A stretch of DNA of 60,987 nucleotides, counting the filler, from Sphacelaria rigidula (lineage: Eukaryota), in NCBI GenBank assembly GCA_964200075.2. It is 3 parts of 3 records of this genome, joined end to end, with 100 filler letters (N's around TTAATTAATTAA, not from the genome) between each part and the next. Parts side by side here need not be neighbours in the genome. Positions count along the whole stretch, not along the records: positions 1 to 20,263 come from CAXNAA020000549.1; 2 more parts are not named here. One strand, 5' to 3'. Made by a program: the position numbers and the translations under genes. The notes beneath the pieces were generated by a model that ran no database searches, had not been told where the DNA came from, and saw only the letters and a program-made list of their open reading frames with translations. Shown piece by piece: positions 1 through 60,987 of the stretch. Position 1 is the first letter of the stretch. Each line of letters opens with the position of its first letter.

Positions 1-574
1 ATTTCGAGCTTGAAGAGTCGAGATTACACGAGAAAGATATCGGTGGATGTTGTGGAGAACGCGCTGAGTCAGTAAGGCAACAGTCTGCCTGTGTGTTGGT
101 ATGTTTTCCGCAAAAACCTTTCTTGCTCACCTTCTTCTATCATACCTTAAATTCACTCACTCTTCCCGAGGACGCGTTCGTATCCTCAAGGAGTCAATCC
201 ATCTCTCCAGCGGTATCTCCCTTGTAGTTTATCGAGCGTTAGATCAGCGCTTCAGCATTCCACCGGCTTTCACGAAGTTTTTGTCAACTCAAGCACTCGC
301 ACATTCCACGATGGAAACCACAAAAAAAATCTATGCGACCGTTGGGATTGAAAACCACGTCTTTTTTTCGTTACACTTTCAACTTACCTCCTTCCTCGGA
401 ACTATTTCGTGGTCTCAAGTAACCAATCCATCCCTCCCCCGGCACACGCCTGACATTTTGGGATCGCAGATGGGATCAATACTCACAATTGCGTCGACTC
501 TCGTCTGCAAAACTTCATTTGCTGCTACTGCTGTCCCCACGTTTCCAACGGCAGGAGTTAGATACGCCGTAGAT

Positions 575-666
575 AAAAACCCCGGATGCATCGGCAGGGA
601 ATCGAATCCTCAATCTTCCGTCCCAACGGGTTTCAGGTTGGTCCAGTTAGACCGCCGGGGCGCGGC
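575..666 (-). mobile_element. tRNA-derived SINE-like head (Pol III A/B boxes)
   Basis: Minus strand reads GCCGCGCCCCGGCGGTCTAACTGG (A-box-like) ... GGATTCGATTCCC (B-box-like) at tRNA-like spacing; no intact cloverleaf. The 3' extent of the element is unclear. Confidence 0.55.
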
Positions 667-851
667 GTCGCTACTTCGCCCGAACTAGCCGATGACGCAC
701 CACCTTTATCGCCAGGGCGCGTCGACCTGAAGCTGGGAGTGTCTAGAACCTCTCATGACCTACAACTCTACAGAGAGATGAAGCGGGTTTACGCGGACCC
801 GGGGACATGAGCCTATAGTTGAACACGAACTGTTTTCGTCAGCTTCTAGCG

Positions 852-877
852 CTAACCCGAACCCTGACCCTAACCCT
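852..877 (+). repeat. Degenerate telomere-like (TAACCC)n tract, interstitial
   Basis: CTAACCCGAACCCTGACCCTAACCCT, about 4 imperfect units. Confidence 0.6.
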
Positions 878-1835
878 ATCTCAAGTCATACCGAGCAAGG
901 AGAGTATATACATACAGTGCCCCACGCCGAGAATGCGTTGGAAGAGCTCAAATCGGCGCCACAGGCGCCGATTCGAACCGAGACGCTTGCTGCGCACGCT
1001 GAGCGAGCGCTTGGAATTGATTTATGTATAGATCAAAATATTATGGTGTACACTGGTACCCAGTATCGTTCGACCATGGGGTTTTGTCGCCGACTTCGCG
1101 TTAACGCTAATGCCAGAGATGAACTGTTTCCTGGAATATCAAGACCGCTGCACATATCCCGCGCAAAAATCCCGCAAATCGTTCCGCGATAACCACAGTT
1201 ATATGCCATGCTACGAAATCTAACTGTACCGTACAGCTGACGTAATTGCCAACATATTGCGCTTTGTGCATACATATAGACAAATTATCCTAGGCTGTGG
1301 CTGTATGTCTGTACGGTATGACGTCATCCAGTCCATGCGTCAATGTTCAGTCCATGCGACAAAGGGCAGGTCGGGTAGGGTAAAGCCGACATACTGGTAT
1401 TTTGAAAGAGGAGATCCGACCCATGCCCACAGCAGCAGCCAGCCGGCCAGCCAGCCCAGTGCTCTTGTTCCCCTCTCTAAAGCCCATACAAGTCATTGTG
1501 GTTAGCTTGGGCAGGTGGTGTGCGACGTTTCAGCAGCCCAAAAATATCGTGTATAATCCACCCGACCTGCCCTTGCAAAATACGTTCGTTTGCAACGTCC
1601 TCAAGTACGACCTTACAATACGTCGTACCCAGTGCTCAACGCTAAGAGAACGTTGGCCTGTAACGCTTGAGCATCACAGTATTCTCAGGTGACGGCCAAT
1701 CGATTGTGCTAAACACATGAAAATGATGTGGCAGCACTTGTGACAACTGATGGCTGAGACACCGTGTACCTAGGAACACTATGTACTCGTGAATGCAGGA
1801 TGATGTGGGATGGGTGACTACTGTAAGATGTATTA

Positions 1836-2192
1836 CGTGTGTTGTTGTGTGTGTTGTCATCCAATCTATTCCGAACACCAGTCTACACCTTTCGGTATAC
1901 GTGGCTGCAATAGCCGGGGTCACACAGGAGAAAGGCCTACACAGGATTGTTTTTAGTACTCCACACCTTCCCTCTGCGGTGCTTGCTTCATTTTTTATCG
2001 CGAGAGGGGTCCAGCGGTCCCTTTCCCTCGTCGACCGCCAAGTCATTTTTTTTGTACCCATGACATCGTCGCTCTCCACTGTTGGGCATAGAGTGAGAAA
2101 ATTCCCAGCTCGTGTGACTCCACCGAAATTTGAAGACACGGCCCAACCGTCAGGAGGTTTCGAGGTTACCAAGTGAGCCACCGGGGCGACCG
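1836..2192 (-). mobile_element. Full-length tRNA-derived SINE with simple-repeat tail and 6-bp TSD
   Basis: Minus-strand head CCGGTCGCCCCGGTGGCTCACTTGG (A box) and GTCTTCAAATTTC (degenerate B box); tail ACAACACACACAACAACACACG; flanking direct repeat GTATTA at 1830-1835 and 2193-2198. Confidence 0.7.
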
Positions 2193-2458
2193 GTATTATG
2201 ATAACAAAGAATCACTTACTCACAGTACACAAGTTCTGAATCACTTGACTGTGCTGTACAATACCGGGCGCAAGCTACTTGACTTTGGTGATCGGGATCG
2301 TTTATCAGGGTCGTTGTGAACGGGATTTTTTTTCCAGACTTTTTCGACTTTAACCGAAACGTTTTCCGACTTTGTTAAAAACAAAAAAAAGAAGCTGAAA
2401 TACAAATGATTTGCTACTGTAGATTTTCTAAGTAGTCATATGATACTTTCTACGATAG

Positions 2459-2871
2459 TGTAATATGGAAAGGCTCCGCACACCTTCCTAGATGAGTGTT
2501 TATCAATGTGCTGCAAGCTTGGTGAAGTGCACAAGGTGCAATGTGTTCGACAAGCTATGTGTTTCACACACACAGGTTCACGTGACTGTTGGTCCAAACA
2601 AAACAAAGGAGCTCGAAGGCTTGGTATCTTGTTATTCTCGCTTATTATTCTCTTGCTCGCCAAGCGTACTGTTCTCACCCAAGGTAAACAGTAGGTGCAG
2701 ATGGTCCAGCTCAGATAGTGATCGAGGGTGCAAGTAACACAACCTCTCTGATCTAGGCCCGAGAAGGCATTCCTTCTCCTCGGGGCTAGGGTACGCAAGT
2801 CTGCATGCCAACCTTCCCCGAAACTGTCTGAAGGAACAAATAACGCCCCTCTATCTTCCTTCCTCATGACA
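2459..2871 (-). repeat. 3' LTR (413 bp)
   Basis: Plus strand TGTAATA...CATGACA; collinear similarity to 15917-16466 (e.g. CTTATTATTC.CTTGCTCGCC.AGC..ACTGTTCTCACC.AAGGTAAA and GGAACAAATA.CGCC.CTCTATCTTCCTTCCT). Confidence 0.88.
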
Positions 2872-2882
2872 CTCACCCACCG
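2872..2882 (-). other. Polypurine tract (PPT) candidate
   Basis: Minus strand CGGTGGGTGAG directly precedes the TGTCA start of the 3' LTR. Confidence 0.55.
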
Positions 2883-3470
2883 AGACGAACCTCTATTTGA
2901 GTTGCGATGAAATCTCAAGAGCAACTAAAATTGGGGCTTGTCTCACTCATCAAGTCATGCGGAGACAACGCGAAAAAAAAAGGGGGCAATGACCAGCCCG
3001 CGCCCGATTCTCCCACACCCCAAACGAGAAAAACTAAAGGTGCCTCAAAAAGCGCAATTTCGAGATTGCGGTTGACTGCGCAGTAGCACACAATGCTGCT
3101 GCGAGCTAGCGAACAGACGGGAAAAGTACACAATGCTGTGACGCGCTAGCTAGATAAAGAGCAAAGGAAAACCTCGCAAAGGGCACAGGGGCAATCTCAA
3201 GCAGGGAAACAAAAACTCAAGGACCCGAATAGGGTCGAGTGTCAGCCGGACAAAGTGGTGGCAGCGTAAAGGCCAATGGAAGGGGGCGAAGGGGATTCAA
3301 AGGAAGGCGTCGAAGGGGTCGATGAGGGCAGAGATGAGCCGTGATAGGAGAGCCATAGTAGGTGAAGCAGTGAAGAGAAGAGCGTACCTGAGTGGGGATA
3401 AGGGAAGTACCAGAACCAAACTGGGAGGGGAGAGAAAAATCGCGATAAAGGGAGTGGAAAGAGATAGGAC

Positions 3471-3719
3471 TCAAGATAGTGCATTGATGTCGTGTGTACG
3501 ATCGATATTGCGTTGAAGGCCTCGGCGTAGGCCGTGTGACATGGAGAGTTGTAGGCACCATGAGCCGCGGGGTGCGGAGGGGCTAGTCGTGTGTATGGGG
3601 CGAAGCTTAAGCTGAACGGACCCAGGGTCGTCGAGGAAACGCACGATGTACGTGTCAGCCGCGAGGGCATCGACGGAGTGGATCTGACCTAGCCACCAGA
3701 GGTAATCGCTGCCCTTATA
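3471..3719 (-). pseudogene. Integrase C-terminal extension: PWWP/Tudor-like (Royal family) domain, in frame after a single TGA
   Basis: Manual translation continuing the 3720..4490 frame: PKGAYS*YKGSDYLWWLGQIHSVDALAADTYIVRFLDDPGSVQLKLRPIHTTSPSAPRGSWCLQLSMSHGLRRGLQRNIDRTHDINALS*; 82 open codons ending at TGA 3471-3473. Confidence 0.6.
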
Positions 3720-4490
3720 TCATGAATAGGCACCTTTAGGGAGCGGTTGATGTTTTACGCGAATCTTTTCGTCCCATTGTTTGGTGGGTACGAGTTCGTA
3801 ACCATCGGCTACAAAATGTAGTCCTTTGTCGCGGTGGAGTTCGCGGGCTGCAGCACCGCGTCTCATGTTGCGATATCCCTTGTTGTCAGCGAGCTGTTGC
3901 TGTGGGGATTGCGTCCAATAAAGAAGGATAGCACGACGGTGCAGTTGAAGGTCGGACTCGCGTTCCCAAGACGCACGCCGAAGACCTTGCCAGTGTGTCT
4001 TGTACATGACAGCAATTTTGCCGCCAGGATCTCGAGTGATTTGGTGGCCGGAAATGTGGGACACGGCCAAGCGGAGAGGTTGTTCAGTCACGTCATCGGT
4101 GGTAACGTGGTACGGTGGAGATTTTGTTGAGTAGCTCTTGAGCACGTAATGAGTGAGACCTGCAGGCAGGTGTTGAGGCATGTCAGTAGTGTCATGCGGG
4201 TTCGTGCAAGGCTTGCAAAGATGCACAGAGACGCGAGATTCAAGATCATGTCCCTGGAGGTCACGAGGTAAATCGAGGTGGAGGAGTTTGTCGCCAACAG
4301 GCTTGCCATCTGGAGACGTTGGCGAGGGTCCTACTATGAGAATCTTGAACAGACCCGTCCAATTAAGGAACAATTTGGTCTTCAAGACTGTGGCATGGGC
4401 AGTGCGATCAGCGCCTTGACGGATGGTGAACAAACTGTTGTAGATCCAGACCCAATCGCCGATTTTCCAAGTAGGGCGTTTGTGCATCAA
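3720..4490 (-). pseudogene. Integrase C-terminus: GPY/F module plus chromodomain
   Basis: WKIGDWVWIYN...KLFLNWTGLFKIL (GPY/F-like) and VSHISGHQ...MYKTHWQGLRRASWERESDL...ILLYW (chromodomain Y-x3-W-x-G...WE pattern). Confidence 0.85.
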
Positions 4491-6443
4491 GTTGTAAAGG
4501 GCGGTATTGGATCTTTCAAGGCGTGAGGCATTGATAGCGTGTTATTCGCGCACCAAAGTGAAAGCCTTGCGCTGACGAGCCCTGGCGAGGTCGTGGTAGG
4601 ACAGCTGATCCTGTTCCAGACCTTGGTGATCATCGAAGGTATGTCTTTCGAAAACGGTGATGGGCACACGAGGGTAGCGTCCAAGATGCAGCTCGTTGGG
4701 CGAGAGGCCTGCAGCCGCATTGACCGAATTGTTGTAAGACAGCATGGCATGCGAAAGGTGAAGGTCCCAGTTATTTTGGCGGTCGTTTACGACCATTGAT
4801 AGCATTTGAGCCATGGTGTGGTTCACACGTTCAGTGCCACCGTTACCGTTAGGGTGGTAGGCGCTCGTGGCAATTTTACGAATGCCGAGGAGCTTGTACT
4901 AAGCATCAGAGAGTTCGGAGCAAAATTCCTGATCATTGTGGGAGAGGAGCCGTTTCGGGCAGCCATAGTGCTTAATGTAGTCATGGACGAGAATGTCCGC
5001 TGTGCCGGCAGCAGTGAAATCGCTAGCAGTAACAGCGTACATAGACGCGTGACGGCTGAAGCGGTCGGTGAAAAGCAGAATGTAGGTATTACCACGGTCA
5101 GTGGTGGTAAAGGGCCGAAGTAGTCAAACGATACGAAGTGACCAGGAGCGTTTGGAAGTTCCATGGAAATGACCGGCCATCGTATAGTCTGTCGAGAGGT
5201 TTTGCGAACCTGACATTTGAAACATCGTCGGATCCACAAGCGCGTGGATTCTTCCATGCCGATCCACCAATAAAAGCGTTCAAGGAGCGCTAAGGTGCGC
5301 GTGACGCCCAAGTGGCAGGACAAATCAGAGTGACAGCCCTTCATGACCCACGGACGCATCATGATAGGGACATAGATACGGATAGGGGCGTCATGACGCA
5401 TATGTGCCGGAGTGGCAGTTGTGACTGCGGCAGCCGTGCCCAAATGGGAGTTGGGTCGGCGAACCAGCAAATGGACGTCGTCGTCAGTCGCGAAGATAGT
5501 ACCTTTGCGTGCAAGCTCGAGCACTTCAGAGGCGGTGGGGGCGGGTAGAGTGTTCACGGGGGTCAGGATCTCAGTCGGGAAAGGGGTGGGGCAGTTAAGC
5601 CGTAAGTCCCGCATTGTCGCGCGACAAAGCGGTTCCTGTTGTTGGTCGCGAGCCCAATGGCGGTGAGAGTAGCTAGCGAGAAATTCTCGAAGTTGTCCTT
5701 CAGCCGGAGAGTCAACCAAACATGGTGGCTCAGGAAGGGGTGGCACAGGTGAGGAAGAAGGGGTGCCGACGTCAACATCTTGATCCGGAAGCGGATCTGA
5801 CGCATGCGTATCGCGAGTCAGAGGCGCAGGTGCAGGGAGATTCCCAGAAGGCGGCGTGGGGGGTAGCGCGAATTGGTGAACGTGATCGGCGCGTTGGGCG
5901 CACAAGGGGCGCGGACTTTGTCGGTACAACACTAGGCACGCGACCGGTTGTGGTAGGTGTTGTACGGTTCGTGGGGGCACGAGGCGGCGGCGGCGACGCA
6001 TTGCTAGAAGCGGCCGACGGCTGCGGTGGTATTACGGCACGCGAATAATTTGCACGAGATGCCGACCGAGAACGCTTTGTTGTCAGAGGTGAGGTGAACA
6101 GTTGGTAGTGGCGGCGCCGAGATGTTCGCGCGAGAGCCGAAAGTGCGGAAGTGGGCAAAATCAGCTGTGGGCACTAAGCCATCCAGAACTGCATCAGGGG
6201 GCAGAGGGCGGGGGCCCCCATGTGTAGACCTGTTTCAGGGCATTGCAGGTCAAGCGCGTGGATGGGCGTAGAAAGACGCCGAATGGGATAGACGCCTGGT
6301 TCATCAGATTCAGTCAAGTGGCGAGCGGGACTGAAACCTACCGCTGTAGGGGGCAGAGGCAATTGCGAAAGAAGGTCAGCATTGCCGTTGGTTTTGCCCG
6401 GACGGTGTTCAACAATGTACTGGTAAGCAGTCAAGAACTCCAG
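4491..6443 (-). pseudogene. End of RNase H, low-complexity linker, integrase HHCC zinc domain and DDE core (frameshifted)
   Basis: LEFLTAYQYIVEHRPGKTNGNADLLS; CHSDLSCHLGVTRT...FYWWIGM...CFKCQ (HHCC); FVSFDYFGPLP; NHTMAQML...WDLHL...YNNSVNAAAGLSPNELHLGR. Split across several frames. Confidence 0.9.
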
Positions 6444-9400
6444 TCACCATTGTACGCGGGGGTTATGTTCTCCAACCTTAGCGAGTTGTTCAAGAGCTCC
6501 GTGATCTGTATAGATGTGAAAAGGCACGTGGAACAAGTACTGTCGAAGCCTTTTTATAGTCCAAGTTATGACTCCGCCTTCGAGTTCGAGTGGACTCCAG
6601 CTTGCCTCGTTTGGGAGGGTTGCGCGGCTGATGTACAAAATAGGTCGGACACAGCCATCCTGTTGAGGCTGATTTAAAACGGCGCCGAATCCATCTGTGC
6701 TAGCATCGGTGTGTAGTTGGAAAAGACGTGAACCGTCTTGTACCGCGTCCCAATCCGGAAAACAAAGAACCGGTTTTTCGGTCAGTGTTTTGAGCAGTTC
6801 GCGGACGGTGGCTTCCATTTCTTCAGTGAAGACAAACGGGACGTTTTTCTTCAGTAAATCTGTGATGGGCCGGATCCGCTTGGACATGTTGGGCAAAAAT
6901 TTGCGATAATATGAAAGTCCACCCAACAGCGAGCGAAGCTGCGAAATAGTGGTGGGCATGGGCATATCAGTCATAGCCTTGACCTTGTTCGTGTCTGGGT
7001 GCAATCCAGCAGGAGAGATAGAGTGTCCCAAAAACCCCAATTCAGTGGCTCCGAGTCGAGCTTTGAATGGAGACAATTTCAAGTCGTGTGTACGCAAGCG
7101 CGAGAGAAATTCCCGTAGAGTGCGAACATGCGCGTCGGGGGAGGCATCAAAAGCGATAGCATCGTCTAGATACATGATAACATGCTCGAGACCGTCAGTA
7201 ACGCGTTGCATGAGGCGTTGAAAGCAGCCAGGCGCGGTGGCAGCGCCTTGTGGCATACGAAGCCATCCAAAAAGCCCTGAAGATGTACAGAACGCCGTCA
7301 AGGGAACTGTATCGGGGTGAATTGCATTTTGGAAAAATCCAGAGGTCAGATCGAAAGTGCTGAAAAGTTTTCCTTCGCCGAGAGAGCCGAAGACTTCGTC
7401 GATGCAAGGTATGGGGAGTATTCCCACGACAGTGACGCGGTTCAGCCGTTTGTAGTTCACGGTGATGTTGCCATCTTTTTTGGGGACGACCACGAGGGGT
7501 GAGGCCCATGGCGAAGACGAGTGTTGAATCAGACCAGCTCCTAAGTAGGCATCCAAAATAGCATTGACTTTTTTGGTGAGGAGGGGATTCGTTAGAAATG
7601 GTCGAGACGAGATTGGCGAAACGCCAGGTTGCAGTGTTATCTCGAATGGCAATGTTTTACAATGCCCGAGATCCGTCTTGGATCGGGAAAATCTGTCCTG
7701 ATATTCCAGGAGAACATCTTGTAGCTCTTGGATGACGGCGGGCTCCCAGCCCGGAACATGTAGGTCAAAATGGATATCACGCAAATGAGGTGGAAGTTGG
7801 TGCCACATTTGCAAGAAATGTTCTCGAGACTCGACCGATAAGCGTTGAAGCACTTCATCAGGAGGTTCAGCAGGGGGTCTATCGGATTCCACCGCAGAAA
7901 TCTGTGTCAGGGATGAGGCGGAGAGATTGAAGTATGGCTCATCGACGCAGTGAACAAAACCATCGGTCGGCGGCGTGAGATCAGGCGCCGGAGGGTCGGC
8001 AACACGGGATTCCCGAGGAATGTGCGTAAGAGGAGCCGCGGTGATGCCCAAGGCATCGCCAGGTTCCAAATTAGCATGGCCTGTAAGAGGCAGGAGTTGT
8101 TCGCCGTCCGAGACAAAATGCTCAGTGCCAGCGGGCGCACCGACTTTAGGCAGTAATTCCGCAAGGTAGTGGCCGGTGAGGGTAGGCATACCGTTGCGGC
8201 GAACAAGCAAAACTTCCAAGAGTTGAGGCTCGTCGGAAAGGGTGACGCCAGAACTGCCAGTGTACCGAAGATGGTAAGCCGCTCCGGTAGCCTGCTCATT
8301 CGTTTTGTAGGCTAAGGCACCATTGAGGGTACCAAAATATTCCAGTTGGAGTTCTCCACGAGGCGCCGACTGAGGCGATAATGGTGGGAGGGTGCGGTAC
8401 GTACGTTGGTCGAACCGCATGAAGCTATCTCTGCCAAGAAGGAGAGCATGATGCATGGTGCTATCAGGGACGATGCAAGCCCAGACTGCGAGACTAGCCG
8501 AACGTGTGTCATTGTGAAAAAATTGTACACTAAGACGAACAGATGTTCGTGTCGTCAAGGGTGTTTTGGAGTCGCCGAACCCGCCCCAAATGCGAGGTTG
8601 GGTGGTGATTTCGCAGACATCGGAAGCAGCGCTAGTCTGTTTCATATGATTCCACATGGATTCTTGGGTGAATGTCTGTGGACTACCGCTGTCTAACAGC
8701 GAGACGCACTTGGCGTGCGCGGTGGCGTAAGGGCCGCAGTGTAATGCTACTGGGGTAGTGAAGGTGGCAGGATCAACGGACACTTTACCACCGACAAGGT
8801 CAGGGTCATGTTCAGATAACGTGAATTGGTCAGGATTAGTCGGACTGACCGTGAAAACGGATGGCGGGTGATTCGCGGGGGGTTCGAAGGTATCGATAGA
8901 CATCGTGGGGGTCTGATCCGATCGTGAAGGGCAGCGTGAATCAGGATTTTGATCAATCTCGTAGATGACTGGCTTGGAAGTACAAGGATCATTGTTGAAG
9001 AGAGATTGCTGCAAAGTCCGATAGGGGTCATCGGTGGAGGATGCGGTACCGTCTGAAAGGTCCGATTTGGATTCCTCTTGGATGCCTGGCAATGTCATCG
9101 AGCTCAAAGTCGCCGCTTTTTGGGGAGAATGAGGTCGGAATTTTCCGCTGACGGGAGGGGGGCGTGTCAATGCTCGCGCTTCCGTGGGGGCATGACGACG
9201 AGGCTTCCTCTCGTGCCGTGACAAATGGCTGGGAACTTCCAAGACTTCTCGGGAAACTGCAACTACGTCCAGTTGAGGTGATGTTGTCAGCATCGGGGTA
9301 TGCTCAGCCGAAACTTGTGGACTGTCCACTGGCAAGCTCGGTACGAAGGGCACTGCTAAACGTGAAAGGAGACGAGTGTTGTCCACTGTATGTCGGGGTA

Positions 9401-9632
9401 GTTTCGCGGAAGAAGAGTGGCGCGAAAAACGACTACGATCAGGCTGGGTAGGAGTCGAAGGGTTTGAAGTGGTCAGTTTCGAACCATCAACATCAGAACC
9501 AGTTGAAGGAAATCTGCTACAACCGGTGCGTGCGGTCGTTGAGGGAAGCCTGTGCCTCAAGGGTCCGCGGTCGGTCTTCCCACACCTCAGATTTATACTT
9601 AGTTCCGGAGGACCAATTCTGGAGCCAAGCAT
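6444..9632 (-). CDS. pol: Pol: aspartic protease, reverse transcriptase and RNase H (1062-aa open segment of the polyprotein)
   Basis: LLDSGS protease motif; SPWASPLVVVPKKDG, FSTFDLTSGFFQ, RMPQG, YLDD (RT); LHTDAS, LELE, IYTDH (RNase H). Ends at a TGA that replaces the conserved W of 'R..RW'. Confidence 0.96.
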   Translation of the reverse strand: MLGSRIGPPELSINLRCGKTDRGPLRHRLPSTTARTGCSRFPSTGSDVDGSKLTTSNPSTPTQPDRSRFSRHSSSAKLPRHTVDNTRLLSRLAVPFVPSLPVDSPQVSAEHTPMLTTSPQLDVVAVSREVLEVPSHLSRHERKPRRHAPTEARALTRPPPVSGKFRPHSPQKAATLSSMTLPGIQEESKSDLSDGTASSTDDPYRTLQQSLFNNDPCTSKPVIYEIDQNPDSRCPSRSDQTPTMSIDTFEPPANHPPSVFTVSPTNPDQFTLSEHDPDLVGGKVSVDPATFTTPVALHCGPYATAHAKCVSLLDSGSPQTFTQESMWNHMKQTSAASDVCEITTQPRIWGGFGDSKTPLTTRTSVRLSVQFFHNDTRSASLAVWACIVPDSTMHHALLLGRDSFMRFDQRTYRTLPPLSPQSAPRGELQLEYFGTLNGALAYKTNEQATGAAYHLRYTGSSGVTLSDEPQLLEVLLVRRNGMPTLTGHYLAELLPKVGAPAGTEHFVSDGEQLLPLTGHANLEPGDALGITAAPLTHIPRESRVADPPAPDLTPPTDGFVHCVDEPYFNLSASSLTQISAVESDRPPAEPPDEVLQRLSVESREHFLQMWHQLPPHLRDIHFDLHVPGWEPAVIQELQDVLLEYQDRFSRSKTDLGHCKTLPFEITLQPGVSPISSRPFLTNPLLTKKVNAILDAYLGAGLIQHSSSPWASPLVVVPKKDGNITVNYKRLNRVTVVGILPIPCIDEVFGSLGEGKLFSTFDLTSGFFQNAIHPDTVPLTAFCTSSGLFGWLRMPQGAATAPGCFQRLMQRVTDGLEHVIMYLDDAIAFDASPDAHVRTLREFLSRLRTHDLKLSPFKARLGATELGFLGHSISPAGLHPDTNKVKAMTDMPMPTTISQLRSLLGGLSYYRKFLPNMSKRIRPITDLLKKNVPFVFTEEMEATVRELLKTLTEKPVLCFPDWDAVQDGSRLFQLHTDASTDGFGAVLNQPQQDGCVRPILYISRATLPNEASWSPLELEGGVITWTIKRLRQYLFHVPFHIYTDHGALEQLAKVGEHNPRVQW

Positions 9633-9641
9633 AGAGCTGGG

Positions 9642-11284
9642 TTATGAGTCAACACAACGGTTACGCTGTGTGTGTGAAGATAAAGACGGGGATCGAGAAG
9701 AACGGCCGTCATTAGATCTCCTACATAGTGTTGGGTGAGAACGTTTCGTCACCCGAGTGTGTGTTGGATGAGTCTTCGATGTTGCTATCGGCGGCCCCGT
9801 TCGCTGGTGATGACCATGCGAAAACTGAGAAGGGCGAAAAGAACTATCTCTATGACGACTACCTGGGACGGTGTTGGTGGTGTGGCGACGGTCGCGATTT
9901 GAGCGAGAGTCGCTATGATGTTGGTAAGGCTGGCGATGGTGGCGAGAAGGTGGACGATACTCGCGCATGGGTTTTTGCCATCGGCGCCACGCCTGCCTGT
10001 TGCTCTGAAGTTCAGGGTTCATGAACGAAAATTATTGATGCAAGGTTCAGGGCAGTCACGCATACTGTGGCCAGTACCATTGCAGTTGATGCATGTGTTA
10101 GCATGGCGACGGAAAGCATCCTTGCGAGCCGAAGGCGAAAGCAAGGGGGTCCACAAACGTGCGTCATCGGTGATGAAAGCGGTTGTGGAAACGACGTAAA
10201 CGTAATCAAAAGTGTCTGCTGAAAAAGGCCAAGCGTCGAAGCTTGCACGGAACGGGCCTTTTTTGCTACGAACAGACATGACCGATCCACCGACAGAGTT
10301 GCGTGTTCAAGTATTACTTGACAAAATCTGAGTGCGTCCACGAGACCCGGAGGTACTCGTGGATGCGGCACGCAGGGTCTGCGAAGACCCAGAAGAACAA
10401 TGTGTGCCACGGATGGCAGGCGTCAAATTGTGTTCTTGATCTACGAACGCAGTCCACATCGCGTCTATGGAGGCGTAAGGCACCTTTTTGTGCGTCAAAG
10501 CGCCCGGAAACAAAGACGGCATCAGCGTCGGAAATTGCTGAGCGATACTATTGCGAACGTATGTTTGACACCTAGCATCACTAGGGCTATTCTGTCGTCC
10601 GGTACCAGTCACACTTGACACCAAAAGCTTGAATTCGCGTAGGTAGTCAGCAAAGGGCACGTCTGTTGCCACGGCAAAGGAACTGAAGCGCTTGATGGCG
10701 CCTGCCTGATCAGACTTATCAAAATAACCTATGAAACGCCTTTCCAAATTGCTGAAAAATAGCGGCGCTGTTTGCCCTCCGGCACAATCTTGATCCATGG
10801 CGGCGAAGAAGGAGTCGAGAATCTGCGTCAAAGAAGCAACAACGTCAGGGGATCGATGGCTGATTGAGCGGTGCAAAGCCTTATGCAGCGGTGTTTGCCA
10901 TCCATCAATTCAGTCAGAGTCTTCGAAACGTTGTTGACCACTTGCATCGGCCAATTCAAGGATGTTGCGCATCGTTCGACGCATTGAGGGAGTGAGAGCT
11001 GACGTAAACTGACCAGAGTCTTTATTGTCTGCAGCAGGCATGGTTTTGATATGCCAAAGTTTCTTTACATCCATCTGTAAGTACTCTCGCTTGATGGCAG
11101 CGACACGAGACGCTTCTCTACGAGTATCGGAAGCCATTTTATCTGCGGCAGCTTGTAGTTTGGCTGCGGCGGCGGCAGCTAGTGACCGAGCCGAGGTTGA
11201 AGACAATGGGCGAGCCGAGTTGTCACTATCACTATCCGTGAGACCTAAAAGGCGAGCAGACGCAGCTGCTAAAGTAGGCGTTAC
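9642..11284 (-). pseudogene. gag: Gag (capsid-like region plus CCHC zinc knuckle), interrupted
   Basis: ORFs 10910..11206, 10307..10876 and 10019..10279 share one frame separated by stops. CINCNGTGHSMRDC is CX2CX4HX4C. ORF 9642..10022 is in the pol frame. Confidence 0.8.
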
Positions 11285-13951
11285 TTACCTGACGGCCGGT
11301 GAGGGCCGCATGGATCGCGTCGAGGTGTATTGACGATGTCTAGTAGTCGATGAACTGGAAGACTGATGACCAGACCATTTATGGCTGCCCCTGGTTGTAC
11401 GGCGACCGTTGTTGGTGTTGCGGTGGGCCCCGTGACCACGGCGAGGTGCGGCGCCGGGTTGGTCGTCGTCAGAGTCGCCATCACCACGACGGTGGCGAGG
11501 GGGGTGGGGTTTGATCCAGACCCCATCATCGTCGGGCGGCAGCGTGTTATGGGCTGCCCGCATAGCGGCGAAGAGGGCGGCGACGGCGGTCTCATTAGCA
11601 TGGCGACTGTCCTCGGTACCAATCGTTAGATAGAGCACGATTCGTTCGATGGTGAGAGCTCCTGGTCGTTGCGCGGGAGCTGTCCTCCTTGCTGAAGGAA
11701 GGGGACGATCACACTATTGATGGGCAGAGTTAGTGAGCGCCAAGCTTGCTCAGAGGCGCTGAGAACGTTGTTGCGCGTATACTCCCCTGAACGTTGGCGT
11801 AGCATCCAAGGAAGCCAACAGCGTTCGCTGCCCTGAAGGTGCAGCCCAGGTGTGGGGGCAGGGGGCGCCGAAGCCCGAAGGACCTGCGGAGTGCGCGTAG
11901 GCGAGGCCGTAGAAGCAGCAGCGGCAGCGTATGGGCGCGAGGACCCACGGTTCTCCGCAGAGCCTGGATGTGCAGGGGTAGGCGCAGGCGCTGACGCGGT
12001 CGCCGTTGTCCTCAGAAGAGGAAGGTGTCACTCTTGTTCCAAGGATTGAAGAGAGCCGAGGTGGCGGTGGTCGTGGCCGCGGTGTATTGGCGCAGGCGGT
12101 CTTCGTCGCGCCGGATGGTGTCGCGCATTTTGTGAGAGGCGGCGAGACGCTCGTTCAGGGTTTCCCGGGCCGCCTGTCGGCGGCTGGTCGCCGAGTCAAC
12201 AGCCTGACATTGGCGCGTCAGGCGTGCGGAGAGGCTGTCAAGAAGGAGACTATTGACAGCGTCATCCGCCGTCTGGCGGGGTGAGGGTGGTTCAGAGGTC
12301 ATGTCCTGTTGCATAGCTTCGTAATCCGCTAAGATTTGCTCCTGATCGGAGCGGGGACCACGCAACCAGAATCGGGGTAGGAGGCCCGGTGGACAATACT
12401 CGATGCCCAACAGGGGGCGGTCGTCCGTAGGAGACGTGGGTGCAGGCGCCGAAGCCGGATCATTGGCGGCAGCATCCTGCGGGGAAGTGTCATATTCCGC
12501 AGGGGTGGCCGTCACAGGGGCGTCAACCGTAGCCACCGTGTCGGCAGCTGCAGTTGCTGCCGCGCTGGGGGCGGGGGGCATGACGCGGACACTCTCAGCG
12601 TCTGTATCGACATCCGCGGCAGCAGTATGGGAGGCGGCTACGGCAGGAGTGGTGGTCGAAGGAGCAGGGGCATTGGCCATAGTTGCAGCTGAGCGTAGGT
12701 ATCGGCGAAGATCTACAATTTTTCGTTCGACAGCACGCACGGTGGCAGCGTCAGGATGGGGCGGAAGGGCACGGTGAGTGCTGCGTCCGCTGCGCAAAGG
12801 TGCGTGAATATTAGTCAACGAAGCATCAACGGGCGGTCGTGAGCTTACATGGGTCCGATCGACAGATTTAGGCCGTGATGATCCCGTGGTTGAAGATAGC
12901 CCCGAAAACAGAGCACGTACATCATGTACATGAGTAGTGGTATCACCATGGTGAACAATGTCATCATTATCCAAATCGAAATCAGAAGGAACAACTGAGG
13001 TTGAACGTTCGTCATCATGGGCTGCAGTCGCTGATACAGAGGCCTGATGATTCACATTACTGTCAAAGTGAACATGATCTGAGGACGTTGAATGTCGAAC
13101 GGCCGTGTGAAACGCGGCCGCAAGCGCTTGTGAAAGGGCAGTTGTCGCTGGACCGTTAGAAATGACAGCCGGCGATGAACGAAGCAAGTGCTCAAGAGCC
13201 GTTACTAAAGGCAAGTGCCCTGTGGAAGGCCCTCCGGAGCGGCCAAGACGCGAGGAGGATGTTCGGCGCGGGGGCTGGTGAACAGAAGTGTCCTCCCGAT
13301 ACATGTCGTATCGTCGCGGGCGCTGTAAGACACCGTAACCCTTGTGCGACGTATCGAAACGTCAGAAGGCATGGACGGATGCCGTTCATCAACACCGCGA
13401 GCGCGGGGTGAGTCAATAACCGCGGTAGAAGCCTGAAGTGGTTTGTGTTTCACAACAGTGGCAGCGCGTGGCGACTCGTTAGACATGTTGGAACCCCGAG
13501 ACGGAGCACGTTAAACAACAGAGCGAGCGCGTAGCGACTCGTCGATCGTGTTGGAACTCCGAGACGGTGTGCGGTTCACAACAGAGCGAGCGCGTAGCGA
13601 CTCGTCGATCATGTTGGAAGTCTTGAACAGTGAAGGGTCCGCGACAGAGCGAGCGCGTAGCGACTCGTTGATCATGTCGGCAGTCTTGGGCGGTGTGCGA
13701 TTCGCAACAGAGCGAGCGCGGAGCGACTCGTCGATCATGTTGGAAGTCTTGGACAAGTGACGGTCGTGGTCACCAGTAGCAGCCAAGTCTTGAGACGTGT
13801 AGTCGTCAAAGTGGAGGACCGAAGCTCTGTCGGATTTCACTTCTTCGTGTACAAGGGAAGTAAGAGTGAAGGGTTTTGAAGGAAGTGATGAAAGCAAACG
13901 CTGACGGCGTAAAGATTTGTAAGTAGGCAGGGCCGAGGGGAGAATTATTTT
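11285..13951 (-). pseudogene. Long extra coding region upstream of gag (repeat region, disordered segment, coiled coil), interrupted
   Basis: 13511..13897 and 13205..13486 share a frame; 12012..13304 is 430 aa with the coiled-coil-like ARLTRQCQAVDSATSRRQAARETLNERLAASHKMRDTIRRDEDRLRQY; 11750..12031 and 11285..11638 are in the gag frame. Confidence 0.6.
13392..13760 (-). repeat. Coding tandem repeat, 63-bp unit, about 6 copies (21 aa, core SNMIDESLRARSV)
   Basis: The ACAGAGCGAGCGCG-like anchor recurs at 13392, 13455, 13518, 13581, 13644 and 13707 (exact 63-nt period). Confidence 0.92.
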
Positions 13952-15205
13952 CTGCGGTTACGCAATATTAAAATGAAGAGGTAGGAATGGACGCTAGACA
14001 CTAGAGTACAATAGTTCTGGTATAATAATAGCAGGTAGTGTAGACTCGGCAGGAGATTGTAAGTATCGAAAAAAACAATTAAGCTGTAAAGACTACAGGA
14101 TTTTATAAACGGAGGTACACCAAAGTAGAGCAGACTGCTGTGATAATAACAATCAGCGTTATCTCGACAATTCCAAGTGCCGAAAAGGCAGACAGCAGAG
14201 CAGAAAGGTGGAGATGATTAAACGCCGAAAAGAGAGGAACTGCGGCGGAAATAAGACACCTGTAGAGGAAACTGTGTGTGGGGGAGTAGGGGGGGGGCGC
14301 ACTGCACTGAAGGTGTACCAAAGGTGTGAATTGTCGCAAGGAACAAACTTACAGATAAACCCAACAGTTGTCGCAAGAGAGGTTTGGGGCAAGAGCAAAA
14401 GCTGACAATGAGGCGACTGTGAAAGGAGACAGACACCCGGACAGATGTCCGACAGGCGCACTGTGCACGTTAAATATGACAGGGGTACTTAGTGGCCAGG
14501 CACACGCTGGACAAGGGTGTTTCAGTGGTGCAAGTACAATACCGCACTCAGGAGGTGTAGAAAAACACCACTCGAGACCGCGGAAGTAGACACCAATACT
14601 AGTGTAGAACACGTTGCTAAAAGGGAGGCGATGTGCAAATATATGTGAAATTCGATACAGAAAGATAATCAAAACGTGCGGCAGCGGGGGTGCGAAACAG
14701 GGAACTCAAGTGCAAGAGTCCAAGAGACGACAGCTGTAGCAGCCGACTGAAACACTAATCGCTGGTGCAGATCAGGCGCCAAGCTGAAAAGACTACAGGG
14801 GGATACAAATTTTCGAACAAAAAATCAGGACATCGTACAGCGATCCAGGTAGTGGAGCACCAGAGAGGAAAAAGTGGAACACGCAGTGCAAGGCCAAAAG
14901 GGAAAAGAAACTGTGTATGTAGTATCCACGCGAAAGATTAAAAACATTATCCACCAGTTCACGCGCAAAAGATGAAAAGCGCGTCGTGGAATCACGACCC
15001 AAAGGTGAAAGGTTGACCACGTAGTGCTCACCCAGCGAAAAATGGAGAAGCGGGGCTGGGGTGTGATAGAAACCTGACGGGAGGTGCGATGAGAGACGCA
15101 CAGCACCGAATTTGTCAATTGTGTTGGTGCAGGTTGTCGCGCGGGAGAACAAATAGTGTGCACTACAGTGCTCTGCACGGTGGAGCGGCAGGTGTTACTA
15201 CCACA

Positions 15206-15250
<45 letters not shown>
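15206..15250 (+). repeat. (ACT)n microsatellite, about 15 units, in the retroelement leader
   Basis: Direct read of the sequence. Confidence 0.95.
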
Positions 15251-15897
15251 GCGGCAGTTGCGACTACGCAATTGTCGCACCGAAAAAGTAAGTGTGGTTA
15301 TAAGTGGTGAACGAAAACACTAGAGCAGTCAGTGTCGAGGATGAGAGGACATCGCACTATAGACACAGCAGCGGCACACAAGTGACAACGTCCTGCAAGG
15401 AGAAACGGTATAGTCGCTTTCGCCGAAAGATAAAAGCGGCGTGGTTTGATCTGTCCAATAAGATATAATATCAACTGTCCGCAAGGGTTTACAACAAGTA
15501 ATATGACACAGCGCTGGGCGGGATGTTCGGCGAGCGATGTGGGGCAGAAAGGACAAGGACAATAGAGCAAGGGCACTACAGAGCAAGAGTGCGGCTCAGC
15601 AAAAGGAGCGACCGAAGCAGGAGAAGAACAAAGACAGAGTGCGCCAGCGGCGGAGGCGCAGTTGTGGCTGCTGTGGGGAAAACGTAACTGCGGGAATGAA
15701 CTACCGTACTATAACACAGCAAAAAAAGCACTGTAAAAGCTAAACAAAATCAGGGACTGTGATCTGCTACACTAAGACAGGGAAGGTACAGGTGCAACCA
15801 ACAAAAAACGAGGGACAGCATTGAACTATAGCTAAACAAGACAACGAGACTACAAGAATACGAGTGAAAGGCTACTGAAAAACCAAGCAAGACCCGG

Positions 15898-15915
15898 CCA
15901 ATTAGTCGAACTCCA
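15898..15915 (-). other. Primer binding site candidate
   Basis: Minus strand ...TATTACA-C-TGGAGTTCGACTAATTGG: TGG lies 1 nt after the end of the 5' LTR. The cognate tRNA was not identified. Confidence 0.6.
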
Positions 15916-15916
15916 G

Positions 15917-16466
15917 TGTAATAGGGATATGTGTGAACAGACTCCACACACCTTCCTCGATAGATCGATGTGAAATAAGCTATGCACGAGGTGCGATGAT
16001 GTGTCCGGAAGCTATATGATTCACAGGTAGGCTCACGTGACCGATGGTCAACTGTAGCAAGCAGGCAGAAGAAGCTCAAAGGCTTTATGTCTCGTAACTC
16101 TCACTTATTATTCCCTTGCTCGCCTAGCACACTGTTCTCACCAAAGGTAAAGAGTAGAAGCAGATGTCCGGCTCGAAGGGCAGCTCAAGAGTGGGCGAGT
16201 GTGCATGGAACACGACGTATCCGACCTCGACTCGAGAAGGCGTTTTGCCTCCTCGGGACCAGGGCATGTCAGCCTGCACACTGAGCTTCCCCAGCTAGGG
16301 TACACCAGTCTGTACACCGACCTTCCCCAGAACGTAGTCTGTACATCAACCTTCCCCAGAACTATGGGAGCATTCCCATGGATGGGTCGAGTGATCTGTG
16401 AGCCAACCTGCCCCAAAATTGTCTGTGGGAACAAATAGCGCCTCTCTATCTTCCTTCCTTATGATA
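15917..16466 (-). repeat. 5' LTR (550 bp) with expanded ~29-bp U3 repeats
   Basis: Plus strand TGTAATA...TATGATA; homologous to 2459-2871; about 4 copies of a TCTGTACA..ACCTTCCCCAG-like unit at roughly 16270-16420. Confidence 0.85.
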
Positions 16467-17217
16467 TAAATCCATTTCCTGGACGTTGCTATCGACACTA
16501 CCAGACCTGGGAATACCGTTATCCGAGGAGGTTGCACAGTCCGCGATTGCACGTTGGAAAGGTGTTTCCGGCGTGAGTCCGACATCAGATGGGTATGTGT
16601 ACCTGAAGAGGCACGTGGTATTGTCAGCATGGAAATCAAGAGGTTGATAAGTGATCTGGGCGTTGTACACGTATACGGGAATGAGGTCGGAAAAATATGG
16701 CCATGTTGTGCGTTCGCCGGTGTCATCGAATATCAAGGCTCCTCTGTGGTTGCGAACCCCCAACGTCGGTTTCGGTCAAAATTGGCGTGTGTACAGACAG
16801 AATTTCATCGTACTGACCCATAACTGACATCCACGTAACATCGGTGTACATGTCCGACAGTTGGCTGCAACGTTCCGTGGTTGGAATAAAAAGATCATCG
16901 TCTCTACAGCGGGCTGACATTGGCATAGCCCACGTTCGCCCTGCCGGTAAGTATAGATCGGCGTGTATTGTACACATGTCGGTCGGTTCGGTGGGTACAG
17001 GACCGGAGCGTTGTGAGCGGGGGCGCTGGAGTAGAAGGAACAATGAAGAAGCGACGTGCCCGGAAAAGACGTACTGGAACAAAGACAATGTGAGCGGCTC
17101 TGGTAGAGGCCCGTCTGTGGATGAAAAACCAAAAATGAGTTTGTTACGAGTGTGCATGAAAACGTGATTCGTTCTCTGTACCGTGTACGACGATACAAGA
17201 GACAGCGAATCCGCCAC
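16467..17217 (-). pseudogene. Unknown ORF (~250 aa across one frameshift) truncated by the LTR
   Basis: 16723..17217 and 16446..16763 join across a G5 run near 16757-16761 into a protein of ordinary composition. No recognisable domain. Confidence 0.3.
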
Positions 17218-17981
17218 AGTAAGTTGGCGTGCACCGTGGTTAGGCCTGCGGGTGGAAGAAGATTGGGTTGTGTGGCAAGAGAGAGCTCGCGTGTGCGCGC
17301 GGGTCTTGAGGGCCTTTTGGTCCGTTCGTTATTGCCTGAAACGGGTGTGAGTACTGCCTGAGACATCGTACACCTGCAGCTATACCAGAGTCGGAATGTC
17401 AGTGAAACTCAACGTAGAAAGAAAGGCAGCTGCTACCAAGAGTCAGCTGATTACCCGAGTATGGAATGTCAAAGACACCACGAAACGTCACACAAATTTC
17501 AAGTGGAAAACAAAACGAACCCGAAAAATACACAGGCTTGAAAAAAGAAACGTAGACTGCGGTGAAAAACAACTTTGCAAGAAGGGTACGAGAGAGAAAA
17601 CCCTACAGCTTGAGTAAAACGAACCACTCTGAAGCGCCAACTGTAGCAGTGTTGCAGTATGATAGCAAGCCGAATCCCAGAGGAAGGGATGATAGCAAGC
17701 TTGTTCTGAAGCCAGATCGTAAAACACGCTGAAGGCTCCTTGCTCAAGCATACAGTAGCAACAGCTGTTCGGAGATCACGAACCACGCCTCATATAATTA
17801 CGACCCAAAAGGGAAGACAGGTACGAAGGGTTATGATACACACAGCTTCCACAACTCACGTTGGTCTAACTGTGGACTCGAAGATCCAGTGCAATAGAAG
17901 ATGTCAGCAGGGCAGGTGATGGCTCGAAGACTCTTCTTCATTAGCGTTCTACTGTAACCCTATATCCAAAGGAAAGTAGGC

Positions 17982-18393
17982 TGTTGTAGTCGAAGAAAAC
18001 GAGTGAATGGCTCGGGGAATGGAAAAGGTTGTGACGCAGCTTGTTTCCCGCTACGCGAATAACACTTGCCATACTATAAAACCAGCCTGACGCGTCTTGC
18101 TTTCGCCCAATGAAAGCTTCAGCAGCAGCGTGCCCACTTGGTCAGATACAAGTAAACTGCAGTCTCCAGTTGTTGTCAGCCTCTGCTTAACTCTACAGTG
18201 CAGGCTGATCTTCGAACTAGGCCAACAGCAATACTTCAGTCAACACTTACGGAATTTCACTGTTTCATGGGTGACCTTTCATTCTACTTATTATTTGACT
18301 GCCATTCACTTGTGCACCAGTTCGTTTATTTCATTTATTTACTACTGCATTCGAACTCCAACTATCTCACCGATAATCTTGTAACAATCGTCA
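17982..18393 (+). repeat. Possible LTR of a second, unrelated element
   Basis: Starts TGTTG after purine-rich AAAGGAAAGTAGG; TATA-like CTATAAAA at about 18074; CA ends at 18386 or 18393 followed by a PBS-like TGACAGCGCGTGGG. No partner LTR or TSD seen. Confidence 0.3.
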
Positions 18394-18862
18394 GTTGACA
18401 GCGCGTGGGGAGACAGTCCAACGCAGTATAGTACACGTCGATCGTCAGGATATCCTCGCTCACAGCTTCAGGTAATTCGATTTCTTTTGTTCCTTGGTGG
18501 TGTTGATTGCCAGAGTCTCTCGAGAGGTCTTTCCGAACACCAGGGTCATCTTAGCGTTGCACCGATTCTTAGAAATAATCGGATTCAACCAGGTGTAAGA
18601 GGCATGTTTTTACGTACTCCGTGTCTTGACGGATTACTTAACATCCTCACCCCTGACCGCAGGTACTAGCCAGTTCCTACGATCAGCCCTCCGGGCGCGT
18701 ATCCTCGTTCCGAATCAACGGCCCATCATTGTACTGTCCCCCTTCCACCGCATGACGCCGCGATCCGTAACAATATGTGCGGGTGCGCTACGCTACACGT
18801 CGAACAAAACTGTCGACAGTACTCTGCCACCCTCTTTTTTGTTGTTGTGCACGTCGCATCAG

Positions 18863-19977
18863 GATCCCAAAACCAGCTGTCTACTCCCACGACGAGACGT
18901 TCACTTTTCAACCTTCGCATCTCCACGTTACCGCTCTTGCACAATTGCGCAGGTTACATGCCATGTCTGATGTCCACCGCCCTTCGACGTCATCTGAGCA
19001 CGAAATCACCAAGGACGGTGCGCTTCCTTGAGACAGTGGTGAAACAACCGTACAGTCAACCACGCGTAGTGAGACCGTTGGCGACAACGAACCAGAACGT
19101 TTCGATAACACTTTCTACGATAGCCCCCCCAAAAAACCAGCCAAAAATGTCACGAAACAAATGAGCATACAGCGCCTGATGCTTGGGTTCAGGCTGCATG
19201 AAGCGCCTCATATTGGCAGTACTGGCTAGAACGAACTCAGTCGTGAGAATTTCCCGCTGCTCGTTGTGCTCGGCTTTTCCCATTTCGATTCACCGGAAGA
19301 TTTTGCCTCCCAAAAACCATGCACTTTTGGGGGGGGGGGCTATCGTAGAAAGTGTCCGATGTTGATAGCGTTGTTGCAGGACGTATTTTCAGGGACGTGA
19401 GTATGGATGAAGACTACAACCCTCCTCCACATGATAACCCCACCCCCCTTGGTGCACACTCCCCCGTACACCAACCAGCCGCTCAAAACGCTGACGGTGT
19501 TCCTTCTTTTCATTCTCAGATGGCGTCTCTCCACGTGAACCCTACTGCTACGAAAACCTTTCTTGACGATGACCTTCGCACCCAATCTGGTGCTGAATCC
19601 CGTAATCGCCGCACTCTGGCTGTTGATACGCCGCCCAAATCGGAGCAATGCCCGCCCACGCGTGACGAAGAATACCACCGGCTTAGGCAAACTCGCCCAG
19701 CCTTCATACCCCCGCGCCATTGGTACAACTTTTCAGTAGCTGAACGAACAGCGTGCTGGGATGCAATTCGCAGCAACGATCTAGCAAAGATTGCACGTGC
19801 CAGCAGAGAGTTGGAATTTTCCAGCCTACGGGTTTCTACAAGGGTCCAGGAGCCCACACAGCCCCCCCGTAATGTAGATGTCCACCCCGAGAAAAAGCCA
19901 ACGGAACAGAGCGAACTAGAACGCATGATACGCGAATCCACGAAGGCTCTGGAGATTGCGGAGCAAGAAAATATGCT
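18863..19977 (+). pseudogene. Disrupted ORF (one stop, one TIR-element insertion, truncated by a LINE fragment)
   Basis: The frame of ORF 18777..19031 continues past TGA 19029 to ...NEPERFD; removing 19108-19355 fuses it in frame to TDVDSVVAGRIF...ELERMIRESTKALE. Confidence 0.5.
19108..19355. mobile_element. Non-autonomous TIR element (MITE), 248 bp
   Basis: Perfect 23-bp TIR ACACTTTCTACGATAGCCCCCCC / GGGGGGGCTATCGTAGAAAGTGT; no TSD visible. Confidence 0.88.
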
Positions 19978-20263
19978 AGTTTCTAACCTACCAGCCAACT
20001 TCGCGTTCCCCTCCCATACGTCTCCTGCATATTCCAGCCTTGAAACGATCACGTTCAATAGGATACATCTCTTGATCTTAGTGTCTAGGCGCGGGTCTCT
20101 GAGAATAACGTCCAACCCCCCTTCCTTTGCCGTACCTTTTTTTTACTACTTGTTTTACGTGTGCATCCTAAGAACAGTTTTTGGAAATCTCTACGCTAAG
20201 GTATGTATACTGGTCTACGATCGGCAGTTCCTCTTCTCCCCCCACTTCCATTTGAATTCTATC
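19978..20263 (-). mobile_element. Non-LTR retrotransposon (LINE) RT C-terminal fragment
   Basis: Minus strand gives FKWKWG-EEELPIVDQYTYLSVEISKNCS*DAHV ... DVILRDPRLDTKIKRCILLNVIVSRLEYAGDVWEGN, matching the LINE RT thumb pattern (Y.YLG, LEY..EVW). Runs into the gap. Confidence 0.8.
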
Positions 20264-20363
20264 NNNNNNNNNNNNNNNNNNNNNNNNNNNNNNNNNNNNN
20301 NNNNNNNTTAATTAATTAANNNNNNNNNNNNNNNNNNNNNNNNNNNNNNNNNNNNNNNNNNNN
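20264..20363. other. Assembly spacer (N44-TTAATTAATTAA-N44)
   Basis: Six-frame stop linker flanked by Ns; total length exactly 100 nt. Confidence 0.97.
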
Positions 20364-20781
20364 CCGAAAAGACCCTCCCCACGCCGTACCGACAAGACCG
20401 GTCATGACCTTCGTCGGAGGACGGGGAACGGAGGAGTTATGCTAGGGGTCAAATGCGCGGACTCGTTCCGCGTGGTTCGTGCTACATTTGAACTACGTAA
20501 CATTGTGAAATTGTGTGGTCATCGACGAGCATCGTTCAACCGATTATCATTGAACGGATCATGTGTCGTTGAGAAGTCCTGTGGTAGCAGCCACACAGAG
20601 TATGGGCTTCAACCCTAGTGTCATGGCAATTTTTGCCGTCGAAACCCGTTGACATCCTCAATGCACATAGAGTTGAAGCGAGCGGTTAGGCGAGGGCACG
20701 GGCAACGCGCAACGCGACGATGACCCTCCGTCACGAGCTCCGTCGAATGTTTCGCACGTCCGTATTTGCTATATACGGAAA

Positions 20782-21268
20782 GAGCGGGTGCACAGAGATA
20801 GTCTGTCGTGAGCTGAAACCGTAATTATACAGTGTATTACATACGGAACCACACCCGGATCGTACCCGAGAACACGGCGGCGGATCACGCCTACACTCTA
20901 CTCGGTCACATCAAATCTCCTCAAGAACCACAACCACACACATGCTCAGCTTTCCCCCAACCAATAAAAAAAAGCACTCGGAAGACGACAGGATTACCTC
21001 AAGTGGTGATAATCAGTTGCAGCGTCGGGCGCTGAATTTTGAGCGGGCGCACAGAGGTAGTCTGTTGTGAACTGAAACCGTCATTATACAGTGTATTACG
21101 TACTGAACCACACCCGGATTATGCTCGAGAACACCGGCGAATCTCCTCAAGAACCACAGCAACACACGATATGCTCAGCTTTTCCCCAACCAAGCAAAAG
21201 AAGAAGCGCTCCAAAGACGAAACAGTATCACCCTCGAGCGGAGAAAATCAGCCGCAGCGTCGGGCGCG
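20782..21268 (+). repeat. Diverged tandem duplication (~250-bp unit x2)
   Basis: GAGCGGG.GCACAGAG.TAGTCTGT.GTGA.CTGAAACCGT.ATTATACAGTGTATTAC...AATCAG..GCAGCGTCGGGCGC at 20782-21032 and 21041-21268. Confidence 0.88.
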
Positions 21269-21322
21269 CGCTCGCGGCGATCCATCGTGCATTGACACGG
21301 TCATCGAAAAGCACGCAAGGAC

Positions 21323-21348
21323 TAACCCTAACCCTAACCCTAACCCTA
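21323..21348 (+). repeat. (TAACCC)4 interstitial telomere-like repeat
   Basis: CTAACCCTAACCCTAACCCTAACCCTA. Confidence 0.85.
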
Positions 21349-21602
21349 GAGATGTTCACATTCCAATGCGGTCCCCTAAGCACGCGGTCCTCTCACGTAT
21401 TGCAGGGAGATGAGTCTCTATTGAACTCGGGCGATTTTTTACGTACTATTTTGCAATATAGATTCAGGGTGGGTGCAGCGTTCGCCGTTATCATGTTATT
21501 ATATCGTTCGCCGTTATCATCACAAAGAGGTATACTACAGAGGAACAGGTTTGCGTTCCGAAGCATGTATTTCTACATGCTCTTGTCACGACTAGGCGCT
21601 TT

Positions 21603-21680
21603 TCCCTCCCGCTCATGCTCCTTGGGTAAAACACGTTTCCCTTACACCGGGAATCGAGTTCGAGTCCTACTCGGGATCCC
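21603..21680 (+). other. Degenerate tRNA-like sequence (SINE head or tRNA pseudogene)
   Basis: TTGGGTAAAACACGTTTCCCTTACACCGGGAATCGAGTTCGAGTCC: D-loop-like GGT, a TTACAC anticodon-like loop and a B box; stems are broken. Confidence 0.4.
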
Positions 21681-22237
21681 CCCCCCCCCGTGTTAGCGTT
21701 GCTCTTTTAGAACACCGCTTCACGACACCACAAATCGTACTTGTTTTCTGTCATGCGACGTTGTTCTTTTTTATAATGCTTCGACACGAATTACATCAAA
21801 AACTGTACCGCCGACATTCATACTCGAATCTAGGTTTCTTGCGTTGCACTTGGTACCACTTCTCACACTTTTCAAGTTTTACACTCACGCAGTAGCGGCC
21901 CATTCTCGCTCACGTATTCTTCACCGTCTCTCCGCCAACCCTCCTGCCAAAACCAGCGCCGAACCTTTTATGCTCCTCGAACAATCCTTTGACACAACGA
22001 AGTACGAGAGCTTGGCTGTTTATAACGCGTCAGCCGTGACGCGCTAAAAAAGGGACCGCTGCCGACCGAAGGCAACACACCGTGTGAGTGCCGCGTTGTG
22101 ATCAAATAGACTCGGAACCAAAATCGGGGGCGCGGGGCAAGGAATTCATGTGGTCCCCAGCGCCCCCCAATCTTAGTTCAAGTCTATTCGATCACAACGC
22201 GGCTCTCACACCGTGTATGCCTTCATCACCAATAAAA

Positions 22238-22328
22238 TAGAGCGGCTGTCCGCGTGAGGGGACGATGACCTAGAGCGGCTGTCCCCATGAGGGGACGATG
22301 AAATAGAGCTGGTGTCCGCTTGAAGGGA
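22238..22328 (+). repeat. 33-bp minisatellite, about 3 copies
   Basis: TAGAGCGGCTGTCC...TGAGGGGACGATGA repeated. Confidence 0.8.
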
Positions 22329-22723
22329 TTGGCCCTGCGGGCCGAGGGCACGCGCGGTGATGGTTTGCACAACACAACACTGAGTGCTGTTCGTACATCG
22401 TCCTCGACACGCGAAGGGGGTGTCCATGTCTTTCGTCATAGATTTGATATATCCCGTGCACCTTATGTTCGCATTCTGAGTTCGAATTCTGTGTAGGACC
22501 TCTGCGCCTTTTGCCGTACGTGCTTCTGTACCTATTTCTTCCTGCTGTCTTTCTCTGTCTTCCTTCATGGGTTGTACATCTCCCGTGCACCTTGTGTGCC
22601 AATTCTATATAGCGCGACCGCGTCTTACTCGGCAGTTTTTTTGTACGTATTGTCCTGTTCCGTGTATGAGTTCTTCTGAAGCAGATCGCGACTGGTTCGG
22701 TCAAGTCTAAGATACAAACAGTA

Positions 22724-22831
22724 CACGGGTGGCCACTGGGGTGCCTGCAATCTCAAATGTGGACGATACAGACGTTGTACAACATCTGTAACGTCCAAAT
22801 TTGATTGCAGGCACCCCAGTGGCCACCCGTG
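22724..22831. mobile_element. Palindromic Tc1/mariner-type (Stowaway-like) MITE, 108 bp, TA TSD
   Basis: TA|CACGGGTGGCCACTGGGGTGCCTGCAATC...GATTGCAGGCACCCCAGTGGCCACCCGTG|TA; near-perfect hairpin centred on GTTGTACAAC. Confidence 0.88.
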
Positions 22832-23544
22832 TAGTACACAACGTACAAGACGTTTGTGAGATTTGAAGATGCGTCTCCGTTCGATATTCACCGCTGCGAC
22901 TGAAGCAGCAAATCGAGAGAGTTTTCACTTTCTGCTTTCATGGTATGTTTTTAAGGGCCCGTTTCATCGAGTCCAAAAATGTGGGAACGCGACGTGATAC
23001 TGACTACGACGGTTGGGGGTTTTTGTTTTTCCTCCATGATTCCGATTGGTTGTGAGTTGATGCCACATTCTCATCTACCCCAAAATCACTCTCACCGAAA
23101 TTAATGTTTTGGGAATTAATTTTCGTGAGAGCGGAGGGACATTCGCGTGAGAATGCGCAGAGGAACATGACATGGTTGGAAGGAGGGGGCTGTTGAGCTC
23201 TTCATGGGACAGACAGTTGGGATCCCGTCACAAGCAGCAGCCACGCGTGGGAGACAGATACATTCCATGTGCACAGCTCCCCCAGAGAGATGCGCACAGC
23301 TATTTTTCCCAGAACGTCGCCGAGTAAGCAAGCATGGACCCATCGACGGGTAGTACGTACCAGCGCTATCCAGCACAGTGGCCATCACTCGCAAGGTGCG
23401 TGGGTGTTGTCGCACGGTCGAAACGCGGACCGTCTACGATGAAGAGCAGCAGCAGCATCGGCACCAGCTGATTCAAAACCATCCCCAACCGTACGAGCTG
23501 GGCCGGCCATCAGTGATTTTCAAACGAAGAGTGGAGATGCGTCT

Positions 23545-23692
23545 GGCAAATCGAAGAGTTAGGCGCTGAAATTTTGACACCACATTTTCATCTTCAATCC
23601 GCGCAAAACTCCGAGTGGTGCAGAAGAAAAAAAAAACGAGAAGCTAGAGCGGGTTGAACTTTCAGCAAAAACAGGAAAATGCTGGAACTTCC
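23545..23692 (+). repeat. Dispersed repeat, copy 1 (copy 2 at about 39920-40020)
   Basis: Shared AAGAGTT.GGCGCTGAAA..TTGACAC and TTGAACTTT...AAAACAGGAAAAT blocks. Confidence 0.65.
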
Positions 23693-24936
23693 TCAAAAAA
23701 TGTTTATAACGATGACAACGCTCGGGTACATACGAGCACTCGCATCACCCATATCCTTGTACAGTTTCAGCCAAGAATACGTAAACTTGAGGCTCGCGTC
23801 GCACTTTTGTGTGACCCCGGTGGTCAAACTGATACAACAGCCTCAAAACACACATGTCATGAGTTCGAATCCCGGCATGACCACTTCTATTTTTTGTTTT
23901 CAACGGGCATGACTACATGCATGATGCCATGCCCGAATCATCAGTTGCGGTACCCGCGTCCTACGATGCAGCCGTGCACGCGCTGTAGGAGCTGCACGGC
24001 GCTTTTGCTTCGACCGGTTCTCACGTCAAGGATGGCCAACAACCTCTTATCGCTGAGTGTGGTCATATCTTTTGTAGAAGCATGGAACGAGGCGGAGACA
24101 GGTGCGATTTCGCTCGGCAAACATGTCTTCTGTGATTTCGGAAGAACACTGTACAATCGTTTCAACACGACTGCAGCTTTCATCGCTCTGTTGAACCTGC
24201 CTTTCGGGAGTGATCGTGCAGGTTTTCTGCTGTCAGACAGCGACATCGAGTTGTGTTGTAGAGGTTGCAGCATTCCTCGACTGCTTTCGCCCGCACATAT
24301 CGGGTGTTCGCGTACCTGTGCGGGTGGAATTTACTATCGTAATTCCTCCGCATTTTGTGAAACGCAAGTCTCCAGACACGCTATCGCACGAAGAACTGGG
24401 ACGTACTCGGTGCTCAATGCAGTACAATAACATCATCGCCAAAAGTGCACCAATCGAGCAGCGGCGATGCCCATGTTACCAGGTTAGTCTGCAGTTCACA
24501 GCGATATGCTCAGGTCGTGCTGATTCGGGAAACTTGAAGAGTTGTGGTGACGACAAGGGATGTTGGGTTTATGGCCGGCCCAGCTCGTACACACTTACTG
24601 GCAATAAAGATGCTGCAGCTGCCGCTGCTGCTTCTTCTTCTCGTGCAGAAGGTGGTCCGCGTTTCGACGTGCGACAATACCCATCCACCTCGCGCGTTAC
24701 TTTCTGCTCCCCGCTTGAAATCGATTATGGTCTGTTTGCGTGTTGTTACCCTTATATTGTATCAGTATACTGTAGCATTTCAGCACAAGTACATTTTACT
24801 TGTTTTCCCCTGTATTGGACGCTGGCTATATTTTTTCAACGCCATCACCAGCAGTAGCCACGCGTGCGAGACACACCCGAGGATAAGTGATTGTTTGCGA
24901 GGATACATGATTTTCCCGCTTTTACTCATTACTTCA

Positions 24937-25030
24937 GCCGCCGTGTCCCGGTGGTGTAATAGTGGTCGGGCTGTCACCGGAATAGTGGTGAAGAGAACAA
25001 GGGTTCCAATCCCGGCGCGTTGGAAGTTTT
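24937..25030 (+). mobile_element. tRNA-derived SINE-like head
   Basis: GCCGTGTCCCGGTGGTGTAATAGTGG (A box) ... GGTTCCAATCCC (B box, 25002-25013). Confidence 0.6.
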
Positions 25031-25393
25031 CTTCGTAATATCTGATTTCCACCGTCGAAAGCGTGAGTACGTGAGTAAACAACAGTTCACTAAGGTTGTT
25101 CGACAAGAGTTGACGCGATGCGGGAGTGCTGATGGTCCGTATGATGCAATCCGCGAGACAAACAATCTGATGATACCATAGTTATATGAAGTAGCCGGTG
25201 AGTGGTGGTGTGGGATATTACCAGCGGAAACAAAAAGTTGAAATGCGCTACTGACTATATCATGCCTTCAAACATTAGATCGTGCCGCGTCATTACTATG
25301 AATACTATCATTACTCTTCAGTATTATTATCAACATTTTACTATTATTCATGAGGATTATGATCATTCGTTCTGTTATCATAGTTGGCATTAT

Positions 25394-25567
25394 TGCACAC
25401 CTTGGACAATATATGGTCAATAGTTGCAATAGACAAGAAACGTACTGCATGAAGTATAGGCCTATTGCACCTATTGTGGGCCGGCAATGGTTGCAATAGG
25501 CCTACACTTTATGCAGTACACTTCTCGTCCATTGCCTCTATTAACCATATATTGTCCAGGATGTGCA
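25394..25567. mobile_element. Palindromic MITE, family copy 1
   Basis: Arms TGCACACCTTGGACAATATATGG...AGGCCTATTGCA versus TGCAATAGGCCT...CCATATATTGTCCAGGATGTGCA; second copy at 36951-37116. Confidence 0.85.
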
Positions 25568-26887
25568 TTATCGAGATTATTACGGACTTAAATTACTTCG
25601 TCTTTACCCATCATAATGTCAATCGTTGAGATTAGCGCGGAATTTAGTAACTTTGGCTTGAGTCATGACCATTGGTCATCACTTTTGCACATCCTTCATA
25701 CCCGCGCAGTCATGGAGAAGAAGTTCTCATGTAATTCATTATGTTGAGAAATAACAATTTGCGAAAAAGATTAATTCCCACGAGCGGCCGGGGCCAATAT
25801 TTTCGCCAATAATCTATGACGGTCATCACTTCTGCACGTCGTTCATAGCGGCAGTCCTGGAGAAATTTCATGTGTTTTGTTGTATAGTACTGGGCGCCTT
25901 CTTTTTTTTTGTTCAGAAAGGTTTTGGTACTCTTTGACAGAATTCGAAAGTGCTGGCGTCGGTGGAGTTTGGTAACACGAACAAATCGCCTCTCCCCCCC
26001 AGTGCCCGAGTCAGGGTTAGTTGGTGTTATCGGGCGATACGAGTAGATACCCCGTTCATCAGGAGGGGGTACTGAGCGTGAATCACAGTTTTTCGGCTCT
26101 AGTACAATGGGTAGGTAGAACTTGAAAGAAACAAACCTGTACCTTTCTTGAAAAAAAACTATCGGGACAGGCTCGATCGACCGAAAATACCGAAGAGTCA
26201 GAATCTGGGCTGAAACATGTCTGTACCCCCGATGATCGCTCAGCCCATACCTCACTCAGTATTTGAGTACCGATGATTTTGTTTTGAGATCCTCGATGTG
26301 ATGAACGTTGGCAAGCGCAAGAGCTCAAGAGAATCGCCAACTCCGAAGAAAGCTACGAACTAGGATCAATTTCCACGAATGGGCGAGGCCGGAGCTGCCC
26401 AAACCTCGCCAATGAGATGGCTCGAAGAGATTTGTCGACGCGGTCTACTGTCTTTTTCATGCACTTTCGCTCATCAATCATACACGTAGTCCTGTAGTTT
26501 TTTTCGTGCGTTTTGTTCTACCCGATAATGAAAATCGCAAAAGAGGATAAAAATGTCACGAGGGCTTGGCAACGATACACCCGAGTCGCACAAAGAGCTG
26601 GGCAGGGTCGGAGCTCCGCTCCGGCCCGAACGGCTTGTAGTATATATATATAGAGTATTTCGAACTCACCAGCCTCAAGCATACTTTGTGACGAGGCGAT
26701 CACGAGCTTTAGAACTGATTTTAGTGTGCAAGTTCCTCCGCACCCGCCCCGAGAGATGACTGTTCGGGCCAATGCCAATGCTAGGGACCCATTGCCCGGA
26801 TTCGTGCTAGAATTCGTGTACGAGCTGGTTCAGAGTGAACGCCCAAAATTCATTCCCCGGGATTTCCTCACGCTGTTTTTTCGAGTT

Positions 26888-27567
26888 AGGCCACGAAAAT
26901 TTGCATACATGCTCTTCAGGGCACTATCTAAAACTCGAAGACCGTTTTTTTTTTCTTCTGTTGGTATCGAGATAGTCGGGATCTGACCCCTCCCCCGGTC
27001 AAGTAGGTCAACCGCGACCTTTAGATAAAAAACCACCAGCAAATAAATAAATAAATCCCGGTCTTCGAGTTTTCGATAGTGCCCTCCAGAACATGTGTGC
27101 AAATTTTCGTGGTCTGAGGCCGGATGTTATGGCACACAGATTTTTGGCTCACGAATCGGTCACTTTCATGGCGTCTGAGCCACTTTTTGACCCCCAAACA
27201 GGGAAAGTCGCCGACACACGTCTTGGGCATTTTGCATCACCCCACAGAGAGGAGCCTAGCCCACTTTTCAGATTCGCTTGGCTCCAAGATTTCGAGAGCA
27301 GCCGCTGAACAAAAATCCGTGTGCAACAAAATCTACGGCGATCTCCGCAGAATATTGGGCAAATTGGCGGGGGTCAGCAAGCACGGATTTTCGCACGCGA
27401 AGTTTTGTTCAGCGGCCAATCTTGGAACCTCAGAGCCAAGCGAACCTAAAAAGTGTCCAAGACGTGTGTTGGTGATTTTCCCTGTTTGGGGGTCAAAAGG
27501 GGGGTCCAATTTCCCAAAGATGAACAACCTGTGGGCCAAAAATCTGTATGCCATAACATCCGGCCTA
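26888..27567. repeat. Two adjacent inverted-repeat pairs (foldback-like structure)
   Basis: 26888-26945 is inverted versus 27058-27117; 27117-27233 is inverted versus 27448-27567 (AGGCCGGATGTTATGGCA.ACAGATTTTTGGC...TTTTGACCCCCAAACAGGGAAA...ACACACGTCTTGG). Confidence 0.85.
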
Positions 27568-27774
27568 ACTTGAACAAACGGCCGGAGTATAAAAAAGTCT
27601 GTAATTACTTGATTGAAGTACAGAATCGTGTTTTGGGGAGTGGTTTTCACGGTAAAAGATCCAGCCGATTCAGTTTTTCGAGTTGAGCAACAAAAATCTG
27701 TGCACAATTCCTTGGGATACCACATAACCCTAAGATGTCAAAATTTTGGTGTCGGGGCATTATGTATCGGTTTC

Positions 27775-28272
27775 CTGGGGTCTTTGTTCTGGGACCCCCG
27801 GAAGCCGGTAAAGAACGGAGAAACCTTTGAAATCTTGCCAGGAATATAATTTTTCCATTAGGAGCATCAATACCTACGAAACTTCCGAGTTTGATGATGA
27901 TCTGAGCTTTTCTCCAACAGATAGAAGGGAAATCGTCACGAGGCTCCGTGGATCTTTCGTACTCATGACTGGAAATTAGGCGACGTCAAAACTCCACATT
28001 ACCGAATCATCACGGTTTTGGGCGAAATTCGACCCCGTTGGAACCGTTTTCAAATCTGTTTCTCCCTTTAGATTCCCAAGCTGATGACGGTTACTACGAT
28101 TTGAACCATATAGAGATTCGGTGGAAATTAGGCTTGAAATTCGTGTTTTCAATTTCGAAGGCGCTGATTGGTCGGGACATATTTTTGTCCATAGCGCCAA
28201 CGCTATAGCCTTGAGCAAAAATCGGCTATGTCACCCTTTTCGTCTGTTTATTGCGATCAGTATGATACCACA
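27775..28272 (+). repeat. ~500-bp dispersed repeat; inverted copy at about 54310-54822
   Basis: Collinear blocks such as GATGATCTGAGCTTTTCT, AAGGGAAATCGTCACGAGGCTCC, AATTCGACCCCGTTGGA, GGCGCTGATTGGTCG, GCTATAGCCTTGA and GTCACCCTTTTCGTCTGTT match the reverse complement of 54310-54822. Confidence 0.9.
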
Positions 28273-31200
28273 TTTGTGCATATTGGCTGGGTATCGCGTT
28301 CGTCATTAGCCGGGGAAATTTTCTTGAGTATTCAATCTGAACCAGCGGGTAGACCTGCGTTCGCGACCGTTCGAACGGACGCGAGATCGCGGTGGTCCTG
28401 CAATGTTTCCGAAGCAGATGATTACTTGGTGACAGCAATCTATTTATGCCGGGGTACAGACAGTGCATAACGACATCAAGAACGGAGGTCACGGCGCTTA
28501 TTGTCGGTGGGTGGATGCACCGACAGCTTCTCGCACACAAGGAGGAACGCGAAACGAAGTCTAGCGCAAAACGGCGCTGAATGCTGACGTTGTGTTGTCT
28601 TAGTCTGGAGTTGAAAGCTTGCGATGCAGAGGGTTGCCGGTGCAAGGGATGCAAAAAGTAGTTCAGTACCGACATAACCGAAGGCAGCGAGCGGAGGTCA
28701 TGGATTGAATCGGCATCATTTCACATAAAAAATGTATACAAGACCGAGATGGACTGCCCTCCCCTGGTGTATTGGTCATGAATATGGACAGTATAAACGG
28801 CAGTATGCATTCAGTCAAGACTTCGGACGTTGGGTGACTTTACCACCTCGGTATATCGAGGGGTATATGCCTCTCGGACAGCCGCCCTGTACCGCGTGGT
28901 TTTCCTCGGAGGCCGTCTATGTAGAACAAACGTTCTACTTGCCTGCCGAGGCCAAGTCGCCCTTTTGACAGTACAGTTGGAAGTACTAATCGAGGCAACA
29001 AGAATGACTGGACTGTTCGAGGGAATCACAACGACCACAGACAAGAATTCTCATTTTCCTTTTTTGTCCGGGTATGCTCCGCCCAAATTCACTTGTTTCT
29101 ACAATCCAATCTCTTCACGGCTTGATCGCAGGCGCAAGCAATGCCCTCACTGTACACACCCTACACCCTGTTGCTGACCATCCCTACGCACCCGATAGCA
29201 GTGGCCTGATCCTCCTTCTTTGAAGTCGAACCCTCTAAACCTGAAAAAAAACAAATTATTTGAAAATAATTTCCGGCTTACTGATCTGACCGCGGGACGT
29301 GCCCTGAAATGGCCACTGCAGTGTTATGCATTGGGGTTGCGAGCACCCAACGCAACAGTCAGCACTTGAATCGCACACGTAACCGTGGAGAACCGCCCGG
29401 ATTAAACTTATCAATCGATGGAGTACGTCCTGGGCAACGCACCATCCCCAATAAATTCAAGTGAAGAAATAATCACAGCCAGCACGGGCACGGGGAGAAA
29501 CGTCGGGGTGCAGATCTGAATCGATCGCGGAGTAACTTTACTTCAGTGCGTACGCATGTGCAAATACAATACCCTCAGACACTTTCTGCTGAGGAAAGCC
29601 TCGCCGCTTGTGTACACAGCCGCACAAGGAACCCAAGGTAAAAAACACTGCGTGTACAGGAGCAGACAACATCATGGTAACCGAATCGTGCTCTCCTCTT
29701 CATCTGTGGTGTTGATTGTATTGGTACCGCCATGTTCGCCGTACCGCATCTACAGCCTCCGTCCGCTGCGACGTGAGCTTGTACGTTGGGAATACACCGA
29801 CAAATGTCACTCACACTCCACTCAACCCAGGGTGAGGCGTATGTCGTATCGGCTTACTTTTCACTTGAAAAATGAGTGCAAAACCCAAATGACTTGAACA
29901 GGGGGTCGGAGACTTCAACTCTAGAGCCGGTTATTTGTGGGAGGAGGAGACCGTCCCCAGACATTCTGAGTTGTAAAATGAACACTAGACATCATCCTGG
30001 CGATCGAGTGCACTTTCAGAGCGGGCGGCAAGAGTATCGATCCCCAAAGGAGTAATCCGATACTCGACGATTCCCACAGAAGGGAGAAATGCGGCGGGGG
30101 GCACAGAGAAGATAGCATTGTACTGTACTGTGCTGCATGGTGCACTTCAGCTTTGTCTATTTACACAGAGAGCAGCCACCTCATGATGGGCCAGTTGTGT
30201 TTGTTATGGGAGAACTGTTTACTTCGAAAATGAATACCCACCACAGCCCAAAACCGTTTTCTGCAACTGGACGCAGGAAGGAATAACGGTGTCGGAGAGT
30301 TTGGTGTAGTCTGATCGTTGGTGATAACCATAGACGAACAGAACGAACGCAACGGGTGGGAGAAAGAAGACAACGCTGTACTGTAATGTAAAGCATTCCA
30401 CTGCCGTACTCTACTGTGCGTTTCCGATTGGCTTTGTCTCGACCTATATAGAGGGGCACCCACAGGGCTGGTCATCTGTGTTGCATTGTCACAGTTTCGA
30501 CGTAAACATGAATGATGAACAGACCGTACCGGCGATGCAATGCAGCAGAGACGTGTGCGTGTCATGGGTGCAGATGGCCTTCTGCGCTTCTTTTCCCAAC
30601 CGACCGGGCGGCTCATTCGCTTCGTCGCCGATCGACTGGGCGTATCCTTCCCTTCTCATTGGCTTGTGCGATTTTCCGTTAGGAAGATCCCGGACAATTT
30701 TTGCAAAAATTTCCTAAATATTGTCGCCCCGATTAGCACCTCTAACAGTACAACACAAAATTGAACTGTTGTGTATATACCCCAAATATAAAACGGGACG
30801 CAGACTCTGATTTTGCCCTCAATCGTTGATGGAACAAGCTAAAAATGTGACCAATGTCCCACGATGTGTCCACTAAGGCAGCACATAGTCGCAATCATGC
30901 ACTAAGATCGTCTGCGGGAACTTCTACTCGTCTTTGTATCCTGCACGAGGGCGGCTATTGCCGGGGCACCCAATGCTCCGGTATTTTTCATATTCAGTTT
31001 TACATATCTTTCACATCCGTCGACGTGATCTATACTGGAATGAGTGTATAATGCCCGCAACCGTCCGCACCCGAGCTTCTCATACTGTAAAAAATATATT
31101 GGAATTGTGATAATAATAGAGAGTTACGGAAAACAGAAACAGGCCGGCAAAACTGAGGGATAATCATCGTTTGATTGGATGTAGTAAGAAGACCCAAATT

Positions 31201-32192
31201 ATCCCTGATTTTTTTGCTCAAAATTTTGTTTTGCGAAGCTCTCCAATACATCCAAAGTTTAGCATCTATATACAAGATGATATTTGGCGCTACGCTTCAA
31301 ACAAGATGCGCGTGTATTCTGTAAGTGAAAAATACACTTATAGACGTTCAAGAAGTTGGTGTTTGAAACCCTGTGTCTCCCTACCTATGCTCGTAGTGCG
31401 TGATTAGAACACTGTTAACTTCACACCGAGAGATGAGTTCTAGTCCTGGGTCGGGTTTTTTTTCCTGCTGGTGGTGCCGTAAGAACATACTTTTTCTACA
31501 TCGGGAGTCGATTTTGTCTTCCATTGCCATCGCCCCACTTCTCTCATCATTCATGCCCGCGATCATATTCCTCGTCTCGCAAATTTTGTTTCCATCATCA
31601 TAATATCATCCCTTCCCACTTCCACCAACCAACATCGTCTTTTCTGTGAACAAACACAAAAACACCGAAGACATCGGTGCGAGCGGAGGGAATGCTATGA
31701 CATATCGACCGTTGCTCTTTTTCTCAGTCCCGCTGAACAAAAATTCGCATGCACTTTTCCTCATCGTTCCACCCGCAATGCAGGACTCTTTCTGGTGACA
31801 CGTCCTTAGTGCCACAATTTACAGCGCTCTCCCCTCGAAATGAAAATCTGACCTTTGAATTTCAAATTTGCACTTGCTACTGCTCTATCCTCAGAGTGCT
31901 CTCGTCTCTGTACCCACATCAATAACCACGAAAATCACCACGCGATACTCATCATCGATCCATGGATTGAGTATCCCGCCCCGTCAGCTGATTGCAACAA
32001 TCCAGATGGTGGTCATGGTGGGATTCTAGGTGCTTTGAGATCTGCAGGTCAGCGTTGTGCGTCGTGTGCGTGTGGAGGTGGCGCTGCCCACCTTGGGCAC
32101 ATCAATTAGTTATCTTCCGAACTCGCACAGGGATCTCAAACGCTTCTCCGCACTGCCGAATGACAGTCTTGAAATCGGTATAGAGGGTAAGG

Positions 32193-32324
32193 CAGGTACC
32201 CCGTACTGGTATTTCGGACATCTCATACCCTACCGATACCGACCCAATCGTGTATTTTCAAGTGTCATACCCACGATACCCACGATACCACGGTAGTTCA
32301 ATATACCAGTACCTACCGCACCTG
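32193..32324. mobile_element. Small hAT-like MITE relic with GATACC subterminal motifs
   Basis: Imperfect TIR CAGGT...GTACTGGTAT / ATACCAGTAC...ACCTG; repeated CGATACC; no 8-bp TSD. Confidence 0.45.
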
Positions 32325-33247
32325 TTCCTTTGGTATCTGTTCCTTTCGCGGTCAGTGAACACCGCTAAGCGACCGGTGTTCACCTTTTCTGTTGCAACGG
32401 AATAGGCGTTCGTCTCAACTGGGGGACGAGTCTTATGTATGGAGAGGTACAGAGGGGTCAATCGGGTTTGGTTTAGCGATTCCTGCCCGTCGCGGGTTGG
32501 CGCCAGAGCAAGCAAAGGCGTGTGGTGTGTACCAGCAGTGAAACATCATATTTCGACGTCAACACTCTCCCATAGATGACAAATCTTCGTTTATGTTTCT
32601 GTCGCTCGAAAAAGTGCGGTTGGAGAAACAATTGCCATCACATGTGTCCACCGCATTCTCCTCCTAGTTGGCATCAACGATTGTTTTATCATTACGGCGT
32701 GCCTTCGCATATCATTTTTTTTATGGAAAATATACGGTGGAAAATGAAGACTTCGATTTGATAGGCCGTGATTTCAGTCTCTTTTGTATTGAAACTTTGT
32801 TTCCGCACATTAGTCCGATCTTTCAAACGCGTGGTCACAGACGTGGGCTCGTCCTTCCAATACCGTCACTGCTATTCCGCCGTCGTAATTTCTGTAGAAA
32901 CCGGGTCAATTTATGACCTATTTCATCGGATTTCATGATTGCCACCGCACGTTTTCGATCGAAAAATGATATACGAAGATACGGCCTCAGTGGCGAGCGG
33001 GAAGAAGTGGAAAATAATTAGGCTCGCTTTTTCTAACGAACCTACGGGCGAAAAGCACAAAGAGGCGCTCGGCCCTAACATGTAGACCACCACGCAACAT
33101 ACCATATGTTCAAATGATGATGCAAACTAGTACACACCATTCATCGCTAGCTACGGTCGCAACCGTGCAGCATAAAGCAGGAGTTGAACACAAGGATGAC
33201 TGCACTAGTTGCGTATGCTGTGCATACATTTTGTCGGTGAATACTTG

Positions 33248-33843
33248 CACACGTCGGACGAGTCATGACTCGTCGAAACGAGTACACTTGTTAATGTTCC
33301 TCGAAAACATCACGAGCGCGACTCGTGTGCTCGAGTTATTCATTTGTCTTCACCAAGACCGATGACTCGTGTGCTGGAGTCATTTTTTTTTCCACGACGA
33401 AAAATGACTCGAGCGCTGACCTGTGAAATTTCTCTGCCACGAGGAATGACTCGAGTACTCGCCCTATTAACTGTTGTCACTACGAGCAATGACTCGAGTG
33501 CTCGCTCTATAGTTTTTCAACACGTCAAGCAAGCACGAGTATGACTCGTTGCACTCGCACTCGTTGGGCTGCTCCTTCGAGGTGAAAACGAAAAGGGCGA
33601 GTACTCGAGTCATTGCACGTTGTGGAAAAAAATCACGAATCAGGCACACGAGGCATGCTCGTTGTTTTCCAGAAAAACATCGACGAGTGCATTTGTTTCG
33701 CCGAGGAATGACTGTAGTACCCGCCCTCTTCATTTTTTTCACCACGAGCGATGACTCGGGTACTCACCCTATTACTTTTTTTTCACCACGAGCAGCCCAA
33801 CGAGTGCGAGACACGATTCATACTCGTGCTCGTCCGACGTGTG
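33248..33843. mobile_element. Non-autonomous TIR element with phased internal ATGACTCGAG motifs
   Basis: TIR CACACGTCGGACGAG / CTCGTCCGACGTGTG; about 11 ATGACTCG(A/T)G-like motifs in both orientations; a related element lies at 53800-54059. Confidence 0.85.
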
Positions 33844-34335
33844 AAAACTTGACCATCTTTTTCCATCGTAGGGACCAGGGTTAGAACAGCGTGGTAACGT
33901 GGCCAACCCCCTCGCGGACGCGGTAACGGACACAATGCATGTACAAAGCTGCGCGGTGTCCGAGTCTTTTTCACGTCTCATTGGGGACAGAGAGAACAGA
34001 CGGTGCTGCCGTGGAAGTTCTGCATGTTGCCCGATCCTCTTTCACATCCTGCTGCACGAAACACGCAGACACGAACTTCACATACACTGCATTCAAACAG
34101 TGCAGGCAGTACGGACTGTCTGTATTGTTCACAAACGACCATCTACCGCTTCACGGATTTGACCGTTCTTTTCCGATAAAACGCTTGAAAATTCCCGTCG
34201 ACCCACCTCGAGAGGAAATGAGCGAATTTCGCCAAAATTAATTGCGATCGCTCCTATTTTTCGATAGAGTAAAGCCGCAAGACACTCACTCAGCACGTTA
34301 TGCCGTCGGCACGCGAACTGCCATAGACGCCTCCG

Positions 34336-35356
34336 TCAAAGCGTGTTCTCGATGTCGAGACAGCCACCAAGTGCGTCGACCCTATTCTCGAACGCGGTGC
34401 GGAAATTATTGAATAGAATGACTTCAACGGTTTGGTGGTTGCGGCGTTTTCTACATGTATTTTCTGTTGAAAGCCCTAGTGAGAGCTCCTCATATCCGTG
34501 TACAGTGCTGCCATCGCATGCGAAAGTACTCGTATCTTTTGGTAAAGCTGCGCGAACGGGCCATGTTTGCGTCGAAACAACTGATATCGGAATGAAGCTG
34601 GGAGCTCGCATGCACAAAGTAAAGAAGACAAACCTTGTGGATGGAATCCACATTTCGTCCATTCCACTGGCGATGAAAATCCTATGACACCAGCAGGGCG
34701 CGCCACAGTATCGTGCTACGATACGAGTAGTTTCCTGTGGAACCGCGGGTCCACATTCACATACTATCTCGTCGTCGCCGTTTGTGTCGTATGGCATTAA
34801 CATTACCTCTTGCCTCCGTACTTCAGCGCCCATCTCCCACACCGCATTCTCTTCATGCCTGCCATTCCAGCAACAGAATGTCGTGGCCGGCGCAGATTGT
34901 GCGTGCGCCGCTGTCATGCACACTGCATCCGCGCCACATCTTCGGCAATGCACACGATCTGTCATCAATATTTAATTGCGATCACTGTGTCCGTGCCGCG
35001 CCCGTCACCTCTAACCCTTGACTCCCTGTGCAGGTGGACTTCCGGCTAAGGAAATCGCTCGGAGCACATGGACGGAGGGCGCAGATACCTCGGCGGGACT
35101 GTTTCACCGCGGCATGCCCCATCCGGTGGGTCGGGGATGGAGATATTCCGTCGGCGGTACGCGAGGCTTTCGCCTGGCTGTGGGATAGGGAGTCGTGTGG
35201 ATTTGCCAGGCGTCTACGGAAAGCCTCCACGCTGTTGGTGTGAAGGGTGTAAGAACTCCGTGATAAACGGACGGAGGGGGGGGGGGGGGGGGGGAATTCA
35301 AACACCTGTTTGGGACCAAAAGGCGGGGGGGGAGAAGAATGGGGGGNNNNNNNNNT

Positions 35357-35415
<59 letters not shown>

Positions 35416-38400
35416 ATTTAAATCTCACTTTGGATCCACGATAGTCTGCCCTGCCAGAAGTTGGGGTGACGGCTTTCACCCGCCTGCTGCGACGAATCAT
35501 ACTTCCTTCTGTGGTCGTGGTGAATTCGTTGTCTCCACATGTCGGCGCCGACGCGTTGTGGTGTTGGGGGCGGCAGCTAACCGTGAGGATGGCGGCTGTC
35601 AGGGTTTGTGGATGTGTTGTGCTCCATGCCCGAGTATGGATTCGTGTGATGAATTCGGCGCATATCGCATAAAAGGTATCCCTGTCTGGCCCACTGAGTC
35701 GCGGACTTGGGCCGTGGGTTCTGGGCACGACGCGCCTCGTATTGCGTGGTTCTGTTGTCCTTTATGGCGCCGTGATCGGCGGGCTGATTTGTTGTTGTCC
35801 TCCTTCCCGGCATTCTTCGTATTTTGGAGCCTTCCTCCGTGTGTGTTCCTTGTCGTCGGTGTCTATGATTGTCTGTACAGTATCTCGGTCTCTTGGGGCC
35901 CGGCTTCATACCTGTGGTGGTGAGGTCTACACATATGCTTGTGTGGTGACGTGTGGTGGTGTCCACACATCTGTTTGTGATCGTTTGGGTTTTCGTTCTC
36001 GTGTTCTGTTTTATTTTTTTGCCATAGGACTTAGGTTTCGGTGCACAATGATACGCGCCGAAGCGACGGCGCAGAGACCGCTTGTTCACCGACGTTTTTG
36101 CGTTGCCTCTGCTTGATCCTTGAAGGACCTGTGCGAATATTTCAGTAGCAATTGTTCCACGGTTCGAGCTTGTTCATTTTTGCACTTTTGGCATCCGAGT
36201 GTTCCCGTCCCGTGCTTTGCTGCGGCACGCACGCAGGGTCACCGTCTCTCCACCCGGCGGTTACGTCGCCGACGTGCGAGTGGTCCTGGCGCGTGTCCAG
36301 ATGTTTTCTTAGATTGGCTTCTGTGACCTCTAAAATGACGGTTGTTCCAGTGGTTGACGAGCGTCCGTCTTGCCTTCGAAGCTCTCCACTCATCGACTGG
36401 CGACAACCGGATGCCTTGTGCCCGGTGGGCGACTCTAAGACATGAACTTTGCGGATCACTTTCGGGTATGGATCGATGGGGCTTAGTGTGCCGGCTTGTT
36501 GTCGGCTGTGCATTATTCTGGTGTCGGTGCAATTCGGCGCCATATTACCACAGCTGTGGGGGATAATCCTCATGAAAAATGCCCCGCCCCTCCCGGACGA
36601 CTAAGGCAATCAACAAATGAGCCCCCCCCCCCTTCTCGCCCTGCCGGCGAGGGGGTCCCTCGCCGTCATTGGGAGACTTGCCCTCATCATACATGATGAT
36701 TTCCCCGCTGCGGTCGAGGTCTCTAATCCAACGAAGAAATATGCTGATAGCATCAGTCATCTTGCCCTCAGAAATAATTGCATATGTGCACTGAATAAAA
36801 CGCTCATTGCAAGAAGCAGACTCGAGAAAATTAGCGGTGCGGATACCACCCCGTTCTACTTCAGCAGTATCGGTAACATGAAGCAGGGGGTTGGTATTTC
36901 GGCGGAGCAGGTCTTGTTGAGGATGAATCGTGGGAACCTGCACAACAATCCACAGCTTGGACAAAATATTGTCAATAGTTGCAGCAGACGAGAAACGTAC
37001 TGCGTAGAGTATAAGCCTGTCGTGAATGTTGACTGGCAATAGTGGTAATAGGCCTATACTTCATGCAGTATTCTCTGATCTGCTGTATTTTTCTACCATA
37101 TATTGTCCAGGGTGTGTAACAGTCGAAGTGCTATTGCGCGCTCCTATGGCGATATGGCGTTATTTTTCTCTTGGAAGTGAAAACACCATCCGCTGTTTCT
37201 GGATTCCCCCCTCTTCTCGGAGGTTATGGACGTCGGGTGGGGAATCCCTGTCGGGAAATGAACGGATATCGAGATGATTTGCAATAAGAGTGGGTATATC
37301 AAACACGAGGTTCCAGCTATATTCCACAGTAATCCACGGTCAAATATACCTTGAACGTTGAGTTTGTACTGGATCCGTGGAACGTGGGTTTACACATTCC
37401 TGGTTGGTCTCTTCATATAGTTGACGCCACGCACGACGGTCGGCGAAAGATTTTCCATTCGTCCTGAAGATCTCAGCGCATGCGGAAGAGGGTAGATCAA
37501 TGCACTGCCCGCGATTCAACGGCGGCGGATCGTGTTGCTCAATGAGAATTCTCGGTAACAATGGCCTAAGTGAACCTGCGCCGATGAGCACGGCACGTCC
37601 TGTAAGCGTGTCCGCAGCGGTAGTCATGGTGCAAAACCACACACGCCCGCTTCGTACCCTCAACATTAAAACTGTAAGATCTAGTACGCTGTAGACGGTA
37701 CGTGGAGCTGCGGCACAAAACGCTACTGACCGCTGCTGCTGTGCACAATTATGCAGCGTAATGCTCCAATTTTCAAATTGGTTGTTGTCTCAGGCTATTC
37801 CAGATTCGGTATTAGGATTCTGTGAGAGAAAACATTCTCGTGTTTTCGGAGTACTTTTGAAAAAACGAGTAGAACCTTCTGGAAAGCGAGCAGAACTTCT
37901 TGAACAACTGCAAAAAAATAACGCCACTGTCTTCAGTACAGGGTGGTACACTTTGCACCAGACAACTCTGCAGTGGCACATGAAGTGCAGAGTACTATAC
38001 TCAACACCAGACAAGCCAGTTCTGCAGTGTTTTTTATTTTCAGAACCTGAACACGGATTCCTGTGTGTGTGGCCCCTGCTGGTGCGCCCACACATACCAA
38101 AAGGTCTAGACCGGCGTCCAGAATAGGTGGGACGACAACACAAACACGCACTGAGTACAAAAAAATGCCGCACAGTAGACAGCAGACAACTTGTAGTCTG
38201 CCGATGTTGGGGGGGGTGTTGCCGATTGCAGCGGAAGATTCGAGGCGAGGATACCATCAAACCCAAGAACAAAGGAAAGAGGCGGATGCCCCCAACAGCA
38301 GCGGCCCAGAGTGGAGATGACTGGCGAGTACCGGAAACGGAGCGTACACTACTGACGGCCCAAAGCGGAAGGAGAAGGAAGAGATTGTTGATTGGGGGTA

Positions 38401-39200
38401 GGGATAGGGTTTATGGGCAGAGACGATCGGCTGCGTACCATTAGTCGGGGTGAGCCGCACGCAGCATGGTCTTACTCTGTGATGTTTACGGTCTACCGTG
38501 CTTTCGTCGTTCGGAGGGGATATCAGCCCGTACATGTTGATAAACCATGCTTTTCTTCGTCACATTGCAGTTTTGAGCACGTTTTCTTCGAAGCGGATTG
38601 AACTTAGTACAGCCTTGATTACGTTACGGACGGCGATGTGTTGATCTTGCGTGCGGGGCGCACTGCGGCCAACACCACGCATCAACACCGATAGCTCCGT
38701 GCCTGTTGTGTTGCAGAGGGTGATCGTGCCCGTTTGTCGTGAATATTTCGGTGGGTTCCTCACTTCCATTTCGGCCATATTTTGACGACAACGCCACGGT
38801 CCCACTGCCCAACTTTATATGTGAAAATGTACCAAGATGAACAAGATACTTCTCTTCAGATTTTAAAAAAGTGTACTGCGCACAGTACTGAAATCTGTTG
38901 TCGAGTACACCTGCAAGACGGTCGGGTTAAAAAAAATTGGACCTGCGACGGGTTGTATTACCCGTAGACATCAACGGCAGCAGAAGCGGCTGGGTACATG
39001 TTGTGGTGAACTGCGGAAGACAGGTGGAAATCACTGCAGGGCAGAGATATGCGAAGGATGTTACGTTTTGCGGTGTGCCATATCACCTTGCACGTTGCTG
39101 CTGTGCATCGAGCACGTTGTGCAGCTACAGACGTCACTGATGCGGGTGGTGCGCAGTCTCTAACCACAGTACATGATGCGCTGTACTGTATCACTTGTCT
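34336..39200 (-). pseudogene. Highly degraded Mutator-like (MULE) transposase relic
   Basis: In the expected order on the minus strand: C-x4-C...HH segment (CTAATC...VHHN, ~39000-39120); MULE-like core (NERFIQCTYAIISEG..DAISIFLRWIRDL....IIMYDE, ~36680-36830); SWIM-like CECG...GAPCWCH (~34680-34770). Motif resemblance only. Confidence 0.45.
36951..37116. mobile_element. Palindromic MITE, family copy 2 (nested in the MULE relic)
   Basis: CTTGGACAAAATATTGTCAATAGTTGCA..AGAC.AGAAACGTACTGC...AATAGGCCTA.ACTT.ATGCAGTA...ACCATATATTGTCCAGG.TGTG|TA matches 25394-25567. Confidence 0.8.
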
Positions 39201-39669
39201 TCAGACCGGAGCAGACGGGGTGGGGCCCGAACGTACATGATCCTCCACGAACTTCGTGCACTACCGATCCGGCACGTTTTCACAATTTAAGTCGCTTGCA
39301 ATCTATGTTGTTACATAACTCGCAAGCGATGCAGCTTTCTAAACGTCCGTAAACCGCCCGTGAGGCGAGCTCTTGATGGTGGAAGTACCCGCCCCTCTTC
39401 CCGTGATGATCTCCAGCCTTCGTCTCAGACAATGAAACCTTCGGAATATGACAGTAACTACCGTAAGTTACTCTGTGATCGCACGGGGGTGCGATCGTTT
39501 ATTTAATGTTTTCGAGCTTCTTCTTTTCCGCACAGGGGCGCGTTCTCACGCCCCCTGTGCGAACACCACACCCCCTGTGCGAAAATCGGATCAAATCATT
39601 TCGAGGGTCGGAAAAATAATGATTAGTCTGAAAATTACTTAGTTTTAGTATAATGAGTAGACTCGCGAC

Positions 39670-39860
39670 GAATCAATTCCTAGGCTTTATTTCAGAATTG
39701 CGAACCAGGTACCCGCAGCCCAGACTCGTGGAAAGGCACAAAAGTTGCGTGGATACCCCTTGGACCAGCGATAATTTTTTTTCTCCCTTTCGGGCAATCA
39801 GGTCGAAGAAATCGTGAATTTGGGGATTTTAAGTCGTGATGATTTGTTCTATCCGTGAAT
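39670..39860 (+). repeat. ~190-bp dispersed repeat; direct copy at about 47372-47570
   Basis: Shared CCAGGTA..CGCAGCCCAGAC.CGTGGAA, CGTGGATACCCCTTG.ACCAGCG, TTCTCCCTTT.GGGCAATCAGG..GAAGAAATCGTG. Confidence 0.88.
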
Positions 39861-40154
39861 CATTTGGTACAAGCTGGGCCAGCTGTGAGGAGAACGATAC
39901 AGCAGAAAGGGCCGGCAGGCGGTAATTCCAAGAGTTGGGCGCTGAAAAATTGACACACATTTCTATCACCAGTCGCGACTTGAACTTTATACGAAAACAG
40001 GAAAATCGCCATAACTCCGTAATAAATTAAGAGTAACGAATGTACGTTCAACCAGGTGGTGGGCAATCGCGTCCCGGGCACGCCTGTGAAATCCCAGCCC
40101 ATAACTCGTCGAATTGGGCCTGGTCGAGCAGTTCTCGTGCGACAGGGCTGCGCC

Positions 40155-40260
40155 CCCGTGCCCCGGTGGTCAAACTGGTAAATATCCGATTCCAAGTGCA
40201 CAGGTCACGAATTCGAATCCCGATATGACGACACGATTTTTTCTTGTCTTTTTTTTTTTC
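40155..40260 (+). mobile_element. tRNA-derived SINE-like head followed by T-runs
   Basis: CCCGTGCCCCGGTGGTCAAACTGG (A box) ... AATTCGAATCCC (B box), then TTTTTT tracts. Confidence 0.6.
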
Positions 40261-40626
40261 ACTGCTTAGTTTCAAAGTGTCTCGACCATTTCTCGACGCT
40301 CTTGGCTCTGGGGGCAGTATGGCGCAGTCTCAGGCGGTAGTTCCCCAAACTACGGATGTGTGTTACTCTAGGCTTCGTGGCTCTCTCCCATGATGGAGAT
40401 GTTGACGACCTTGAAGCCATCTTGCAGCAGTACAGACAATACAGTCCGGTGATTGCCTGCCTGTGCGGCCCAACTGTGCGTCGTAGTTCCACCGCATTCT
40501 GTGAAGCGAAACGTCTCCAAGCACGCTATCACGCGATCTTTTTGGTATTACCCAATACTCGATGCAGTTCAATAACATCATTATCAAAACTGCGCCAACG
40601 GAGCAGCGGCGGTACTGCATGTCACC

Positions 40627-40726
40627 NNNNNNNNNNNNNNNNNNNNNNNNNNNNNNNNNNNNNNNNNNNNTTAATTAATTAANNNNNNNNNNNNNNNNNN
40701 NNNNNNNNNNNNNNNNNNNNNNNNNN
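40627..40726. other. Assembly spacer (N44-TTAATTAATTAA-N44)
   Basis: Identical to the spacer at 20264-20363. Confidence 0.97.
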
Positions 40727-41079
40727 GTGAAGAATTTTGAATGTATTAATTTAGCTGAATATTTACCGTTTTGTCGCTGAAGAGCGGGAAAATTGCTTGT
40801 AATGGGCCAAAAATGGTCAATAACACCCTCCTGATAAACGGCGTATCAAATCCGTATCGCCCCAAAAACACCAACGCGAGCATCGCAGTTTGAGCGCGGC
40901 CTACGCTTTCTCCCTATATCTACCGGGGCTAGCATTTTCAGGTAGTAGTGAAAAACGGTTCTCAAGAAAAACTCAGAAAAAAGGACGACTACGAATTTTG
41001 AAAACTTCTGACGCTGACTACTATATCGTAGCTGTTTTCCGTCGTGCCCCTTCATTTTTTTTTTTATTTCTTCAGTTAA

Positions 41080-41210
41080 TCCAGGTTGCCCGGTTCCATC
41101 AATGATGCGCGTTTGTTTCGTTGACCTTGGGTACGTCAATTTTGTGACCACGGCTGGGTCCCTCGGGGATCAGCTGATGTGCGAGAATCAATGAAATGTA
41201 ATGAAATGAA
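41080..41210 (+). mobile_element. LINE/SINE 3' tail, copy 1 (inverted relative at about 47095-47200)
   Basis: GTACGTC.AT..TGT.ACCACGGCTGG.TCCCT.GGG..T.AG.T.A.GTGCGA followed by a short AAT-rich tail; the 47095-47200 copy ends in (AATC)n on the minus strand. Confidence 0.65.
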
Positions 41211-44200
41211 GACCATGAGACGCCACGAACAAACAGTTGAGGTGAACAAAGAAAATAGTCGAACATTAGAATATACGAATATTCTATCTTTGTGGAAAAA
41301 AATTAATCGATGGAAAATAACAACGGATCGTACGTTCACAGAATCCATAGCGGTGAGTTCTTTTTTGGCATATGTTCCAACATAACCGGGAGAGGGAAGA
41401 GGTTTGCTTCCTACCCATCACGTGCTCTCTTCCCAGGAGGCTTCTAGCTTATTTTCGTGGAGGATATAGCGGGAAGAAGAGAGCGGAGAGATTCGTTGGG
41501 GTCTGTGTTCGTGCTTGCGAGAGTAGTGTATGTGCTCAGGTGCTTGGTGTTCGCAAGGTGAGTGGAACAGGGATGATCGAGGTTGTGTTTTACATTGGTC
41601 GTGAATGTAAGCAGCTTTGAATCCTTGTATTTGACCCCAAGTATACCGTATTTTTATGACCATACATCCATCAAGAGTTCATGCACCAGCAACCAGCACC
41701 TCCTTGTCTTTTCAGTTGTGTGTGAAACGAGCACGTTTACGTTTCTTTCAGTATGCTTCGGCAGGAATGCTGTACTGAAAGACCGATTGCCGTCATCTAC
41801 CTGTGCTGCGCCGCGCGTACGTGGGTACAGCAGCCAATGTATGCATGCTCTTCCGTCTCATTTTGTCGGTCCCCTGCTCCGTTTGTAAATGTGGTTCATA
41901 TTCAACAGTAGTGTTGAACACACCCTGTGGTCGCTCATTATGTACATCTACAGACCAAGACGGTATTTGCAATATTTGACTCCTACTTAACGTAACCCTA
42001 TTAGAGAAGACCCGCAATAACTCTCGTCACCAGCCAACCCCATCCTGCTTCATCCATCCCCGCGTATGGTCTCTCAACAGGATAGCCGTTCAAACCCGAA
42101 ACTCGAGCGTACTACTGATGGTCTAAAGACGAAACCCCTCGACACCTCATCCTCCCAACCAGTTACCCACTGCAAATACGCCCGTGCACTTGGCATAATT
42201 CTCGCCCCCTTCACCAAACAAATCCAAAAATCAGCGCGACCACACCGCACTGAACCACGGCACCAGCGCCGTGTTCCTGTGAAATACGCGAGGCACTACG
42301 ATGGCTAGACCAAAGCTTCCAGCAAGACCGATACTAAGGTCACAACACTTCTCAGATAGCGATAGCTCCTCGAACGATGAGCTGGGGGGGGGTGGGATGG
42401 ACGGAACTGAGGATGACAGCGATGATAGCGACACTGGGCCTCGGCCAGCTCCGCCGGACCTGGGGGATACTGTTCGTGCTGGACGCCGAATCCGGCGTAG
42501 CTGGGGCATCCCGAGCTTGATAAGCAGACAGGGCAGCAAATCGAATAATCTAGGCATCGATACCGGAATAGCTCGAGCTCACGAGCTGATCAGGTGAGAG
42601 TTAGGGGACCCGAGGCGGAGTCGGATGAGGAACGTTAGTGCAGAGTGCTTGCGCGGCGATACTCCTTCGTGGCGGTTTTCCTCTGGTTGGTTGGGGTGGG
42701 CAACTGTTTGAGGGGATCTGTATTTTAACTTATTTTTTTTGTCTGAAATTTTGCGATGTTTGTCGTTGGAATTGTGATTTTGACGATTCTGTGTCGGGCC
42801 TCCCGTTGAGCATCTACGAGAGATGATGCTTCTTGGTGGGTAATTAGTAATTAGAAGCTTGAAAATGACTGCTGTTTGGTGCACTCTACTCTGCTGCCCC
42901 TTGTAACCGTAGTGTCCTACACAGATTGATTGCTTCCTTCTCACAGTGTTATGCACCATGCCGAGTCTGTCCATGAAGGCAGACTCTTTTGTCCACAAGA
43001 CCTGTTATTGCCCCCTGCTGTAAATATGAAACCGAACCAAACAGTAAAGCACTGCCAAGCGTGAGTGTTTTACGCCAGACCTCGACCAGACGCTACATAC
43101 AACAGATGGTAACCTTTTTGGTCGGAATCAGTTACACACTTTCTTGTCTGTTCTCTTTTTTATCATAGTCATACGAATACCTTGAACGAAGAGTACACAT
43201 ATTCCGCGCAGTTGATTTTTTTGTGCCTCGAGGCGAGCCACCACCACCACCACAACCCCCAGCTGTATATTATGTTATGGATCCCGCCCTACCATCGTAC
43301 TCTGGCGTCCCGCACACGAGGCACCGCCCTGGTGGTCGCTATATACGCCCCCTACTAGATTTTGCCCCACACTCTAGATTTATTTGTGCCTATTGCATGG
43401 GTGCTGTGGCATGTGTATGTCAACAAGGGAATAGATGGCGGAGAACATGCGTAGCAAACCCCGGACGCGATATTCCCGACATACCGTCAGCGGTGTGTGT
43501 ACAGCAATACATCTGTTTGGGGCACACCGCACTACTCCCAAGAATGGAACAATTTATTCAAGACGTACCGGGGCGGTCGTCGTGCTGCGGACATTCTGAG
43601 GCAGACGCCGCGGGAAATATTTCACGCTTCGCCTCTATTGTGCAGTTGCATTTTCCCTGTTGCGCCGTTGTGCACTTGACGGCCACCCTGTTTGTGCCGC
43701 CTTTATGTTCTCTCCGGTATCGTACGGTACAGGGCGTGCAACACAACAGGGCGCATCACTACTGTACGGAATACAGCCTTCGTCTAGTGCACAGCCTTTT
43801 GGTCGCCCTCCCACACATATGCACGTTGCAGTACCGCACCGACTGACTCTATCCTGTATGCACGAAGTAACACTGCCGTAGATAATCCCATTGCCGGCAG
43901 TTCAACTTTGGTCAGAAACATGCGAACATAATCTTTGCCGGTCGAAAATTTAAGATATTCTTGACGGTCTACAAGCAACCCTCGTGCTGTACTTGTATGG
44001 GCATTATGAGCGTGTATGCTCTGTACACACGAGGTGAAGTCGGAGTTGGAGCAAGGGAGGGCATCGTTAGTCCGGAGATGAGAAGGTAACTGCCCTCGAG
44101 CGTGTTTTTCGTCGTTCTGGTTTATCTTGCAGATTACGATAGGCAAATTGTGATGCTCATGACTGTATCAGGTCGCCGTTGACTCCATGTCGGAGGTGAC

Positions 44201-46907
44201 ATTTGAAAATACTTCGAGGGGAAGTCAAGCTGAAACGAACAGACATGTGCTCTGTTCAGGGATGTCTTTCCTAGGTTCAAATTACCAGTGTGAAGATTTT
44301 CTGAAAAACACTCGCTAAATCTTCAGATGCTTCTGCGGTGGCGGGCAGACGGTTGTATCATCAAGATGATGTTGTGTACGCCCCCCACCCTGGCTCCGAA
44401 TGGTGTTATGACTATTGCATGCATGATTATGAGCACACCCCCCTGGCTCCTCCTCTTCGTTTGAAACAATGTTTTTCTCAAAATATTCGACTGGTGACCT
44501 GAACCCTTGGTGAGATTTGACGAACCAGCAAGTGTTGGTCTACTTTTACCTCACAGGCGGAGAGTTGCACGATGTGTGGGTAACGAAGTATGTCATGCGA
44601 AATTAATGAGGAGAACGTCATCAATGTTGGCGTAGACTGTAGCCCAAACATCGCCAGAATTAGTGCCGTTGGAAATACTTGATCAAGATCTGCCGAGAGT
44701 GACCTTATTTTCAAAAGTACAACGTTGGCCAAGTATTATATACAGTACGTGATTGGACATCTCGGGCGGAGTACTTATGGTGGTTCGAATCCCGACGACG
44801 ATGACCAATGTTGCTAGTTTCCGTCGTGGGAGGGGTGGTTTGGTGTTATGGTAATTTCACGAAACAGTCGACGCAAGTCGACGGTCTGCGAGAGTGGTCA
44901 TAGGTCAACACATGAAATGAATTCACGGCAATTCCCGGGTGAAAGATGGGTGACCCTCCGAGACCATACACAGATTCGTCTCGAGGAGGGGGGCGGTACG
45001 ACGAAGTAGAGAGGAAGAACAAAGTGCGGTTTCCCGTTTTCTGTAAAAAAAAATCGAGGTGGATGATCAAGTGATCCCCGAAACGCCTGGGTTGATGTTA
45101 TCCCGACAGCTTGGTATGCAATTATTCCCCCATGCTGTCATTTACCCGCACTGCCTGCCTTGGAGAGGTTTAGCAGCTCAAACCAGTCAACTGTGATGCT
45201 TTCTCAAGGAAGGTGATTTTACGCACATGGCGTGTCCTCAGGTTGCCAACTCATCACCGGGGGTAGTTCCATATTTTCCCCTCTGGTCCGCCGAAAACCC
45301 GGCGTGCTCCGTCCCGGCATTGTCGGGACGGGCCCCTTCAGGGGTTGGCGTCTGTTGGCAATGACGCTATAAAGCACGCCACTCACTGCGTCAGCTAGGC
45401 CACCAGGTTACCGATTTTTTCTGCGGTAACCATGAGGGTGGTCGAGCTAGATCATTTTGTGTGGGGTAGGAAAACCTCGATTCCGCGCAAAGGAGATGAT
45501 CATAATACATAGTGTTCACATAGTGAGCAGTAGCGATACCTGTGGCTGTCTCCGGAAGTGGTAAAACCAGAAAATAAAGTAACTCATTAGAGGCTGTCAT
45601 CCAACTGTAATGTAATCAGTACCCTTCGGGCTGAGCAATCTTGGCAGGATACAGGTCACTATTTATGCGCCTCGCCGAACACATCACGGTGCTTCGCGCT
45701 TGGAGATTGATTTAGAGCTTGGTCCGGCGAAAAACCCGGTGTGCTCTTTTCCGACCTTGTAGAGATGCGAGGTCAATGGTCATATGATAATATATCATGC
45801 AAGATCGTGAGTACTCCCCCCCCTTCCCCGTGAGTAACACCCCTCCATTTATCCTGGGACCCGAGAAACTGGTGAAGATCACACGCTCCCGGCGGAACAA
45901 AGCCAGTGCATCTCCTTCCTAGTATACTAACGTTAGAGGGTGCCATTCCGTGTGTGTTGGTGAGAGCTTGTTTTGTTCGGGAAGTGGAGTGAGCCCCCTG
46001 TTCTGTAGGGGGGGGGGGGGGGGGGGGGGGGGGGCTCTACCCTGCAAGGGGAGGAGGTGGGTGTTGAAAGTTGCCCGGTGGTCGCGCTACAGCAGCCTGA
46101 ACGATACATAACACCACCTTTGATACTACTTTTGTGGGAAACATTATGCTCGGCGTAGGGCAATATCGGGAGTCTAACACCCTGTCCCCCAAATGTCGAT
46201 ATCAAATCAAGAGAGATCGCTTTTGTTAGTACCAGGGTAGTCCACAAGTCTACACGTGTCCACAACCACAACATACATGATCAGATTTGTAATTGCTCGA
46301 CGTCGACGCTTTTTTTTGTTCCCTCCATCCCGTGAGTATTCGCTGTGATGTGGCCTCGTAACGCTTCCATGAAAGCACCCCGTGTTTTTGTCGTGCGGTG
46401 TAATAACCTAGCAGCGGCGTAGCAGCTGGACAGGAACAGTTGGATACCAGCAAGCGTCGAACCCTTTGAACGCCACGGTGAATAATCTGGATCTTGTTCA
46501 TTATTTAGTCCAAAATGATGCCGATTCAACAAATGATCCACCCTTGCGGTGAGAGGTTGATTGCGCAGATATTTTCATGAATAATACCGCTTTTTCAAAC
46601 ACAGACTGCCCTCCAGCGATCACGAAATTGCGCCGGGCGGAACATTCTTCTTGGCTACGATCATGCACCGGTTCTCTGCCAGCGCTAGCCTGCACTGGGT
46701 AGCATGTAAACTTACTGAATGCAACACAGACCGGGCGAGAACACGGGCAAAATACGCAAGAATTGTCTACATTCTGGATTGTCCCCGATCTCAAAAGATC
46801 TGCTCATTCGCGTACCGGCCGAATTGGGTGGAGAGGGGTTCGTGAGATCACGCGCTGGCTATCACACAAGGTTACATGCCTTGGGTCGAGCTGGGACTGT
46901 CGCATCT

Positions 46908-46909
<2 letters not shown>

Positions 46910-46938
<29 letters not shown>
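46910..46938 (+). repeat. (GT)n microsatellite
   Basis: About 14 GT units. Confidence 0.95.
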
Positions 46939-46940
<2 letters not shown>

Positions 46941-49035
46941 CAACGTTTTTTCAACCCTCATGACGTTCATTACCCGGGGTGCAGGCACTTTCACTTGAAT
47001 GTATGCTCGTCGCGCGTTTTTTCAACGATTGTTTTGTGTTATCCACGAGCCGCTAAATGTGGATTTCGCGTCTGAGCTCTTAGTTGTGCTGTGAAATGTG
47101 ATTTGATTGATTGATGTTCGCACTTTAACTCAGCCCCAGGGATCCAGCCGTGGGTGACACGATCGACGTACTCGAGACAAAACAAAAGTGAAACACTCGC
47201 TGAAGAAAAAAGAAAAAAAAAGAAGGGAAGATTGGCCATCCTCTGCCACATGGCTTCCGCCGAAAAGATGTTGTGCAGAATCACACTCATACCCAGTCGC
47301 GGAAAAGGAAAAGATACAAGGTCGGACAAATGATGATTCGTGTGGAAATCACTTGGTTTTAGTATCATTCGAATCGTACGAATCAATCCATAGGCTCCGT
47401 TTTCAGCGTTGCAACCCAGGTATACGCAGCCCAGACACGTGGAATGGCGCACTAGTTACGTGGATACCCCTTGAACCAGCGGTCAACTTGTTTCTCCCTT
47501 TTGGGCAATCAGGCTGAAGAAATCGTGGACTTGGTGATTCGTAGTCGTGACGATTCGTCCTAACCGTGAAAATATAACGGCTCATTTACTACGACCGCTC
47601 TATTCAGGGTATGGACACTCTCGTCGATGAACAAACGCAATGAAGCGAGGCACCACACTGCTCTGCCATACACCAGCAGGAAAGCACAAATATAGAGAGA
47701 GACAGATGGGGAGACTACAGAAGTGGTGAAGCCCAAAGGATTCAGGGCAGCGGAGAAGAAACAGACACACACCAGTGGGCACCGCAGAGCCACCGACTAA
47801 GAACACAGTCAACAACCGTTATGAGCAGATAGGATTCTTCGATTGGCTCCCCTCGCGTCGCCAGGTGTCCTCAAACTCTTCCGCTCCCTTTTCGACTTCA
47901 AAATGTCATTTGCCCGTGTTCTTCGCCGCAGTGACCCAATCGTCTGCATCGTTAACCTCTACACCGTAGACGAAACATATTCGTCGTGCTCCTTTGTGCG
48001 GAAAATGTATGGAGCATCGCAATATTAGACTGCTTCGCTGGGAGAGGGGTGTAGATGCGGTAGTGATGGTAGGGTGGCTCGGCTGTGCAAAGGCACACCC
48101 AAGCCATGATCATCTCTGCTATATACAAGTTCACACTCGTACCTGACCAACTCTGAACAGACCTGCAGTCTTGAAGAAAAAAACAGAAATGCAATATTAA
48201 GTCGGACTCATCAACGGGTCTGAGGTGGCATGACAAAAGGCTAATATGCGTCCTCATGACACTAACCCACCCAGACGAACCTTTTTTACAGCTGCGAGGA
48301 TCTACCCTCAGAGCAGCAAAAACTAAGATTTTTCTCTACTCGTAAAGTCATGAGCGGCTAGTCAAGCATACCTGAGGAAACACTCCCGTACCCAACACTC
48401 CTGAACCCGCTAAGGTGAGGGTGAAGAAATTACATCCGTTACACAAAGATGATTTTGCTTTTCACGAGCTGCGGGGCAAAACGTAAAATCCATTTTTCTC
48501 AGAAACATCCACACCTCATGTAGGAAGAAATCTCAAATGTGTTGAACGTAGTTTTTGCTGTTTCACCCTTGCGATAGTTCCATTTGTGTCGTCTCCCCTA
48601 TTCTGTACATGTGGGTCGCATCTTTTGTGCCGAGGTTGAATTGTGAAAAAAGCACGTGTTGGTTGGATTTGTCTTTCTACGAGGTTCACGCGGTCGTAGT
48701 CCATGTCAATGCTTTGCTTGGCTGTCTCGATGATGCAATCTACACGTTGGGATCAGCATCTGCCCGTTCCGCCGCGTGCAAAGCAGTTCTACTACAAATA
48801 AATAATCGTCCTGGAGGTTTCAGCGCAAGACTACCGTTTCCGACCTGATTTTGTTTCCTCATGTTTTCGTGCAGGCCCATGAATGATTTATTGTTTCAAA
48901 CGTTTACATGCGTTTCCTCTCGACCCTTGTTTTTTTCATCTATGTTGTGCCTCCGTGTTACGAACCCTTGACGATGGCGACGGCGGCCAATGCTCAAACA
49001 AAATTACAAAATTACAAAATTACCAAAAAAAACAG

Positions 49036-49783
49036 CCAAACGAACGATGGTGTTATCAAGACTGCTCCCGATGTGCCACGCTTCTCCACCAGCGGAGGCA
49101 GCGGGCGTACGGGCGGTGGTAGCGGAGGTATTGTCAATCGGCGGGACGCAACCGTCGCGGCGGCAGGCGGCCAAACCCACTCATCACGACAACATCAACG
49201 GGGGCTGGTGCCCGCGGAGAATCCGACGTCGGAGAGCGTGTCCAGTAGTGAAGAGGACATGACGTGGGAGGACTTCCTTGCGACCACGGATGACCTCACC
49301 AACTCTTCCGGAGATGCGAGCGCCGGGGCTCCCGCTGTCCCGCCGCCCGCCGGCAGACGGCGTGGCAACGGCGGTACGTCGCTGGGTAGTTCTACAAAGA
49401 ACGCCGCTGCCACGCATTCCCGCCTCCCGCACTCCCTCGCACCCAACCAGTCACAGGTAACCCGCATTCCCGTATCTTCGGGAAGCGGGTTGTACCCGCG
49501 GGGGCCATCTGATGATTCGGCTGTGTCGGCCGGGGCAGCTGCCGCCGGCGTATTGTCTCGGTCCGGGGGGGCGCCGTCCGGGGGTGGAAGTGGGGTCGGG
49601 AGGAGCGGCGGTAGCCAGGGAGCGTTGTTGGCGTCGAGGGGCAAAGAAGCTGGCGCGGGTTATGGGAGTGGCTTCACGTCTTGGGGAAAGGGGGGGGGAA
49701 AGGACGCGGAGGCTGACGATCCGGAGAGCGCGGATAGTGTAGTGTCGGGCTATGATGGTTCGGTGGCGGGCGGGGGGGCTCAG
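49036..49783 (+). CDS. Host gene exon A (Gly/Ser-rich disordered protein); 5' boundary uncertain
   Basis: Within ORF 48908..49861; acceptor AAACAG|49036 (an alternative in-frame ATG lies at 48974); donor CAG|GTGCGC, phase 0. Confidence 0.7.
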
Positions 49784-50400
49784 GTGCGCCGTTTTTCTGA
49801 TGGCTGCCTGGATTTTCTTGTTCGCTGTTGCTTGTCGTGTTTTGCTGTTCATGATCGTTGACGATTTCTGCGTAGTTTTCCTTTTTGTTTATGACGGTTA
49901 CTGGGTGAGGATACGAATTGCACACAGCGCCCAAGAGTGGAATGACGTTGCAATGAGTGGTCTGGTTGATGTATCCGTGCATCGCTACCAACTCACTTTG
50001 TCAATTGGTCCGAGGCTATCGCAGTGTGCTTTTGGTAATACGGTTATGCCATACCTCCGGTACGAGCCGAAACACATTGCCAGTGGTGTCTGTTGCATTG
50101 ATTGTGTGGCAAGATGGAACCGTTTTTAGGCAACGATGCGGATGAGAGCAGCAGGCAGGTAAACCCTCCGCCGAAATATACTGAAAATATCACTCGCGAT
50201 AGAATAAAGTGACACAACGTCTTTATTTGAACTATTGGCATCCACGTTCAACCCCACCCTTTGAAGTTCGAACAAGGCGGGGTACGGCATGGGGTCGTTC
50301 GAAGTGCCCTATTTACACTAGAAATACACCGTAGGAAGTGTCGCAGAGAGCACCTGATGTCCTTATTTTTTTGTAGATGTACAAAAAATGCCATTCGTCA

Positions 50401-50882
50401 GGCCGCTCCTTATAACAGATAAGAATAAAAATCTGGAAAAGTGCCTTTTTGGAGCTTTTACGTCTTTTCACGCCCCAATAGAGAGCTAGGCGGAGTTTGA
50501 CACCTTGGAATGGAATGACTTGCTCTACTAGTTGAGGCGATTCCAGGACATCTTCCCGTTTCCGGTGACCGCAGTTTTTATTTTTGCCATACAAGATTTT
50601 TCGTTCTAAAACGGTAAAATAAGTCAAGTCCAGAGAAAAGTGGCGATTTCTTCTAGATTTGACTGTTTTTCACCGTTCTTGGATAAAAATTCTTGTTTGG
50701 CCGAAATAAAAACTGCGGCAACCGGAAAACGGGAAGATGTCCTGGAATCGCCTCAACTAGTACAGCAAGTCATTCCAAGTGGTCAAACTCCGCCTAGCTC
50801 TCTTTTGGGGCGTAAAACGACGTAAAAGCTTCAAAAAGACAATTTTCCGGATTTTGATCTTTGTCTGTTATAACGAGCGGCC
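50401..50882. mobile_element. Intronic foldback MITE, PIF/Harbinger (Tourist)-like, 482 bp
   Basis: GGCCGCTC.TTATAACAGA termini; ~235-bp arms around a short loop; flanks TCA / TAA (imperfect 3-bp TNA TSD). Confidence 0.88.
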
Positions 50883-51254
50883 TAATAAATCTCCCATCCA
50901 CCAGGTTGCATTTTTCCCAAATTGAATGTTTTGGGCGAAAGTAGCGGATGCTGTGTCCACACAAGCTCAAGATGAAATCTTGGTTGTCACTCGAATGAGG
51001 TGAACTCACCACGAGCTTGGAAGTTATTCGACGACCATGTATCACTCACTGAGCTTGCCATCCTGCCATGCGTCTCTGTGGTCAGGGTCAGAGTGAGGGT
51101 TGGATGCTGAGCACCTCATGCCCCAGCGTTTTTTCAGATGACTCGTTCTGCGTTCTGTTTTCAGCCGAGTTTTCGTGTCTCGTGTATCGTCTCTCACCGG
51201 CACGGTCTTCGTGTGCTTTTGATCCTCAAACATTAGGCTTTGACGTGGGGACAG

Positions 51255-51368
51255 TTCGTCGTTCAGCATAAGGAGGTGAAGGCTCCGGGGAATTCGATCA
51301 GAGTCCCGAAGGCGGTGGATCCACCTCGAAAGGCGTCGGCGGACTCGGATGACTTCGATGACGATGAG
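51255..51368 (+). CDS. Host gene exon B
   Basis: GACAG|TTC (phase 0) ... GATGAG|GTAGGA (phase 0); FVVQHKEVKAPGNSIRVPKAVDPPRKASADSDDFDDDE. Confidence 0.7.
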
Positions 51369-51747
51369 GTAGGAAAGCACGCAAAACGACTGGCGCCCCC
51401 CCCCCCCCTTTACCTCCCCGCGGCTTGACCGGTTTTTGCGGGGGCCCCCCCCTGAACCACCTCGAAAGGGGGGGGGGGACCTGGATGACTTTGAAGACGG
51501 TGGGGGAGGAAAGCCCCCAAAACGACGGGCGCCCCCCCCCCCCCCTGTAACTCACCGCGGCATGACAGCATTATGCGGGGACCCCGCACTGAACCGGCAT
51601 AATGCAGTTGCTTGATATTAGTATAGCGGATCGCACAGTGGTGGGACCCCCACTATTCTATTGATATTATCATGATACGTCAGGTATTCTTGGGTACGGT
51701 ACTGTACCCTGAAAAACTTCACACGTCACGCACCCACCCGAAACTAG

Positions 51748-52442
51748 GATGACGACATCGACGACATCATGTCTACCTTCGGACCGGTCTCGCTCCGGCC
51801 AGACCAAGACGATATCCTCTTCTCCCACAAAGAGGAGGAGCTCCTTCTTATGATGGACCGCAGCAGCGAACTTGGAAGAGGCCGGGGGCCTGGGATAGAC
51901 GTTGTTGCCGTAGCAGCAAAGGTGGGAGCCGGCAGAGGGATTAACGCTAAGCTCGCCGATGAATCCACGGCCGTCGGTGGGGCGTTTTTCGGGAGCGGCG
52001 ACGCTAACGGTGGAAAGATCCCCGGTGGAATTCGAGGCGGCAACGGCAATCGCGGGACCAAAGTTACCGGTGGGGCTAACGGCAGCTCGCGAATACCTCC
52101 GCCCCCGTCGGCGGGATTGCACAAGCATCCGGCAGGCCTCGAACCGTTTTCGGCGGCCCCACCCGCGTACTCGGCTGCACATCGTCAACATCCACCGTCA
52201 GACTCGTTGCCGCCGCCACCGCCGCCGCCGATGCCGATGCCGACGCCGATGCTAAATGGGGGTAGTGCTGGTCATTCCGCAACGGGGGGGCGGTTGTCGA
52301 CGGCACGGGGCACGGGTCGCGGCTCCCGTCGGCCGAAGGAGGGATTGCAAGCTGGGGCGGACGACTTGTCGAACCAACACGCAGCTGCCGGTGTGCCGTC
52401 GCAATCGGGTCAGCAGGGGAACCAGCAGCCGACGCGTCGAAG
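51748..52442 (+). CDS. Host gene exon C
   Basis: ACTAG|GAT phase 0, in frame with ORF 51769..52446; donor AG|GTGAAA, phase 2. Confidence 0.78.
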
Positions 52443-53163
52443 GTGAAAATTTTGGTATCGGGAGGGTAGGAGTGTTACTTGATGGATGGAGGGTATATAT
52501 GATGGCAAACCCCAAATACGTATTTCAAACGTGAAATTCTGACGACGGTTGAGCACTGGCTGTGACGGTTTGAAAAAAAGTGCGGAAAGCGGGAGGAGGA
52601 GACGGGAGACTAGATGTAGGCAGCATCAAGGAGCAGCAGTATTTGCTCCTTCCTTGCTTCGAAACACGCATTTTCACCAACTTCTTAGTGCGCATGTTGG
52701 CATGACCTACCACCACGAGGCGTTGAGGATCTCAATTTTACTTTGCTTCACGCAAGGGACATTATTCAACCCCCTCCCCCAAGCATGTGGTCTTGTTTCT
52801 CGTGTTTTCGAGTTTTGGTCTATCCAGTTCTGATTTGTCGCTACGCGTGTTCTCATGACAAGCACACAAGAAGACGTTCGGGGGAGAACAGAAAAAAAAA
52901 AAGTTGGCCAGTGTTGTTGTGCGCTCAGAGTGGCCGATGACCATGTTGGGGTACTCCCCTCCATCCGTCGGATATCGATATACAGAGCGTGCACTAATTA
53001 CAAGTTGGCGGCATCTATCGCGTAGAATAGTACTCTCGGTGAAATTGTACCAATCCTAGGACCCTGTGCCTGCTCCCCAGGGTGCACACGCGCGAATCTG
53101 GTCCGTTTGTTCTCATGACACTGCATTGCTCTACACGATACGATGCAATGATACTCCAAACAG

Positions 53164-53452
53164 GCGTGCGATGTCTTCTGAGTCCATTAAAGTAACGGAC
53201 GACGAGGCAAGGGCGGTTCGACTGGGGAGAATTATGAATGACGATTCAGGTCGGATGGCACCGGCAAGCGACCGCGAGCGGCCGAGGGTCTCTCAGACGG
53301 AGTTGCGGCGGACGGAGGTGCGCCAAAAAGAGGCGGAAAAGCAAGCGGCGGGCAATCGCACGACCTCGATACAGCACGCCTCTAGTGGATCCGACCAAGT
53401 CGCAGTACCCACGTCGGCCCCTCCACCTCCACCGTACCCGGGGATTGAAGAG
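53164..53452 (+). CDS. Host gene exon D
   Basis: AAACAG|G phase 2 completes AGG from exon C; frame of ORF 53066..53566; donor GAG|GTGAGG, phase 0. Confidence 0.78.
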
Positions 53453-53799
53453 GTGAGGGTTTCGCTTGCGGTTATATGCTGGCTGCGCTTGCATGTGTTT
53501 ATTTTGTGGAGTGTGGTGTCACATTCTCCTACGATGATAGGTGCGGTGCTTTGGTCCCTCTTGTGATATGTGAGCGGGCTTTGGCACTGGAATTTGAGAT
53601 TTGCAGTAGAGCTTGCGCATTATTGGTCGCAAGCACTATTTGATACTTGGTTTTGGCGTGAACACCAATATTCGGGTCTTCAGAGAGGCTGATAGTCGTA
53701 AGTGCACCTAGCTTTGCCCAGAACGCGTTTTCATCCAAATCGGCGCTGCATGCGTAGATATGAGGTCTGCCAACACACACTTTGCCTAGACCAATCTTT

Positions 53800-54059
53800 C
53801 ACACGTCGGACACATCATGATTCGTCGGAAAACTCCTTTTTAGTATACAGATCCCGATCATGATCCGGATTGTTCGACTCCCCTTGTCCATGTTTGCTTC
53901 TTACAGCGCCGGACGCTAAGCACGCCGAGTAGTGCAAAGGTTGCGCCTCGCCTGGCTTTTCTGACTCCGCGTTCACATTTTTTGTGTTTTTGGAACAACG
54001 GACTCGAGAGTCTTCTTTGATTTGTTGTTTTAGACGGATCATGATCTGTACGACTTGTG
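53800..54059. mobile_element. Intronic MITE related to 33248-33843
   Basis: CACACGTCGGACACATCATG ... CATGATCTGTACGACTTGTG (imperfect TIR). Confidence 0.65.
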
Positions 54060-54309
54060 CAACCTTTCACCCCCCTTGACCGGTTCGGCTCTCGTATGCC
54101 TTGGTCGAGGTTAGTAATGGCTAACAAAGCATTCTCGAGAATTTATGATTTTGAACGCTTCGGCTACTTCTCATGTTTAAAAAATAGTACAATAAAAGCC
54201 GTTTTCTGATAACAGGCCAAATACCACTTCTTACAGGCTGGTTCACGCAAAATACCCAGAATTCTGTCATGAGTAAATGCCTTCCACAATACGCACCCAA
54301 CAGTGGCGT

Positions 54310-55660
54310 ACATGGTACCGTACTGACCACAATGAACAGACGAAAGGGTGACGTGGCCAGATTTTTGTTCAAGGCTATAGCGGTGGCGCTATGGACATAA
54401 ATATGTCTCGACCAATCAGCGCCTTTCAAAATTTTTCTGAAATCTAAAGCACGAATTCCAAGCTCAATTTCCAACGAATCTCCACATGCTTCAAATCGTG
54501 GTAACCATCATCAGCTCGGAAACCTAACGGGAGAAATTGGTTTGTGAACGGCTCCAACGGGGTCGAATTATGCTCGAAACCGTGATGTTTGGGTGATACG
54601 GAGTTTCGGCGTCGTCTAATTTCCACTCATGATACGCAGGAAAGACTTAAGGAGCCTCGTGACGATTTCCCTTATATCTGTTGTAGAAAAGCTCAGATCA
54701 TCCTCAAGCTTGGCAGTTCCGTAGGCGGTGATGCTTCAAATGGAAAAATGGTATCCTTGGCAAAATTTCGAGGTTTCTTCGTTCTGTACCGGCTTCCAGG
54801 GGTTCCAGTTTAAAGACCCCCGGAAGGCGGTACAAAACGCCTCCAAGGAAAAATAATAACATGATGCGTCCCGGGAAAATTCAAGGAGCGTACGTACAAA
54901 GTTTGGTTGAGGAACTCGGAAATCTCACATAGTTTTTGTTGCCTTGACGTAAAATACACCCCAGAAAACGCTTTCATAATAAAACCAAGTAATCAAGACT
55001 TTGCACGTGTAAAGCTCACGTCCTCGTACGAACGAGCACACCTTCACGCTTTTAAGAGGAGTTAGATCCCGAAACCTTGCACAAATGCGCTATGGGTCAT
55101 CACGCAAGTTTCGATCTACGAGGTTTTTCTACTTCTTGCCTTTTTTACCGTTTTTCTGGATCCAACGGGATCCAAGTTGTTTCTTCGAAGTCGTCTCCAT
55201 TCTGGGACTCCGAAAAAACGGCACTACGATTTTGTTTTCTTCATTTTTTCGCATACTCCGTGTCGCCGCAACTCCCAAGGAAGGGCGCCACGAAGTTTCG
55301 TGGCCAAACTCGATTAACTGATGCTTGAATTTTCAAGTTCACGTCAAAGAAGGCCAACGGACGCCATTTTCATACCTAAATCTAGTAGTTTGGTACTTCA
55401 CGCCGTTTTGAGGAGTTTGACCCTGAATTTTTGCACAAATGGGCTATGAGAAATTACGCAACCTTGGATGAACGCGTTTTTTTTTCAGTTTTTTTTTCTT
55501 GGTCGTTTTACGGGGGTCTGACTGGATCGAGGTTTCCCCGAAAAAACTGGGGCCTCCAAAAAACGGTGAATGAAGTAAAACAAAGTGAAATAAAAACTCG
55601 ACCTTCGAAAGTTGCATAATGACCCATAAAACATTTGTGCAAAATTTCAGTGTCCAACTC
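54310..55660 (-). mobile_element. Intronic non-autonomous element: inverted copy of 27775-28272 plus internal direct and inverted subrepeats
   Basis: See 27775-28272. TTGCACAAATG.GCTATG at about 55077 and 55431, with an inverted copy CATAA..CATTTGTGCAA at about 55625. Confidence 0.75.
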
Positions 55661-56890
55661 CTTGGAACGGCATGAAGTTTTGCCGATGAGTGTTTGGGGA
55701 TCTTTTCCGTGAAGCAGCCTGTATGCGATCAGAAGACGCATTTTTTATGGAAACAAATCTGATAACATTTTCGGGTACCCCAAAGTCATCAGAAAATCGT
55801 GAGGTTTTCTGATAATCTTAGACTATCCGAGAAATGTATTGTAGAAGCGTTTCAAATCCCACCGCATGCCAACACACCCTACAGCCCACGACAGCACTCA
55901 TGATGGCTTGGCTGTCATCATTACTGCTGGTGCTGGTGCTGGTGCTCGCGGGTAGTCAGCGTGTATTCCTCCGCTCGCCAGTAGCGTGGTGGCCCTTTAC
56001 CCCATGAGAACAGCACAGGTCGATGACGAGTGCTGCATAGACAGTCTGTATGTAGTCCGTACAATATTGTAGCTCAGTTCAGGTCTGTGCATGCAGCGTT
56101 TTGCGAATGGCAGTCGCAATGCAGTACAGACTGCCCACAGATCCAACCGTTGTAGAGACAGGACCGTACTGACTATACACACAAGACTATCAAGTAGTGC
56201 TACTACTGTACAGTAGTACTACAGTCAATGTACACAATACAGCATTGCCTGTACTGTTGTCCGTACAGTCAAGTACTACCGTGCAGCGAAAAAGCACAAG
56301 CGTTAGTTCTACAGTTAGTTAGTACAGCAAGGCGGTGTTCTCGTTGATCGTCTTGCATCACGCAACCTACCATGTATTTCTCAGTCAATGTTTACAGTAG
56401 TACAGACAGACAGTACGGACCGTACACCACGACACGACAGCAGAGCGCTATCCCTCTCGCGCGCACCCCAGGATTTGAAACTATGCCCACACTCATCACG
56501 CCTTGTAGAAAACGATGAACACTGTTTTTCCAATTTTGATAGCGTCAATCACGTACGAAGGGTTACTTGAGAAAAACTTTTTGTTCATCACGGCTTTTTT
56601 TTCACATGAGGAGTAGCCTTACGCTAAAGCTCACGCTGTCAGAAAAACAGCGGCGTACCGCAGTATGAACAGCGGTGACGCGGGGAGAGACATGTAGAAA
56701 AGGGGCAGATTCGCTTGTACCAACGCGACGCGTGTTGGACGCTTGCTAACCCTGCTCGAGACATCGATCGTCAGGAACCCTCTTCTCTCGTGCAGTCCGC
56801 ACAAGGGTGCTGTGACATCAAGTTGACATGATCTCATGTGGCTAAAAATCGTCTCGTCGTTACTTTTCCCGTTCTGTTCGTGCTCCTCAG

Positions 56891-57112
56891 CCGTCATCGT
56901 TCAAGGGAGGACCGAAGAATGCATTACAGCATAGGTCGGAGGGGGAGCACACCATATCCCCCACGCCGGGATCTACGGGTCAAAAGCTCACCGCGAACGC
57001 ACTGAAAATGCTCGCACCTGCATCGCGTTCGCCCGCCGTCGTCACCGTTCAGACTCGGAAAAGCCACGATCCTGGTACCGCACCAAAGATGAGCCAGGTG
57101 CTCTGGGGCCAG
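56891..57112 (+). CDS. Host gene exon E (absent from the ORF track)
   Basis: Pyrimidine tract TTCTGTTCGTGCTCCTCAG|CCG; 74 open codons PSSFKGGPKNALQ...MSQVLWGQ; donor CAG|GTATGC; phase 0/0. Confidence 0.65.
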
Positions 57113-57474
57113 GTATGCAGAGCACGTCTTTGTTGATGATTTTTTTCTTCGGCCCGGCGCAACTTTTTCCCTATGTTGAACCATCTCTCGCCGGTTCGGA
57201 CGCCGCTGTGAATTTTCGATTGTTGGTAGGGCGGGTACCGCGTCTTTTGTCCAGAGACGCCGTCCTCTGAACCGTGCTTTTGTTGGGTCACTGTTTCCCC
57301 GACGACTCTTCTATGCTGTGGCCAGCTAAACGCATACTTATCACTCCGCTCCCCTACCCGTTTCACTAGTAGAGGTGTAATTGTGGCTTAGAGTCGATCC
57401 TGTAACTCCCTATTTCCCCCCTCTACTCTCCTGTGAAACTCGTGCACCCCGCTAACGGGATTTGACCACACCAG

Positions 57475-60120
57475 AGGAGTAGGACTCGCGACACTCTTCA
57501 CAGCTTGATAGAGCACGCCCCGCTGAAGTCGAACTCGTCGAACGAGGGATCGCACGTCGAGTTAGGGAATAGAGAGCGCAGCGCCACGGAGGACAGCCAA
57601 GTCCGTCCGACTCGCCGGAGGACAGGGTCGAGTGGCGACATCGACCTTCCGCATGGACTGGATGAAAGCAGAGGGGGCGGGGGAGGTGACGGACCAGCAC
57701 TAACGTTCGGGGGCAATGCGGTCGCGGCGCTTCGGTCGGCAATGCTGCCTCGGCACGACTCAGCGGGGCCGCGGGACACCGCCGGAAGTAGCGTAACTAA
57801 CTCGTCCCGCGTGTTTCGTACCGTATCGACGGCGTCTTCGCCGCGGATAAATCCAGACACGGTTGACGCGGCGGCGGTGCAATCGTTCGACAAGCGACCC
57901 ACTTCGACGGTGGAGCATCTGCATGCGAAGGCGGGGGCTATGGCACGACGATTGAATTTGGGGGGGGGCAGCGGCGGGCGAGGCTCGTCGGCAACTGTCG
58001 ATATGAGTCTGCGTGCGGCCAGGTCAGCCCAAGCCGCACAAGTAACCCTCAATAAGCTCGAGGAAAAAAAACGGAAGGCGGGGGGGGGAGGGGGGGAGGG
58101 GGACGGGAAGGGCAGCTTTGGCATGCAGCGTGACAGGACGGACGAGCGCACCAAGCAGCATCACCGGTTTGCCGATGCGCGTGCGCATGGTAAAGCGAGA
58201 GCTCGGACGGACGTGAAGGGGCAGACTGAAGTGAAGGGAAAAGTCGTTACTAAAGGGAACGCCGAAGGGGCTTCCTTTGCGGATGCAAGACAAGAAACTA
58301 CGCCACCGCCGCCGCCGCCGCCGCCACCCCCGGTAGTGGCCGCCCCAGCAGTCGACAGCACGATCTCGGACAAACCGGCAACGTCGAGGGTATCTGCGGC
58401 GGAGCAGTCCGAAGAACTGGTGCAGGGGTCGAGGGATGGAAGGGCAAAGGGTACGGCTGTGGCGAAAAGCGCGACTGTGGTGGCGCAAGCAGCAACAGAA
58501 GCAAAAGCCCGCGCGGTTGCCGGAGCCAAATCTGCGGCAGCTGCACAAGCACGGCGGCAAAAGGCGGAAGAGGACGCGGCGGCGGCGGAAAAACGGAGAC
58601 AGAAGCTGGCCGCGGTGCATGCAGCGGAGGAGCGACGGCGCACGCTCGGGGAGGGCGACCGGGAGCGGGAGCGGGCGCGATTGCTCAAAAGAACAGAGAC
58701 GGACGCTGCAAAGAAGGCGCGAGACCTTAAAGATAGAATGAGGATGGAATGGAGGCCCAAGGTGGTCACCTCTAATGCCGCCACCGCCGCCACCGCTTCA
58801 CCTGTGTTGGCGACTGGGAAGCAGGAGGAGCGAGTGGCATGCATGGACAAGGAGCAGCGGGATATGAAGGCTGCGGGGGCAGGAGCGGGGGCCGCGGTGC
58901 CCGACAAAAAACAGCAGAATGGGTTTGCCAAAAAGGGGAACAAGGGGAGGCAGCAACCACCGTCATCGGTGTCGTCGCCCTCGGGAATATGGGGTGCACC
59001 CACTGCCCCTCCAGAGTCCAGTACGGCGACGCAACAGTCTGCGGATTCATCGTCTGGCCGAAGCGTTCCTACTATCAACAAGGCGAGAGAGTCCGTCCAA
59101 CAATCTTCCTCCGGCCGCAGCGCCTCTAGTACTGCCAGCAAGGTCAGAGAAGCGGCGGGACCATATCTCTCTAGCCGCGACGCCTCCAGTACCGCCAACA
59201 AATCCAGAGAGTCAGTGGAAGCATCCTCCTCTTTCCGGAGCGCCCCTAGCAGTACTACCAGCAACAAAGCCAGAGAGCCCGTGGATCTTTCATCCTCTGG
59301 TCGCAATATTCCTGGCGTCAGGAAGGCTCACGCGCGTACGGCGGCACCGCCAATGGAACCGTCTGCGGCTACTGGAAGCGTGCCCGCTCCTACAAAAGCG
59401 GGCTCGAGTAACGCAGCGGCACCGGGCACCGGCTCCGCGGCAGGCAGTAACGGTATCGCCTCCAGTGTGACGAAGCGGCCGCTTGGTGGTTCGGTTTCCA
59501 AGCAGAGACAGTCGTATACCCCTCCCAAGAAGACCTCCGGCGTGGATGCTGTAAATAGGCCGCCCCCACCAAGCTACACCCCGCCGCAGCCAACTTCTGC
59601 GGCGCAGAAGAAGTCCTTGAAGTGCACCGCTGCTGATCCGATGATGTCTACTATTCCGACAACACCGGTGGGATCGGGGCCGACAGACGAAGACAGCACC
59701 GCCGCCACAACGACGGCGGCAGTGGTTACCAACAGCTTCACTACCGCTGCCACCACCACCACCAAATTGACGGATAAAGACCAGCCTCCAGACATCGACA
59801 TCCCGTACGCGTCCGTGGTGTCAGCGGACACCGACGTAGCGATGACCCTGGACGCCGCGCCCACCCCGTTGTCGCAGCACGAGCGCGACGAGAACGTGCT
59901 GCGCGCACACCTAGCCTCTTGGCGGTTCTGTTTCCATGAGGCGGCGGCTCTGCTTACCCCCGTGCTCGGCGTGGGAAACGTGGAGACTCCCAATGGAGGC
60001 GTGTGTGAAACAGTGGGGCGGGAGGTCAAAGTTGACTTGGGCACGGCCAGTACCGGCCCGGGTCTTGCAGCGACAGGGTTTTTGGTGGCACCCTCGGAGG
60101 AAATCGATCTTCAGTCCGAG
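57475..60120 (+). CDS. Host gene exon F (882 codons; disordered, coiled coil, Ser-rich repeats); gene may continue beyond the window
   Basis: Branch-like GCTAAC at 57451; acceptor CACCAG|AGG phase 0, in frame with ORF 57505..60207; candidate donor GAG|GTGAAT. Confidence 0.82.
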
Positions 60121-60987
60121 GTGAATACTGGATTAACAAGCAGGGAAGCAAAACCCTTGATCGTCTTTTTTATGTATATTATGAGATTTTCAAGTCGCTC
60201 CCGCTAGTGTTTGGTTGGCGAAACTGCAACGTGAGGTGGTACGAAGGCGGGGTTTTCAATGTCTTACATTACCATTTTTCAGAGGGTAGTATGTGGGTTC
60301 CCTCTTCGTGCCCAGGATATAATACTGGTAGCTGTGCAACCGTGAAAAATGCCGAGGTCTCCATCCGATGTAATATTCCCCCCGGGTCGAGGTTGCGTCC
60401 TTACGTTGTCTTCGGGCCTTATGCAATATTCAAAATTGCCGGCAGGTGACGATTGTTGCCATCGGCGAGAAGGGCAAGTTTACTGTTCATGTTGATGATC
60501 TTAATTCACCGGCTTCGATATGGACGTGACGGTATTTAATCTACCCCTCTTTCGAACCGATACGCGACTTGGTGTATACGACGTCGTACCTAGTGGAGAA
60601 CATATGACCCAGTTTACGACGCTTTTTTTTTTACATTCATGGTATTGTCGGAACGTTGCGGCGGTTGCGCCGCCGAATGATATCGAAAAGATCGCGGAAA
60701 GATATTAGGATAAGCGGGATCTTTCAGCGGCGCAGAGTCTCGCTCGCAGAGAAAATTTAAGGTGAAAAAAACAGACATCAGGGAATGATAACCCCGTATA
60801 GCTTGTGCGGTATTCTCTTCACACGAGAAAAAATTTCGATGGAAGTCAACGAGCTGCGGGAGTGCTGATCCGATGTGGTATAATGAGGTGCAAGGAAGGT
60901 GAAGTGGGGGGGGGGGGGGGGGGGGGAGACCGGGGGGGAAAAAAAAGGAGCAGGGGGGGGGACGGAGGCGGGTTAGGAGAGAGAAGA

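What the first reader, a model, noticed from the sequence alone, without database searches (positions are those of the whole stretch)
3471..4070. Gypsy integrase with two tandem chromatin-reader domains: chromodomain plus a hidden PWWP/Tudor-like module
Seen: after the chromodomain (MYKTHWQG...SWERESDL) and a ~55-aa linker, the frame reads LPKGAYS*YKGSDYLWWLGQIHSVDALAADTYIVRFLDDPGSVQL and stays open for 82 codons past the TGA at 3720-3722. Restoring TGA to TGG gives G-x3-W-x-K-x4-LWW-x2-(Q)I...Y-x-V-x-F-x-D. Known: this resembles the PWWP/Tudor beta-barrel consensus (GdlVWaK..g.pWWPa.I...y.V.F.d); chromoviruses typically end integrase with a chromodomain that steers insertion; PWWP domains (e.g. 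LEDGF, which tethers HIV integrase) read H3K36 methylation. Inference: this lineage may carry its own second histone reader, a dual-mark targeting system I do not recognise as described. It would be notable in brown algae, whose repressive chromatin is reported to be atypical.
Basis: partly seen in the sequence, partly recalled or inferred. Interest (0 to 1): 0.85.

Follow-up and report, generated by a model that had tools for sequence, protein, structure and literature searches.

The report
Gypsy integrase chromodomain plus Tudor tail
A dead copy of a brown-alga-type Gypsy retrotransposon shows that its family ends the integrase with two small chromatin-reader-like domains in a row, a chromodomain and a Tudor-like barrel, which may steer where the element inserts.

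Summary
On the minus strand, 3474-4100 encodes a chromodomain, a conserved helical connector and a small beta-barrel, interrupted by TGA at 3720-3722. The open frame alone is not significant (shuffle P=0.08), but homology settles it. 25 of the 150 best relatives align straight across the stop. 59 of 73 aligned relatives have Trp there. In four sequencing runs almost all contig depth reads a Trp codon at that place. pN is far below pS in three intact DNA copies.

AlphaFold2 models are confident (pLDDT 88 and 92). The first domain matches chromodomains (Chp1, Z 7.6, rmsd 1.5 Å). The second matches Tudor domains. PHF19/PHF1 Tudor is the best hit both by fold and by sequence profile (E=0.007). PWWP is not favoured.

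Both methyl-lysine cages are incomplete, so histone reading is inferred, not shown.

A 2025 Ectocarpus paper reports chromodomain-bearing and Tudor-bearing Gypsy lineages separately. The window copy itself is dead.

Verdict: a real, conserved feature and a new variant of a known kind.

The parts
6279..8879 (-). pol: protease-like region, reverse transcriptase and RNase H of a Ty3/Gypsy element
   Evidence: Pfam RVT_1 7.7e-19, RT_RNaseH 1.6e-22 and RT_RNaseH_2 2.2e-18 in ORF 6444-9641. tblastn of full-length relatives P0287 and P0308 aligns here at 50-51% identity, frame -2.
5105..5683 (-). integrase N-terminal HHCC zinc-binding region, in a different frame (-3) from the flanking pol parts
   Evidence: Pfam Integrase_H2C2 3.4e-14. 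tblastn shows the frame change -2 / -3 / -2.
4542..5114 (-). integrase catalytic core, with in-frame stops at 4899-4901 and 4542-4544
   Evidence: ORF list. tblastn of P0287 residues 1285-1834 runs 5114-3501 through these stops. At 4544 nearly all contig depth reads G, not A, so this stop is private to the window copy.
   Evidence: The motif pattern G.W.W[VI]Y.. ... W.G.FK[IV]L is visible in P0001 residues 25-72 and in 48 stored relatives. Calling it GPY/F-type is from recall; Pfam SH3_Tf2-1 hit only 1 of 76 relatives, at E 0.18.
4194..4217 (-). conserved Cys/His motif (C-K-P-C-x-N-P-H) between integrase and chromodomain
   Evidence: Seen in the window and in the relatives printed. Its function is unknown.
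3912..4076 (-). chromodomain (three strands plus a C-terminal helix) with cage positions L-W-L
   Evidence: AF2 model of the window's own sequence: strands 13-23, 29-37, 44-47, helix 48-63. VIA: Chp1 Z 7.6, rmsd 1.5, 53 aligned of 55; dHP1 Z 7.0, rmsd 1.5; Polycomb Z 6.5, rmsd 1.6, 31% id. Pfam Chromo in 14 of 76 relatives, best 5e-6. Cage columns, with the Swi6 alignment.
3741..3911 (-). conserved helical connector (long helix with an R-x-G-A-A-x-R-E-L-x-R motif, short strand, second helix)
   Evidence: Model helices 74-91 and 106-114, strand 101-103, block pLDDT 90-96. Columns A84 73 of 80 and R86 73 of 79. Mean pairwise identity 0.46, against 0.49 for the chromodomain.
3591..3740 (-). Tudor-like beta-barrel (motifs FWYK, LWWLGKI, YIVRFLDDPGP in relatives)
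   Evidence: AF2 models. Foldseek: PHF1/PHF19 Tudor prob 0.99-1.0, rmsd about 2.1 Å, 26-30% id over 46-47 columns. VIA: RDM15 Tudor Z 5.4, rmsd 2.0, 57 aligned of 58; Spindlin-4 Z 5.8. Profile against PDB sequences: PHF19 Tudor E 0.0069.
3720..3722 (-). in-frame TGA inside the first strand of the barrel, private to this copy
   Evidence: for the codon. W in 59 of 73 relatives at this column. Contigs of four runs read a Trp codon here in nearly all depth.
3474..3590 (-). conserved extra strand (G-S-W-C-L-Q-x-H) and variable C-terminal tail of Pol
   Evidence: Columns S180 54 of 60, W181 52 of 58, C182 55 of 59. Strand 140-145 in the P0030 model. Mean pairwise identity 0.56 for model residues 171-186.
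3471..3473 (-). natural stop codon of Pol (TGA)
   Evidence: Relatives end within about 10-15 residues of the same alignment position.
2471..2869 (.). weak candidate LTR, paired with 15939-16464 (low confidence)
   Evidence: Self-blastn: 2471-2819 against 15939-16292 at 69% identity, and 2807-2869 against 16402-16464 at 87%. No PBS or PPT was checked.

Best explanation
The window holds a decayed Ty3/Gypsy LTR retrotransposon on the minus strand. In its family, Pol does not end with the integrase. Behind the integrase's own SH3-like region comes a conserved unit of about 200 residues: a chromodomain, a helical connector, a Tudor-like five-stranded barrel with one extra strand, and a short tail.

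Shown:
- The unit is real coding sequence.
- It is under constraint similar to the rest of the integrase.
- It is present at the C-terminus of full-length Pol proteins of 1,670-2,075 residues.
- It is predicted with high confidence as one compact body.
- In this copy it is broken by a private stop in the first barrel strand. This is one of at least three in-frame stops and two frame changes in pol, so this copy makes no functional integrase.

Inferred: in active copies the two-barrel tail tethers the integrase-cDNA complex to nucleosomes in a particular chromatin state and so biases insertion sites. Chromodomains of chromoviruses do this in cis, and LEDGF's PWWP domain does it for HIV in trans. 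The Tudor-like barrel, whose nearest relatives by sequence and fold are the H3K36me3-reading Tudor domains of PHF19/PHF1, is the more likely histone-tail contact. The chromodomain has lost two of its three cage aromatics and probably plays a supporting or different binding role. Which mark is read, if any, is unknown.
For: Coding and conservation:
- 978 relatives at E<=1e-3; 25 of the 150 listed cross the stop to residue 300 or beyond.
- 138 relatives of the module alone.
- 15 longer proteins carry it, 10 of them with a precomputed rve integrase domain. These include P0287 (1,848 aa) and P0286 (1,670 aa) with RT, RNase H and integrase ahead of the module, and P0308 (2,075 aa) with an additional N-terminal NADAR domain.
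- W at the stop column in 59 of 73 relatives.
- 57 of 81 aligned relatives span the barrel, 49 of them with W.
- A Trp codon fills nearly all contig depth at 3720 in 4 of 4 runs laid.
- Three metagenome loci hold uninterrupted frames from the integrase core through the module.
- Barrel pN is 0.19-0.32 against pS 0.61-0.83. dN/dS is 0.08-0.23 where computable, like the chromodomain (0.10-0.20) and the integrase C-terminus (0.06-0.18).

Fold:
- AF2 of the natural relative P0030: pLDDT 88.3, pTM 0.81.
- AF2 of the window's own 209 residues with X at the stop: pLDDT 91.9, pTM 0.84.
- Chromodomain matches at Z 6.5-7.6 with rmsd 1.5-1.6 Å.
- Tudor matches by Foldseek and VIA.

Sequence:
- The module-only profile finds PHF19 Tudor at E 0.0069-0.0096 (3 sequences), then PHF1 Tudor at E 0.33-0.57 (6 sequences). 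Together these are 9 of the 13 hits.
- Sub-threshold Pfam hits among 76 relatives: Agenet 10, Tudor_2 4, SH3_VIII-1_N 24.
- ESM-Atlas neighbours: Spin/Ssty 0.89 and PTM/DIR17 Tudor 0.86, leads only.

Context from papers (passages read):
- Chromodomains fused to Gypsy integrases are linked to targeted insertion (PMC11541908; bioRxiv 10.1101/2021.11.30.470311).
- Brown algae lack H3K27 methylation and largely lack detectable H3K9 methylation (PMC13076208).
Against: - No binding was tested.
- The chromodomain cage reads L-W-L where canonical chromodomains have three aromatics: L in 36 of 57, W in 57 of 66, L in 55 of 67. Which columns are the cage positions is from recall.
- Aligned to PHF19, only 2 of the 4 recalled cage positions are aromatic in the main subfamily (second W of LWWLG, F of VRFLDD), plus the Asp. 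The other two positions are a small residue and Pro.
- In the distant GWQL subfamily (P0029, P0097, P0114) those two become Q and M, L or F. A canonical methyl-lysine cage is therefore not conserved across the family.
- No Pfam Tudor, Agenet or PWWP model reaches its cut-off in any of 76 relatives.
- Foldseek E-values are 0.014-0.1, none at or below 0.001.
- VIA Z for the barrel is 4.3-5.8, a range the tool warns can reflect only a common small-barrel arrangement.
- I could not inspect model coordinates, so cage geometry and the contact between the two domains are untested.
- Synonymous sites are saturated in the dN/dS test.
- Database proteins are gene predictions and so lack stops by construction.
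Confidence: 0.72

Rival explanations
1. The second barrel is a structural or nucleic-acid-binding SH3-like domain, in effect an extra integrase C-terminal domain, or a docking site for a host chromatin protein. It would not be a reader of a histone modification. Targeting, if any, would work through DNA or a protein partner.
For: The cage is incomplete in the main subfamily and lost in the GWQL subfamily. The most frequent weak Pfam hit is an SH3 family (SH3_VIII-1_N, 24 of 76). ASAP1 SH3 domains follow the Tudor hits in the PDB profile searches. KOW/Spt5, Sm-like and TraI small barrels appear at similar Z. The connector helix carries nearly invariant arginines.
Against: The best sequence and fold matches are consistently histone-reading Tudor domains: PHF19, PHF1, Spindlin, RDM15. 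The nearly invariant Asp after the third strand aligns with the PHF19 Asp. hhalign finds no relation to the integrase's own SH3-like region (probability 0.8%).
Confidence: 0.2
2. The barrel is a PWWP domain in the strict sense.
For: The pattern F-W-Y-K ... L-W-W-L-G-K-I ... Y-I-V-R-F resembles the recalled PWWP pattern. One PWWP chain (6kco) appears at Z 4.2 and Z 4.9.
Against: No PWWP entry is among the listed Foldseek rows. No Pfam PWWP hit at E<=1 in 76 relatives. Tudor chains rank higher and more often. The profile hits PHF19/PHF1 Tudor by sequence. The prolines of the P-W-W-P motif are absent.
Confidence: 0.05
3. The 82 codons after the TGA are non-coding 3' sequence that stays open by chance.
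For: The open frame alone is not significant (P=0.08). All three minus frames are open here. Pfam is silent on the window copy.
Against: Homology across the stop at E down to 1e-100, a conserved C-terminus, Trp at the stop column, pN well below pS, and a confident fold.
Confidence: 0.01

Closest known systems
NADAR- and chromodomain-bearing Gypsy lineage of Ectocarpus (example Gypsy-12_Ec32; PMC12477816, passages read)
   Same: [quoted passage not shown] A relative of the window element (P0308, about 50-53% identical over pol) has an N-terminal NADAR domain (Pfam 3.6e-49) as well as the chromodomain and barrel.
   Different: The passages I read name only a chromodomain for this lineage, with no second barrel. 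The window copy shows no NADAR. I could not compare sequences because the consensus sequences and Supplementary Material 7 Fig. S1 were not available, so identity with that lineage is an inference.
[quoted passage not shown]
   Same: A Gypsy Pol of a brown alga that ends in a Tudor domain, with the proposed role of reading chromatin.
   Different: It is described as a lineage separate from the three chromodomain lineages, and no chromodomain is mentioned for it. Here both domains sit in one protein. Whether the two Tudor domains are homologous is untested.
Chromoviruses (Ty3/Gypsy with an integrase-chromodomain fusion, e.g. MAGGY)
   Same: A reader domain fused in cis to the integrase C-terminus. 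The MAGGY chromodomain targets H3K9me regions (passage in 10.1101/2021.11.30.470311).
   Different: Chromoviruses carry a single reader. [quoted passage not shown] The cage here is L-W-L; the resemblance to plant 'group II' chromodomains is from recall.
Tudor domains of Polycomb-like proteins PHF19 / PHF1 / MTF2
   Same: The best sequence-profile hit (E 0.007) and among the best fold hits: 26-30% identity over 46-47 columns, rmsd about 2.1 Å, TM 0.58-0.66 normalised to the target.
   Different: Those are host proteins whose entry titles show H3K36me3 binding. Here 2 of 4 cage positions differ. The barrel has an extra C-terminal strand and an N-terminal helix, somewhat like extended Tudor domains (Z about 5 over 77-85 residues).
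LEDGF/p75 PWWP tether of HIV integrase (recalled)
   Same: A Royal-family barrel links an integrase to marked nucleosomes.
   Different: LEDGF is a host factor acting in trans, and its domain is a PWWP. Here the barrel is encoded in cis and is Tudor-like.

Membership tests
Tudor domain (Royal superfamily) | Small SH3-like antiparallel beta-barrel of about 55-60 residues | tested here: met
   AF2 pLDDT 88-92. RDM15 Tudor Z 5.4, rmsd 2.0, 57 aligned of 58. PHF19 Z 4.3-4.9, rmsd 2.3-2.4, 55 aligned of 57. Foldseek probability 0.97-1.0 for PHF1, PHF19, PHF20 and Spindlin Tudors.
Tudor domain (Royal superfamily) | Significant match to a curated Tudor-clan sequence model or to a solved Tudor sequence | tested here: inconclusive
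   Pfam: 0 of 76 relatives reach a cut-off. Sub-threshold hits are Agenet 10 and Tudor_2 4. Profile against PDB sequences: PHF19 Tudor E 0.0069-0.0096 and PHF1 E 0.33-0.57.
Tudor domain (Royal superfamily) | Aromatic cage of about four residues for methyl-lysine or methyl-arginine | tested here: inconclusive
   In the PHF19 alignment, 2 of 4 recalled cage positions are aromatic (W in 54 of 67, F in 57 of 67) and the Asp is kept (59 of 67). The other two are a small residue and Pro. The GWQL subfamily has Q and M/L/F instead. No coordinates were available to check geometry.
Tudor domain (Royal superfamily) | Binding of methylated histone or protein tails | not testable with these tools
   Needs peptide arrays, ITC or a co-structure.
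PWWP domain | P-W-W-P-type motif at the start of strand 2 | tested here: not met
   The family motif is L-W-W-L-G. Both Trp are present (59 of 66 and 54 of 67) but neither Pro.
PWWP domain | Match to PWWP models or structures | tested here: inconclusive
   No Pfam PWWP among the 15 families hit at E<=1 by 76 relatives. One PWWP chain (6kco) at Z 4.2 and 4.9.
Chromodomain | Three-stranded sheet packed against a C-terminal helix | tested here: met
   Strands 13-23, 29-37, 44-47 and helix 48-63. Chp1 Z 7.6, rmsd 1.5, 53 aligned of 55. dHP1 Z 7.0, rmsd 1.5. Polycomb Z 6.5, rmsd 1.6.
Chromodomain | Match to Pfam PF00385 | tested here: inconclusive
   Window copy: no hit at E<=1. Relatives: 14 of 76 at E<=1. 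The best, 5e-6 (26.8 bits, P0159), is the only one I saw above the 25.1-bit cut-off.
Chromodomain | Three conserved cage aromatics (stated in PMC11541908; the positions are recalled) | tested here: not met
   L-W-L in the window and in most relatives: L in 36 of 57, W in 57 of 66, L in 55 of 67.
Ty3/Gypsy (Metaviridae) LTR retrotransposon | pol order RT - RNase H - integrase | tested here: met
   Pfam domains and their order in the window and in P0287, P0286 and P0308. tblastn colinearity.
Ty3/Gypsy (Metaviridae) LTR retrotransposon | Flanking LTRs with PBS and PPT | tested here: inconclusive
   Only a weak direct repeat (69-87% identity) at 2471-2869 and 15939-16464. PBS and PPT were not examined.
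Chromovirus clade | Phylogenetic placement of RT/IN within the chromoviruses | not tested
   No tree was built here. PMC12477816 says brown-algal chromodomain Gypsy lineages fall outside the chromoviruses.

The most novel reading that the evidence does not exclude
A widespread brown-algal Gypsy lineage encodes its own two-barrel nucleosome tether. In it a cage-degenerate chromodomain is rigidly coupled to a Polycomb-like-type Tudor barrel. This would let the integrase read a mark that exists in brown-algal chromatin (for example H3K36me3, H3K79me2 or H4K20me3) in a group that lacks H3K27 methylation and mostly lacks H3K9 methylation. It would be a cis-encoded counterpart of the LEDGF-HIV tether, and the first tandem-reader integrase.
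Probability: 0.25. Interest if true: 0.8.

Novelty: new variant of a known kind. Interest (0 to 1): 0.6.

Why it matters
Reader domains fused to integrases are the clearest natural examples of transposons choosing their landing sites by chromatin state. Brown algae have an unusual chromatin toolkit: no H3K27 methylation, little detectable H3K9 methylation, and H3K79me2 and H4K20me3 as repression-linked marks (PMC13076208).

A family with hundreds of copies carries a chromodomain lacking its usual cage together with a Tudor-like barrel. That gives a directly testable handle on which marks matter for transposon targeting in this lineage.

It also suggests that the 'chromodomain' Gypsy lineages already catalogued in Ectocarpus may hold an overlooked second reader. 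The tail is small (about 200 residues), predicted with high confidence, and could be expressed for peptide-array work.

Tried and rejected
- No whole genome is held for the window.
- The scan's earlier findings gave nothing by place, sequence or words.
- Pfam on the window's own pieces of the tail: no family at E<=1.
- phmmer of the single window sequence against PDB sequences: only a chance-level designed protein, E 0.74.
- Open-frame statistics do not support coding on their own.
- Cluster look-ups for 18 relatives returned one organism name (Sphacelaria rigidula) and two 'hypothetical protein' labels.
- The look-up of sequencing runs: no RNA holder listed, so nothing can be said about expression.
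- Locus search with alignment A2 was rejected because it lacked a conserved stretch. I repeated it with the single protein P0285. Only 3 of the 80 loci kept were family members; the other 77 matched the query only in part (25-46% identity) and were left out.
- Internal duplication as the origin of the barrel: hhalign of the chromodomain against the barrel gave probability 0.1%, and the integrase SH3-like region against the barrel gave 0.8%. There is no support for either.
- Foldseek against predicted viral structures gave only small-barrel phage proteins, no E<=0.001 and no tandem match.
- No single solved chain covered both domains as a unit.
- NADAR was not found in the window element.
- dN/dS is only a rough figure because pS is 0.61-0.89, at or beyond saturation.
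- I could not obtain model coordinates, so there is no cage geometry.
- Literature searches for a tandem chromodomain-Tudor integrase found only PMC12477816 and general papers.
Full report
**What is in the sequence.** The finding lies on the minus strand. A chromodomain-like stretch comes first, then ...LPKGAYS, then TGA at 3720-3722. Another 82 open codons follow, up to a second TGA at 3471-3473.

The surroundings are a Ty3/Gypsy pol. Pfam finds RVT_1, RT_RNaseH and Integrase_H2C2 in the upstream frames. Full-length relatives align colinearly from 8879 to 3501 at about 50-54% identity. That alignment changes frame twice (-2, -3, -2). It also runs through in-frame stops at 4899-4901, 4542-4544 and 3720-3722. 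This copy is therefore dead.

The only candidate LTRs are a weak direct repeat at 2471-2869 and 15939-16464 (69-87% identity).

**Is the extension more than chance?** The open frame alone is not. 8.2% of 20,000 shuffles of 3471-3719 stay open, and all three minus frames are open in this stretch. Pfam sees nothing in the window's tail, not even the chromodomain.

Homology decides the question.
- phmmer of the 357-residue read-through (P0001) against 1.84 billion representatives found 978 proteins at E<=1e-3 and 66 at E<=1e-30. 25 of the 150 listed align across residue 274 (the stop) to residue 300 or beyond, the best over 1-349 at E 9e-100.
- In an 82-sequence alignment that I assembled from the rows, chosen for coverage, the stop column holds W in 59 of 73 relatives.
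- 57 of 81 relatives span the barrel, 49 of them with W.
- P0152, 88% identical to the window copy, is uninterrupted and has W there.
- I laid 4 of the 20 runs listed (Logan contigs, likeness >= 85). At + strand 3720 the contigs read C instead of T, which is a Trp codon on the minus strand. By depth this is 2838.9 of 2910.5, 16.5 of 16.5, 15824 of 15885.6 and 4506 of 4532.9.
- The stop at 4542-4544 is likewise private to this copy.
- 877-1231 contig pieces were laid in three of the runs and 78 in the fourth, so the family is highly repeated.

**Constraint.** A scan of metagenome contigs with P0285 kept 80 loci. Only L001-L003 matched 542 or more of its 575 residues. The other 77 matched the query only in part (25-46% identity) and were left out. 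The three loci have uninterrupted frames from the integrase core through the module.

Nei-Gojobori counts among these three and the window copy give the following:
- barrel: pN 0.19-0.32 against pS 0.61-0.83;
- barrel dN/dS 0.08-0.23 where computable;
- chromodomain dN/dS 0.10-0.20;
- integrase C-terminus dN/dS 0.06-0.18.

Synonymous sites are saturated, so these ratios are rough, but the direction is clear.

Mean pairwise protein identity is 0.49 in the barrel, 0.46 in the connector, 0.56 in the extra strand and 0.49 in the chromodomain.

**Where the module sits.** A search restricted to longer proteins found 15, of which 10 carry a precomputed rve domain. P0287 (1,848 aa) and P0286 (1,670 aa) read RT - RNase H - zinc finger - rve, then the tail at the very C-terminus. 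P0308 (2,075 aa) adds an N-terminal NADAR domain (Pfam 3.6e-49).

I saw the module only behind integrases. One exception is P0095, where a WSC/TIMP-like N-terminus is joined to it. That looks like a chimeric gene model.

Two relatives carry organism names, and both are brown algae: Sphacelaria rigidula and Pylaiella littoralis, in a more distant subfamily.

**Fold.** I ran AlphaFold2 twice.
- The natural relative P0030, with a 76-sequence alignment, gave pLDDT 88.3 and pTM 0.81.
- The window's own 209 residues (3474-4100, X at the stop), with an 82-sequence alignment, gave pLDDT 91.9 and pTM 0.84.

Residues 13-63 of the window model form three strands and a helix. VIA-align matches them to chromodomains: Chp1 Z 7.6 (rmsd 1.5, 53 aligned of 55), dHP1 Z 7.0 (rmsd 1.5) and Polycomb Z 6.5 (rmsd 1.6, 31% identity).

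The so-called linker is structured. It has a helix at 74-91 with nearly invariant Ala and Arg, a short strand and a second helix.

The C-terminal part is a small barrel with one extra strand.
- Foldseek's best rows for it are Spindlin and the Tudor domains of PHF1, PHF19, MTF2, PHF20 and PHF20L1. Probability is 0.94-1.0, rmsd about 2 Å over 43-49 columns for most rows, and TM 0.38-0.67 normalised to the single-domain Tudor targets. E-values are 0.014-0.1, none at or below 0.001.
- VIA-align against 48,161 chains gives Spindlin-4 Z 5.8, RDM15 Tudor Z 5.4 (rmsd 2.0, 57 aligned of 58), several extended Tudor domains at Z about 5 over 77-92 residues, PHF19 Z 4.3-4.9 and one PWWP chain at Z 4.2-4.9.
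- The tool warns that Z below 8 can mean only a common arrangement, so fold alone is suggestive rather than conclusive.

**Sequence-level support.**
- A profile of 29 short, module-only relatives (A5, picked by me for length) finds PHF19 Tudor at E 0.0069-0.0096 (3 sequences) and PHF1 Tudor at 0.33-0.57 (6 sequences), then ASAP1 SH3 at about 1.2 (4 sequences). That is all 13 hits.
- The longer profile A3 also found the Swi6 (0.079) and MPP8 (0.2) chromodomains.
- Among 76 relatives scanned singly against Pfam, the weak hits at E<=1 are SH3_VIII-1_N 24, Chromo 14 (best 5e-6), Agenet 10 and Tudor_2 4. None of the barrel hits reaches a cut-off, and no PWWP family is listed.
- ESM-Atlas neighbours (Spin/Ssty 0.89, PTM/DIR17 Tudor 0.86) are leads only.

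The same family, Polycomb-like Tudor, tops both the sequence search and the fold search. I therefore read the barrel as a divergent Tudor-clan domain and not a PWWP.

**Cages.** A passage in PMC11541908 states that chromodomains bind methyl-lysine through three aromatic residues. Using the Swi6 alignment and my recollection of which columns these are, the family has L, W, L at them: L in 36 of 57, W in 57 of 66 and L in 55 of 67.

For the barrel I used the PHF19 alignment and the recalled PHF19 cage.
- The second Trp of LWWLG (54 of 67), the Phe of VRF (57 of 67) and the following Asp (59 of 67) are kept.
- The other two positions are a small residue and Pro.
- In the distant GWQL subfamily the first two become Q and M, L or F.
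- The Trp lost to the stop in the window copy lies in strand 1 and, in this alignment, is not a cage residue.

I had no coordinates to check geometry. Histone-mark reading is therefore plausible but unproven, and may differ between subfamilies.

**Origin.** hhalign finds no relation between the barrel and the chromodomain (probability 0.1%). It also finds none between the barrel and the integrase's own SH3-like region (0.8%). Internal duplication has no support.

**Literature.**
- PMC12477816 (passages read) describes four Ectocarpus Gypsy lineages. Three have putative C-terminal chromodomains, and one of those also carries an N-terminal NADAR domain (Gypsy-12_Ec32). [quoted passage not shown]
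- The NADAR-bearing relative P0308 suggests that the present family belongs with, or near, the NADAR and chromodomain lineage. In that case the second barrel went unmentioned in the main text.
- Searches for a tandem arrangement returned nothing else.
- PMC13076208 (passages) reports no H3K27 methylation and mostly undetected H3K9 methylation in brown algae. It links H3K36me3 to active chromatin and H3K79me2 and H4K20me3 to repressed chromatin.

**Verdict.** The integrase tail is a chromodomain followed by a Tudor-like barrel. It is conserved and constrained across a large brown-algal Gypsy family, and it is broken in this copy by a private stop. The functional reading, a bivalent chromatin tether that steers integration, is inference by analogy with chromoviruses and with LEDGF. 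It is tempered by two incomplete cages. I rate it a new variant of a known kind, of moderate to good interest, and directly testable.

Noticed in passing
P0308 residues 27-176 (relative of the window element; not in the window): A full-length relative carries an N-terminal NADAR domain (Pfam PF08719, E 3.6e-49) ahead of protease/RT. This matches the NADAR-bearing Gypsy lineage described for Ectocarpus. The window copy shows no NADAR by tblastn or Pfam.
   Followed up: partly
Together they could form a zinc site (C2-CH). This was not tested.
   Followed up: no
window 13374-13763: Tandemly repeated segment (75-81% identity between units in self-blastn). It encodes a repeated peptide in the minus-strand ORF 13511-13957, upstream of the gag-like region.
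   Followed up: no
window 27756-28270 and 54313-54841: A pair of inverted segments of about 530 bp, 81% identical, probably two copies of another repeat family. Further repeat pairs lie at 24337-24480 / 40481-40626 and 39606-39859 / 47320-47570.
   Followed up: no
window 10310-10909 (-): Weak Retrotrans_gag hint (E 0.21) upstream of pol. The long low-complexity ORF 12012-13361 (-) has no family. At roughly 13 kb, the interval between the candidate LTRs is long for a Gypsy element and may hold extra or nested sequence.
   Followed up: partly
P0095 (373 aa, database protein): A gene model joins a signal-peptide/WSC/TIMP-like N-terminus to the connector and barrel of this transposon family. It is probably a chimeric prediction across a transposon fragment.
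   Followed up: no
window 3400-4600 compared with run contigs: Differences between the window copy and the family contigs are mostly transitions. In run X1 the counts are A>G 33, G>A 28, T>C 15 and C>T 8, against 1-8 for each transversion type.
   Followed up: no
whole window: The window holds 185 N and is 50.9% G+C.
   Followed up: no
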